A stretch of 61,881 nucleotides of DNA, filler included, from Hausera hauseri (lineage: Eukaryota): assembly GCA_046269625.1 (NCBI GenBank). It is 11 parts of 11 records of this genome, joined end to end, with 100 filler letters (N's around TTAATTAATTAA, not from the genome) between each part and the next. Parts side by side here need not be neighbours in the genome. Positions count along the whole stretch, not along the records: positions 55,923 to 61,881 come from JBJURY010162754.1; 10 more parts are not named here. One strand, written 5' to 3'. Below, piece after piece: positions 1-61,881 of this stretch (within the stretch, counting starts at the first letter, position 1; every line of letters starts with the position of its first letter). The notes beneath the pieces were generated by a model. The model ran no database searches. It was not told the origin of the DNA and was given only the letters and a program-made list of their open reading frames with translations. The position numbers and the translations under genes are program-made.

Positions 1-1115
1 TAATACATAGGCCGATGTTATTTGAGAAAAATATTTAGGTGATATTGATAAAATGTGGGCATTATGTGATATAGGTAATTTATAGTCAAAGCAGAAAATA
101 TTTATTAGACATGGAATATGATGTACTAAGTATGACATAATAGGCATGGAATATGATAAGGAAATATAAGTAAAATACATTTAATAAGGGGGAAACAAAG
201 GAAATGTAAATATTGGTAATGTATTGGTAATTTACGTAATATATGCAATATAGGAAAAATATATGTACGTAATATGTAGGCAATACATAAGACGTATGGA
301 TAAAATATAGCTAAGATATAGGTAATACATAGACGAATTACAAGCAATAAGTGTAATATATGGGGTAATATGTGAAACAATGCATAGGTAATATTGGTAA
401 AATTTAGGTAATATACTGGAAATACATGGGGTAATATAGAGTTAATATAGGTGATACATGGGTAATATATTAGTAATACATATATATGTAGGTGATATAT
501 GTAGTAAAATATAGGTAATACATTATTTACCAAATCAATACAGATAACATATAAAAATACATGTAGGTAATACAATTAAAATATATGTAGGTAAAATATG
601 GCAATGTTGACTATGTTGAGATATTTAAATGTATATTGAGCTATGTTTAGCTATGTATGGATATGCAGAAATGTGAAGATATATGTAGATCTTTGAAATG
701 TAGAGTTATATGAAGCAATTTCAAACTTACTACTGTATAGGTAAATATAACACATTAATAAATCTACTCGTCATGCATGTTGGTTGCAAGTAGTGAGCAA
801 TACAAATGCATTAAACTTACTACTATATCGGTAGTAAGGTAATATATGTAATATATGTAATATATGCAATTAATGTGAAATATAGGTAAAATATGTTATA
901 TCAAGGCAATATATTTAAAATATAAGTCATAGAAAGGTAATATAAGTGAAATATTGGTAATATCTAAGTGAAATGTAGGCAATATATCTAATATGTAGAT
1001 GATATGTACCTAATATATGTAATAAGCAGGTAATATAGATAATATATTGGCAATTTAGATGAAATATTGGTAATATGGGTAATATCTAAGAAAAGTTTAG
1101 GTAACATATATGTTA
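1..1115. repeat. Low-complexity, strand-asymmetric (C-poor) region of degenerate GGTAATATA/GTAGGTAA motifs
   Basis: Recurrent ggtaat/aggtaa/aatata motifs. The minus-strand ORFs here are Y/I/H-rich compositional artefacts. Confidence 0.75.
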
Positions 1116-1630
1116 GTAGTTGAAGGTGGGCCCTATCCAACACCCAACTATAACAATGAGTAAATCAATTTAGTTAATTCAATTAAGCAGGTAAGTTCTA
1201 ACGTTCTCGTTAGAAGTTTGTACTTGATTTTACTTGCAGGTACTGCGTGCAATGAATGCTTCAAATTACAATCTCTAGTCTTAACTATAAATATTACAAA
1301 AGATTTTAAGCCTTAGTGTAGTCCAAGTCCCTCTTAAAGAGCGACGGAAAAACTATAACGAATTTTACAATACAATATATTAAACAACAAAATATACCAC
1401 ACACTTTTCACAATAGCAGCAATTAATGTCTTTACAGTAATCAGTATCCGGAATACTTCAGTCTGAATATCGGTTCGATTCCAAAACTCGATTTCAATTT
1501 TCTCTTCGAAATTTTCTCCAAACTTTGGTTCAAACTTGTTCAACTCTGTTCCAAAATTTTGTGTCTCCGACTTTAATTCAACCACTGCTTATATACCATT
1601 CGTTCATTGTTTATTTTCTTTCCCACGACC

Positions 1631-1722
1631 ATTATCAGCTTTTTAAATAATATTTACAGTCATTATCCGACTTTTTAACAATATTTACATTGGTTATCCG
1701 ACTTTTTAAAATACTGTTTACA
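1631..1722 (+). repeat. Three degenerate ~31-bp tandem repeats (TTATCCGACTTTTTAA-AATATTTACA)
   Basis: Copies begin near 1631, 1662 and 1693. Confidence 0.8.
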
Positions 1723-1841
1723 ATCTTTAATTCACGCTATCTACAATTTTAGCTAATTGTTGACATCCAATACATAACTATTCACAATTTACAATCTACT
1801 CTACACGTCTACAACAACTTAAACATACATAAAATGATCAG

Positions 1842-2330
1842 TTGCTTTTCCTACCAGAATCAAAAAAACCACGTGGTGGAAAGTTAAGAAAATTATTAAC
1901 ACATTTCGGTGACAAGGATCGATACGTAGTGCATTTCATAAATTTACAGCAGGCTATCCGAAATAATCTAATGGTCACCAAAGTGCATAGGGCTTTGCAG
2001 TTCAGTCAATCCAAATGGCTTCAGCCTTATATTCAAATCAATGCAGATCTCCAAGCAAATACAAAAACCAATTTTGAAAAAGATCAATTCAAATTGTACA
2101 ACTCAGTTTTTGAAAAACTATGGAGAATAAGAAACCGGCTGTCAATTGAGCTGGTCAACGACTAGAGAAGAGCAAGAAAGTTAATTGCAACGCCTAATTT
2201 CATACACAGCATTCTTTATTCTAAAAATTTTGCCAGTATCAAAATACAAAAAACGATTCTGAATTTCAACAAGCCGATTCATGTTGGAATGTCGATACTT
2301 CATTTATCAAAAACATTCATGCACGATTTA
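1842..2330 (+). pseudogene. Maverick/Polinton-type family B DNA polymerase remnant (palm/fingers)
   Basis: KLLTHFGDKDRYVVHF...FSQSKWLQPYI...FEKDQFKLYNSVF...KLIATPNF...FNKPIHVGMSILHLSKTFMHD. Homologous to about 15390-15830. A following fragment YDFHYNVIKPNFPDIQLMYI lies at about 4830-4892. Confidence 0.85.
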
Positions 2331-3894
2331 GAGGTTTGTATTGTGCAAAAGCCTTGTACAGGCCGCATAATACAATTTCTAAAATCCAGTCGATAAAAGG
2401 ACTGGTGAAAACGTGAGAAAATAATAACTCCAGTTTAGAATGTATATTGTAACAAATATTTTTTGATGGAGGTGATCGTGACGTCGTATGTAGGTGGAGT
2501 TGGACTCAACACTGTATGAAAATTTGGCGGACATGTTCTCGACGCCATGTGGTATTTGATAAATTTGATTGATTTGACTGTCGCTTAGTCAGTTTTGAAA
2601 CTTTTTTGGATCCAGGCACCAGCATTTCGATGGTTCTTCGTTTTGGTCGTTGTCGTTGTTATTGTCACGGCTGCTGCTTCTTGGTTGTTTGGTTCTTACA
2701 TCGCGTGTATTCATCTGCAGAAATTATATCAATATAATAATTATAATAAAATTTATCAAGAAATATCTGCATTCATGTCAGCATGAATTCGACTGAATTC
2801 GTATTTGATATCTGACTGATGATGTGAAATATTGTTGACAGTGGGGAATGTCGTTCACTCATTGGAAAACGATGAGATGTTGATGGCGGTACGACTGACA
2901 GAAATCGTGCGACGATGAACTGTAGTCAGAGTGCCGGATGATGCGGTCGGATGACGGTGTATTCAAATCGATGGACAAGTTCCATGACGAATTGATGAGT
3001 GATGGGTTCGTCGTAATTTTAGTAATTTTCATCGATAACGATTAGTATCGGTTGACAGTCGAATAGATCGGGCAATTTCGGTCGATCGTCTATTCGATTT
3101 GTGATCGGTAAATACACGATTCTGCACTGATGATAATGTTGCAGCGGCGACTGTGGCTAACGATGACGACGACAACAATGCGTATTTGCTGAAATTGCTG
3201 CCTTCCTTTTATTTAGAATTTTCTACTCGTTTGCTTATCTGTGTTGATTTGTTTCAATGACTGGCTGATTTACCTTAATCGTATTAGACCAGAAACGTCA
3301 GAAAATCACCCGATATTTGGAGGTGCTGGATTTGACCCATATAAAACATGAATTCTAGCACTCTGTATATGATTTCATTTGGTAATGTGTGGGGTTTAGA
3401 TTATTCCATTCTGAAATGATTATCTGTGCAAAATTTTCGGTAAAAATATCTAAATGAATTGGGATCTGAATATATTTTTTACAAAATGTTTAACAATCTG
3501 TCTTCAATGGTCATAACATAAAAGAAAACAAATTGTAATTTTTGAAACAACTGAAAAATAATGTCATAGAATTTTTTCTGAACAGGCAGGATAAATATGG
3601 CACTTGCTCGAAAAACTCCGGCAATTATCATCAACCATTATGCAAATTATTTTTCGTATTGGTCAAGCAAATTGGCAACAATTTCTGTCGTAACGATTTT
3701 TGATGAATCTGTCAAAAGCTTTGAAGAAGTCCGAGAGCTCATATTTTCACGCTCGGAATTTAAAAAAACAATCAAATCTCTATACAATTTTCACTGAAAA
3801 TTCTTTTAAAGCTTTCACAAGAAATTCATATTTTAAGATACTAAAATTAAAATCTGGAAATTCCTTGCTATCATACGTATCTGAATATTGACAG

Positions 3895-4100
3895 CCATTT
3901 TTTGTAAAGTTGCTTAGCAAATTTCAAATCTTTAGGATCGACGAATGCCAATAATGCATTGTTAAACGTAATGACGTTTGGCTTGATACAGTTTACTCGA
4001 ATTTCATTGAAAATCGACAGGATTCGACTTTTAACTCCAAATGTTCAATTTACCACTAAAATTATAAACAACGTAACAGCATATTGTACATCGGCAAACT
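3895..4100 (-). pseudogene. Degraded pentatricopeptide-repeat (PPR) gene fragment, possibly PTCD3-like
   Basis: Manual translation gives RILSIFNEIRVNCIKPN-VITFNNALLAFVDPKDLKFAKQLYK, with MYNMLLRCL upstream in another frame. This fits PPR consensus spacing. Confidence 0.5.
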
Positions 4101-4595
4101 TAGTGCAAAATCCGCATATATGCGGATGTTCTAGATGTTCTAGAATGTTTTGTTTTATGAGACAAATAACTTTAAAATGTTCTCAGATCAGAATATATTA
4201 TCTGCCATTGTCTTCTGATATATTTCAGTGTACAGTTTTCAGTTCAATATAAATTCGGTTTTGATCTTATTTTCAATATGTGGAATTTTCATATTTTTGT
4301 GTTATATGTAAAATTCCCCACGACAATATTTGGGTGCAATATTGGGAAGTATGCGGCTTTTGTTAGGTGTCGGCAGGCTCTCCCAATAAACTTGGGTATT
4401 AGTGTTTCATTTGATAAAATTATGCGGCATAAGGAGAGCTCGGGAGCCAAACCATGGGCTAATAATTAGTTTGAGGGATTTATCCTTTGTTAGTATGATT
4501 TCATTTTGATTGGCAACAGTATCTGTTGTCGATGAAAACCTGCATATATGAAGAAAAGATTTGCGAATCATAGTGACATGTAATTATAAAAAATT

Positions 4596-4743
4596 GCTCC
4601 GCAAGGACCATTCAACGGCAAAACTCCCCAAAGGAGGACAACGGCCCAACTAACGGCACCATCGAGGCGAAACCGTCCCGACCAGCCATGCTCTGTCAAA
4701 ATGGGCCAAGGAGCCTTCAGGCACGGTGGGCATCACACTGTGG
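4596..4743. repeat. GC-rich ~147-bp element, copy A (diverged copy B at 5698-5843)
   Basis: Colinear shared blocks GCTCCGC, CCAYTCAAC-GCAAAAC, GGCCC, CAAGGAGC, CACGGTGGGCAYCAC. Confidence 0.75.
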
Positions 4744-6301
4744 ATTTAAACAAACGCCTTTAAATCCACAGATTTTGTTACTGATTATATTTTTACGTGA
4801 ATGCGTGATTTGTTTGTAAAGCAAAACTTTACATACGACTTCCACTATAATGTCATAAAGCCAAATTTTCCAGACATTCAATTAATGTATATTGCTGTTT
4901 TTGTATTGTATTATCAACGCGCATGGTATCGAATCTGGAATTCCACATATCCATCATATTTTATGCAGTCGACGAAAACGTCCATCTTTAATAATTTTAC
5001 CAAACGCAATTCCAGCAAAATTATCTAACACTTTATGGTGCCTGCTTTTTTATATATCAGCAAAACTTTCGACACTCCGTTAATTACAAAACTGTAGGCA
5101 AAATCTGAAACTTTGGACATTCACGAGCAATGCAAATCACGACTGTATAAAAAATGGTCAAACTGATAATATCGCGATTAAAGTTCAAAAATTTTCTGTA
5201 ACATGTCCGAGAATATGTTTTTTAAACAACCTATTACTCCAGAAAGTGTTTTTGATTTTTCTTGATGCTTGTTTTGATTATACTATATAGATGTCTGCAC
5301 CATGGGGCAAAAATGCTACGTATATACAATCCGCCGGTAATCGTGCAATATACTACTCATATGACAAAACTTTGTCGTACATGATTTGGGAATGACTTGT
5401 ACAGTGTGTATTTGCATTTTTTAATAAAATTACATTGAATGAAGTGATACTAAATATTTATATAAATCGGTTTCAATAAAATACCATTTTTTACAATTGC
5501 AACGATCGACCATGAAAATTTTATAAATTACAAAACTAAACGTGTAAAATTGTATATAAATATGTACATAAATCACAATGGTAAAATTCTGGTTGAGGGC
5601 TACCTTTGAACATTATAAATAAATCACTATGGTACACGAAACCCGGAAAAACGGACAATGCGGCAGAGAATAGAAAACAAAAATAAAATAAAAACAAGCT
5701 CCGCTAAACACCACTCAACTGCAAAACCCTTCGAAAGAAACACGGGCCCGGTTACTGCTCAAGTGGGGCAAAAACGGGATGCCCGTTTGTGCCAGACCAA
5801 AACAGGTCAAGGAGCACAGTTCACGGTGGGCACCACGAGTGTGAGTCTGTTGGCATGTTACATTCATTTCCATTATTCATATTTCGTGATTTGGAAATTT
5901 TACATAACATTATTTTGAGTATATTAAAAATCGGTCGCCACAAACAAAATCTAAAACGATATCAGAATGTTCTAATTGATGTGTAATAAAAATCTGTTGC
6001 AGACTAAAGACGATTACTGCTGAATAGGCTCCCTTTGAAACCAGTGTTAATGGAGAAGAAAAGGAAGGTTTTCGTAATAAATCCCGTTTCAGGTCGTAGC
6101 AAAGAGGCAATGTATTTTGCAAAATCTCGATTTTATCAAAGCGATAATGGATTTGTTTGAGCTTCTCTACTTCCAATAATGACTATGCTTGGTAAAGAAG
6201 TTGCAGGACATGCAACCAATATGCTTATGAAAGCAGTTTCTGGATAAAGTAAAAACAAAAAAATTATGACGAGTAGAAATAATTATAAGGGTACTTCACC
6301 G

Positions 6302-6401
6302 NNNNNNNNNNNNNNNNNNNNNNNNNNNNNNNNNNNNNNNNNNNNTTAATTAATTAANNNNNNNNNNNNNNNNNNNNNNNNNNNNNNNNNNNNNNNNNNN
6401 N
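6302..6401. other. Artificial contig linker (N44-TTAATTAATTAA-N44). Identical linkers at 12201-12300, 17028-17127, 23591-23690, 29863-29962, 37441-37540, 41501-41600, 45805-45904, 50547-50646 and 55823-55922
   Basis: Ten identical 100-bp N blocks, each with the six-frame-stop TTAATTAATTAA core. Confidence 0.98.
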
Positions 6402-9400
6402 TAGCTGCAGCAACCACACATACCTCATCTCACGTAGACACGACTGTTTTCGCACAGCAACTACAATTAATGCAGAAACAATACGATACTTTACAGCATT
6501 CAATTTTTGCCATCACCGCCCAACTAAGTAATCTGTCTATGTCTCGGCGAGGTTAGACTCGTGCATTGCGTGAGCGTAGCCTCTCCAGGCACTCATTTCG
6601 TTCTAAATCTCCGGGAGGAGGAATGATTTGTTTTTATCACAATAAATTTTATAAAAACGCAGACAAATGTCTCCTAGGCTGTAAATTTTATGATAAGCGT
6701 TTTGCGGTGGACAGCCTTATCTGCATTTATCAAACAAAATTTCATTCTCTAGCCAGATCGTGGGTTCCGGGTTGTAAACATTATAAAAACAACTTCAGTT
6801 TTTCTTCATCTTCTTCTCCTCTTCGTTCTTCTTATAATTCATCTTCTTTTTCTTCACAATCTTCAAAAAGCTAAAAAGGCCACCAGATGTTAATGCATAT
6901 TCTGGCATAGGCAATACCGTTCAGTCTTGTAGCCGTTTTAACACCGTCTTCGCAGTTTTTCTGCTAAAAGCTACACTGTTCTCTAGCAGTGCTTCACATA
7001 TCGATTTTCTTATTGATTCAGGAGATACCTTTTCACTTCTTCCTTTGTCCTTCATATCTACATCCACTGCAGTTTCTCCTGCCATACTTTTCACTACCAG
7101 CGGTAAGCCTTTGCGCATTGCAGGTACCTCGGAACTAATTTTTACATTTTCAAACTTACTAAGCAAGTTCGTCTGGAAATTCCACGTGGCCAATATCAAA
7201 TCGCCCATAAACGGCTCATATTTTTTGGCCACATACAATCTGCTAGTTGACTGCAAGTATGGCTGTTTTCTACGTAGAAACGCCGTCGTGAACGTTAACA
7301 ATTGTCTTTAAGATAGCTCAACAGGTACTTCGTTTGCAAACTCACATATGAGTTTGGCAAATTGTCCGTCGGTTGATAACGATACATTTAGTAATTTATC
7401 TATTTCCTTAGTTACATCTCAAATATCGAAGTCGATTTTAAAACAATCGGTTAAATCGAATGTTGATGGTGACAGTGTTGGTTGTTCTTCGACAATCACA
7501 GCCACTACCTCCTCTGATGATATGCCTCAATCACTTTTATCACTAGATTCCAATCTTCAAATTCCAAATCCTACAGCACCTTTCGAACATCTCTCATCCG
7601 GAAAGAAAAGGCAGTTAATCCATTGGACTCCCGATTTATTTACCAAATTCGAAAGGACTCTGGTTTTAAGCCTCAAACAACAACTTATCACCGCATAGTG
7701 ACCAAATACCAACGACCTATCAGCCAATTGGTGAGACCATTATCTCCTCGTAGACGAAAACCCGCGGAATTAGAGTTTAACGAACTCGAAAAATCTGGTA
7801 TCATTCGGAGGTCAAAATCACCATGGGCTTCACCATTACATGTAGTAGCAAAAAGGACGATACTTTTGGACCATGTGGAGACTACCGTCAAATAAACAAT
7901 CTAACCATCTTGGATGCTTACCCATTACCGCTCATAAAGGACATCCTACACAGTCTTAGGCGTACCAATACTTATTCCATAATAGATCTGCACAAAGCCT
8001 ACCATCAAATTCCCGTTGCACCCGATGACATTCCAAAAACTGCTTTCATCATTCCATTTGGCCTTTACGAATATATCTTTATGCCATTCGGTTTTTGTAA
8101 CGCAGCCCAAACCTTTCAACGCCATATTGACACCGTTCTCTCAGGTCTTGATTTTGCTAACCCGTACATCGATGACATATTGGTTGCTTCCAACTCCGTC
8201 AAACAACACCATGAACATATACAAATTATTTTTCACAAACTACATCATAGCAACTTACAAGTTAACTTCTCCAAGTGAAACTTCTTTCAGAAAAGTGCCA
8301 ACTTCTTAGGCCATATTATTACTCCTCACGGTCACTCTATACAACCTGATCGACTACAGCAATTGAAAAATGTAACACTACCAACGACCACTACAGATAT
8401 AAGCAGTTTTCTTGGCACACTACATTTCGTCCATAAATACGGACCGCATTGCTCTGAGCTTACAGCACCTTTCAAACATCTCTCATCCAGAAAGAAAAGG
8501 CAGTTAATCCAGTGGACTCCTGATTTAGTCACCAAATTCTATCACTTACACGAAGGCCTAAAAACCGTCGAAATGCTGGCCTATCCAAAACCCAACGCGG
8601 AGGTGATACTTACCACCGATGCCTGTACCAAAGCTACTGGTGCAATACTGCACCAGATTTCAAACGGCGTCGATGTACCTTTAGAATTTTACTTTCTAAA
8701 ACTCACACAACCAGAAATCTGATATTAAACATTTGATCGTGAGCTACTAGCCATAGTTCTGGCAGTAAAACATTTCAAGCATCTCCTCTCTCGTCCATTT
8801 GTCATCAAAACCGTCCACAAGCCTCTGTTGCACATCATGTCACTAAAACAGCCATCACTGAGGCAGGAACGACAGATATCGTACCTATCTACATTTAGTT
8901 TTGTCATAAAGTATATTTCGGGTACTGAGAATTTGGTCGCTGATTTTCTATCGCGGTCGATGGGCTAAATTACGGTTAAACCAATACTTTCTACCGAAAT
9001 TCTAAAGTTCAATCAGCCATCTGCTGATATTCTTAGCTCTTTCAAATCCTTCAAAATCACTGATGGCATTGCATACGACATATCTAACTCCGGTAATAAA
9101 AAAATCATTCTTGCTCCTTCTTTCAAGAAACCACCTTTCCTTTACATGCATTCACTTCATCATCCAGGCTTAAAAGTCACGTTTCGCTTGCTCCAGCGTC
9201 ATGTAGTTTAACCATCAATGTGCACAAATGTAGAGGGCATGCGTAGGAGTGCGTAGCCTGTCAAAAATACAAAGTAAACAAACATCTTAAACCGCCGCTT
9301 TACCATTTCCATTGTACATTACGTCTTCATACCGTCCATCTTAACCTCGTTGGCCTTTTACCTTCTGACAACGGGTATTAACATATTCTCACTATGATAG

Positions 9401-10100
9401 ATCGTGCTTTTCGCTGGCCTTAAGCCGTTCCTCTCCGTTTAACAAACACTGATTCAGTAGCCGATGCCTTCATTAAAATCGGGATCAGTCGCTTTGGCTC
9501 CCCACGGCACATCATAACGGACCAAGATCCGCAGTTCGAATCGGAGCTCTTTAAATCGCTTGTTAAACGCTTGGGCATATCACATTTCCATACAGCACCG
9601 TATCAACCACAATCAAACGGCCTCCTTAAAAGGTTCCATCGAACAAAAAATTTCTTTAAAAATCTTGGCAGACAATTATCGCAATTGGACGTCCGTCCTA
9701 CCATTTGTTCTACTCGGGTGAGGCAACAAACCTTCCACCACCATGGGTTGTGCTCCAGCCGAGGCATTTTTTTGGACTCCAATACGGACTCTGTTTGAAC
9801 TTTCTGATCTCGAAAACAATCCGACAGACAAAAACATTCGCTCGGCACAGTCTCACTTCGTTGAGGTCAGCTCAAACTCGTTTTGCCGCCTATTTAACAA
9901 TAACAAATCGTACATTCCGAAGGAGTTATACTCAGACAAGTTTGTGTGGTTGAAGGATCAATCGCCTTCGAGTTTTCGACCTCATTATGTTGGCCCATAC
10001 AAACTTCTTCACCTCTCATCTCATACAGCTACCATCTTACGCCAAGAAAAACCCTATAGCATTCACATTTCGAATCTTAAGCCCGCTCTCTTGGTTGATG
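6402..10100 (+). mobile_element. Degraded Ty3/Gypsy LTR retrotransposon internal region: gag end, protease, RT, RNase H, integrase
   Basis: Gag CFYHNKF...C and CIYQTKF...C; protease FLIDSG; RT SPWASPLHVV, CGDYRQIN, IDLHKAYHQIP, MPFG, YIDDIL; RNase H LTTDAC, FDRELLA; integrase TDQDPQFES, PYQPQSNGLLKRFHR. Order PR-RT-RH-IN; many frameshifts. Confidence 0.93.
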
Positions 10101-11147
10101 ACAATCCGGATGCCGATTTTGCTTCCAATTCCAACTCAACTTTCACATCTTTTCTTTCCTTAAACTTTCTCCACGACTTCGCTCCGTTGCAGCAATAACT
10201 TTTCTTTCACACTAAATTATCCTCGTCTTCTGCACCGCTTACTGTACCTACATCACATATATCGTTTTCTTCGCCCGTCTCTCTTCCCTCTCTTTCGTCA
10301 TATCCACTGCCGTCTGTTTCATTGCCTTCAGTTTCTTCGCCTCTTTTGCTTCAGTTATTCTCTTTATCTTCTTCAACTTCTTCACCACAAGTAAGACAGC
10401 ACACTAAATCAGAAAATATTATGAAACGTCTGCCACAAAATGTATTTCAACAGCCAATCACAAATCAATGGAATAAGGCATGCAAAGTGACATTTATTTC
10501 CTATAGTAGGGAAAAATCCGTAGAAGGAATACATAACATATTTTGCGTTTTGTCCTTTTCTGTTTTAATTTATAATTTCTTTTCTGCTACGGTGTGTAAT
10601 GTAATGCCACAGTGTAGGACATGCCCTTCATTTTTGGCAATCGGGTTACCGTTTAGTTCAGCTAGGCCGGCACGGTTTTCTTCCTGTCCTTTACCTTTTG
10701 GCCTGTGTTTGATTGGCAGCCGAAGAATCCATATCATGTCAAATAAAATCAGTATTCTTATTTGGATGTTTATCAGGCTACAAATTACTCTATTTTTATT
10801 TTTACCGTTTGTTTCATAATCGTCGCTGAAAAGCCCGAATTGACGTTGGAAGTAATGAATGACAATATAAGCCCAACTAAAGCATGTCGAGCACATTAAA
10901 AAAATACTCACTAAATTCATCGGTTTTGCATAGTCCTGCAAAAAAAATACGGAAAGTAACTTAAGGCCCGTAAAATTTCTAGATTTTTACGGAAAGAGAT
11001 TGACATGTGCCGTTATCACAGTTTCATTACAACAATATCTTAATGCTCATCACCAATTATCGATCTGATGTAAAACACCTCAATAATATTACGTTGGAAT
11101 TACTTGCCAATTCGGGATTTAATCTAAAATATGGTGGATACAATGAT

Positions 11148-11305
11148 AGATATCGTACAGTTCAATTAAATCGTAGTAGAAATGCCGTGTACGTCAGATG
11201 TTAAATTTGTCTTGAAGATTATCAAACAAGAATAAATTACTTAAGTCAGGAAGTCGATGTATATGATGATTGAATAAACGCTTGTGAAGAAGCAAGTAGC
11301 AAAAG
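11148..11305 (+). pseudogene. ELOF1: Transcription elongation factor ELOF1/Elf1 C-terminal fragment with two in-frame stops
   Basis: TVQLNRSRNAVYVRC*ICLEDYQTRINYLSQEVDVYDD*INACEEAS aligns by eye with ELOF1 [46 protein letters not shown]. Confidence 0.85.
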
Positions 11306-12459
11306 GCAATTAATTTTCACTGAATATATTTTTGTATAGTTTCCCTTAGGATTTAGTATTATTTTACGAATAATTTAAAATTGGAAGTAACAGATTGATG
11401 TCAGTTATTCAGTATCACCGATCCCGAATTATTTCAATAAATTTGTACATTAAAAAAAGAAATTTTTTTTCAAATTTGATAAATATCTCATTCTCAAAAT
11501 TCTTCAAAACGGCGTACCACATCAAAAATAACGAAGTCTTGGGGAGAGTGCATGATAGTCTGATTCATCCGACCTTTTATTTTTTGTTTTAATACTCAAA
11601 AAAACTTTCTTTTTTTACTTGTATCAGTCCGACATTTTTTAACGCTAATACAATTTCTGGCATTCCTTAATTTTGAATGTTTCATCCGAAAAGATCAACC
11701 TGTACATTTTATTTTCACGATTACGGGAGTCTCATAACTATTGTCGGTGGTAAGTTGGAGCTCCCAAACATTCCTAAACCATCGTTTCCGATAATTGGCT
11801 ATAACGCTTATTTTACTAAAATTTTCCCACGACACCCCCTGGCCGAAAAAGCGGTCGAGAAATGGACTTTGGACAGAGTCATGTTGGTAGCACGTGACAA
11901 GACGATCAAAATTTTATATCGGTGAGAAGCTCCGAAGTGTAAGGGAGAGGACCTAGAGAGAAAAAAAGCCAAACAGGAAATTTTCCACAGCTTACGCAAC
12001 ACTAATTACTGGGAAACTAAAACTCAGTACAAAGGTGAATTCGATGTCGACTAATCAAATAGTTATATTTTTAAGCTCATTCGAGCATAAGAACATAAGG
12101 AAAACCGAAGGGTAAAGTTTCAGACTCAAAAAATTTCCCCTTGTCCAAGTCGGCCGGTAATGGAAATCAATTAGAAATGTAGCCCGTCATTAGATGTACA
12201 NNNNNNNNNNNNNNNNNNNNNNNNNNNNNNNNNNNNNNNNNNNNTTAATTAATTAANNNNNNNNNNNNNNNNNNNNNNNNNNNNNNNNNNNNNNNNNNNN
12301 ATGTATTTAATTGATTCATTAAAACAATAGTGCATTAAAACCAATCAATAAGCGAGGTAGTACGTGGTGATATTTCAATATTTTTCATTATTTCCTAGAT
12401 CACCTCAACGAAATGTGAGTCTTTTTAATTGTGCTCCTCAAATAATTGGTTTATTTTAG

Positions 12460-15400
12460 ATGTGCAAACTTTACAGCGAATGCTTGGCTCAAATCAACGA
12501 GCCGGAAAATTGTTACAGTGTTATGAAGAAGTACTTTGGCCATATGTACAACAGGTTTCAGTATTATATATGCCCTACATGTGAGGTAGTGTACCAAATT
12601 AATTATAAAGACCTTTACAATGTCCGTAAACAGCACTTGATTTCCTTCACGAAATCGAAAAAACAATATGCCAATGGCGGCTTTTGTGCCACAGAAAAAT
12701 CAAAGATTCAGTTCATATGTGTATTGCATATGTGCAATACACAACCCTCAGAATTGCCGCAATGCCATGAGGAGCTATTATGGGCACAAATTCAACATTA
12801 TCATTTGATATATCTGCCCAGGATGTGAGGCTGTGTGTGATGGAGAATACATATAGTTTTATGAAGATCACAAACATAATTTGACTGATTTCGCATCAAA
12901 GTCAAAGAAGATCATCTTTAATGAACATAAGCCAGTTGCATAGCCTGCAGTACAGATAAATGCAGGACTAAAACGCGCATAGGGCGCATCAGGCGCATCA
13001 GGCGTAGCGGCTCCATCAAAGAATCAAAAACAGCGGCCAGTTGATTCTGCAGCATTAAAGAAAAAATGCCGCAAATATGTCATTGATGCAACTGATTGAA
13101 CAACCATCAAGGAGTTCCTGGAGTACACAGAGGAAGAAACAGAGGGGATTCTTCAGGACAACACAGCTGAGCTCAAGGCCATTAAGGCTAATATGAATCT
13201 TGAGGCCATGTACGTCAATTTTTATGGCGAAGAGTCCAAAAGTGCCTTCAAGACCCAAAATAGACTCATTTTTGTAGCCATAAAAATAGTAGAATGGCTG
13301 CGTGAAGAGCATGCAAAGCTGATCCATGAAGCTGACGCGAGCCAGGAAAAGAAGAACGGATGGATTCTGGCAACCATCAAGAGATTGTTTGTGTATGTTC
13401 ACAAGTACTCTCCCACGAGGGGTACTTCTTATAATTAGCTACCGGAATGGATCGCTAATAAAAAGGCATGTGTCAATGTCCATAATAATGACAACAAGTG
13501 TTTCATGTATGCCATTCTATCAAAACTCATACAGAATCAAAAATATGCAGCAGATCGAGTTTGGCTATATAATGATCTAAAGCACAACTACGACTTCCAA
13601 TGTATCACATTCCCTCTATCCTTAGATGAAATTAAGAAGTTCAGCCGAATCAACAACAATTGCATCAACATCATTGGATTGGATGAGCAGGACAAATTTT
13701 ATCCCCTGCAGATATATGATACTGAATTGGAAGATCATAGGGATCTGCCCCTACTAGACGATGGAGAAAGGAAACATTATGTTTGTATCAAGAACTTTGA
13801 GCATCTAGTCAGATCCCAAATTACGAAACATCATAGACAAATAGAAACATGTAAGCGATGCTTGACTCATTTCAGTGGTGATGCAGCAGTGGACAAATTT
13901 GCATAGCACAAGATGTACTGCAACAACAATTATTGTATCAGGCCAGAATTTCTCGAAGAGGATTATACTGAATTCAAGGAGTTCGAGAAGAAGATCAAGG
14001 TCTCAATAGTTATCTATTGCGACTTTGAAGCTATTCTACTTCCAGTTAAGAATTGCAGTCGTAATGCCCAACATAGGAGCACAACAGCATATTAATATCA
14101 TGAACTCTCATCATATTGTATGTATGCCTAAGGACTGGACAGTGAATCATTCTATTCAGGGGTTCAGGCGCAGCAGCACATTTCATGAAACGACTCAAAG
14201 AAATGACTCATAAGCTTGGAAACATGCTTCAGCAGTTTAATAATAATATGAGCATGTCGTGGAAACAAGCTGAAAAATGGCGCAGCGCAACAACATGTTA
14301 CTTGTGCTGCAAATCATTCACCAAGAAGAATCAAAAAGTCAAGGATCATTGCCATTTTACAGGCACATATTGAGGAGCAGCATGCAACAACTGCCATCTG
14401 AGTTGCAAAACATGCACCTATGTGCCTGTAGTGTTCCACAATCCCAGTGGCTATGATTCCCACTTTATTGTTCGGGAATTGGGCAACATTGATGGAAACA
14501 TTGATGTCATTCCCAATAGTGAGGAAAAATACATCACTTTCACCAAGCATGTGGGCCGCATTAGACGTCGACTCATAGACAGCTTCTGATTTATCAGCTC
14601 GTCACTGGATAGTTTAGTGAAGAACCTCCGTGCAGAAGAACTCAAGGAGTCGAAGCGGTTCTTCCCCACTGCATTTGACCTCGTCAAGAGGAATGGCGTG
14701 TTTCCATATGACTATATAACCTCATGGTGAAATACTGGATAAGACCTCATTGCCGAACAAGAAGGACTTTTACAGTGGCCTATCTGGTTAAGATATCAGC
14801 AATGCTGACTACCAGCATGCACAGAATGTCTGGCATGCATTCCAATGCCGAACATTAGGGGAATACAGCGACATATACCTCGAGACAGACGTGCTGTTGC
14901 TCACAGATGTCTTTCAAAGTTTAAGGGATGTAACAATGAAGAGCCATGCATTGGATCCAGCTCATTTCTTTACGGCCCTAGGGATGAGCTTGGCACCTAT
15001 GCTGAGATATACCGGCATAAGGCTGCAGATCATCAAGGATTACGACATGATCCATATGATCGAGAGAGGCATTAGAGGCGGAATATGCCAGGCCATTCAT
15101 CGATATAGCTAGGCCAACAACCATTATATGGCTCAGTATGATCCATCCAAGGAATCGTCATATATATCATACCTGGATGCAAACAAATTGCATGGATATG
15201 CAATGAGCGCACCATTGCCGTATGGTAACTTCAAATTGGTCGAGAATCCTGAAAGAATCCTTATATTGGACCTGGAGCCCACTGGAGATACGGACTACAT
15301 ATTGGAAATGGATACGGAATATCCTGCTTTCATGGACACAAGGCATTAACGTCTGCCTTTTCTCCCTGAGAACAGGCCTCTGCCTCATGGAAATCATAGA

Positions 15401-16353
15401 AAGCTGCACTGACATCTGGGTAATATGGAGAGGTATGTAGTTCACTACAGGCAGTTATACATGGACTTCGTATAACCAAGATCCATACAGCCCTCCAGTT
15501 CAGCTAGTCCATGTGGCTGCAGCCCTAGATAGATCTCAATAGCAAGCTTTGGACAAATGCCAAGAACGATTTTGAGAAGTACCAGTTCAAGCTTTACAAC
15601 AACTCTGTTTTTGGCAAGACGACGGACAATATCCGCAACAGGATCAACATCTAACTTGTATGTGACTGGAAGCGAGCAAAGAAGCTTATTGCCAAGCCTA
15701 ACTTCCACAGCAGCATCATATGTCCTGAGAACGTAGTCAGCATCTATATTCTAAAAACATCCTTGGTATTCAGCAAGCCCATATATGTGGGTATAGCAAT
15801 CCTCGACCTGTTAAAGACCCTGATGTATCATTACCACTACGACATCATGGTCCCCAAGTTCAAGTTCATGCAGCTGATGTATATCGATACTGGTAGTTTC
15901 ATCTATCACATCCATACAGAGGATATTTATGAGGACTTTGCCCAGTTAGCAGAGCATATGGATACCTCGGAATATCCTAAGGATCATCCCAATTATTCTA
16001 TTGGCAATAAGAAATTTTTTGGGAAATTCAAATACAATGTGGATGGGGTAATAATATCGAGATTTGTAGCTTTAAGATCTAAAATGTATGCTCTAGATGT
16101 ATGCGGCCAAGTAAAGAAGCGAGAAAAATGAATTCAAAGGGCTACATTGGCCAAGAAGATCAGTTTTGAAGACTATGTGACAGTTCTGTAGAGGCAGACA
16201 AACACTATATATAAAATGAAAAGGATCAAATCTAGGGATCATAAGGTCCAAACTGTAACCTTACAGAAGAAAAGCCTAGATTGTATGGACGACAAGAGGC
16301 AGATGCTGAGCGATGGAATCCACACACTATTACATGGGCACGTGGCATTGTAG
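12460..16353 (+). pseudogene. Near full-length Maverick/Polinton (adintovirus-like) protein-primed family B DNA polymerase, with many stops and frameshifts
   Basis: KYSPTRGTSY, IYCDFEAIL (Exo I), CYLC...KVKDHCHFTGTY*GAAC (endonuclease-VII-like insert), FHNPSGYDSH, GIRGGI, YLDANKLHG (motif A), [11 protein letters not shown] (motif B), YIDTGS (motif C), LRSKMY, DDKR. AATAAA follows at about 16385. Confidence 0.93.
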
Positions 16354-16559
16354 ATATTGTTATTCTTTCTTATACTTTTGTATAATAAATGTTGTATAGA
16401 AATATCGTGTTGTCTTCTTCATCAAGTAATGTGGGATATGGGATAAGGCCAAGTAAAACTAAGTAACTACTATAGAGGATAAGACCAACTAATTCTTTGC
16501 TATAGTTACCAATTTACCACATTCATATGCACATATTTGCAATTTTAGAAATATGCTAT

Positions 16560-16850
16560 TAAATATCTTCTTCTTTCGCCCATCAGCATGATCTTTGCAT
16601 AGAACATGGATTCATTTATATCACACATTCCCAATATCTAGAATAAGGCAATTTCTGCAAAACTGGGTATTATATTCTTCCCAAGCCAGTTTGTGATGAT
16701 GGTTTGCCATATAAGCATTTGTTTTTTGAGCCTTGTTTGTGCAACAATGTAGTGTAGGCCTAAAAATAGCATAAATCACATGTACTATACTAACATTCAC
16801 TTACGCAAATACACAGTGTAGTGGATGAAACATATTATCCACGGGCATTA
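16560..16850 (-). pseudogene. Small spliced Cys/His-rich accessory gene remnant, convergent with PolB
   Basis: GTAAGT...TTTTAG 45-nt intron (16760-16804). Exon reads CCTNKAQKTNAYMANHHHKLAWEEYNTQFCRNCLILDIGNV*YK*IHVLCKDHADGRKKKIF. Confidence 0.4.
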
Positions 16851-17139
16851 TACATAGCTCCTTTATGATATATTAATTATTATTATCCACGAATCCCTCC
16901 AAGTCAATAAATAAGACAGACATTATTTCAACAATAACATTTATTAACACAACAACGTTTATAACAATTTTATGTACATTGGCGTCTAAGCCAGTCCACA
17001 CAATAATTCCCACATAGAAATGTCAATNNNNNNNNNNNNNNNNNNNNNNNNNNNNNNNNNNNNNNNNNNNNTTAATTAATTAANNNNNNNNNNNNNNNNN
17101 NNNNNNNNNNNNNNNNNNNNNNNNNNNTGAGACACCCCG

Positions 17140-18130
17140 CGACTGTCCTTTGCGTCACAGTTTTAATCTATTCCTAATTTATTATGGTTCACTAGAAATA
17201 TTTGTTTTGAAACTGTGTATCGTAGCAATAAACGAACCATATGAGAAAAGAATTACCGGAATAATTCTCCTTTATGGAATACGATTAGTTGACGGTATTT
17301 TTATGGCTTTCAACATTATATTGAGTATTAAAACAAAACATTTCTACTATACAATGAGGAACCATTTCTATGTTGTCGATATAAAACATGGTAATGTGAT
17401 ATACACACTTGTTTCCCGTTTTTATATTTGGGTCGATCGGATTTTTTTTTCGATTTATATATATTGATGAACGAACCGTCATAGAAAACGGTATGGTTGG
17501 GTTGCTTGTAATCATTTATCTTGAATATGTACTGGTAATTATTATTTCGGTGTCCATTTTTATTATTGTTATTGAATACGGAAGAAAGAAATTCAGTGTA
17601 TTCAAGCATGACGAATGCAACAATGAGATGATAAAACTAATCAATCAAAACAGATTTACAATACTCTTAACTGTGGGATCATTGTTCTTTTCCGTTTATT
17701 GTTTTACCCTCATATCGAGTTACGAATGTTTAGTCATGCTCAATTTTAGGAATAAAAAATATATCAAAGGATAATTATCAATATCAACTGACGGTATTAG
17801 CTCTCATATCAGTGACCACTGTTTCAATGTTCTATTTACTCTATCGACTGAAGGGTTACGTTTTATATAAAGCTCACAATAATATTGTGGAAATTACTTT
17901 TACCCGATCAATAACAGAAAATATTTCCTTGACCAAATATATCCTGGTCAACAGTTTCATTTGTTGTACTATCTCCTGTTTGTTGTTCTTTTATTGCATG
18001 AAGTTCAGTCGGAAAGATTTTCATTTCTTGGTGAATTACGGCATGAAATGTATTCCGAATACGTTGGGTATTGTCGTGAGTGCTATATTGTTATTCGAAA
18101 TGAAATTCTGGTCTGTTGTCAAACGTAGAC
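17140..18130 (+). pseudogene. Degraded multi-pass membrane protein fragment, possibly Frizzled/Smoothened-like 7TM
   Basis: Successive hydrophobic helices across three frameshifted ORFs. FLIYYG, EMIKLINQNRFTILLTV, SSYE and MKCIPNTLGIVVS fall in Frizzled-like order; the similarity is weak. Confidence 0.3.
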
Positions 18131-18975
18131 ATAATATTTTACATTCATGTCTAATCTACAGTGGTTTTTGCGGAACGGTACTAAAGTGCTTCTCGCAGTT
18201 AGCATTCGTAGTTAACACCATAAGTGCCGATAAACATCAAATGTTACCTTACGTCATTGCCATGGAAAATACATGTCACTTAGATAACTAGTACGCTACC
18301 CATTGTCAACTGCTCGAACAATTGTACGAACTACTCGTCAGTTCAAATTTAGACGTTGCTGTACTACCCCGATATTATAAGCATCTCATCTTACGGTTGA
18401 TTCCCGTTTTTGAAATTATTATATCATCATTGGCTTATATTTCTCAAATTCTTTACCTTCGCTAGCAAATTATTTAATTTCCACAGTCATCCACTTTATT
18501 TCTCCTTTGTTCTTATTCGTCTTCAATCAACATGGAGTTTTGACAATCGTATAGTAATGCAAATTCTCGTCCGACATATTCTTTACGAACACCAGACAAT
18601 ATGTAAATCTTTTCCGTACGTTAGTTGGCGATATGATAATATTTCATCGCCATTCGCACGAGTAATTTATTATACCGTTAGTTACTTTCGGAAATTTATT
18701 GAACCGTGTGTCGAAAGTGAAGGTCAATTTTTTTGGCCTGTCATATGTCTGGAGCCCTTATCGGTCGACTCTATTCAGATAAAACTGGAAAGTTCATTGA
18801 GTTTTAGGCCGAATTGTATTGTTGTCTGGCATTTTTACCTAGGAGTCCGTCTATAGTTTACATGGATACGATCGCTGATCCTATGCATCACATCAAATAT
18901 AATCATGCTGGCCATGGGGTATTTCTCTATGTCAGTACTATTAACAACATACTGCAAATGTGGGCTATGTATTAA

Positions 18976-21108
18976 TTGATTATGTTTTACCGATGCACAA
19001 AGGTTGAATTGAAATCGCTGAAACAGGTTCCGAAATTCATTTGCGTGAAATTCGTTGTTTTTCTGCCTTTCTGGCAGTCCATTGTTTTTACTATTCTTTC
19101 ATGGACCAAAGTCATTGATAAAGTTGAAGCATGGGAACTTTATAAATCCGAAGAAATATCTTCTAGATTCAAAAATTTTTTTATTTGTATAGAAATGTTC
19201 TTCGCAGCAATTGCTCATCACTTTTCTTTTTTCGTTCATCCCTACCAAAGAAATAATGAATACGGTCAACAACTATGTTGTTATTCTTGTCTGGCCATCT
19301 GTGACGTCTCAGATGTTAAAAGAGACTTGTTCTGTTTTTGTGGTTCCACAAACTGTCGCGGTTTTTCCGAATTTACAAAGTTAGTGCCATCGGATCTATT
19401 TAAAGTGTTCATCTCTCCAACGAATAGTCCCACGAACTTTATTGTGGAACATCACATCACTTTACCATCCGCTGACGCCTTCCTATCGACTACGGAAGTT
19501 CCACCTTCAGACGAAAAAGTAATATCGTTCAACGAGAAACAGAGTGTGGACGTTATAGTCAACTCTGAATCCGCTATTATTGCAATGCAACCACCGATTG
19601 ACAACATGTGCATCGACGATGAGTTGTCGAAAAGCTGTGAGCACGAGAATTTCTGTTTCCGATGTTTTGATGGTGGCGATTTGACCCACTGCAAAAAAAA
19701 CGAATGTCCGAAAACATATCAAATTTCATTTCTCGGATTTCGTAGGGCACCTACCGGCACCTGGTTCTGTATGAGGCACTTCTGTGATGTGTGCGGTATT
19801 CCTTCGACGATGTTCTGTGTTGAAAGTCCTTGGTCCTCACGTGCGCTCCATCAAACTGATCGAATGCCACCGCTGACTACCGTTCGTGTCGTGCCGACGT
19901 GTCTTGTTAATAAGCCGACGGATATTGTTCGAAACTGGTACTGTTCTAGTAACGAAACTGATAAATTACATTACGTTAAACAAATACAGTTTCAAGGGAT
20001 TAATAAAAGTTTTATCGGACAAGGCCGATCCAGTAATTTTAAAATATACAACTTGGATACGATGAAACTAATAGACATAAAAGAAGTTGTTATCATTAAA
20101 CCTTATACTCATGACTCATTCGATTACAACATACTCTTTAATTCAAACCATTCATCATTCATCGAATATTATGGCGTTGAATCCAGTCTCAGTCAGTTTC
20201 GAATATTTACCGAACACTGCGATAGTGGTTTGCTACCCGAAATAACTATAATTGATACCCCTGATTTTATCATCAGACAACGGACAAAACAGATTCTAAA
20301 GGCGTTTGTATATTTGCATGACAATCAAATTGTTCATAGTGATATCAAGCCCGATAATATATTTTTAGTAATGGTCGAGGATACCACTATGTGCCACGCA
20401 AAACCTGGCAACTTTGGAGTTATGAAATACTTAAACAATCATATAGTTATTCTTCAGGAAATTACTAGTACTATAAGGTACATAGCTCCTGAGGTTGTAA
20501 TCGTTGATAGTGCTAAAAATGTACCGAAAACAGGATATAATCATAAAATTGACCTTAGGTCAGTGGAGTGCGTTACACTTTCCATTGTAACTGGACACAG
20601 CCCCTGGTCTGATACACAGCAAGTTATTCTTTATTATAACTTAGAATGGAACAAAAAACCAAACATATCCCAAATTAATGACAGAATGTCCAAAGAAGCT
20701 TACGATTATACTACCGGTTGTTTTGTTGTAAACGCAGACGATCGATGGGACACACTAGGTACACGGCACGACGTTATTTCTTTCATAATATTCTTATTTA
20801 TGCCCATTTCGAATAGTTCAATCCCATTGGACGTTTTCAGTAAATATACCACTAGTATTTACGCAGGCATTCATGGAATAGAAGCTGGCCAAAACTTAAG
20901 TATTACAGTTTCTGTTTGCTGCTCCAATTTTACTAAATTCATTACCGGGCAGTTTTTGCAATATCGTATTTCCTCTTTGTTTTTATCGATTCTATTCGTT
21001 TCCTTTCGTTTTGAAATTGTGAAATGCATTTGTTACCCAGCAAAGACATTCGTTAGTGACATTATTTGCAAATATTTCGACACACTTCCATCTTCGTTGC
21101 GATTCTAA
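18976..21108 (+). CDS. 710-aa chimeric ORF: TMEM184C-like C-terminal half + NSD-type post-SET and PHD-C5HCH + MAP3K4/MEKK4-like degenerate kinase; probably a non-functional mosaic
   Basis: KFICVKFVVFLPFWQ...FFICIEMFFAAIAHHFSF..PY (TMEM184); CFCGSTNCRGF and CFRCFDGGDL..C....CPKTY...W.CMRHFCDVC (NSD); YYGVE, EHCDSG, HSDIKPDNIF, GNFG, YIAPEV, VTGHSPW (kinase). TMEM184 similarity continues upstream through the stop at 18973 to about 18700. Confidence 0.8.
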   Translation: MIMFYRCTKVELKSLKQVPKFICVKFVVFLPFWQSIVFTILSWTKVIDKVEAWELYKSEEISSRFKNFFICIEMFFAAIAHHFSFFVHPYQRNNEYGQQLCCYSCLAICDVSDVKRDLFCFCGSTNCRGFSEFTKLVPSDLFKVFISPTNSPTNFIVEHHITLPSADAFLSTTEVPPSDEKVISFNEKQSVDVIVNSESAIIAMQPPIDNMCIDDELSKSCEHENFCFRCFDGGDLTHCKKNECPKTYQISFLGFRRAPTGTWFCMRHFCDVCGIPSTMFCVESPWSSRALHQTDRMPPLTTVRVVPTCLVNKPTDIVRNWYCSSNETDKLHYVKQIQFQGINKSFIGQGRSSNFKIYNLDTMKLIDIKEVVIIKPYTHDSFDYNILFNSNHSSFIEYYGVESSLSQFRIFTEHCDSGLLPEITIIDTPDFIIRQRTKQILKAFVYLHDNQIVHSDIKPDNIFLVMVEDTTMCHAKPGNFGVMKYLNNHIVILQEITSTIRYIAPEVVIVDSAKNVPKTGYNHKIDLRSVECVTLSIVTGHSPWSDTQQVILYYNLEWNKKPNISQINDRMSKEAYDYTTGCFVVNADDRWDTLGTRHDVISFIIFLFMPISNSSIPLDVFSKYTTSIYAGIHGIEAGQNLSITVSVCCSNFTKFITGQFLQYRISSLFLSILFVSFRFEIVKCICYPAKTFVSDIICKYFDTLPSSLRF

Positions 21109-21619
21109 ATTATTTGAGCAAAATACTTCTTTTCTCTATTCCTCAGATCATACATTTAATTTATTCCATTCAACCGTTGTTTCACTTCATTCTTTGTCCA
21201 CGACATGGTTTTTAGAAATACCTTGCACTCGCAAGAATTTGTGAACTTCATGACGGCCACATAGAAATTAAGGAAGTGGTCCAGGCATCTCATTCTCTTG
21301 AGTTGCAAACAAACCAAGGCATGATAAACCAATCAACCTTTTATACTACATCCATGAGTCCCAGGCTATGGTCTGTTTTGTCACCACACCAACCACTTGA
21401 GTTTACACTGACTATTTCTTTTTTATTCTTTCTAAACAATCACCATTTACTGACACACAGAATGCCAAATTCGATAGATGCATCCTACCTACACAACTAC
21501 GTACTACACGTCGCCAACATCTCTGATTTTTATCTCACGTACAATAAGCTGCCAATAACTAACGCCAACCTCTGTAATATTTTTGTATCTTTAACTCATT
21601 GCATCGTCATTCACATGCA

Positions 21620-23590
21620 CATTCGCATACGTGGTGGAATGGAATCTTTACCTACCATTAACACCATTGACAGAAATACCTCCAAGATATCACATTTTGC
21701 GTTCAACCAAAAATTGTCGATCGTTACCACGCCATCTTCTTTCAGTAGTTATGCTTCTTCAACCTCACCAGTCAAACACGCTTCTCAGTGCAGGGAGTAT
21801 TTTATTGACCACGAACAGTGTAACAAAACGTGGCTTAGCTTCCACAAACTTTGGCTGCAATCTAACAACATCACTGATCCTGTACCTAATGTCCATAACC
21901 TGCTTTGTCTTCTACCAACAACTGTAAAAACGGCCATCCGTGATCTGCTAGATATCTTCCAGAAAACTGATCCATATACCCGTCTTTACAACGCCGTTTT
22001 GAAACTTACGGAACCATCTATGGACTCAATAATACACCGTTTCTTCAACGACAATGCAATGGGGACGCAGAAACCATCTGATTTCCTCAGAACTTCACTC
22101 GTGCAACTTCAAACACTTGGCGTGACTAAACAACATAACGCCGATCTTTTGCGACGTTACTTCCTGAACGCATTGCCTATACAAATTAGGGCCTTACTTA
22201 CTGTAATTGAAGAATCGACAACACTTGATAAATTGGCCGAACTGGCGGACAAAACATACGAGGTTTTGAACGCACACAATCAACCGGCCATTTCTGCAAC
22301 AGTTACTACCAACAACGTTACACTCGAACAACAGTTAAACGAATTACGCCGAAAATGCGGCACTCCATCACATCATCAACACTATCAATGATAAATTGAA
22401 TAATCTTTCTTTACATCGTCGTAATGTGCCTTCGACTAATCGAATGCGTTCTCCTTCCAGAAATCGAACACAGTCACCTACGAGGTCTCTCGTATGCTAC
22501 TACCACACCAAGTTTGATAACAATGCAAATAAATGTTGCTTAGATTTTAAATATTATTCGCAAAATCTAGATTCAAATAATATAATTTGCATCTATCATG
22601 CAAAATTCGGGTCTAATGCTCGTTGTTGTATTTCTGGCTGTACATACAAAACTAACAAAAACGATATACGTACCAACGTCTCTAGTAGTAGCCGTTCTAA
22701 CTCACCAATCCAAAAAACTGACTTTGCCGCCAGTATTCTCGGCAGATCCTGTCAATGGCAACCTATCTAATTCTTTAAGCCGACACGTTTCATTTGCCGT
22801 TTTCACATTAAAAGCTACTATCACCAATCCTAACATTCAATCCATAGATTTTCTCATCAATACTGGTGCAGCGATATCACTGCTTCCATTTTCTTTTCCC
22901 ATTCAACATGCTTCATCTAAAATAAAGCCTTTATACACTGCATTTGGTCAAGCCCTTTGTGTCGCCGGAACCTGCAAACTTTCTTTCACTCTACAAAATT
23001 TTTCTTCGTCATTTCATTGGACGTTTACAGTCGCTAACGTCCAGACTGCAATACTTGGCTCAGATTTCCTTTCACATTACAATCTACTAGTCGATTGTAA
23101 ACGACGCTGTTTGAAAGCAAATACATCTGAAAGCCTTAATACAAAAATAGACAACATCACAACGGTAACACAATCTACGTTCAATAAGCCATCTATTTTA
23201 AAACACTCGGTATTTCGTTCTAATCCCAATAACGATCTGATATTTTCTGTAAAATCACTAAACACTAACACTTACTCAAACGCGGTTCCGGAACAGACAA
23301 TCCTACTTCAGGCTCTACTTGATTCCTCATCAACAACTAATCATCATATATCAAGTAATGCTAGCAATCTCGGTTCATTATCAGTTACAACATTGCAACA
23401 GCTACCCACAAGTTTACAACAATTTATTCATACTTCTTGCCCTCAGATACTTCAGAAAGATAGGAATTTCATTCCAGTAAATAGCATTTACCACCATATA
23501 ATTACAACACATTAAAGGCCAATAAGACAAAAGGTCCGTCCATTGTCACCGCGACGCAGACAGGCAGTAGAAGCTGAATTTATGGAACTA
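21620..23590 (+). mobile_element. Ty3/Gypsy retrotransposon 5' part (gag, protease, start of RT); same family as 6402-10100; cut by contig end
   Basis: Gag DPYTRL...MGTQKPSDFLR...FLNALP..IR...LDKLAELADK; CYYHTKF and CIYHAKFG motifs; protease FLINTGAAISLLP, ILGSDFLSHYNLLVD. Confidence 0.92.
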
Positions 23591-23690
23591 NNNNNNNNNN
23601 NNNNNNNNNNNNNNNNNNNNNNNNNNNNNNNNNNTTAATTAATTAANNNNNNNNNNNNNNNNNNNNNNNNNNNNNNNNNNNNNNNNNNNN

Positions 23691-26600
23691 TGTTATTGTA
23701 TAACAACCTAAAAAACGAGTCTTTGCTGAGTGTAACGATGTGGTTTGTGCTGCTCGTATTGTTTCGTTTGTGGGGTCTCTTTTAAGGCAGTTAGTTCGAA
23801 CAATGTCCGTACAGGAGCACCAAATAGAGCTTTAGTAGGTCAGCATTCTGAAGAAGTAAATGGAGTGTTCCGCCATCTAAATAGAACAAACGGAAGGAGA
23901 GTTGTCCATTTGGTGTTGGATTCTGCTAGAATTTTAAGTGAAGTCTTCAGTGGAATGAAATTTTGACAAGGAGGAAGATTGTTTATGTTTTGGAACACCA
24001 TGCACTACTTTTAAAAACACCATGCACTACTCAAATGACGGACGTGCTACCTCTCCTTCTAATAGCTGTCCTAGTTATCCGTTTCAAAAAGCTAACTTCG
24101 CCATCAGAATTTACGGCAAACTCTGACAAAGGCTATTCTTCACATTCTAACTGCCGATGCGCCTCATTTGCAGTTTTTACGCTGAAAACTGAAATCACCG
24201 AATCAACAACTCAATCGTTAGACTCTTATTGACATAGTCGGAGCAGTTTCTTTAGTCCCACTAACATTTTTTGTACAAAGTTTGCCATGCAAAGCCAAGT
24301 CATTATTTATTGCATCAGGACAACCGCTTCACATGTCCGAAACATATAGACAATCTTTCACCTTGTCAAAATTTTATTCCACGTTTCAATGGACGTTTAC
24401 TGTCACTAATGTTCGTACGGCAATTCTAGGTTCCGATTTTTTATCTAATTTTAATCATTTGGTGGACTGCAAGTAACGCTGTTTGAAAAATAACATCGCT
24501 AAAGATTTTAAGGACCACATAAATAGCATATCGGCTACCGCACAGGCCATCGTCACGCGGAAGTCTATAATCAAAAAGTCAAAGAATAACTCGAAATCTT
24601 TTAACAACTATATTTTATTTCGTAAAGTTTTTGATAATGATATGGATACTCAATCGGAGTTTCGTGTTGACAACTGTGATTTTGTTGGCTCTATAAATTC
24701 ACTAGACAAAATCACCTCTTCAAATACTATTTTTAATATTACCATCTTACACCAAATTCCACTGATATTAGAACAGCACACTACTTGCAAACCTCACTCA
24801 ATACTAATTATATCGACGCAACAACACCACCAGGATTCTCACAATTGCCTGCAAGTTAGCAGCAATACATTAATACGTCATGCCCTCGTCTATTACAAAA
24901 AGATCGAATGTTCATTTCTATAAACAATACCTTTCACCACATAATAACAGAACACCAAAGGCTAATTGGCCAAAAGGTACGTCCTTTATCACATAGTCGT
25001 AGACATGCTGTCGAGGCTAAATTTTGAACGCTCCGGCATTGTACGCCTATCCAAATAGCCATGGTCCTCTCCTTTGCACGTAGTCCAGAAAAAGGATGGC
25101 TCTTTTAGACCATGTGGTAAATACACTCAACTCCACCATAGTGTATTCAACTATAGACATAGCCAATGCATATCCTCAAATTCCTGTAACACCTGAAGCA
25201 CCTGTAGCAGCATGGAGAAAACTGTCGGTACAACACTTTTCGGCCTTTATGAATATATTTGTCTTTCGGTTTACGCAACGCTGCGTACATTTTCCAACGT
25301 CGCATCGATTCCATTCTCTCGGATTTCACTTTTGCGTACCCATACATTTACGATATTTTGATCGTTTTGTTTTCAACCAAACAGCACGAGGAACACCTTC
25401 GTTCTATTTTCCAATGACTTAAGCAACATAATCTCCAGTTTAATTCTGTGAAATTTCATTTCTTCCAAAAGCGTATTGACTATCTCCGACATCATTTCAT
25501 CAAATGACCATTCTCCTCAACCCAGCAGAGTCGAAGCACTAAAAACATACAACTACCAATAACAACAACGGAAATGAAGAGCTTTTTAGGTACTTTAGAC
25601 TTCGTCCGAAAATATGTTTCATATTGTTCGGAACCTTTCTCACATTTAAGTGGTGGCAAAAATTATCAGCCGATTCAATGGACACCTGAATTGGTTGATA
25701 AGTTCGATAAGCTTCGCGAAGGTCTCAAAATTGTAGAAATACTTGCATTCCCTAAACCTGACGCTGAACTTATCCTCGTCACAGACGCTTCAACTACCGC
25801 AGTAGGCGCCGTCCTACATCAGTTATACAAAGGTGAAAATGTGCCACTCAAATTTTTCGCTAGAAAACTAACGCCACCGGAAACTAGGTATTCCAAATTT
25901 GATCGAGAACTACTGGCGATAGATTTTGCTTTAACCATTTCTCACACTTATTCACACCGCGCAGTTTTGTTATCCAAACTGATCACAAGCCTGTAGTCAC
26001 CATTATGACTATTAAACACCCATCTATACGCCAAGAGCGACAAATATATCTGTAAACATTTAATTTCGATATCAAACATATCAACGGTGTTAATACTTTA
26101 GTTTCCAATTTTTTATCTAGATCAGTTTGTTCGATGAATATTTTACCAGTTTTTAATCAGGCAAAACATCTAGAAAACCAGCCACCTTCAGACATTCTTA
26201 ATTCTTTTAAATCTTTCAACGTCGTCGACAATCCAAAATAATTCTTGCTCCATGTCTACAAAAACAGACATTTGATAACATACATTCGTTACACCATTCT
26301 GGTGCTAATGTCATTTTTCCTTTACTTCTACGACAGGTAGTTTGGCCGTTAATGCGTTCTGGTGTGCAGGTATTGGTTAAGGAGTGCGTGACTCGTCAGA
26401 ATATAAAACCATTAAGCATTTAAAGTCACCACTATATCATTTTCACTGCACATCACATTTTGAATCCGTGCATATCGATCTCGTCAGTCCTCTTCTTCCA
26501 GACAAGACCATCAGTTCATTCTCACTATGATGGACCATTCCTCGCGATGGGCAGAAGCCATCCCTATGCCGAGCACAAATACTGACACAATAGCTAATGT

Positions 26601-27620
26601 TTTCATTCGTACGTGGATTAGCATCTTTGGATCGCCTCGCTTCATCATCTCGGACCAAGGTCCTCATCATCCCAAGGTCCTAACACAGACGATCGCGCAG
26701 GCGATGGTAACCGGTTTCTTGGCACAAAATGAGCACGATAAGGAACAAAGTTCCTCCGTTGAGACAGCGAAATGTTGTTTAATCTACTGTTAATGTTGTT
26801 TGTCGTTGTTTGCAATGCTGTATTTTCGGCGCGTAACTGAATTAACTATTGCCCTATTGTTGTGTTGTTTTGATTATTGTTATTAGTAACTACTGCCCTA
26901 ATGATTGACTGTGAATATAATTGTAAAACCTTGTGTGCCTTATCGGTTAATTCGGCTAGTTTATCCAAATCTTTCGATTCTTCGACGATAGTAAGTAGAG
27001 CCCTAATTTTACTGGTCAAAGCATTAAGGAAATAGCAATGAAGGAGATTCGGATTGTGTTCATTGGTAATGCCAAGCGTACGTAAATTGGCCAAAGATGT
27101 GCGTAAGAAATTGCTAGGTTTTTGCATGCTCATTGCGTTTTCATTGAAGAAGCGTTGTATGATCGAGTCAATTGATGGTTCCGTTAGTTTTAATACAGCA
27201 TTGAATAATTCCGTATAAGGATTGCAATGATGAAAGATGTCCAGTAAGTTATGTATGCATGTCTTTATTGCGCTTGGTAGAAGATACAGTAGATTATAGG
27301 CTTTGACTAACGGTTCAGTGATGCCATTGGATTGAAGCCAGAATTGGTAAAAGTGAAGCTACGTCTTACTAGAGTTTTCATTATCTGTAAAACTTTCAGT
27401 ACATTGTGAGATGTAGTAGAAGTGGTTTTAGGTAAAGATATAGGATCAGTTGAGAGTTTTATTGGCTTATTTTGGATAATAGACAATAGGTTTAGGTTTT
27501 GTAGTATCGCTGGTTGATGAAGAGTGCATATCTCCACGAATTCTGAGGTGAATATTGAGAAAAAGGTGAGTATGCGATGGAGAAATGAAGTCATGAAAGT
27601 TAAAGTTGTGAGTTAGAAGA
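23691..27620. mobile_element. Rearranged Ty3/Gypsy copy of the same family: gag (-, ~26680-27600), inverted PR-RT-RH-IN5' block (+, ~23963-26665), integrase 3' end (-, 23691-23962)
   Basis: Minus-strand QKPSNFLRTSL...LDKLAELTDK. Plus-strand ILGSDFL, LVTDAST, YSKFDRELLA, RWAEAIP, ISDQGP. Minus-strand KTSLKILAESNTKWTTLLPFVL. Confidence 0.88.
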
Positions 27621-27919
27621 GAACCATTATGAGTCAGGTAAAAGTCATGAAGGTTTGCAGATGACTAAAGATAGGTATATATGTAAGGTGTGTTAATATT
27701 ATGTGAGATTTTATAGATTAATGTCTGTTATTTTAAAAAGGAAAACCGAGAATAGTATGTAAATGGATGTGTGATGCAGGGCTTCAACGCAGTGTGCCCC
27801 GTACCCCACGGTCGTTGGGCGAGCAACAGAGACGTAGCCCCTCCACGAGACATCAAAGTGCCGGGCGATAGAGCCCTCCCTCGAAGAACCTGACTGAAGG
27901 TATAGTTTGGTTCCCCGTA

Positions 27920-29030
27920 TCGTTTTGTAGGATTGATAACTGATGGGAATGATTGGTTGATTGAAATTGTACCGAGAAACAATTTTTATAACAAATTCAT
28001 CAAATTGTTCTACGGAAATTGTCGTGTTGATATTCTACCAGCTTTTCTTCAAATGTTACCGGTTTTGGTTCTGATTTTTAAATACTGAGTTGTGAAAATA
28101 AAACCGTTTCTCATTTTCAGTTTCTTTTATAAACCAATGTAGAAAAGATGATTGGAAATATTCTATCGTAACGTCTTTCAATGCAATTCTGAAAAACATC
28201 TAGGTGTAATGTAGGACAAACTTTCTATAATTAATCGCATTTGTTTGTTGACATACTTGTGGAATAAATGTTCGAATCAAATTCATATTAAATACTATCG
28301 TACCGTCCTTTATTAAGTACGATCTAGTTGGACTTACACCAACAATGGATAAACCACGGTATCCACTGATAATTTCCAGTGTTTTCTTCAAACCGAGTCG
28401 AAATGTTCGAATTTTATGAACGTAATACAATCCTTTTTCTATTCTCAACTTTTTTACCAGTCTGGTAAGATAAGGAATGGGATTCCTTTTATGCAAGCGT
28501 GTTGAATGAGATTAGCAACATGACTGGATTGACGTAGAGTAGGTAGAAAATTTTCATACATGATCGTCTCGGTACTATTTAGGAAATCGGTAATATTTAT
28601 TACGAACGGTATTTTCTATGAGAATCTTGAGTTTTTGGCCAATATTTGTCATGTTGATAAGATTGTTAGAACAATCTTGTGGAAAACTCAGATCATGTAG
28701 TTTTAGACGGTTTAACAGCAAATTGCGACAGGTTAAGAAATTCACATTTCGGAAGTATAGTGCAAAATCAGAAATACTATGGATTTTGAAAACGTCATTA
28801 GTGGGAAGGAAAATTTTCCATGTCCGAGCTTCGTGTATCATGTGATTATCTTGTGCAATCTCAGAATTGTCATTGTATAAATACCGTTCGACCTCATCAT
28901 GTTCTGTCAGTATGTCCGGTTTATTTAAAACTGTCGGTTCAATCATGATTCGTGGCACGTGTTTGGGCAACGAATCCACATATAAAATCCCATCAATGTC
29001 GTACGTATATCGGTGACGCAACAGAAATAT
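27920..29030 (-). pseudogene. Degraded intronless gene of unknown function (~350 codons, includes ORFs 28575-29021 and 28200-28496)
   Basis: Consecutive same-strand frames with protein-like composition (TYDIDGILYVDSLP...). TATAAG lies upstream at 29181-29186 on the minus strand. Confidence 0.4.
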
Positions 29031-29621
29031 GGAACAAGAAAAAAAATGGTAGTAGTAAAGATGAGCGAATGTGATGGTAGATCTCCTTGTGATTGTGAGA
29101 GCTGTATGAACTCTTAACTCTTGGCAGATGATGCTATTAACTAAACTGAACAGATCAGGCTGAAGCGGGATGCAGTACCACTTATAAACTTCAGAAGTTA
29201 AATAATGTGAGCCTCGCCATCACGGTGATAATATAGCCGGGAAGGCAGAAGGTTAGTTGGATCAATAAAAAGACAATGAGACTTATACAGGTAGGCTGGC
29301 TTGGGAGGAAAGAAGGCGTGCATGTAGATAAGATGGCGGGTTGATGGATAAGTACATATATTAGTTAAGTATGTTAGGTAGGCAGGTATATAGGTAACTA
29401 GGGTAAGTGCTCGTGTTAAGCATTTAAGCATTTAGAAAAACAGGTTAAGTGAACATGCAGAAGTGATTGCTTATTTCGTAAGTGAATACTTAGGTGGAAT
29501 TGGGTAGTTGGATTGATAGGTAGTGGGGTGAGGTTGTGGGAGATGGGTACATCGGTAAGTGGGTAATCCAGGTAGATAGGCAGTAGGCAGGCAGGTATTT
29601 AAACTAGTTCTTGTTCTTGTT

Positions 29622-29862
29622 CGATCTCCACATCACCGAGCGTTAGCTCTTGTGGATGAGCCCCGAGAATGGGCTGTTGCAGTCCCAAGAATGACTATGG
29701 AGGAGGGTAGTTGAGCTTTCCTGCTGTCCCGGTGGTGTCTAGGAGGTGGACCGAGGTCCTCCAAATAGTAGTGTTCCACCATCCCAAGCCGCCACTTGTT
29801 AGCCAGCAAGTCTTCCTACCATTGCCTGGAGACATGACTTGGACGTAGGCAGACTATCTGGG
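29622..29862. repeat. Interspersed repeat, second copy at ~32235-32490
   Basis: Shared colinear blocks GATCTC.ACATC, CTGTTGCAGTCC.AAG, GACTATGGAGGA, CCTGCTGTCC, GGAGGTGG.CC.AGGTCCT, TGTTAGC. Confidence 0.85.
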
Positions 29863-31231
29863 NNNNNNNNNNNNNNNNNNNNNNNNNNNNNNNNNNNNNN
29901 NNNNNNTTAATTAATTAANNNNNNNNNNNNNNNNNNNNNNNNNNNNNNNNNNNNNNNNNNNNTTACATCACTAGCTGTCATAAGGGATAGATGGTCATTG
30001 TTAGATGTGACACGTATACCCTCACAGAAGGAGGTTAGTTCGTTTAGGTCACAAGCAGAATTGTAGATTTGCTATTACTTATTTCATTTTGGAAGTAATT
30101 GCTAAAGTCTGTGACACTAAATGCAACATTGTAAGCAGAATTATCGGGTGAATGACCTTTGTTCGATAAAGTAGCTATTTCCTTCCATATATATTTACTG
30201 TTGCTTTTATCCTGGACTAAACTGCTAAAGTAGGCTTTCGTTTCTTGTCAAATCAAATACCTAGTTCTGTCGAGCTCAGTATGTACTGCTTGTGAGCTAG
30301 GTCCCTCTCTCGAGGATGGTTTTATCATATTGGAATGAATACAGTTCAACCACAGTTCCATAGGTTGCACACTGGAAATTATAATAGTAAGCTGGAAGTA
30401 GACAAATAAACAAAGAATGAATTCTAAGACGCAAAACTAAACACTGAAAATCTTTTTCCCCTCGTTTTCCCTTGCATAAAGTTCTCAGAATCTTTTTGGT
30501 CAGCTGTCCACCATCCCATGCCGTAGGTTTTCATCTTTGAGAGCCTACTTACTATTGCCAGCATCTACTGAGGGGTCTATTTGTTGATTTCTGATTTCCA
30601 CTGCGTTTGTGGCACCTGTTCAACACTCGTGGCAAAACATTTATGATTAGTTCACTGCAATGGTTGTACATCGAGACCATATCATATTGTCTGCTTTTGT
30701 ACCTATCCCTTCTGGTTTTCCTTGGTAACACTTTTTATTTTCTGGATGCTGGTTTCTTTTATTTTTTTTTTAAGAATGGACTGTACTTCACTGGAAGAGT
30801 TGGGGAAGATAATTGGCCTTGTCCATGAGGCCTATATTGGATTCTTCTACATGGGGAAAAGTCTCTGATCCTTCATTTCCCTATATTGGGAAAAGTATGT
30901 TTCACTCCCTTAAATTGAGAAAATTGTATGTTTAACTCCCCTATGCTAAGAAGAATCTCATATGCTTGAGAAAAGCTTATAATGTTTCACTTCTCTATAT
31001 TGGGGAAAAAAATCTGCTTGATTTTCCTACATTGAAAAAATCTCGAATGCTTATGTTTCTATGAAAAGAAAAGTCTTCATTGCCCTATGTAAGGTAGGTT
31101 TAATTCTTATTTCCTCTACATTGGAAGAAGTGTTTATTACTTAATTATTCTATACTGCTTCAGTCATTGGGAAACTATTTGAGTCTTTCATGTTCATTGA
31201 CCCATTTATCAGTCTTTATTTTTTCTTGCAG

Positions 31232-32850
31232 TGTTTCGTCACAAGGAAATTGATGAAAAGTTGAAAGACGTAAGTGTCAAGATTTTCATGATGTTATTAT
31301 TATTATTATTGTTTTTGGTGAAATAAGTTGAAAATGGGGTTGATAGAGAGAAAGAAGAGGATGTGGGAAAGGGTAAATGAAATATGTGCATTCACATTTT
31401 GCAAATAAGTATTTTTAGCAAAAGAGTGAGATTTGGAGTGTTACGTTGGCGAACATAGTCCAATCAATTTAGATCTTCATCTCCGATGAGACAGTCATTT
31501 ATTACATTTCTTGATATATTGGCTGTTGTAGTTTGTTTGTCGATGGTCTTTCGCAAAGTTCGTTAGTCTTCTGACCCTCATTTGTCCCTGGGAGTTATAT
31601 TGTAGCATGTCTGACAATGTTGTTTTCCTGTCTGCATAATGTGTATCCTATCCACTTCCATTTCCTCTTTCTGATGCTGCCAATTTTTTAATCTGATCCT
31701 GACCAATCTATCAGCTTCTGTTTGAAGGGTGTCTGGCCATTTAATACCGAGCATTTATCTTTAGTTTACAAATGTTTGTAGCTTGTGTTACACTGTCACC
31801 ATGTTCTTCCACTTTTCTGAACAATAAAAGAATACAGATTTTACATTGGAGCTAAAAATGTGAAGTTTCATTAAAAAAAAATCGCCCGTAGCATTGTGCA
31901 TGCCATAGGGGGATGAAATATTAGTGCCTTCATTTTTCTAGGATTCGGCTTTGTGAGTGGGACGCCACCAGCTTTCTTGCTGCATTTATTTCTCAGGTTT
32001 TTTTTATCCTGGTAACCATTTTAGGCCGGAATTGAATCCACGCCACTTGACTCAGCAGTCGAGTTCACTAACCACTCGGCCACCACGGACCGTATCATAA
32101 GAGGTCAGATATTGCAGTCTTTCTGTGTGTTGCTCAGTAAGATAAAGGCATGTCTTACCTTGTAAATTCTGTTTATGTCCTCTCTTGTGCATTTTGTCAA
32201 CTAATGCAGCGTTAAATTACGAGTTTTTGATTGATGATCTCTACATCGAGTGTCAGCTCTTTTGTACAAGCCCTGAGTAGACCTGTTGCAGTCCTAAGGA
32301 CTATGGAGGAAAGTGAGTTTCCCTGCTGTCCTGGAGGTGGCCCAAGGTCCTTCAGGTGGTAGTGCAGTGCTTGACATCCAAGAAGTGATCCACACTAACT
32401 GGGGACCATTCCGAGCCTCTGACTGTTAGCTGGCAGGTTTCCTTACCTTTGCCTTAAGATATGATTTTAACATGGGCAGAGAATCTTGACTGACTATGAT
32501 TCGTCAAATTATGTTTCACTGTGTATTTGGGTCGACTATGTGTCGCCACCCACAAAGCACCTCCATCTCCTATGGAGCGTGTATAATAAATGCTTAGGTT
32601 CAAAGATATTGATACCCATGGCAAACTTAAACTAATCCAAACACAAAATAGAATGATTTTATTTGCATGTATGAATGTGCGTGCATGCTATGTGCTGGAT
32701 TTTTATGTTTTTTTTTAACTAATTCCTCATTGCTGCTGTTTAACTGATTATGTCTGGATTTATTTGCAGACCTTTGAAATAGTAAACAAATATCATTTCA
32801 TTCACACACTGGCTCTGCTGGCTGTGCCGTTTGCTAGAAAACCAATTTTG
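31232..32850 (+). CDS. TMEM256: TMEM256 (DUF423) homolog, two internal exons: 31232-31269 and 32770-32850
   Basis: Both exons have polypyrimidine-TGCAG acceptors and GTAAGT/GTGAGT donors and are phase-compatible. The joined peptide xFRHKEIDEKLKD-TFEIVNKYHFIHTLALLAVPFARKPIL matches TMEM256 [26 protein letters not shown]. Confidence 0.85.
31540..32200 (-). mobile_element. RTE-clade LINE 3' remnant inside the TMEM256 intron
   Basis: Minus-strand IFSSNVKSVFFYCSEKWK and KRKWKWIGYTLCR, typical of the RTE RT C-terminus. Confidence 0.7.
31885..32091 (-). mobile_element. tRNA-derived SINE nested in the LINE remnant
   Basis: Minus-strand head GGTCCGTGGTGGCCGAGTGGTTAG (A box) ... GGATTCAATTCC (B box), followed by a non-tRNA body. 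Confidence 0.7.
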
Positions 32851-34114
32851 GTGAGTAATGGAATAGATATATCTTAATTTATGCTTTGAATCTGTTAATA
32901 CACTTTCCTGTGAATATGATTTATACTTTAAATTTGTCAATATGATGTACACATTGAATGTTATACAGATTTAAAGAAAACATTGTGTTTTAAATGAATT
33001 TTAAAAAGACACATTAGGATGATATTTTCTTGCAGCCAGAGAGTGCATGTGATGGTTAGGTGGTTAGTACAACGTATGATCACATTTAAGTTCCAAGTGA
33101 AAATATCTTTTTCAAGCCTCTGTGTCCCTGTTCTGTACTTGGAGATTCTCAGCTGTGTCAGCTTCTTGAAACTGATGCAGCTGTAGTTTTTCGTACTGAC
33201 AAGGTGACAGGTCATGTTGACTACTATGTGAATATAGCCAGCTTTTTTTTTCCGCTGGCAAGTCATAATTGCAGCATCAGTGTGATACAGCCAACAGTGG
33301 TGATTTTTTTTAAAACTGTATCAGTGTTGAGGTTACAAATGCAACGTTCTCTAATTGCATCCTCAAATATTCAAATTTTCTACCCCTGTGGGGCATACAC
33401 CCCACTTTGGAAAACACTGATGTAGAGGAAAACATGTCAGTCCTGGACAGAACCAGCTGAAATGTTACTTAGCAGGATGCATCATGGGGAACTGCAATGT
33501 TTTGTCCAGAGTGTTAATCTTGACCCTAATTGAGATCGTGAAGCAAACCCAATCTCTGAAACCCAGCCGCCTTAAAAATTCTCACTCAGTATTTGAAAAA
33601 GAAAATCTCCTATACCCATTTACAGCTAGTTAAAATGGAGATTATAGTAGAGAAATCAAACATGTATTACTGTGTTCAGCATGATGATTGTGAGACAGGA
33701 AGGGCAGAATGTAAAACGGGCTACGTGCCCAGTTCTCACCCCTTTGAAATTAAAAAGTTTATTATTATTATTATACTGTCAGGCTGAGAGTTTGGCCAGC
33801 TACATGCATATGTAAAGCAAGAAAAGGCGTTCATTGGTGCCCATATGTGTATAAGGGAATGTGGAGGTTTAGTGTCCATATTGTTCCTGGACCCATGGTA
33901 TATAATTGGGTTAAGTGGGCAGCACAATGACTGGCTGTCTTTCTTCTGCCGGGAATTTCTATCTCTGGTAAATAATTTTTGAGCCTGAGTCAACCCTGAG
34001 ATCATTTTGTGACTGGCAAGTGAGGTCACTAACATCTTTACTACCGTGGCTCCTGTATTACAGCTGGGGGAAAAAAAAACAGAAATCAAACGCCTCCCTC
34101 CCCCTGGCACTCGC

Positions 34115-34190
34115 ACTCACCCTCTTTCTCACCCCCTCTCTCTAACCCTCTCAATCTCTCTTTCCTCTCTTTTGCTCAATCACTCTCTGA
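34115..34190. repeat. CT-rich simple repeat
   Basis: Degenerate (CT)n tract. Confidence 0.7.
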
Positions 34191-34625
34191 TCATTTCATC
34201 AACTCCATGCATATGACATTATGTAATTTTAGTTTTGCTTGCCACTTTTGTGTTTTTCTGTTTCATTGTCATTTCTATATTTTTTCCCATTTGCTCGTTA
34301 TTTTTCAGGCTATTATCCACATTTTCTTATTTGCCTCCCTTCATCTTCTTTTGGGAGTGTGAGGCATTGTGAGGGCTGTCGACAAACTATGGCCAGGGAT
34401 GACAAGACTTGTGCCTAGTCTACACCTTGACAGGAAGTGGCAAGAAAACCTACTGGCATGGCCCCCACATCCTGGAAGCGGGCCCCAAGGCCAGAATGTT
34501 TTGGCGGGCCCCCGCCTGCCACTATGGTTAAGAATATATATTTACAAAATGAACACTTGAAATAAGAATACAAGTTATCTCAACAGTTGTCTAGAGATAA
34601 GACGTCCGCCTATATGTACGGGGTT

Positions 34626-34940
34626 AAGATAAGATAAGATCTTTATTTAACCAGGGTTGAGAAATAGGCAGTATTGCCTGTTTAAATTTCTGCCCTAGGG
34701 GTTGATTTTTCCTAGAATTTTTCCCGGACCTCGGCCGTTAGGCCTACTCTTTTTCGATTTTCAACTGCTAAGGGATTTTTAACGTGCCCGGCAATGTACA
34801 CGGACGTCCGATCTCACTATCCAGAGATAGGGGAATTTTAACTAGAAGATCCAGGAGAAAAAATCCCAAGTGGTTCCACCGGGATTTGAACCCCGTACCT
34901 CTAGTTCTCAAGGTGGACTTCCTACCTCGAGACCTGAGAA
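34626..34940 (-). mobile_element. tRNA-derived SINE with a Meta/MESC-like core; headless second copy at ~46388-46625
   Basis: B box GGTTCAAATCC; core GCACGTTAAAAATCCC...TCGAAAAAGAGTAGG; AAATAAA + (ATCTT)n tail. The second copy is colinear and has an (ATTC)n tail. Confidence 0.8.
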
Positions 34941-34989
34941 TGTTGAAGGAACGGGTCCTACAGGAAGCAGGGACTACCATTTTTGATGT

Positions 34990-35713
34990 GAGAAATTATG
35001 CGATGAGGTGGGAAGTCAAGATGAAGCCACACAAGCACAAGTGTTAGGAGTGGATCGTGATGAGGCGTGCGAGTTCCATCATGCAGCCAAGGCGAATGGG
35101 AAGCTCTAAAGGCAGAGGCGGAGCAACTGAAGCGACAGCTAGAAACGTCGAAGCTTACGCAGTTAACAGAAGTGCGGATGCCAGCAAGAGGTCAGACAGC
35201 TAGGCTGCATTTACGATAACAGCGGAGGTGAGAAAAACATTGTTTCCGGTGTAAGATGACGGGTCAGAGGGAGTGTCAGCAGGAACTAAACTAGACCCCT
35301 CTGTTGCTCGGAGTCAGGGTGCAGCAAGGGAGCGAGTTGGCTCAAAGAAGATACCTGGTTGAAGATCGGAGTGTGAGGCAGTGATAGGTGGGAAGAAGGT
35401 GATGTTTATTTTGGATACAGGGTCCCAAGTGTCCACTATCACGGAAGTATGTTTCATTGAGTTGTCCCGAAACCATAGGTTGAACGAGGGCAACCGATTC
35501 CGTCTAACGGCAGCGAATAGCATGGTGAAGTACATTGGATACCTCGTCATAGACATCGAAATTGGTTGTAAAGTGGTGAAGAGCTGTGGTGTCTATATAA
35601 TAAAGAATATGTCGGTAGAGGAGCGTGTGTCCGGCATAATTGGCACCAATGTATTGGCGGAACTGCCGAACGTACACAAATTGTTGCCATATTGTTGCTG
35701 TGGAGGACAATAG
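34990..35713 (+). mobile_element. LTR retrotransposon (Gypsy-like) gag-end/aspartic protease remnant
   Basis: Broken knuckle CFRCK; protease FILDTGSQVSTI...LTAAN...YIGY...GIIGTNVL. Confidence 0.8.
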
Positions 35714-35779
35714 AGGATGTATGCCATAGGAGAGTAGTATAGTATGTTGCTAACGATTATTTTTAAGGCTGCGAAAAGA

Positions 35780-37400
35780 CTGTGCAGGGGGCGTGGTCAT
35801 GTGACGTCAGAAGGCGGCCTAGGGGGCGGAGTTAGCAGTGGAGGAGCAGGCGGCGCCCAGCGCCGCATGCGATACCCGGAAGTTGTTTTTAGAGACAAGG
35901 GGAGGAGTCAGAGGGAGCAGAGGGTGCCTACGTAAACCCGGAAATTAAAGATGAGGGTGGAGTCAAGATGGCGTCTGAAGGGGGAGCAAGGCTGGCGCAG
36001 CCTGCCGCAAGGGGGCGGAGTTAGTCGTCGCAGGCTGGCGCAGGCGTTGCGGGGTGCTACATACGTGTACCCGGAAATTAAAGATGAGGGGGGGAGTCAA
36101 GATGGCGTCTAAAGGTTACTCGAGGACAATGTGAAGGCGGGATGATTTTTAAGGCAGGTGCAAGATGGCGGTTGAAGGGGAGGCAATGTGGAGGCGGATA
36201 AGTAGGAGTCAATATTGCTGCTGAAGGTGGAGGATGACTTTTATGGCAGGCACAAGATGGCGGCTGAAAGTGGAGGTGAGTGTGAGGTGGGGATGACTTT
36301 TATCTAAGTTTTTAATTCAGACGCAAGAGTCATACACCACCGTCATCATTCCTTTTTAAGCTGTTATGGTATTACTGACCAAGACATTCCGTTATCGGTT
36401 TTTATTTTTCATCATCCTCATTCTTTTGATGCTGTAGTTAGTTAGGGGTGATGGGGCGAGGGTGGTGGTAGAGGCGTTGGGCAGGGGTGAGGTGTTATAT
36501 GTGGGTACTGTGTAGTTAGAGTAGTTAGGGTCGATGGAGCGGGGGTGGTGGCTGGAGTGATGGGGTTCTGGCGTGTTACCTCAGTATAGTTTCCCTAGGA
36601 TCTACCAACTCAGTGTTTTTTCATCATCATGTTCCATTATAGAGGTCGTCATGTGTAAGAAATATAGGCAATTATTTAGATGTCGGTGGATCCAATGGAT
36701 ATTTGTTGTATTCGAGCGTAGATGTTAGTATCAGGTACAATAAGGCGTTGCTAGAAGTAAAGTTGGGAGGACTACCAAAGTATGGTTCGTTCATATGGAA
36801 GCTGATATGGAGCTGGGTCATGTAGGTTCTTATGGTCTAGGAACTTGGTCGTCAGCAGAGGGGAGTTAGCCGATAAGACGGTTAAATATATTGAGAAAGG
36901 GAAATGGTATAACGTCACAAGGTGAGTAGTAAAGTCTGACAATTTGGTTTAAAGCTAGTCGGTGTCGATAGCAGTAATTGAGAAATTTAGTATATTTGAT
37001 ATTAAACATTGACAAGAATGAGGGTGGGCGTCAACAATGTAAGGGGTAACCGGTGATAGGGCTTGTCTTGTTGCGGAGAATTAGGAAGGCAGAGTAGGAG
37101 AGAGGTTTAGGAAGGGCCACGTGGGCAAAGTCATGCGGAGCAGGCAGCATAGGGGTGGAGTCAGGTGACGTCAGGCATAGGGGTCAGGTCGTAGAGTCAG
37201 TCGGCGTAGGCGGCGCAGAGTGCCGCATACGTGTGCCCGAAAATTAAAGACAAGGGGTAAAGTCAAGATGGCGCCGCACAAACGGCACATGTGGCATAGG
37301 GGCGGAGTCAGGTGACGTCAGGTCGTGGAGTCTGTTGGCACAGGTGTCGCAGAATGACGCATGCGTGTGCCCTTAAGTTGTTTTAGAGTCAAGTGTAGAC
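35780..37400. promoter_or_regulatory. Two clusters (35780-36300 and 37120-37400) of a repeated ~100-120-bp unit dense in GC-box, CRE, ETS-like, NRF1-like and YY1 motifs
   Basis: Repeated GGGGCGGAGT, TGACGTCA, CGCATGCG, CCGGAA and CAAGATGGCG in a fixed order. Confidence 0.6.
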
Positions 37401-37540
37401 TATTCAAAACATACGCATATTTTACATATTTTCATAGACCNNNNNNNNNNNNNNNNNNNNNNNNNNNNNNNNNNNNNNNNNNNNTTAATTAATTAANNNN
37501 NNNNNNNNNNNNNNNNNNNNNNNNNNNNNNNNNNNNNNNN

Positions 37541-40500
37541 GTTTAAGGAACTCGCATTTACTGAGTTTAAGTTTCACTTTATGCTGACGTATTCGCTCAA
37601 AAACTTTCTCGACATGTGCTAGGTGATGTTCAGTATCTCCTTTGGTGAATATTAGCACATCGTCAATATAAGCCAACGCGAAGCTCTGTAAGCCTTCTAG
37701 TACAATATTCATTAACGACATGTAAGTCGTGGGTGAGCGTTTCATAAGGAGGGCATCACGTTAAGCGTACGACCCAGTGTGAGTACAAAATGTACTTTTC
37801 TGCTTGGCTTCCGGCGACATAGGAATAGCCCAAAATCCATACGTGGCATCGAGGTGGTAAAGTAAGCTGTGCCATCTAGGAGTCCTAGTAAATCTTCTAT
37901 GAGCGGCATGGGGTAACTGACGTTGGTGGTGATGGCGTTCAATTGTCGATAATCAACACAAAATTGTGTGACCCGTGTTTCTTGGTCACAATGACAACTG
38001 GAAACGACCATTCGGACCTCGTGCGCTCAATGATACCTGCCTGGAGCATTTCTTCAACGGCTTTTTCCACTATCTCCCTGTTGCCCAATGGAGCTCTATA
38101 TGGTTTGACGTTAATGAGTGCATGGTCACCTGTATCAATCTTCATCATGACCTTCGACGTGCGCCCAAGCTCCATGTCCGAAAGTGCAAAAAAATCTACA
38201 TGCTAGACCACGAATTGTTCAATTCTCTCCTTGTGTTCTGCATCTACTTTCAGTGTTTCTAGTAGCTTAGTAAGCCTATCTTCTGTTTGCTGTATTTCCG
38301 CTACTATTTTGTTTGCCTTGTGTTTCCATAATCCACTTTTTATTTCTTGCAGCACTTGGTCTCGGTGCCTTCGTCTTGGATCTACATCTGTCACCGTATC
38401 GCCTTTCCGTGTCTTAAGCCTTGTTGTTTGGCGTATTTTTCTCTGTCCGGTGGTTGTTGTTTCACAGCTTCCTCTGGTCTTCATGTCTGCTTTCGCAACA
38501 ATGCAACCTTTCTTCAACGTTATAGTTTTTCCTGTGTAGTTCATTATCATGACTGGGAATTCTCTTTGTTTGTTCAGCTTCACTATTCTGGAAACGGCTT
38601 GCAGACCCGGTTCTTCGATTACCTCAACATCATCTAATGGAGAAATTTCTACATTGTCCCCTAGGTGCTAATATTAATTTTTCTTCATAGCTGCCATGAT
38701 AATATTCACCGAATTTGGTTCCAAGACTGCCTGTCGTCTTAGTCTAACAATGGATGCTATGTGTGTATCATCCTCGAGCTCGATATATATATTTGATTTT
38801 TATTTTCTTGAGATCAAAGTATATTCGCGCATGATGTTGCAGTAGGAAATGTCTTCCCAGAATAGCATTTCGACACATGTTTCTCACAATGAAACAATGT
38901 ATGCCTCACGCTTATCTCTCCGATTCGAAATTCTAAGTTTGCTTTTCCTAAGACTTGCACTGAACTTCCGGTGATTGATCTTAAGTCTGTGTTGTTCTTG
39001 ATTAGCTTATGTGGTTTCTTCAGCATCCGGAAAACTCGTTCACTAAGTATACTGACTTGCGCGCCTGTGTCAACCAGACATCGGACTCTCACTTTCTCGA
39101 AATATATCAAACATGAACTGGGGTCCTCGAAGCTGTTGATCTCTCCACTATGTTTCCCGTGCTCTATATTCCCGTGTATATCTCTTCTTGCTGGCACGTT
39201 ATCTTGACCTCTAATCCGGGGACTGGACGTTGATTTCTTGGAGTTTGGGAGATGGATGTTAACTTCTTTCAGTTTCTTGGGACAGGGTGGGGATGGGGAA
39301 ATCTGTGCTGCTTTCTACCGGTAGCACCTATTTCCATTGGTTCATGTTCATAGCCCTTCTTACATTGATTCGTAGTATATTTCCTGTTTCGACTGTCGGG
39401 TAGTTCATCTTGCTGCCTTCTGTGAGGGAACTTCATTGTGCCTTGGCTGTCTTTTCTTCTATTCGTGTTCTGTGGCGTCGTCTTTAATTTTTGCTTCTTC
39501 CTGCCTGTATGTAACTTCGTGTTCTGTATAATTCTAGATGTTCTCTCAGTTTCTCTCCTTGTTCATGTTTCGGCGCTTAATTTCCTTATCTCTGTGATGG
39601 TGTTTTGGTGAACCTGGTTGTCTGGTATTCTGCGCCCGTACTTTCTGTGTGGCTCCTGCTGACTTCCTGTTCGGTTCGGAGATAACGGAACAGGATGTGC
39701 GTTTTCCTGCTTCCTGTCATTTCTCCCAGCTCGGTCGTGACTACCGTTTCTTGTGCGGCAAAATTGTGCAAAATGACCGACCTTGCCGCATCTGTAACAT
39801 TGTTTCGTACTCGTAGCATTCTGTCTAGAGTTGTTCGTTATCTCTTGCTTACTTCGACAATTTCTGGCAATGTGTCCTTCTTTACCGCACCTGAAGCATG
39901 TCGTATCTTTTTCTATTTCATGGACTGCTTTATGTCTATGGTATCTGTCACCTCGAAGGCTGTCATGTTCTCCGTGTTGTTGTCGGCGCCATTTTGATCG
40001 GAACTGATCGACGTCCATGTGTTCTTCCTGTCGAGCGTTTGGTGTGTTTCTGCCTAACCTCATATTAATTCTCTTGTTGAAGTTATCTTCATCGACCGCT
40101 GTCTGTATCGCAATTGCAATGGTCTTTGGATCATCTTTCATCAGTTTGATTTTTGTTCTCGTACTTCGAAGACCATCGATGAATATCGGTATCAAAAGCT
40201 TGCCTATATCTTCTGCCATGATGTCTTGTATGCGTCCTCAGCCATATTCAGCATTTTGCCTCGTACAGCTGAACTGGTTCATCTCGTTCCTGTCTGATTT
40301 TTCTTAGGGCTGCAATAGCGTATTCCACGTCCGTCACCTCAGCGTAACTGTTTGCCAACGTCTTCTTAAATGTTTTCCAATCTTCCTCTGGGTGCGTTCG
40401 GAAACTTAGTTTGATGAAGTCATTGGCGAGTCCATCGGACGTCATGTATGCGAGCTCTTTTTTCTCGTCCGGCGTAGCCTTCACCAAATGCGAGTATTTC

Positions 40501-41200
40501 TCGATTTGAGAAATCCACGACTTAAATGATTTCGAGTCAGCTCCGTTGAAGGACTGTACAAAGGTTCAAACGTTCTGATGTTTGCTGTTCAAGTCAATCT
40601 TCCTCACCATACTGTCGATTTTGTCCAGTGCCTTTCGCACGGGATCATCTTTTCCTGTAGCCGTCTTCAATGGAGGTCTAGCTCCAGTGATTGTGGGTAG
40701 TTGTGTCTGTTATTGTTCCCACATCGCCTTCATTTCTTCATATGCCTTTCTCATATGCAGTGTGTTCTGCTATTATGTGTTCAAGTTGGCGCTGTGGTAC
40801 AGTTACCATCTTTTCTTCTACAGAGGTGAGAGGTGCTGACACCATCTTTGTCTCGTCTCTTTCCGTTGTTTTCCTACTACAATCGATAGTCCAACTTTCC
40901 GCGAATAATCTCTAAAGATAACTACTAATCGTGTGTCTCACGCTACTTAATACACACTTTGTTCTCAAGTTAACTGTGGTCAAACTGTTCAATGATATCT
41001 CTCACAGTTAATTTCTAATGTCAGTCAATTGACCGTTGTACGTTGTACAATTAATACCAATAGTTCAGCCACTCTAATGGATCTATATCCGTGTCTCACT
41101 TTGTCTTGCCACTACAGAGTTCGTCCAGTGGTGGTTAGTGTATTGTCCACCGTATAATGTGCGTGATGTTTCCGCTAGGCATGGCACCATAAAAGATATA
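37541..41200 (-). mobile_element. Degraded Ty3/Gypsy retrotransposon of a second family: gag with two CCHC knuckles, protease, RT
   Basis: CFRCGKEGHIARNC, CYRCGKVGHFAQFC; LVDTGAQVS; [47 protein letters not shown] possible PBS TGGTGCC lies at about 41183-41189. Confidence 0.93.
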
Positions 41201-41600
41201 CTACTAACGTGTGATAGTTTTATTCTCTTGTACTACTATCAACCTCGTCTGTGATACATCATGGATTCATTGAATGGTGGATTGTATTAATGCTATAGTA
41301 TGCTAGATTGTAGGCAAATGCCGGTGAATATAAATTTAGCTACCCAAGGTTCTTATATTCGATGTATCTTAGTGGACAATCAGTGCTCTGAACCAAACTC
41401 AAGCAATTAGTAACAACGCATAACATGGTGTGCAAGTTTCTGAGCACGAATGCATGGATTTGATAAGAATGTGGCTTTCTTCCAACAAGGATTTATTGAA
41501 NNNNNNNNNNNNNNNNNNNNNNNNNNNNNNNNNNNNNNNNNNNNTTAATTAATTAANNNNNNNNNNNNNNNNNNNNNNNNNNNNNNNNNNNNNNNNNNNN

Positions 41601-44600
41601 TGACCAATCAGAGGACATAATGGGACCAATAACATAACATCACGAAATGAATCAGGTAACACAACGTGACAAATCACATGACAACACGTGACTAATCACG
41701 TGATCACTTAAATAACATGACGTAATGAATCACGTGACACAACGTGATTAATCATATTACATCCCTGACCAATCATATAACATCACGTAATGAATCACGT
41801 GGCACAACGTGACCACTCACAGAACAACGCGTGGCTAATCACGTGACCAATTACATAACATCAAGTCATAAATTGTGTGACACAACGCCACCATTCAGAT
41901 GACATCGCGTGACCAATCATATAACATCAAGTAATGAATAAGGTCACACCACGTGACCACTCACGGAACATCGCGTGACTAATCACATGACCAATCACAT
42001 AATATCACGTAATGAATCACGTGACCAACGTCATCAATCACATGACATCACGTGACGAATCATGTGATCAATCATGTAGTATCACGTAAACAATCACGGA
42101 CACAACGTGACCAATAATATGCCATCACGTTTCCAATCATATAATATCGCGTAATCAATCACGTGACACAACGTGACCAATAATATGACATCACGTGACC
42201 AATTATATGACATCACGTGACGAAACACGTGACCAGTAACATAGCATCACGTAATGAATCACGTGACACAATTTGACAAATCACATGACATCATGTGACC
42301 AATCACACAACATCACATAATGAAACACGAGACACAATATGACCAATCACAGAACATCACGGGACTAATCACGTGATCAATTACATAATATCACGTAAAG
42401 AGTCACGTGACACAATGTAACCAATCACAGTACATCACGTGACTAATCACGTGACCAATCACATAACATCACGTAAAAAATCACGTGAAACAACATGACC
42501 AATCACATGGCATCACACGACTAATTACGTGACCAATCACATGACATTACGTAAAGAATCACGTGACACAACGTGACCAATCACAGGACATCAAGTAAAT
42601 AATCACGTGACCAATCATATAACATTACATATTGAGTCACGTGACACTATATGAGCACTCAGAGGACATCAGGTGATCAATGACGTGACCAATCATATAA
42701 CATGACGTAATGAATCACATGACACAACGTGACCAATCACGTGACCAATCACATAACATCAGGTAATAAATCACGTGACAAAGTGACCAATCACATGATA
42801 TCATTCGATCAATCACAGGACGTCACGTAAACAATCATCTGACATCACGTGACTAATAACGTGACCTATCACATAACACCACCTAATGAATCACGTAACA
42901 CAACGTGATCAATCACATGATATTAAGTGTCAAATCACGTGACCAATCATATAATATAAAGTAATCAATCACATGACACAACGTGACCAATCATATGACA
43001 TCACGTGACAAATCACGTGACCAGTAACATAATATAAGGTAATGAATCACATGACACAATTGGACAAATAACATGACATCACGTGACCAATCATATAACA
43101 TCACGTAATGAATCATGCGATATAACGGGACTATTCACATAACATCACGCGATCAATTACAGGACATCACGTGACTAATCACGTGACCAATCACATGACA
43201 TCACGTAATGAATAACGTGACACAACTTGACCAATCACAGGACATCACGTGGCTAATTACATGTGAAATCACATAACATCACCTAATGATTCACGTGACA
43301 CAACGTGACCAATCATATGACATCAGGAGACAAATCACATGAGCAATCACATAATATCGCGTAATGACTCACGTGACACAACGTGACCAATCACAGCATA
43401 TCACGTGTCTAAACACGTGACCAATCAAATAATATCACGTAATAAGTCGCGTGACACAACCTAACCAACCACGTGACATCACGTGTCCAGTCACATAACA
43501 TCACGTGTAAAGACACATAACATCACGAGACCAATCACATGATATCACGTGAACAATCATATATCATCACGTGAGAAATTACGTGACCAATCACATAATG
43601 TCACGTAATAAATCAGGTTACACAACGTGACCAATCACATCATATATCTTTACCAATCATGTGACCAATCCCAAAACATAACGTAACAAACCATGCGACA
43701 CAACGGGACCAATCATATGACATCACGTGACCAATGACGTGACCAATCGCATAACATCAGGTAATAAATCACGTGACAACGCAACCAATCACACAACATC
43801 ACGCGACCAATCAGAGGACATCACGTGACCAATGACACAACTTCACGTAATGATTCATGTGACAGAACATTGCCAATCACAGGTCACCATGACACGTATC
43901 ACGTGATCAATCACATAACATCACTTAATAAATCACGTGACACAACGTGACCAATAACATGACATCACGTGAATAATCACCTCACATCACAAGACCAATC
44001 ACGTGACGAATGACATAACGTCAAGTAGTCAATCACATGACACAACGTGACAAATCATATGACATCACGTGACACAACGTGACCAATCACATCATATCAC
44101 GTGTCCAATCACGTGATCAATCACGAAATATCATGTAATGAATCACGTGACACAACGGGACCAATCACATAATATCACATAATGAACCACGTGATACAAC
44201 GTAACCAATCACAGGACATCACGTGACCAATGACGTGACCATCACATAACTTCACGTAATGAATCACGTGACACAACCTAACCAATCACAGGAGGTAGCG
44301 GGACCAATCACGTGAAAAATCGCATAACATCTCGTAATGAATCACGTGACGCAACGTGACCAATCACAGGAGGTAACGGGACCAATTACGTGAAAATTCG
44401 CATAACATCTCGAAATGATTCACGTGACGCAACTTGACCAATCACAGGAGGTAGCGGGACCAATCACGTGAAAAATCGCATAACATCTCGTAATGAATCA
44501 CGTGACACAACGTGACCAATAACATAACATCACGTGACCAATCACATAAGATCATGTATTGAATCACGTGACACAACGTGACCAATCTGAGGACATCACC

Positions 44601-45608
44601 TGGACATTTATATGACATTACGTGAACAATTATATAACATCACGTGACCAATCAAATGACATCATGATACCAATCACGTGACATCACGTGGCCAACTACA
44701 TGACATTACGTGACCAATCACGTGGCCAATCACGTGATTAATCACATAACATTACGTAATGCATCATGTTACGCAACATGACCAATCAAAGAACATCACG
44801 TGACCAATCACATAACTTTACGTAATGAATCATGTGGCACAACATAACCAAGCAAAGCACATCACGTGACCAATCACATAACATCACGTAATGAATCATT
44901 TGACACAACATTACCAATCAGAAGACATCACGTGACCAATCACTTAATATCACGTGAACAATAACATGACATCACGTGACCAATCACGTAATATGATATG
45001 ACCAATCAAAGGATATCGCATGAACAATAACATAACATTACGTGACAAATCACATGACATCACGTTAGCAATAATATAATATAACAAGACCAATCTCATG
45101 ACATCATGCGGCGAATCAAGTGACATCACATGACCAATCACACAACATGACGTAGTGAATCATGTGACACAACGTGGTCAATCATAGGACATAACGGAAC
45201 GACCACGTGACCAATCACATAACATCACGTAATGAATATTGTTACACAACGTGACCAATCACATGATATCACGTAATGAATTACGTGACACAACGTGACC
45301 AATTATATGATATCACGTGACCAATCACATAACATCACGTGGTGAATTACGTGACACAACGTGACCTATCACAGGCCATCACGTGACTAATCACTTACCC
45401 TATCACATAGCATCACGTAATAAATCACGTGACACAACGTTACCAATAAGAGCACATCACGTGATTCATCACGCGATATCACGTGAACAATCTTAATACA
45501 TCACGTGACCAATCACACAGCATCACGTAGTGAATCACGTGACACAACGTTGCCAATCACAGGACATAACGGGAACAACCACGTGACCAATCACATTACA
45601 TCACGTAA
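41601..45608. repeat. 4-kb satellite of alternating 12/10-bp submonomers with a ~66-78-bp higher-order unit
   Basis: Consensus TCACGTGACCAA-TCACATAACA-TCACGTAATGAA-TCACGTGACA-CAACGTGACCAA-TCACAGGACA. Confidence 0.95.
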
Positions 45609-45915
45609 TTCACTGTTTTCGTTTTCACGATATCCTTTAATTTCAACTTTAATTCGACACTGTGGTGATTTTGGTATTATTTCTATTTCTCCTCCTATAA
45701 CATCAATAAGTCGAGCCTTTTCTCCCTGTATAAAGACCGATGTATTGAATTGCTCAAATGATGATTTTCCAATTTCCAGTTTTTCATCGACATTTTTCAA
45801 TGATNNNNNNNNNNNNNNNNNNNNNNNNNNNNNNNNNNNNNNNNNNNNTTAATTAATTAANNNNNNNNNNNNNNNNNNNNNNNNNNNNNNNNNNNNNNNN
45901 NNNNTTTCAGTCCCG

Positions 45916-46015
45916 ACACACACACGCACACACACACACACACACGCGCGCGCGCGCACGCGCACACATACACCGCACACACACACCGCTCACAGACACA
46001 CCGCACACACACACT
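45916..46015. repeat. (CA)n/(CG)n microsatellite
   Basis: Direct inspection. Confidence 0.95.
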
Positions 46016-46687
46016 CAGTTTTCTTGTTGTTGTAAAGCACAATTAGCGGCCGTGTGCAACTAACGACAACAGGACACAAATTAATCATAGTCTGTCTGCT
46101 CTTTCCAGTGTAGCTTCACAAAGTGACTGAATGGTTTAAGACAAACTCATTGAAAGTCGCGACTTTTTTTTCACTCACTCAGCTAAGCACGATCTGCGCT
46201 CAGTGATTTCGCAATTCAGTGTTTTCATAAAAATAGTAATGTGAGCTACCTATGAAATTGAATACCGAATTGAGGTAATGCATGAACTACCACCAAAATA
46301 ATGGTAGAAGGGCTTTACAAGCCGAGAACTTAAGCATTAAACTGCGAGGACAAGAGAATAGGGGTAACTGCGATTTTTAGGTGGGGGAATGAATGAATTA
46401 AATCTTTATTTAATCAGGGTTGAGAAATAATCAGTATTGTCCTTTTACATTTCTGCCCTGAGGGTATATTTTCCTAGAATTTACCCGGAAAGTGGCGATT
46501 AGGCCTACTCTTTTTCGATTTTCAACTGGCAAGGGACTTTTAACGTTCACGATAATGTACAATGATGTCCGATCTCACCACCCAGAGATCAAGGAATTTA
46601 TGACTAAAAGATCCAGTAGAAAAAATAAAAAAGGAATGAGAGAAGATGAGAGACCAGACTTTAATAACATGCTAAATGAGAATGATG

Positions 46688-46848
46688 AGGAAATCTTACG
46701 TAAGGAGGAGTAATGAAAACTCAGACATTGGGTTTTTTTTCAGGAACTGATGGTCTCAATTGAAAAGTTTTTGTTCCTGAAGAAGACCTAGTGATCGAAA
46801 CATAGTCAGTTTTTTTTTTTATTCCTCCTCCATACGTGAGACTTCCCA
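46688..46848. mobile_element. Imperfect inverted repeat with a Penelope-like pLTR / minimal hammerhead-like motif
   Basis: GGAAATCTTACGTAAGGAGGAG...TTCAGGAAC pairs with GTTCCTGAA...CTCCTCCATACGTGAGACTTCC. The right arm contains CTGAAGA-AGACCTAGTGATC-GAAAC-ATA-GTC. Confidence 0.5.
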
Positions 46849-47973
46849 CACCCTACCTCCATAAGCCTACCTGTACCTTCGTGTATATTGTTTCATAGAA
46901 GTTTTCTCTCATTTCGTGTATTCATTTGTTCAATAGCAGTTTCATCGAGCTACCCATGAATCAGAGATTGATTAAATCGCATAAACCTAAGCTAGTTATC
47001 GTGGAGATTCATGACATCCATGATCTTGCACCACAGTACCGAATCACATGTATGTTGCTATAATAGATGTACAATGAATCTCCTTTATTTTTTCCGTTTG
47101 CTTGCAGGTGTGCTACTGGTGACAAACCCGGACAAGACATATCAAAGACAGGATACCCCAAATAATCGTTCTTTTTATTGTGTTGTGTAATGTTGAAGGT
47201 GTCCTGTCGAAGCCTAATGACGACAAAGTAAGTTTTTTTTTTCTAAATTCCGTATCTGAGTTAATTTAGTACTTCTCTAGGTTCATCCATTTTGTCGTGA
47301 TTTTGATTCCTTACTTCCCTAAGTTGGTAGTCTGCTTGAGTTATCTCAAAGCGGATTTACTACGTCAGTAAGTGAAACACTGCGTTTCTAATCACGTATT
47401 ACATCTCCGAAATGGAGTCTTTATGGTAAACCATTACGTCTATAAGTTAATATCTTACTTTTCTAAATTTAAACAAATGAAAGTAAATTTTAACTTTAAA
47501 TTGAAAACATGAAATACAATTATATAATAAATTGATATACACTAACTCATTTCTTTTACGCAGGTATCAACATATCAATCATATTACATATTACTTTTAA
47601 ATGGAAGAGTACATTGAGAGTCGAAATTTGACAGATGAAATAATGACTGGGCACGTGTTTGACGTTCAGTATTTATGTGAGCTGACAGAAACCAAAATAA
47701 TGAGCAGACGAGAGTATATTGAATTAGTAGTTTGATCTCTCTTCATAAAACGTATCGAATATAAGCGGAAAGGAAAGCGGCAACAACGACGACGCATTAA
47801 TTTCCACATTGGAACTGTATTTTCTGCTTCGCTTTGTACTGTAATGAAAAAGTTGATTGACCGTATTTAATTACATATATTGTTTTGCTATGTTTGTTTT
47901 CGTGAATCAATATAATTTATTTGTTACATTTCAGTATAAATACTTGTGCTTCTTTACGGTATGACATTACGAC

Positions 47974-48285
47974 ATGTCCCATTTAACAGAACTCATTCGT
48001 TTATATCACTCGTTCGACGATCTCCGGAATCATCTTTACATTCTTGATCGACCTTTACATGATGCACAATACTGTTCGCCCGAAGAGATACTCCAGCGTG
48101 CTGAGGAGAATTAAAGGGCACGAGAACCTTATCTACGACATAGGAAGCATGTTTTTGGTGACACAGACACAATATTCGGCCAGATTTTTCGCACTTATTA
48201 GAAATTGGCGTCGTTGGCTGACAATCCACATCAAGTACGGTTTGTGGAAGATTTTGTCAAAGATTGTGATTCCAAAATTCCATAG
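47974..48285 (+). pseudogene. Small (~103 codons) intronless gene of unknown function with two in-frame stops
   Basis: MSHLTELIRLYHSFDDLRNHLYILDRPLHDAQYCSPEEILQRAEEN*RAREPYLRH...KDCDSKIP*; TATAAATA about 38 bp upstream. Confidence 0.35.
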
Positions 48286-49959
48286 TGGTAATTAGCAGAT
48301 CGGATTTGTTTCAAGCAACATTGAAATGTAACTAATTCCGATGGACTCGTTCGTTCTCCTGCTGAATTGGTTAATGCGTGTGGTTTGCGTGGTGGTATTG
48401 GTGATCAGATTTAATCATTATTGGAGACTCAGGTTTAGTTATGCTATATAAATAGAAAATAAAAGTTTGATATGGACTTGATTGCGCTTCCGTAAGTCAA
48501 GCAACAACAGCGACATTATGCGAATAAAGATGTAGTTATTTGACCAATTTAATTGACAACAAAACAAAAGTGGTCATGGGTAAAGTTACATAAAAGCAGC
48601 TAATAATCAATAATTCTACGACGTACACACGGATAGAGGGTCGATTTTTCTTATGTAACAGAATATTTAAATACAATTACCAATCGTTAATGTCTATTTA
48701 TAGAGACTTTCTGTATTACTTTATGTACACGACGTACGAATATGTAGTGATTTTCTGCTTGGTTTTACTTCGTGTATACTTTTCTCCACAGACACATGGT
48801 TGACACAAAAAAACGGGGTTTCAGAAATATATAAATGTGAATAATAATAAAACAAATGCAAATAAAAATTGATAAAACAATTAATAATAATTATTATGCA
48901 GTAAATGTAAACTTACATTGTTTCTGGCCACTGATCGAAATACAAATAACTTTAATCTATCTGCGAAGTACATAATATTTCATTGTGTGCCACGTGACTT
49001 ATCATTGTCTGTCCATTCAATGCGTCGATTAACTTAAGTGTGTGTGTGCATGTGCTAGCAATCTGTGTTACGTTATGTTTCATTTCTTCATTGTCAATAC
49101 ACACACTTCATCGCTGAACGAACAAATCATGAGAAATAATATGATGTCACAAACATTCCCATTGTGAGTAGTAGTAGCAGAAGTACACAATTATGAGTTC
49201 CTCGTACAAAATAAAATTCACACGACTTCTTACAAAACGAACAAACAAACGAACGACGATGATGATGATTTTGACTTTTTAACAGTGTGTTTTGTTTTTT
49301 CGTTTTTCGTTGCATTTTTCATCCGGAATCCATTGGTCTGATCGTGAGGCGGCTTTAGTAGGAAATGCTCAACTATTGATGGGCTACGGGCTCAACCCAT
49401 TTCCACAATCGGCAGACTTGAACAATGGGAAATTTTTAGAGTTTGAAATTTTCCCATAAATTTTTCCCCATGTTTCCATGGTCAGACGAAGTTGAAATTG
49501 CGATCATTCGATTCCCCGACATTGATTTGACATTTACACCAAATATTGCGCAATTCGTTACTCATGTCCCGTTTCTCGTGAAACATTTCCTGTTTTGCTT
49601 CTTTTGCTTCTAGCGCTTCCCAGTAAAATTTTTGATTCTGGCTTTGCTATAAAATTTTTCTCGCCTCATCGACCTCTACCGATTTCAGTCCGTGACGTGT
49701 GCGACAAATGACATGTGCTTCAGACATGAGGGGTTTCCGACAATGAGACATGAAATGCTTAGAATTGCGAGATAGATGGGGAAAACTTGGTCCCAGGTCG
49801 ATCTGAGCACTTTTTGGATTTGGGATGGAGAAGGCACTTCTACCTACTTTCTCCGTATCCTGGCAGATATGACAAGGAAACCAAAGATCATAAGCCCATC
49901 AAAGCTGACATCCAAAATGAATGTAAAAGCAAAATACAATATTTATAGTTATCAAATAT

Positions 49960-50020
49960 ATTTTAGAGTTAGAGTTTATTGTTAGGGTTTGAGGTAAGGC
50001 TTTAGAGTTAAGGTCATGGT
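49960..50020 (+). repeat. Degenerate telomere-like (TTAGRG) tract
   Basis: TTAGAG TTAGAG ... TTAGGG TTTGAGG TAAGGC TTTAGAG TTAAGG. Confidence 0.5.
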
Positions 50021-50663
50021 TGCATTAATGACAAGTGTTGAAAATGCTTTTTACAAGTTCTCGACTTGTCGTTCGTATCAGCATTTTCATCGTTTTATCG
50101 TAAGTTACGTTGGACATTCAATTAATAGATTATAGAGCCGCTATCGAATGTCATGAATTACAAACTTCCAGTAAAACGTTTCGGAAAAACTTGGAAGAGT
50201 GAATGACATACTAATTGTGCCTGAAATATTCATGACTTATTCGTTGACTGTGAATAGCTTGGGAAAAGAAATCGAAGTGTCCTGCTTCGTCAAAAAATGA
50301 GGCAATAAGGTTCTGGTTCTCCGACCTCTGGTAGCCTTTCATGACTCTGTGGGCTTATAAATCTCATAGGATAATTGAACATTTTACTTCACCTAACTAA
50401 TTCACATGGGGTCATCAGTTATCGAGTAAACATAAAAGTTCTATTTAAGTTATCCACGAGTATAACAAATAACAAACTGTAAATATTTCATTTCGTTTTC
50501 CATTTAGTTTTGTGAGAGAATGGTTTGGATAAAATGATATACACGTNNNNNNNNNNNNNNNNNNNNNNNNNNNNNNNNNNNNNNNNNNNNTTAATTAATT
50601 AANNNNNNNNNNNNNNNNNNNNNNNNNNNNNNNNNNNNNNNNNNNNACTAACAATCACAATAA

Positions 50664-51124
50664 TTAAACACAGGTGGTTTTGTCCATATCACCAAAGCCA
50701 AATTCTTTGCGTTCATTTCGTGTTTCATTGACATAAAACAATCCCCATTGTTTTAGTGCCATTACACTGAATTCCGCCTCTTCACATCGAAGAAAAACGA
50801 TTTGCGGTATTTCACTGCCTTTCAAAAAAGCATACGGTTCACTGTATTGGTTTTCCAGCAACACCTTAATTTCGCCATGAAAGTCTGAATCAATGACACA
50901 GCTCACAACCATCAGATCGAGCTTTGCCAATCTGCTTTTCGATAAAAGTTAGCCGTAGTAACCAGGTGGAAACGCCGATGGAATTTTAGTCGTTAAGCAT
51001 TTGATGGAGCTCTTTATTATTGTCGCATTTACATTGGAAAACATATCATAGCCTGCACTGTTTGCTGTGACACGTCTCGGTACAGTAACACGTTCATCCG
51101 TTGAAATAATCTTTCATCATCCAT
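50664..51124 (-). pseudogene. dUTPase (trimeric type)
   Basis: VPRRVTANSAGYDMFS (motif 1), PPGYYG*LLSKS (motif 2), VIDSDFHGEIKVLL (motif 3), IPQIVF (motif 4), FGFG. Confidence 0.9.
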
Positions 51125-51239
51125 TATCATTATTCTTATTCCTATACCAATATTAAAATTGCACATATATTTATACCCTTTAATTGGAATCATGAAAGAA
51201 AAAAGAACAGATAACAACAACAACAATATTTATTGATAA

Positions 51240-52007
51240 TTATAATGTGCTTTAGCTACACGCCAAATCGGGCTTTTGATACCGTAGTTTTTTTCGTATC
51301 CTTGCAATTCAATGTTTAGTCTTGACTTCAAATCATTATCAGGCGTATTAGATATTAGTGACCGATAAAATCAAACAATTTAGTTTTTGTAGCTGATAAA
51401 ACTAGAGATTGCTGTTGCAAGGTCGTTTCGTTCAACTTTAAATCCATGTTTAATTGAAGTAAAACATCAGAAAGTTTATCACAATTTTCACCCAAAAGCT
51501 GTTTTACACGATAACTGTACTTGGGTGCGCACAGAGACACTGGATCGTTCAATGAAATCAGTACGGGCGTTTGCAGAAAATGCATTTCATACTTGCGAAA
51601 AATTCGTTTCGGTAAAAATGTCCGTGTTTGATGAGGCGGTTTTGATTTTCGTTTACGTATTCCAATCATTGCCACTTGCCTTTTTAACATCGGTTTTGCT
51701 GATTTCTGAGCAAGTTCCTTTTTCGTTTCCAGGCAATCGACATCATAGCCGTCCTCCAGACAATGGATATTAAAATTATCATACGGTTTTTCTAATTGTT
51801 GGACAGATTCTGTTTTCGTTTCCAGCAATTTGACATTAGAATTTTCTTTTTGTAGCCAAACAACCACGACCAATCTAAACTTTTATTATTCTCACAACCA
51901 CCATCATTGAGTAGAATCGTTTTATTGTCTTCCATGGCAGTAATATCTGAATGAGCATGGGAATGGCACTTATAGTTTGTTGTACAGAGTACATTATTTT
52001 GATTCAC
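51240..52007 (-). pseudogene. Viral accessory gene of unknown function, frameshifted (includes ORF 51355-51873)
   Basis: Consecutive same-strand frames between the TBP-like gene and dUTPase; basic NLS-like patch RKRKSK. Confidence 0.45.
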
Positions 52008-52015
52008 TAAAACAT

Positions 52016-52452
52016 TTATGTGGTTTTAATTTGATTAATAATCGGTTCATAGTCCACTGTCCAAATACCGAGTACAGCAATTTTTCCACTGCTAAACACA
52101 CTGACACAAAGTGGGCGAAACGATGTCAGTCTCAGTGCACGAAACATTTTAGTTTCATATGTATATTCAGTGGCCATTGTTAATTTCTACAGATTGACTG
52201 ATGGGCAGTCTAACTGAGTCTTTACCGTTATTGATTGAATTTTTCAATGAAAATTCCGAATGGCAATAGTTTACTGTTGTCATCTGTGGTTGGTTTGCGA
52301 CAACCCATAATACGACGCGTTTCCGACTAAAATATGATACATGTAAAATCTTGTGGACACTTGAGGATATACTCCCTTGGCTTTCATTGATTAAAAGGTT
52401 GTGTATTAATACACTCGGTAACACGTCCGCAATAGTTAATATTAGCTAACAT
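52016..52452 (-). pseudogene. TATA-binding protein (TBP)-like gene, ~145 codons, with 3 stops and 1 frameshift
   Basis: Repeat 1: MLANINY...FTCIIF*SETRRIMGCRK. Repeat 2: IQSITVKTQLDCPSVNL*KL...YTYETKMFRALRLTSFRPLCVSVFSSGKIAVLGI. Compare TBP IQNMVGSCDV.FPIRLEGL...[34 protein letters not shown]. Confidence 0.75.
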
Positions 52453-52539
52453 TATGGAAACAGTGTTTATACTACAGCTATTTATATGTATGTAACATGA
52501 TTATAAACAAATCATGTGAGGAAAGGTTGTATTATTTAG
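52453..52539. promoter_or_regulatory. Putative bidirectional TATA promoter between the TBP-like gene and the ATPase
   Basis: TATAAATA on the minus strand (~52479-52486) and TATAAA on the plus strand (52502-52507), in an 87-bp gap between divergent ATGs. Confidence 0.55.
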
Positions 52540-53171
52540 ATGAAGCTGCAGAATAATACAATTTTTCAGATTGTAGGCCCCAGTGGAAGTGGCAAAACAA
52601 ACTTTGTGTGTAAACTATTGCAGAACTACCGTGACATGTTCCGTTCACCGCGGTACAATCACATTTACTGGCATCAGGTGTTGATGGTGATGGTGAGTCC
52701 GGTTTGACACATTAGGAATTTTGTCAATTAAAATCGATAACGGTAGTTGATAGGTTTGATAAGAATTGGTCTGAAAGATTACGCAATGGTGACGTTATTG
52801 TCATTGACGATTTATTTCACGAAGCAACGAAACAAACTGATTTCAACTATCTATTCATGAAGATTGCATGACACCGTGGTGTAGCGGTTATTTTCATTAC
52901 CAAAAACATGCTGCATTAAGGAGGACAGCATCGAACACGAATTTCCAACGTACATTGTTTGATACTGTTCAGAAATCCCCGTCATTAAACTGACATTGAT
53001 TATGTTGCACGACAAGCATTTCCTCATAACCAAGACTACTTGATAGATGCATATTATGATGCTACAAGTTGGTATCTATTTATTGACTTTACACAACAGT
53101 GTCCCGATTACATGCATATACGAACAGATATTTTCAATCAGAAAGGTGTAAATGTCTATAAACAAATTTGA
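52540..53171 (+). pseudogene. A32/FtsK-like genome packaging ATPase
   Basis: Walker A IVGPSGSGKTNFV; Walker B VIVIDDL; LFMKIA*HRGVAVIFITKN; LFRNPR; YLFIDF...HIRTDIF. Confidence 0.9.
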
Positions 53172-53412
53172 AAATCGACACGATAGTAGTAGTAAAATGA
53201 AGAATTTCCGAAAAACATTTGTTAAATACAAACCAATCAAACAGGCATCCAAGACGAAACGTGCATCAAATACATCAAAATGCAACGCTACAGGTAAGCG
53301 ATTGATCAATTCAGAGCTTCGAACAACAATAATAGCAGCCAGACGCAAATTACCTTCAAAATGGCAACGATCAAAACAACTACGTCAACGTATCAATATT
53401 CATTGCAGAAAC

Positions 53413-53742
53413 ATGCGTTTCAAACGTAGTCAACCGTACTTTACTGCTTTGCTTAAAGCACCTTCAAGCCATAAGCGAAACATGCTACGATCATTCCTTC
53501 AATTTGCAGTAGATGATTTAATAAAGATTTTATACAATATTTTTGTGGGTTACGTTGACACTGGTAGTAGAAAGCGGAATTTACTGAAATATCGACGACG
53601 ACTAATTTCGCTTGCCAACACTCGCAGTAAACGACTGAAACGATAGGTCATGTATCAGCAGCATGGAGGATTCTTTGGTGCAATTGTACCGGTTGTTGTG
53701 TCATTACTGGGCGGTCTCATTGGTGGCAACAGTTTAATATTA
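53413..53742 (+). pseudogene. Conserved Polinton small basic virion protein with C-terminal QxGG/F site and hydrophobic tail
   Basis: MRFKRSQPYFTALLKA...ILYNIFVG...LLKYRRRLISLA...*VMYQQHGGFFGAIVPVVVSLLGGLIGG. Confidence 0.7.
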
Positions 53743-53959
53743 ACAATGACGATAAGTATATGATGATTTAGCAATATGAATGTATGGTTTTCACGCTTTT
53801 GTCCCACTTTACCGAATATTTCATTAACGTTTCTTTCTACTTGCTGCAATGCAAACACAAATGACAATACCGACGGCAACGATGGACATATGGTTCGATC
53901 CCCGTCATCCCGTTGGGTATACTGGTGTCGACACTCTTGCAAAGACTGTGTAATAGACT

Positions 53960-54903
53960 AGACGACAAAATTAGAATTGGTTCGGAAAACAGTTAGCATA
54001 CAGCCTAAACAAACCGATAAGAAAACGGTCTCCAACTCGTCCATACGGTACTATATGCGTACATAATGTATGGAAATTGTATCTGATAGAAATTGTTCAG
54101 TACGCCAGCATTAACGATGGGTATTGGTACATTCTGACTTGTATTGATGTGTTTAGTCGCTTTGTACGTGCCATTGCTGTGAAATCCAAATCCGGTAAAG
54201 AAATTGCCGACGCTGTTTACACATTAATACAACAACAATTACCACCGAAACATGTACAAACGGATATGGGTAAAGAATTTTACAATTCCCATGTTGCATT
54301 GGTTTTTAGCCGGTTCATTGTAGACCACTACTCAGAGTTTTCGCAATACAATGCTGCACTCTTTGAACGATTTAATCGAAAATTGTGCGATTGACTAACC
54401 AAATTCTTTACGAAGCAAGGCAACAAACTCTGGGTAGATGTGTCACCGGATATTATCCTTGCATACAATTATTCAACACATCGTAACATTATTGATTACG
54501 CCCGGTGAATGTAGTCGACGATTTGAATATGTGGCTTTATCGAAACCGATGAAGACCAATTAAACGTCCCAAGTACAAAATCGGTGATTATGTACGTATT
54601 TCGAAGCTGAGCATGACACCATTCATTAAGAATTTCAATCAGAACTGGAGCGATGATGTTTTTCGAATTTCTGCAATCAACACAAAACAAACACATGTTA
54701 TATACGTTTTAGAAGATGAAAATGGTGAAGAAATATGTGGCAAATTCTACGAACAGGAAGTACATGTACTACCGGAAAAACCTGATGTGTATCGCATTCA
54801 GGAAATTCTACGTTCACGCGGCAAAGGTTCTAATAAACAGTATCTCGTCAAGTGGCACAGATACACTACACCGAGTTGGGTATTTGCATCGCAGATTGAA
54901 TGA
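53960..54903 (+). pseudogene. Retroviral-like (rve) integrase with C-terminal chromodomain
   Basis: YILTCIDVFSRF, VQTDMGKEFYN, ERFNRKL, YNYSTH, KYKIGDYVRIS, NWSDDVF, GKFYEQE, QYLVKWHRY..PSWV. Confidence 0.92.
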
Positions 54904-55822
54904 TGAGCAGTTATTTGGTACTTGATAGTAACAGATTATCACAACGTAACAACAACAACAATAACAAAACCGCTGAACGGTTTACCATGGCGTTGGACCA
55001 GCCGCTCGACTTACGCCAGGGTGCCTGGGAAGTGGCTTTGGTGGAATTCACGTTTACATTTTCAACAATTATAATACGTGAGAAAAGTTGTATTTGCTAT
55101 ATTCTACTAGCAAAATCTCCTGCTTCAAGTCGTTTGCAGTTAATCCGAGACTCTAAGCGAATTAGTGTTGGTCATTATACACGGGAATATTTGCCGGTTT
55201 ATATTTTTAGTTCAAAGAATAGTTTTGCTTTAAAAAACAAACATCATATTGAATTGTAATCTAAATCATTAGCTGACACTCATACATGGGGGTTTCAATC
55301 TGTCGATGTGCACTCGAAAGTTCTACAGCTTGGTGTACATGCTGTAATTGATAAAAATTTGAATTTTTCCAATAACGTTAAAACCTATATTACAGTTAAC
55401 TGGACAAAGACTGAATTAGTTTTTACTCGATTTCTGCAGGATTAAATTTTCTTACGGAAATTGAAACAAAATTGTGCGCAGCTATCAAGGCCGTAGCTAA
55501 TTTGGCTCTAAAGACATTTGAATTAAACTCTGATGGTCGTATTTCATTTACACTACATGACAATATTACATATTTTGTCTTTGATGAACTATTGGCACGG
55601 AATATGGGTTTTACGAAACTCGAATTCGGTCAAAATAGCGGCGGACGACCCATTGTTGCTAAATACAAACCATGTCTCTACGGAGCATTTTATCGAATCA
55701 ATATTTTAACGGATCTAACCGAACCTGTTTATGTCGATGGAGACCGTAAACAACTATTGCCTTCTATTGGACTGGATTCGGACACGTACAAAACGCCAAG
55801 CGAAACTGGTCATGTAAATATC
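54900..55822 (+). pseudogene. Polinton minor capsid protein (penton), truncated by contig end
   Basis: YLVLDSN...FTMALDQPLDL..GAWEVALVEF; LARNMGF; INILTDLTEPVYVDGDRKQLL. Confidence 0.8.
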
Positions 55823-56269
55823 NNNNNNNNNNNNNNNNNNNNNNNNNNNNNNNNNNNNNNNNNNNNTTAATTAATTAANNNNNNNNNNNNNNNNNNNNNN
55901 NNNNNNNNNNNNNNNNNNNNNNTAAATTTAAAAATGTTTCTAATTTAAAGTTAGAATTTCTGTTCTCAATTATATCCTCACAATCATAGCTAAAGCCTTC
56001 ATCCTCAGATGGGTCAGCCGTTTAGGAACACCAAAACATCTCATTTCCGATCAAGAACGACAATTTGAATCCTCACTCTTTAAAGCGCTAGCCGCTCGTT
56101 TGAGTATGGAGTATAGATTTTTATATTGAAGTCTTTTCAATTTAATAAAGTGCATTAATGATATGAAAATTTCAAATTCTTATAAATGGTTTGAAACTAA
56201 TTATTTTAATAAATTATTTGGCACAGAGATATAATTAAAAACAGCAAAATTAAAATACATAATAATTTA

Positions 56270-58516
56270 TTACTTACAGTTTGACTTTCTTGTGTACTTT
56301 CTTTTAGTCAAAACTGTATTATCATAATCACCATTTTCTTCATGTTTGCGTTTCTGATTTGCTTTACCTTCTCTATACAGTTTACACAGTTTACTGGACT
56401 TTGAATGACCTTCCATATTACAGACCGAGCATTTCTTTTTCGACGAAAGTGATGGAATTGATGGAGTATTCGGTGAATTGGTTTGTGGTTCACAGTTCTG
56501 TCTCTTTGCCTTTGCCAATTTTCTTCTATCATCAGCATTTAACAAAGAATTGCCACATAATCTTTGTACATATCTTGTTCCTCGTGATAGACTTTGAAGA
56601 TATTCATACACGGTATCATCGAACTTAATCTGTTCTTCCTTGATAGTATATGACCCGTCTGGAAGTCTTACTCGTCTATAGATATTCAAATAAGATGTTC
56701 TTTGTCCTTTGAGCAGATCAACAACACTGTTTTGACTGGATTTTATTATCGGATTGTTCTGACGAAATTTTGTTTTGGTTCCAGATACATGCAAAGTCGA
56801 AGTATTTTCTTCGTGATAAACTTGAGTTTCTTCATCATATCTACTCTCTGTTTTGCTAAGATAATTGTGTTGACTCATAAATATATCTTGACATCTTTTA
56901 GAATACAGCTTTTGCAGAATTCGATTTTTTTCTGTACAATCTGTAGATTTTGTTTCTCGAGCATACATAATATGTTTATCATCACCGTTTACAGCAGCTA
57001 AAGATGTCAACATGTGACAAAGAGACCATCTACGCATATCTTTGGAACTTCTGATATCTGCCTTCATGTCAATTAAAAGTGATTTAAACTCGGCAACAGT
57101 GATTGTTCTTAAATCGCGTTGCTTTCCACTTAATTGTTTTGGTACGAGTTTATCAATACATGTGAACGAATAGCCTTGATGCTCTTTAATACTTTGAAGA
57201 TTATTTAGATCAAAATATCCTTTACCCATTATTCCATTTAAATATCCATTTGAAATCGTCCATGGTGACATTGCATCTTTATAATCGTCATGTTTTTTGA
57301 ACTTATTTGTTTGATTTGCTCCATCGACGTGAACATTATAATCCATCAGATATGACAAAATTGAATTAAACATCATGAAATCCTCCATAGACAATGTACA
57401 GTCTAACAAACATTTTACTTCCTCATTTTTAAACTTAAATGACTCAGTATTTGGATCCAATGTTAAAAATTTCTTTATCTGACTGTCTAAATCGAGGAAT
57501 GGCACAGTTGATATGATTTTATCAAGAATATCTTTCGTAATATATCCGACAGCTTTAATATGTCGATAGATCATCTTGAGTAAAATTTGATGAAAATATC
57601 CAGACGTTGGATGAGGTATCCTTTTTAGTGGCATTTGCCTCGATCCAACGAGTACTTCTTTGACTTTTCTAATTTCAATTTTTCCGTTTCCACGAATCGT
57701 TAAAAGAAAATCTTGAGGAAGCAATTGATGTTTGTAAATTGGAGTTCTAAAGAATTCATTTTCTAAACAGGTTTGAAAATCTGGACCAACAACACCCTTT
57801 TTCTGATTTTGCAAATAACCCAGAAACAAACGACGACAACCAATATCCTGAAGTCTGTTGGAAGTTTTTAGCTTTGTTACATCTGTCTTTGAATTAAAAT
57901 ATGTTACAAGGGCTGACGACAAAGTAGGAAACATTGGAAACGGAGATCGCTGTTCAGATGACTCAAAAAGAAAAACTTTTTTCATATTGAGATATTGGTC
58001 GGCATTGGTTTTGATTTTAAATGATTTATTCTTTTTTATATTTTGAATCCAAGAAACTGCGTTTGGATTAACAATCGTATTTAATGAGCAATAAATTGAT
58101 TTCATTTGTTCGAAATCTTGATTTTGTTCTACAATAACTGATTCTATATCTTGTAAAGGATCTCTAATGTGTTTTCTTTTAAACCTTAATCGTTTATTAA
58201 CAGATGGTGAAATCTCTTCTAATAATTTCGTAATATTTTCAGACTTCTTTTCAATTGTAAATGGATTAATTATAATATCGTCTTCCCACAAGTAATTTTG
58301 AAATGTTTGCATTTCGTTCATTACAATCTGGTTGACATCATCCATTTTGATCTCCTCATTAATAAAAGAACTTATTTCACCCATTTTTTCAAGTTCCTTT
58401 TCAATGATATCCTTTTCCCAAGGATAATATTTCAAATTAGTCCCAATTGAAATATCGCTAATCGTATTTTGTATTTGAGAATTATTAGTAAAAAATACTT
58501 TTGAATTCATTTTCAC
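56270..58516 (-). CDS. TAF1: Highly divergent, intronless TFIID subunit 1-like protein (DUF3591 core + zinc knuckle; no bromodomains or obvious TAND)
   Basis: LFESSEQ, LENEFFRTPIYKH....DFLL, QMPLKRIPHP, SPWTIS...GKGYF, DLRTIT...RW...YAR, YSKRCQDIFMSQHNYLS, LNIYR, KCSVCNMEGHSKSSKLCKLY, all in TAF1 order. The 748-codon frame is open; the first ATG is at about 58510. Confidence 0.85.
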   Translation of the reverse strand: MKMNSKVFFTNNSQIQNTISDISIGTNLKYYPWEKDIIEKELEKMGEISSFINEEIKMDDVNQIVMNEMQTFQNYLWEDDIIINPFTIEKKSENITKLLEEISPSVNKRLRFKRKHIRDPLQDIESVIVEQNQDFEQMKSIYCSLNTIVNPNAVSWIQNIKKNKSFKIKTNADQYLNMKKVFLFESSEQRSPFPMFPTLSSALVTYFNSKTDVTKLKTSNRLQDIGCRRLFLGYLQNQKKGVVGPDFQTCLENEFFRTPIYKHQLLPQDFLLTIRGNGKIEIRKVKEVLVGSRQMPLKRIPHPTSGYFHQILLKMIYRHIKAVGYITKDILDKIISTVPFLDLDSQIKKFLTLDPNTESFKFKNEEVKCLLDCTLSMEDFMMFNSILSYLMDYNVHVDGANQTNKFKKHDDYKDAMSPWTISNGYLNGIMGKGYFDLNNLQSIKEHQGYSFTCIDKLVPKQLSGKQRDLRTITVAEFKSLLIDMKADIRSSKDMRRWSLCHMLTSLAAVNGDDKHIMYARETKSTDCTEKNRILQKLYSKRCQDIFMSQHNYLSKTESRYDEETQVYHEENTSTLHVSGTKTKFRQNNPIIKSSQNSVVDLLKGQRTSYLNIYRRVRLPDGSYTIKEEQIKFDDTVYEYLQSLSRGTRYVQRLCGNSLLNADDRRKLAKAKRQNCEPQTNSPNTPSIPSLSSKKKCSVCNMEGHSKSSKLCKLYREGKANQKRKHEENGDYDNTVLTKRKYTRKSNCK

Positions 58517-59079
58517 ATGTCTTTTAATGAAAGACCTTCATGAAATGATGACAATTTTAATTGATAAAAATGTTTAAAGTGTTAATATTGGATAAATAAA
58601 TAATTTTTCACCTTCCTTTTGTCGATTTATTTTATTCAAATAAGAATGAACATAATTACTCCCAACACTTCAATTATAAAAATATACAATAAAATTGGAT
58701 AATTCGAAACCACGGATTTTAAATTTAAACCAATCTTATAAAAATCGAAGCGAAAAGTTGTAAAAATTATAAAAATTTGATTTTTCAAAGAAAAATTGTG
58801 TTTTAGAACCATTACATTTAAAATTAGAAATATGTCTGATGTTACAAGTTAAACCATTCTATAATCCTGTTGATCAAATTTCTATTTATATATAAAACAT
58901 GTGCGTGCACTTATTATTCATGTGTGTACAATGGTGCAAAGTTGATGAAATGTGTTAATTGAAACATTTATAAAAAACAGCATTTATCTGTAGTTCAGAA
59001 AGTAAAAATAATTTATCTAATGAAGGAGATACAGTTCGATGCAGAATTTAATTCTGCACAAAATTAAACAATAAAAATT

Positions 59080-59360
59080 AGTAGGGGAAAAATGAGAAGT
59101 CTGCCTCACCCCACGAGGGGTGTGCGAATCGATAAATCGATTTGCACGTGTCAATCTATAGTGCTCATTGTGCACTATCGAAGTGGAGTGTGCAAGGCGA
59201 CGGTGCCGCTACGCACCGTTGCTATGCACATTTTTGCACATTTCACAAATCGATCGCTGCACAGTGCTGTATAGATCGAATCGATCGGGCGAAAGTGCTA
59301 ATCGATAGTGCACATCAGTGCACATCGACTAGTGCAAAGTGCAGCTGTGCAGCAGATTTG
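59080..59360. repeat. Palindrome/hairpin-rich block, candidate terminal region of the PolB-encoding element
   Basis: Starts AGTAG. Hairpins at 59107-59122, 59122-59147 and 59188-59231; perfect 12-bp inverted repeat GTGCACTATCGA (59170-59181) / TCGATAGTGCAC (59302-59313). Confidence 0.55.
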
Positions 59361-59364
59361 CAAG

Positions 59365-59920
59365 TGCGCAAAAAGCAACAATATAGGATTTCCGATAAAC
59401 CCAATATTGATGATTAGGGCAGAACACCGGGTGAAATCCAAAGCATACATGATGGACTGTGTGAATGCGCAGTTAGAGTTTAAATATATTGATTGGTTTT
59501 CGAATAATTGTCAACTGAGACAGACTTCCCATAGGCCTTTCCGCTATAAAATGAAAATCAATAAAATCAATATGTCACATAAACTGGTGGGTGCAGTACT
59601 TGATGTACTATCGTTCAGTGAAATATTCGAGTCAAATGTGCTCTTGGATACGGTTGCTGAGGCACTTTTTCACTTTTCACACATTTGTCAGTGTGCATCG
59701 CAGGATTTATGGAATCGATTGGGATCAAGTGCAGGTAGATAGAGCACATCGAGATGCACCTTGATATATACTATGCAGTGCAAAAATCAATAATATCGGT
59801 TTTTCGATATTTCCAATATTGATGATTAGGACATGTGACGGGTGCATTCGAACACAAACATGGTGCAGTATATGAATGTGCATTTAGAATTTAAATTTTT
59901 CGATCAGTTATCGAATAATA
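59365..59920 (+). repeat. Diverged ~140-bp direct repeat (59365-59510 and 59778-59920)
   Basis: Shared GCAAAAA.CAA.AATAT, CCAATATTGATGATTAGG, TGAATG.GCA.TTAGA.TTTAAAT, TCGAATAAT. Confidence 0.8.
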
Positions 59921-60354
59921 TCGATCCAAAATGCAACTGCAACACAGAATGTCAAGTCAGATATTCGAAATTCGAATATTTTCGAGCTAGAATATCGAAA
60001 TTCGAACTATTCGAAAAATCTAAGAGCAGGAATCGATTCCACATATACGAAAACCTCCCAAGAAATAAATATTATTGCACGAAAATATACTATATAGATA
60101 TAAAATTAATATTTCGAATTAAGCAAAATGTGTATTTAAAGTACAGTGAAGGGGAAATCAATAAATCTAATAGCCGGCGGGATAGGAAATCATATATGTT
60201 GAATTGGAATATAATTTTAGATATTCGAATTCGAGCTAACAAGTCGAATATTTAGCTCTTCTAACTCGAATATTCGGTCAAGCATGCATTATTCGAAGAA
60301 TCTGATCAATCCAATCGAATCCCCATATACGAAAACCTTAAATTTGGTGCAACT

Positions 60355-61881
60355 ATGTATTTAATTTAATTGATGCTTTAAAACAAAAGTGCATTAAAAC
60401 CGATCAATAATCGTGGCAGTGCATGGTGATATGGCTATATTTTTCATTATTTCCAAAATCACTTCAACGAATGTTGAGTTTTCTAATTGTACTCCTCAGA
60501 TAGTTGGTTGATTTTTAGATGTGCAAACTTTACAGAGAATGCTTGGCTCAAATTCATGAGCCTGAAAATTGCCACAGTATTATGAAAAAGTACCTTAGTC
60601 ATCAGTATTATATATCACAGCGTTCAGTATTATATATGCCCTACATGTGAGGTAGTGTGCCAAATCAATTATCAAGACTTTTACAATGTCCATAAACAGC
60701 ACTTGATTTTTTTTACCAAGTCGAAAAAACAAATATTCAGTACCAATATGCCAATAATGACTTCCGTGCCAAAGGAAAATCAAAGATGCAGTTCCTATCT
60801 GTATTGCGCATGTGCAATACAAAACCCGCAGAATTGTCACAATACCGTGAGGACATATTATGGACACAAATTCAATAGGATCATCTGTTATATCTGCACT
60901 GGATGTGGGACTGTATGTAATTTAGAATACATACAGTTTTATGAAGATCACAAACATCATTTGACTGCCTTCACATCAAAGTCAAAGAAGATCATCTTTA
61001 TTGAACATAAGCTAGTTGCGCAGCTTGCAGTACCACGGTCTGTAGTACCACAGCCAGCAGTACCACAGCCTGAAGTACAGCCAGATGCAGGACTAAAACG
61101 CGCATCGGACACATCAGGCACATTAAGCGTACCAGCTTTACCAAAGAGTCAAAGACAGCGGCCAGTTGATGCTGCAGCATTAAAGAAAAAATGCCTCAAA
61201 TATGCCATTGATTCAACTGGTCAAACAACCATCAAGGAGTTACTGGAGTATACAGAGGAAGAAACAGAGGGAATTCTCCAGGACAACATAGCTAAACTCA
61301 AGGCTATTAAGGCTCATATGAATTGTGAAGCCACATACGTCAATATTGATGGCGAAGAGTCCAAAAGTGCCTTCAAGACCAGAAATAGGCCTATTTTTAA
61401 AGCCACCAATATAGTAGAATGGCTGCATGAAGTGCATGCAAAGCTTACCCGTGAAGACGATGAGAGCCATAAATGGAAAAATTGAGATATGTAAGCGATG
61501 TATGTCTCATTTTAGCAGTGATACTGCAGTGGACAAGCCTGTAGACCACAAGATTTACTGCAACAATAATTACTGTGTAAGGCCAGAATTTCCCTAGGAG
61601 AACTATATTGAATTCAAGGAGTTAGAGAAGAAGATGACGATCACAATAGTTATCTATTGCGACTTTGAAGCTATTCTCCGGCCAGTTCACAGCCTCACTC
61701 CCAGTCCTCAACACAGCAGCACAACGGCATACCAATACCATATTTTATATATGCCAAAGGACTGGACAGTGAACCATTTCTATTCAGAGGTACAGGTGCA
61801 GCAACACATTTCATGAAACGACTTGAAGACATGGCTCATAAGCTTGAAAACATGCTTCAGCAGTATAAGGATAATATGAGC
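60355..61881 (+). pseudogene. Second copy of the Maverick PolB 5' region (paralog of 12301-14232) with a ~480-bp internal deletion
   Basis: Colinear with contig 3. At about 61482 the sequence jumps from the equivalent of ~13357 to ~13841; IYCDFEAIL is present. Confidence 0.92.

Follow-up and report, generated by a model that had tools for sequence, protein, structure and literature searches.

A decayed Gypsy retrotransposon copy carrying a mosaic of host gene pieces ahead of gag, probably gathered by template switching under a filter for open frame

The long open frame described here is, by an explanation that we consider likely on the whole, a part of a decayed Gypsy LTR retrotransposon copy, in which a mosaic of host gene pieces was acquired between the primer-binding site (PBS) and gag by template switching and was filtered for an open frame. 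In fact the mosaic at this position consists of six pieces, namely those of an unnamed membrane protein, MED23, TMEM184C, NSD, MAP3K4 and DPAGT1. Many copies of the element carry such cargo at this place, in sense orientation and with no introns; the joints are reused in a nested manner, and one joint shows a microhomology visible from both donors. Moreover, the cargo frame runs on into Gag in sister copies, and in the lineages that have multiplied it has lost stops without amino-acid constraint. A first-pass annotation had described three unrelated genes (TMEM184C, NSD and MAP3K4) joined in one intron-free frame; these three are present as described, but a fourth piece in the frame, DPAGT1, was missed, and the mosaic is not limited to three pieces, with MED23 and the membrane protein lying further upstream. 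The multicopy state, the cargo as a part of the element, and the Gag frame common to the sisters had escaped it altogether, while the results support its idea that gene fragments were captured serially upstream of a Gypsy gag.

The window, that is the whole stretch of 61,881 nucleotides that was analysed, is a string of unrelated contigs, and the finding sits on one of them, G000:C97987, which has 6,463 nt and covers window positions 17128-23590. Its parts are the following, with the evidence in brackets.

17128..17224, + strand: element leader (blastn to L005, L043, L046, L129 and L130)
17225..18262, + strand: piece of an unnamed multi-pass membrane protein (69-74% DNA match to L127/L192)
18263..18913, + strand: C-terminal piece of MED23, internally deleted and carrying frame shifts and stops (PF11573 on sisters)
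18914..19329, + strand: TMEM184C, C-terminal part of the Ostalpha domain (PF03619; longer intron-free copies L004, L043 and L022; closest named relatives flatworm TMEM184C at 55-59%)
18976..21108, + strand: 710-codon open frame (translation)
19323..19329, + strand: TMEM184C/NSD switch point, a 7-nt microhomology, in codon phase (sister alignments)
19330..19907, + strand: NSD post-SET, linker and PHD5-C5HCH (NSD2/NSD3 chains, E 1.8e-15; sisters with SET, PWWP and NSD PHD fingers)
19908..20744, + strand: MAP3K4 kinase domain, eroded (Pkinase; L039 with MEKK4_N ahead of the same kinase)
20745..21290, + strand: DPAGT1 piece, right end approximate (PF00953 on sisters; DPAGT1 relatives; alignments)
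21290..22770, + strand: Gag-proximal region and Gypsy gag, left end approximate (DUF7041, weak, E 0.0026; Cys motif)
22790..23590, + strand: protease and start of RT, to the contig end (RVP, weak; colinear with L107, L182 and L185)

The 710 codons run from stop to stop, and the stop directly upstream of the frame, which had been pointed out before, is seen in the translation. The Pfam scan proposed earlier recovers the end of the TMEM184 domain (PF03619, frame residues 2-90, E 5.6e-24) together with the kinase (Pkinase, residues 345-591, E 2.8e-26), and the middle piece of the frame resembles PHD5-C5HCH of NSD2/NSD3 at the E value given above. The subfamily TMEM184C is assigned from the relatives of sister L004, and the MAP3K4 label from sister L039, where MEKK4_N (E 3.6e-16) precedes the same kinase. 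All modules had been called eroded, and in fact NFG, HSD and the loss of PHD ligands are visible in the frame translation. The third joint, near 20745, opens onto DPAGT1 still inside the frame; PF00953 is scored at that place on sisters L045, L047, L056 and L042, while the corresponding piece in the window has eroded too far and gives no Pfam match.

Upstream of the frame, the MED23 assignment comes from PF11573 on L046 (E 1.5e-18) and L006, the profile being followed on L051/L006 as far as position 1304. The membrane-protein piece is found at this place only in the window copy and has two frame shifts; it matches no Pfam family, and its Atlas leads all stay below 0.9. The leader begins about 140 nt past the PBS, as judged from L046 (PBS at 506, match from 646), and the PBS and the LTR of the window copy lie off the contig. 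By eye, the end of the leader resembles the start of the MED23 piece. On the other side, gag has one perfect CX2HX9CX3C at 22588 with one imperfect copy before it (a weak Omega-toxin Pfam match on this Cys motif, E 0.014, is put down to chance), and the three contigs colinear with the protease and RT start carry both RT and RNase H.

A search of the assembly DNA gave at least 41 matches at 75-100%, where the best 40 of 95 candidates were scored. Counting a joint as spanned at 40 nt or more, the MED23/TMEM184C joint is crossed by 3 other contigs, TMEM184C/NSD by 8, NSD/MAP3K4 by 10, MAP3K4/DPAGT1 by 14, and the passage from DPAGT1 to the gag side by 38; neither joint of the membrane-protein piece is spanned in any other contig. 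Of the two joints predicted in the first-pass annotation, that at about 19330 is confirmed at 19323-19329 by the sister alignments, and the other one exists as well but lies near 19908 and not at 19950. Since 8, 10 and 14 other contigs cross the three joints of the frame, where further copies of the same junctions had been suggested as a check, the finding is a repeat and not an assembly slip. Furthermore, two runs, each belonging to a different study, have Logan contigs that bridge the TMEM184C/NSD joint, although one of these runs may be that of the source sample, and one Logan contig crosses the joint at 17224 (the run X1 contig covers 17191-17779); among the Logan matches listed, which are a minority of the pieces, no bridge of the NSD/MAP3K4 joint is seen. 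In run X1 the summed contig depth climbs from about 14 close to the 5' end to 200-450 across the finding and to thousands across gag, a gradient that is not a copy number but agrees with nesting.

Such nesting is directly observed when the sisters are compared, as they agree in the Gag-proximal part and diverge further upstream. For example, L039 has a 610-codon MEKK4_N region directly behind the PBS, followed by the same kinase and DPAGT1; in L041, L050, L170 and L173 the same post-SET is preceded by more of NSD, with SET or PHD fingers; L004, L022 and L043 have a longer TMEM184C; and in L005 a TRRAP piece replaces the TMEM184C front. Pieces such as NSD and MED23 occur in several arrangements. 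Altogether, about 30 host families are matched by Pfam in the cargo on sense frames of the examined contigs (a few weakly, and one upstream of the PBS), including TOG, FRY, MEIOB, CLEC16A, SSRP1 and KH/vigilin as well as ERMP1, kelch, NHE, DEAD-box, XPG and NAT10, whereas none of 15 antisense frames matches Pfam. Likewise, frames of at least 250 codons number 52 in sense and 0 in antisense over 107 contigs and 202 kb; these remain from 121 oriented contigs, of which 14 were set aside because they did not belong to the element, held only LTR sequence or could not be oriented with certainty. As for microhomology, both donors are available for the TMEM184C/NSD joint alone, and there 7 nt are common to L145, which continues in TMEM184C, and to L050 and L173, which continue in NSD, exactly at the switch.

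The cargo is a part of a Gypsy element. In L185 the PBS, cargo, gag, pol, polypurine tract and a 3' LTR ending without a PBS follow one another, and pol is kept behind the cargo also in L040 and L182. The Ty3/Gypsy order of gag, PR, RT, RNase H and integrase is found in L040, L182 and L185, the window contig stopping at the RT start; the PBS after the 5' LTR and the polypurine tract before the 3' LTR, typical of the same group, are found in sisters and lie off the window contig. Among the contigs examined, 16 have a PBS-like motif, and L040 and L185 have the polypurine tract and LTR ends. L185 is the sole contig with parts of both LTRs, which align over about 100 nt only and at 80%, and no intact LTR pair is seen among the sister contigs examined. 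In the 5 contigs with both, the distance from the PBS to the gag core is 3.2-4.7 kb. The idea of a giant LTR holding all the cargo was dropped, as LTR ends and PBS map upstream of the cargo. Over 10 nt the PBS agrees with the tRNA-Leu type, which is described for Steamer in the available text of PMC8905726. The W-C-Q phase across the PBS is open for at least 100 codons in 7 of 14 family copies, compared with 0 of 28 for the other phases, and at the far end the cargo frame continues into gag in L003, L045, L108, L183 and L224, over 882 codons in the case of L108.

Herein the behavior of the frame can be separated from that of the protein. An all-against-all comparison of breakpoints gave 76 clusters, 37 of them callable, and the frame is kept in both partners in 25 of the 37 (22 of 34 without three lumped clusters) and broken in the other 12; against a null of 0.33-0.40 (about 0.39 where these coding sequences match over 7 nt) and a ceiling set by decay of about 0.72, this is an excess with p from 2e-5 to 6e-4, where the clusters are not fully independent and include some internal deletions or places where a divergent alignment stops. 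Variants shared by 3 or more copies, which would mostly represent change while the family was copying itself, were then compared with private ones. In gag plus protease, N/S drops from 2.24 among private variants to 0.27 among shared ones (p 3e-27); the corresponding cargo values are 2.72 and 2.53 (p 0.58). Nevertheless, stops in the cargo frame make up 2 of 482 shared and 47 of 1066 private variants (p 5e-6), no such stop loss appears in the other five frames (3.5-6.9%), and p is still 0.002 when the expected stop rate is halved for polarity. Gag and protease are thus under protein constraint, and the cargo frame is purged of stops without amino-acid constraint. For the three genes named in the first-pass annotation taken alone, N/S is 2.83 shared against 2.58 private, with a weaker stop signal (p 0.02-0.2 by setting). 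Its word "pseudokinase" describes the decay but not a selected protein, for the MAP3K4 piece has N/S of 3.06 shared against 2.88 private, and the kinase fold thus shows no amino-acid constraint. At 4 of 852 codon sites a stop recurs in at least 3 copies, and at none of them in a majority; a few 2-nt deletions recur in 3-4 distant copies at slippage-prone sites, and at the T-run near 18727 all 5 covering copies are out of the MED23 frame, three of them with identical length.

In the window copy itself, the stops at 18289, 18805, 18973 and 21213 and the shift near 21085, which ends the 710-codon frame and is absent from every aligned sister, are all private among the aligned sisters, and the best explanation is that private stops and shifts were gained after this copy was inserted. 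A frame of 2.1 kb had been regarded as unexpected in such decayed DNA; it is only mildly so, as the copy's own lesions, about 12 in 6.46 kb, give a clean 2.1-kb gap with P about 0.11, although the sisters' mean of 3.2 lesions/kb would give P 0.001. The most fitting reading is therefore that this frame survives from one that was once open throughout, and that it was noticed for its length.

The parental genes, whose identification had also been advised, are another matter. No intron-bearing parent of TMEM184C, MAP3K4, NSD, MED23 or DPAGT1 is present among the best-scored candidates in the assembly, which is fragmented (909,086 contigs) and mixes organisms; the searches returned intron-free cargo-like copies or exons of other organisms, for example one TMEM184C exon 97% like that of the snail Physella. 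Consequently, intron loss is judged against other species only; L004 is unbroken across two intron sites of the snail-like TMEM184C exon from the same assembly. Several candidates were put aside: the PF00953 matches considered as DPAGT1 parents look bacterial, L145 as a clean TMEM184C parent is itself frame-shifted and joined to another gene, and loose Logan contig ends on the MAP3K4 piece, considered as splice sites, are coding continuations or other joints. A DPAGT1-Gag fusion is absent from the best 120 of 602 protein matches (26-47% query cover, lengths 273-872), and the L040 kinase has no match in PDB at E 1e-15. The best named relatives of TMEM184C are flatworms (trematodes and a cestode) at 51-59%, and a quick TMEM184C tree places the cargo beside flatworms with 95% support and on a long branch; judging from these sequences, the host of the family is probably a flatworm.

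Based on these results, the following mechanism can be proposed. Reverse transcriptase would leave the element RNA in the stretch between PBS and gag, copy a part of a co-packaged host mRNA and return, the switches likely taking place at short microhomologies and the pieces likely being gained one after another. Because each capture would replace part of the older cargo, the Gag-proximal joints should be the oldest, and the order of capture may have been DPAGT1, then MAP3K4, NSD, TMEM184C, MED23 and the membrane protein. Captures inside gag-pol would be lost, and those ahead of gag would multiply only if the frame is left open; translation would start in or near the 5' LTR, cross the PBS and have to reach gag, so only open-frame captures could multiply because Gag would be the tail of a cargo polyprotein. 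As a protein, the cargo would not be selected for any function. The RNA route is one that we infer, since intron-bearing parents were not found. A bolder form of this proposal, which we put forward tentatively and hold somewhat more apt to fail than to stand, is an autonomous Gypsy lineage in which Gag is translated as the last part of a polyprotein of 1,000-1,500 residues, preceded by host fragments that are constantly reshuffled and selected on frame alone. If true, it would be a natural in-frame exon-shuffling engine, and a flatworm genome would be filled with translatable chimeras of dozens of housekeeping genes.

The main rival amounts to a modified form of the preferred explanation, within whose probability its own is counted: the capture is the same, but the open frame is kept only to spare the genomic RNA from nonsense-mediated decay, and Gag would arise at an internal start or from a shorter RNA and not as a fusion. 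We regard it as possible though rather unlikely. Avoidance of decay predicts purged stops without amino-acid constraint equally well, and a hydrophobic N-terminal extension of more than 1,000 residues (TMEM184C, DPAGT1) would seem hard on a capsid protein. Moreover, yeast Ty1 proteins package RNA in trans according to the available part of PMC3945221, therefore a strict need for Gag in cis is not given and that argument is weakened. On the other hand, the frame enters gag itself in L003, L045, L108, L183 and L224, which speaks against it but does not firmly separate the two. It is also conceivable, but improbable, that the mosaic was made at the DNA level, when element copies underwent ectopic recombination or repair with retrocopies already present. 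DNA repair also leaves microhomology, NSD and MED23 pieces do occur in several arrangements, and in the Drosophila tinkering loci of Weisman transposon sequences are sites of such gains, as far as the accessible text goes; yet the strict sense bias and the absence of introns over about 200 kb of cargo, confined to the stretch from PBS to gag, speak against it, and reassortment between copies is possible during reverse transcription too.

The other alternatives are far weaker. A domesticated functional host chimeric gene, such as a membrane-anchored PHD pseudokinase, would account for 2.1 kb free of stops against 3.2 lesions/kb in sisters, but is very unlikely in view of the lost zinc ligands and kinase motifs, the same-frame stops at 18805 and 18973, the chance of about 0.11 for such a gap, and the lack of constraint in the shared variants of the three pieces (N/S 2.83 vs 2.58). 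Slighter still is the chance of a Helitron/Pack-type DNA capture with the Gypsy adjoining by accident. The first-pass annotation had offered this route and template switching side by side, and only the latter fits, because the cargo is placed between the PBS and gag in sense orientation, has no introns and shows microhomology. Helitron/Pack-type elements do stack gene fragments (PMC6431247, in the portion available), but here the cargo starts at the PBS, 38 other contigs repeat its junction with gag, and cargo with introns or in antisense was not found, the judgement being made on orientation and intron state. Least credible of all is a misassembly of neighbouring or unrelated genes: an assembly of 909,086 contigs with mixed organisms invites the suspicion, but the same joints are found in 8-14 diverged contigs and the TMEM184C/NSD joint is bridged by Logan contigs.

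Capture of host mRNA pieces ahead of gag, as preferred here, would explain the origin of the long in-frame multi-gene chimeras in this assembly. It provides a measurable case where selection on the frame is separate from selection on the protein, and makes testable how often raw chimeras turn into genes. It also calls for caution in this genome, where long intron-free "novel fusion genes" are likely to be element cargo.

Compared with known systems, no paper on serial in-frame capture ahead of gag appeared in the literature searched, which lay largely outside the subscription journals. The comparisons below follow the accessible portions of the cited papers. The closest cases are the LTR-mediated retrocopies of Tan et al. 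2016 (PMC5131818), which include a four-gene "Super" retrocopy in mouse; like the cargo here, they are partial mRNAs inside an LTR element on its sense strand, with several parents per locus and later multiplication, and the microsimilarity at their joints, which Tan et al. report as a mark of template switching, has a median of 6 bp, compared with 7 nt here. However, in all of their Drosophila cases the retrocopy replaces a part of the element's own ORFs and the element is non-autonomous. This mark, replacement of element ORFs by the retrocopy, is absent here: gag-pol stands behind the cargo, kept and constrained, a single family draws on about 30 genes, and its frame is maintained over the joints and into Gag. 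Maize Bs1 likewise joins three unrelated gene pieces into a hybrid frame within an LTR element (PMC5131818, PMC13317346), but it has 1-5 copies with the same switch points and one piece out of frame, and is read as a new gene, whereas here the copies are many, their switch points differ, and the protein shows no constraint.

Among flatworm elements, the planarian giant Gypsy Burro also has host-like domains in its Gag polyprotein (PMC6431247); there Gag is N-terminal with a fixed domain set behind, while here the additions precede Gag, vary by copy and erode. The Gag signature CX2HX9CX3C of the CsRn1 clade (CsRn1, PwRn1) is present here too (PMC2582038), but the clade primes with tRNA-Trp and the present element has a tRNA-Leu type PBS, two copies of the signature and 3-5 kb of cargo; the element is not filed in that clade because its PBS differs. 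The Drosophila tinkering loci (bioRxiv 10.64898/2026.08.09.743762) resemble our case in a transposon-linked build-up of gene fragments into composites, but those are fixed regions fed by ectopic recombination, and here the unit is mobile and would be fed by mRNA. To sum up, capture of mRNA pieces by LTR elements is known, mostly as a rare event that cripples the element and leaves the joining of frames to luck; in the present case a family keeps its gag-pol, captures serially at one site, and appears to select open frames while being indifferent to the protein.

The sequence lying directly 3' of the polypurine tract, where the LTR of the Gypsy element begins, is not alike across five copies, which are as follows:

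L195:950-1845, post-tract DNA
L040:490-1394, post-tract DNA
L108:1090-1970, post-tract DNA
L111:718-935, post-tract DNA
L119:4353-4921, post-tract DNA

Since a piece of Mpv17/PMP22 is found in antisense in the post-tract DNA of L195 (E 1e-4), and a weak match to innexin in that of L119, uptake of host sequence may extend to the LTR itself. The 3' part of the LTR in L043, L046, L111, L185, L139, L135 and L040 contains a hairpin, conserved among them and roughly 45 nt long, which lies upstream of the primer-binding site (PBS) where a PBS is present. Its energy is about -20 to -23 kcal/mol, and in L111 a double change keeps the base pairing; we infer that the hairpin is a candidate packaging or dimer signal. 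As for the arrangement of the elements, in L108, L111 and L119 the integrase end is followed by the tract, the LTR, the cargo of host-gene pieces and gag, uninterrupted on the contig, an order that would correspond either to tandem elements or to a circular path of the assembler. At L040:7382-7489, the polypurine tract and the LTR start are inverted and joined to the kinase cargo.

Other intron-free gene pieces occur in the assembly. A second TMEM184 family, multicopy and decayed, is present in L021, L024, L027, L033, L037 and others (at least nine contigs, 80-95% mutual likeness); its DNA is unrelated to the TMEM184C cargo, and by eye it appears A/B-like. Multicopy pieces of the MED23 N-terminal part, 86-89% alike in L201, L203 and L205, are probably further cargo. 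On a different contig from the 710-codon chimera there is another long frame, with a zinc-knuckle-like motif at its C-terminus:

window 56270-58537, minus strand, 755-codon intron-free frame, DUF3591, TAF1-like (Pfam, E 5e-11)

The assembly contains sequence of several organisms: flatworm-like cargo, snail-like exons and bacterial-looking genes are all present, together with MED23 exons that look vertebrate to the eye.

The window holds further repeats and mobile-element remains:

window 41601-45804, 22/78-bp periodic repeat filling an entire contig, with abundant CACGTG-like words
window 53975-54394, integrase core
window 6402-12200, 23691-29862 and 37541-41500, decayed Gypsy parts on other contigs (RNase H, protease, zinc knuckles)

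Judged by eye, window 26846-27358 (minus strand) resembles the gag of the Gypsy family that carries the chimera. Finally, window 12305-16131 and 60364-61881 are related copies of one decayed region, 79-88% alike, for which Pfam gave no match at E 0.001 and which, on visual inspection, looks like a Polinton/adintovirus polymerase.

What the first reader, a model, noticed from the sequence alone, without database searches (positions are those of the whole stretch)
56270..61881. Intact, intronless, stripped-down TAF1 beside a Maverick PolB: possible TFIID-type cargo or a second genome
Seen: this 748-codon frame is the only long, coherent ORF still intact in a window of pseudogenes. It keeps the TAF1 core and zinc knuckle, lacks the bromodomains and an obvious TBP-binding TAND, and lies divergent from a PolB copy about 2 kb away. 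It contrasts with the conserved, long-intron TMEM256 gene. Inference: it is (a) element cargo that, with the TBP-like gene and ELOF1 fragment, would suggest a mobile basal-transcription kit, (b) a fast-evolving retrogene, or (c) the true TAF1 of a co-sequenced reduced parasite. TBP, TAF1 and ELOF1 are on different contigs, so the link between them is hypothesis only. The hairpin block at 59080 may place TAF1 outside the element.
Basis: partly seen in the sequence, partly recalled or inferred. Interest (0 to 1): 0.7.

Follow-up and report, generated by a model that had tools for sequence, protein, structure and literature searches.

The report
Highly divergent TAF1 beside a Maverick
An unidentified animal carries an intact but extremely altered copy of TAF1, the scaffold of the machine that starts gene reading; it sits next to a virus-like jumping element but is likely an ordinary chromosomal gene, likely a specialised second TAF1 of an old, undescribed subfamily, not cargo of the element.

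Summary
The ORF is real: 746 codons, 58510-56270 (-). It keeps the TAF1 core (Pfam DUF3591 42.5 bits against 226-480 in 13 ordinary TAF1s; predicted fold Z 18 to human TAF1) and an exact Cx2Cx4Hx6C knuckle, and has no TAND.

Cargo is not supported. In run X1 one near-identical contig covers each part of the ORF (depth 37-80), while the hairpin/PolB part is covered by many divergent contigs (32,000-553,000). A Gypsy fragment flanks the other side. The ELOF1 piece is a dead fragment behind a Gypsy element, so the 'kit' has no link.

New here: the gene forms a long-stemmed clade (100/100) with four unnamed metagenome proteins. Two likely keep an ancestral TAF1 intron; the closest relative (L001) is a frameshifted pseudogene. 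The stop lies on the only GTAAGT in 3.2 kb, so the ORF may be one giant exon, and loss of bromodomains is not established.

Best reading (0.55): an old, fast-evolving second TAF1 of a repeat-rich animal genome. Rival (0.27): the sole TAF1 of a fast-evolving lineage. Host identity, a canonical second TAF1 and expression were not testable. The scan's earlier notes held no look-alike.

The parts
56270..58510 (-). TAF1-like ORF, 746 aa (P0001); possibly one large exon
56831..58135 (-). TAF1 core, residues 126-560 (TAF7-binding barrel, winged helix, following helices)
   Evidence: AlphaFold2 model aligns to 4RGW chain A at Z 18.0, rmsd 5.2, 327 residues. The model used an alignment of TAF1 homologues, so this is not independent of the sequence match.
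57395..57601 (-). predicted winged helix, residues about 304-372
   Evidence: matches other winged-helix proteins at Z 4-6
56384..56431 (-). zinc knuckle Cx2Cx4Hx6C (C694, C697, H702, C709) with two lysines between His and the last Cys
   Evidence: motif defined in PMC5854669 (passages)
56272..56277 (-). GTAAGT, a candidate splice donor overlapping the last codons and the stop
   Evidence: only occurrence on this strand in 55923-59100; 35 of 2778 TAA triplets in the window have one adjacent
55986..56114 (+). Gypsy integrase-core fragment behind the gene
   Evidence: 22 of 43 residues identical to the contig 2 integrase, E 4e-16 pairwise; bin depth 58,149
56116..58683 (.). low-copy island: three X1 contigs with 2, 1 and 0 differences, depth 61, 51, 37
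   Evidence: tables 2 and 8
58684..59116 (.). moderately repeated spacer (depth about 700-1700), including AGTAG at 59080
   Evidence: tables 2 and 4
59080..60340 (.). hairpin-rich block with a 411-base duplication (59368-59508 / 59780-59919); very high-copy from about 59120-59270 onward; likely the Maverick end region or a separate repeat
60364..61881 (+). broken 5' part of a Maverick/Polinton PolB locus (open frame 60586-61485, then stops and frame changes)
   Evidence: 80% identical to 12305-14253; contig 3 continues into PolB core; frames

Best explanation
This is an intact, low-copy, very divergent TAF1-family gene, likely chromosomal and likely a second, specialised TAF1 from an old duplication, beside which a Maverick has likely inserted by chance. 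Shown: the frame, the TAF1 core and knuckle, the low-copy island, and the clade with four other sequences. Inferred mechanism: the protein would bind a TAF7 through its barrel and grip promoter DNA with the winged helix and knuckle, replacing ordinary TAF1 in a variant TFIID. Without a TAND it would not mask TBP; if the stop is the true end, it would not read acetylated histones either. A germ-line role is a guess by analogy with TAF1L and fly testis TAFs. The ancestor of this gene and L001 likely lost the internal introns, by retroposition or intron loss.
For: Divergence far beyond ordinary TAF1s: 42.5-59.7 bits for the 4 family members scanned against 226-480 for 13 of 13 others scanned, flatworms and nematodes included (13 of the 33 other hits). 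Selection on the core: 60 of 138 columns conserved in ordinary TAF1s are kept; pN 0.40 against pS 0.65 to L001 over 264 codons (near saturation); 2 of 3 differences to run X1 are silent. Clade of P0001, P0002, P0038, P0003, P0004 at 100/100 with a stem of about 2 changes per site; P0001 + L001 at 100/93. L001 has a stop at a Trp position and about three frameshifts, and a second record (P0038) ends at the same break, so a family member was dispensable. P0003 and P0004 stop aligning at the same Val codon as three exon-derived ordinary TAF1 fragments (P0026, P0032, P0036), which points to a shared ancestral intron and a cellular origin (inferred from protein ends, no DNA seen). One X1 contig per place over the ORF, against 42-128 contigs per listed variant over the repeat.
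Against: No canonical TAF1 of the same genome could be sought: no assembly is held, and the window has no second copy. The tree does not place the clade: with flatworms p-AU 0.37, outside the animal TAF1s p-AU 0.15. L001 could be a dead duplicate of a sole TAF1. The GTAAGT at the stop, plus a weak likeness of the tail to the linker before bromodomain 1 (38 of 1000 shuffles end-anchored, but 167 of 1000 by HMM), allows a longer spliced protein. X1 depth over the ORF is about 3 times that on the TMEM256 contig, which could mean a few copies or another genome; summed contig depth is no copy number. The model is modest (mean pLDDT 57.6). TAF7 binding, DNA binding and expression are untested.
Confidence: 0.55

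Rival explanations
1. It is the sole, true TAF1 of a fast-evolving, poorly sampled animal (or other eukaryote) in a mixed assembly, possibly with bromodomain exons on another contig.
For: All relatives are unnamed metagenome proteins; placement outside the animal TAF1s is not rejected; candidate donor at the stop; earlier unchecked notes describe flatworm-like, fish-like and phage DNA in this assembly; bromodomain-less sole TAF1s exist in fungi (PMC6672047 section 5).
Against: The closest relative is a pseudogene; divergence is far greater than in the parasite TAF1s scanned (Cichlidogyrus 401 bits, Paragonimus 289, Trichinella 470); the neighbouring repeat family is very high-copy, unlike a reduced genome.
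Confidence: 0.27
2. It is cargo of a rare Maverick subfamily or another large DNA element that uses it to steer host TFIID.
For: Within 2 kb of PolB; intron-free core; a decayed intron-free relative; Mavericks carry host-derived cargo in nematodes (10.1101/2022.07.12.499685, passages); TBP-like genes occur in MELD viruses (PMC8502044 section 10); the terminus is not fixed; one unexplained X1 joint links 55982 to 60145 (table 5c).
Against: Lowest PolB bin is 525 times the ORF depth; the hairpin block lies between ORF and PolB; the far flank is Gypsy; likely spliced relatives; ELOF1 and TBP pieces are broken and on other contigs.
Confidence: 0.08
3. The gene is real but its join to the Maverick is an assembly chimera through repeats, so the neighbourhood means nothing.
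For: X1 contigs link the ORF only as far as 58683; repeats follow; short-contig assembly.
Against: No frame damage or visible seam; depth rises in steps through a mid-copy zone.
Confidence: 0.07
4. It is a recent Gypsy-made retrocopy of the ordinary TAF1, like the captured mRNA pieces elsewhere in this assembly.
For: Gypsy fragment next to it; ELOF1 and mosaic pieces beside Gypsy elements in this window.
Against: Those pieces are broken and close to ordinary genes; this one is whole and shares derived motifs with distant species.
Confidence: 0.03

Closest known systems
Metazoan TAF1 (human TAF1-TAF7, PDB 4RGW; PMC6672047 section 5 and passages read; PMC5854669 passages read)
   Same: Collinear DUF3591 core, winged helix, following helices and Cx2Cx4Hx6C knuckle with its two basic positions.
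   Different: About 20-26% identity in alignments; no TAND; no bromodomain in the ORF; linkers much shorter; no intron in 2.2 kb.
Primate TAF1L retrogene (PMC6672047 section 5)
   Same: A retroposed second TAF1, expressed in testis: the model for a specialised duplicate.
   Different: TAF1L is young and clusters with TAF1; this lineage has a very long stem and likely spliced members. That paper names TAF1L as the TAF1 duplication in its species set.
Marsupial 'TAF1-like' proteins XP_044524443.1 and XP_043849865.1
   Same: Named TAF1-like; core plus knuckle with no bromodomain or TAND hit.
   Different: Core still scores 444-448 bits; they do not group with this gene.
Drosophila testis TAFs (search listing and abstract starts only: PMC11535153, PMC5879934)
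   Same: Testis-specific TAF paralogs that drive a germ-line programme.
   Different: As I recall, they include no TAF1 paralog; no germ-line evidence exists here.
Maverick cargo genes of nematodes (10.1101/2022.07.12.499685, passages) and TBP-like genes of MELD viruses (PMC8502044, passages and section 10)
   Same: Host-type gene near Maverick core genes.
   Different: Known cargo lies inside the terminal repeat and recurs with the element; this ORF is low-copy and on the far side of the hairpin block.

Membership tests
TAF1 family | DUF3591 core above Pfam cut-off | tested here: met
   42.5 bits, cut-off 25
TAF1 family | TAF1 core fold with winged helix | tested here: met
   Foldseek E 1e-16 to 4e-11, all 15 matches under 0.001 counted, the 13 listed being TFIID entries; Z 18.0, next unrelated 6.3; predicted model
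TAF1 family | Cx2Cx4Hx6C zinc knuckle | tested here: met
   C694, C697, H702, C709; Pfam model not hit
Canonical metazoan TAF1 | [quoted passage not shown] | tested here: not met
   No PF09247 hit; hit in 3 of 13 others only, so Pfam is insensitive. The alignment starts past that region and L001 starts at the same place. An upstream exon is not excluded.
Canonical metazoan TAF1 | Two bromodomains | tested here: inconclusive
   None in the ORF, but candidate donor at the stop and contig end 347 bases later
Canonical metazoan TAF1 | Binds TAF7 and assembles into TFIID | not testable with these tools
   No TAF7 of this organism in hand
TAF1 paralog (TAF1L-like) | A canonical TAF1 in the same genome | not testable with these tools
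   No assembly held
TAF1 paralog (TAF1L-like) | Loss of parental introns | tested here: inconclusive
   Frame runs through the position (residue 311/312) where five other proteins end as if at an intron; a last intron may remain
Maverick cargo | Inside terminal inverted repeats with target-site duplication | tested here: inconclusive
   Only one end region on the contig; no second arm in the window
Maverick cargo | Multiplied with the element family | tested here: not met
   Depth 37-80 and one contig per place against 32,107-552,848 and many contigs
Reduced-parasite genome | Compact, repeat-poor neighbourhood | tested here: not met
   Gypsy fragment on one side, very high-copy repeat on the other; holds only if the contig is correctly joined

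The most novel reading that the evidence does not exclude
An invertebrate lineage has kept, for a very long time, a second TAF1 stripped of both its TBP brake and its histone-acetyl readers: the core of an alternative TFIID that starts transcription by DNA contact alone, gained and lost among species.
Probability: 0.3. Interest if true: 0.65.

Novelty: new variant of a known kind. Interest (0 to 1): 0.4.

Why it matters
The TFIID survey I read (PMC6672047, section 5) says metazoan TAF1 has two bromodomains and names TAF1L as its duplication. A second, reader-less TAF1 subfamily would be a natural minimal TAF1: it would show which parts promoter recognition needs, and extend tissue-specific TFIID variants to their scaffold. 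If instead it is a sole TAF1, it marks an unsampled, very fast-evolving lineage. The mobile transcription kit, the most striking idea, has no support. Eight paper searches (listings read) showed no title or abstract start on such a paralog or on TAF1 in a Maverick; subscription journals and supplements were not seen.

Tried and rejected
Second-genome test: run X2 (another organism label) holds near-identical pieces of the ORF (260 bases with 1 difference and 1 gap; 303 bases with 4) and the repeat family. On the TMEM256 contig only 5 X2 records were laid, short matches, and four X1 repeat bins of 1,240-37,104 read 0, 0, 0 and 11. This hints at two genomes, but a blank in filtered contigs proves nothing and the two calls used different thresholds (80 and 95), so I do not count it as evidence. 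No RNA holder listed. Word-index protein searches found nothing for P0001 or alignment A2 and only P0004 for P0003. IMG/VR: no TAF1 relative, none for a PolB piece. Metagenome scan: 1 locus of 155 candidates. Protein atlas: no answer for P0001 or P0002; uninformative for P0003. Rfam: one chance-level hit. No second terminal arm, and no match of the spacer or hairpin block elsewhere in the window above shuffles. Dinucleotide signatures did not bin the contigs. Tiny introns as the cause of L001's breaks: none evident at the first break on reading the sequence. AU tests with plants and nematodes did not finish and were not rerun. The second tree used 23 of 44 rows and cut the read-through tails of P0003 and P0004; the first dropped 2 short rows. 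TBP piece against PDB sequences: no hit. No complex prediction was sent: no partner in hand. The organism was not identified.
Full report
Setting. The window is 11 contigs joined by spacers; the finding lies on the last, 55923-61881. No whole assembly is held, so linkage and copy questions rest on two public runs kept as contigs.

The ORF. ATG 58510 to stop 56270 on the minus strand gives 746 residues; 200 shuffles gave at most 169. It hits DUF3591 at 42.5 bits and human TAF1 chains. All 36 hits among 1.84 billion representatives had E under 0.001; the named ones with a function are TAF1s. An AlphaFold2 model (mean pLDDT 57.6, much of the core 70-90) matches TFIID structures and aligns to 4RGW at Z 18.0 over residues 126-560. 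The knuckle is Cx2Cx4Hx6C with lysines at the two basic positions; PMC5854669 (passages) shows this motif and two such residues are needed for promoter binding. Of 138 columns conserved in 16 ordinary TAF1s, 60 are kept. It is not the only long frame: 18976-21108 is a 710-codon mosaic.

The ends. The alignment begins past the TAND region, and L001 starts about 30 codons before the same motif, so the short N-terminus looks like a family trait. The C-terminus is open: the last codons overlap the only GTAAGT on that strand in 3.2 kb (background 35 of 2778 TAA), no long frame follows any of 9 nearby acceptors, and the contig ends 347 bases on. The tail resembles the linker before bromodomain 1 only weakly (38 of 1000 shuffles and 3 of 700 own windows when end-anchored; 167 of 1000 by HMM). 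An AATAAA also overlaps the stop. Both a true end and a giant exon remain possible.

Cargo? In run X1 three contigs with 0-2 differences cover 56116-58683 at depth 37-61. From 59107 on, bins read 32,107-552,848 and listed variants sit in 42-128 contigs beyond 59268, bar two rows at 19-20. The lowest PolB bin is 525 times the ORF median. Summed contig depth is no copy number, but a gap of this size with one sequence against very many shows the ORF was not multiplied with the family. Depth is about 700 at 59113-59116 and 930,000 at 59268, so the AGTAG at 59080 (a Polinton-like start, recalled) is not the edge of the high-copy part. The block folds strongly (z -7.1) and holds a 411-base duplication. 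Behind the gene lies a Gypsy integrase fragment. Two IMG/VR scans found no TAF1 relative; four partial Maverick-like loci had neither TAF1 nor the TBP piece. The ELOF1 piece has two stops and lies behind a Gypsy integrase. The TBP piece is broken, E 0.0026, and TBP-like genes are already noted in MELD viruses. The kit has no physical or evolutionary link.

The family. P0002 (39%), P0038, P0003 and P0004, all unnamed, share derived motifs with the ORF and form a clade at 100/100 on a stem of about 2 changes per site (3.9). The DNA of P0002 (L001) follows the query to residue 615 without introns but with a stop at a Trp position and about three frameshifts. P0003 and P0004 stop aligning at the Val codon where three exon fragments of ordinary TAF1 also run into unrelated sequence; I infer a shared ancestral intron that the query and L001 lack. 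Family members score 42-60 bits on DUF3591, the 13 others scanned 226-480. The clade cannot be placed: with flatworms p-AU 0.37, outside animal TAF1s 0.15.

Which genome? X1 depth is about 61 over the ORF and about 18 in 24 of 30 low bins of the TMEM256 contig. X2, under another organism label, holds near-identical ORF pieces and the repeat. Earlier unchecked notes report flatworm-like, fish-like and phage DNA in this assembly. A mixed assembly is therefore plausible but not shown, and the contrast with TMEM256 should carry no weight. The contig's repeat load does not fit a reduced genome.

Reading. Most likely an old, fast-evolving second TAF1 (0.55) that would bind TAF7, hold promoter DNA by winged helix and knuckle, and lack the TBP brake and perhaps acetyl reading; every functional step is inferred. 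The sole-TAF1 rival stands at 0.27, cargo 0.08, chimeric join 0.07, recent retrocopy 0.03. It works like TAF1 and belongs to the family; it is not a canonical metazoan TAF1 as far as this contig shows. Interest 0.4: a real, apparently undescribed subfamily, but with host, paralog status and 3' end open.

Noticed in passing
window 18976-21108 (+): 710-codon stop-free mosaic frame: TMEM184-type C-terminus, an NSD-like Cys-rich stretch (my recall) and a kinase domain, directly ahead of a Gypsy gag-like frame; fits the host-mRNA capture noted elsewhere in this assembly.
   Followed up: partly
window 11097-11318 (+): ELOF1 fragment with two stops (Pfam E 7e-11) about 1.3 kb behind a Gypsy integrase.
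   Followed up: partly
window 50647-55822: Broken Maverick module: dUTPase, TBP-like piece (52019-52186, -), A32-type ATPase, integrase, chromodomain. The TBP-like piece was not seen in four partial IMG/VR relatives.
   Followed up: partly
window 60364-61881 and 12305-17027: Both PolB copies are CpG-poor (o/e 0.45-0.57) while the TAF1 ORF (0.93) and the hairpin block (1.32) are not; unexplained.
   Followed up: no
window 55982 and 60145: One X1 contig joins these two places (depth 14.8); no sequence likeness found between them; unexplained.
   Followed up: partly
window 41601-45804: Whole contig is a satellite of 11/22/78-base units rich in TCACGTGA and CCAAT.
   Followed up: no
window 32770-32850 (+): TMEM256 exon (DUF423, E 2e-4) in a CpG-poor contig (o/e 0.35); X1 differs from the window at about 1% of sites there, against 3 sites in the TAF1 ORF.
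   Followed up: partly
L001 1-1991: Intron-free, frameshifted pseudogene of the same TAF1 subfamily in another organism, 28% GC.
   Followed up: yes
P0006, P0022: Marsupial TAF1-like proteins without bromodomain hits form their own clade; possibly another reader-less TAF1 duplicate, or incomplete gene models.
   Followed up: no
window 28575-29219 (-) and 17400-18291 (+): Open frames of 214, 124 and 185 codons with no Pfam hit.
   Followed up: no
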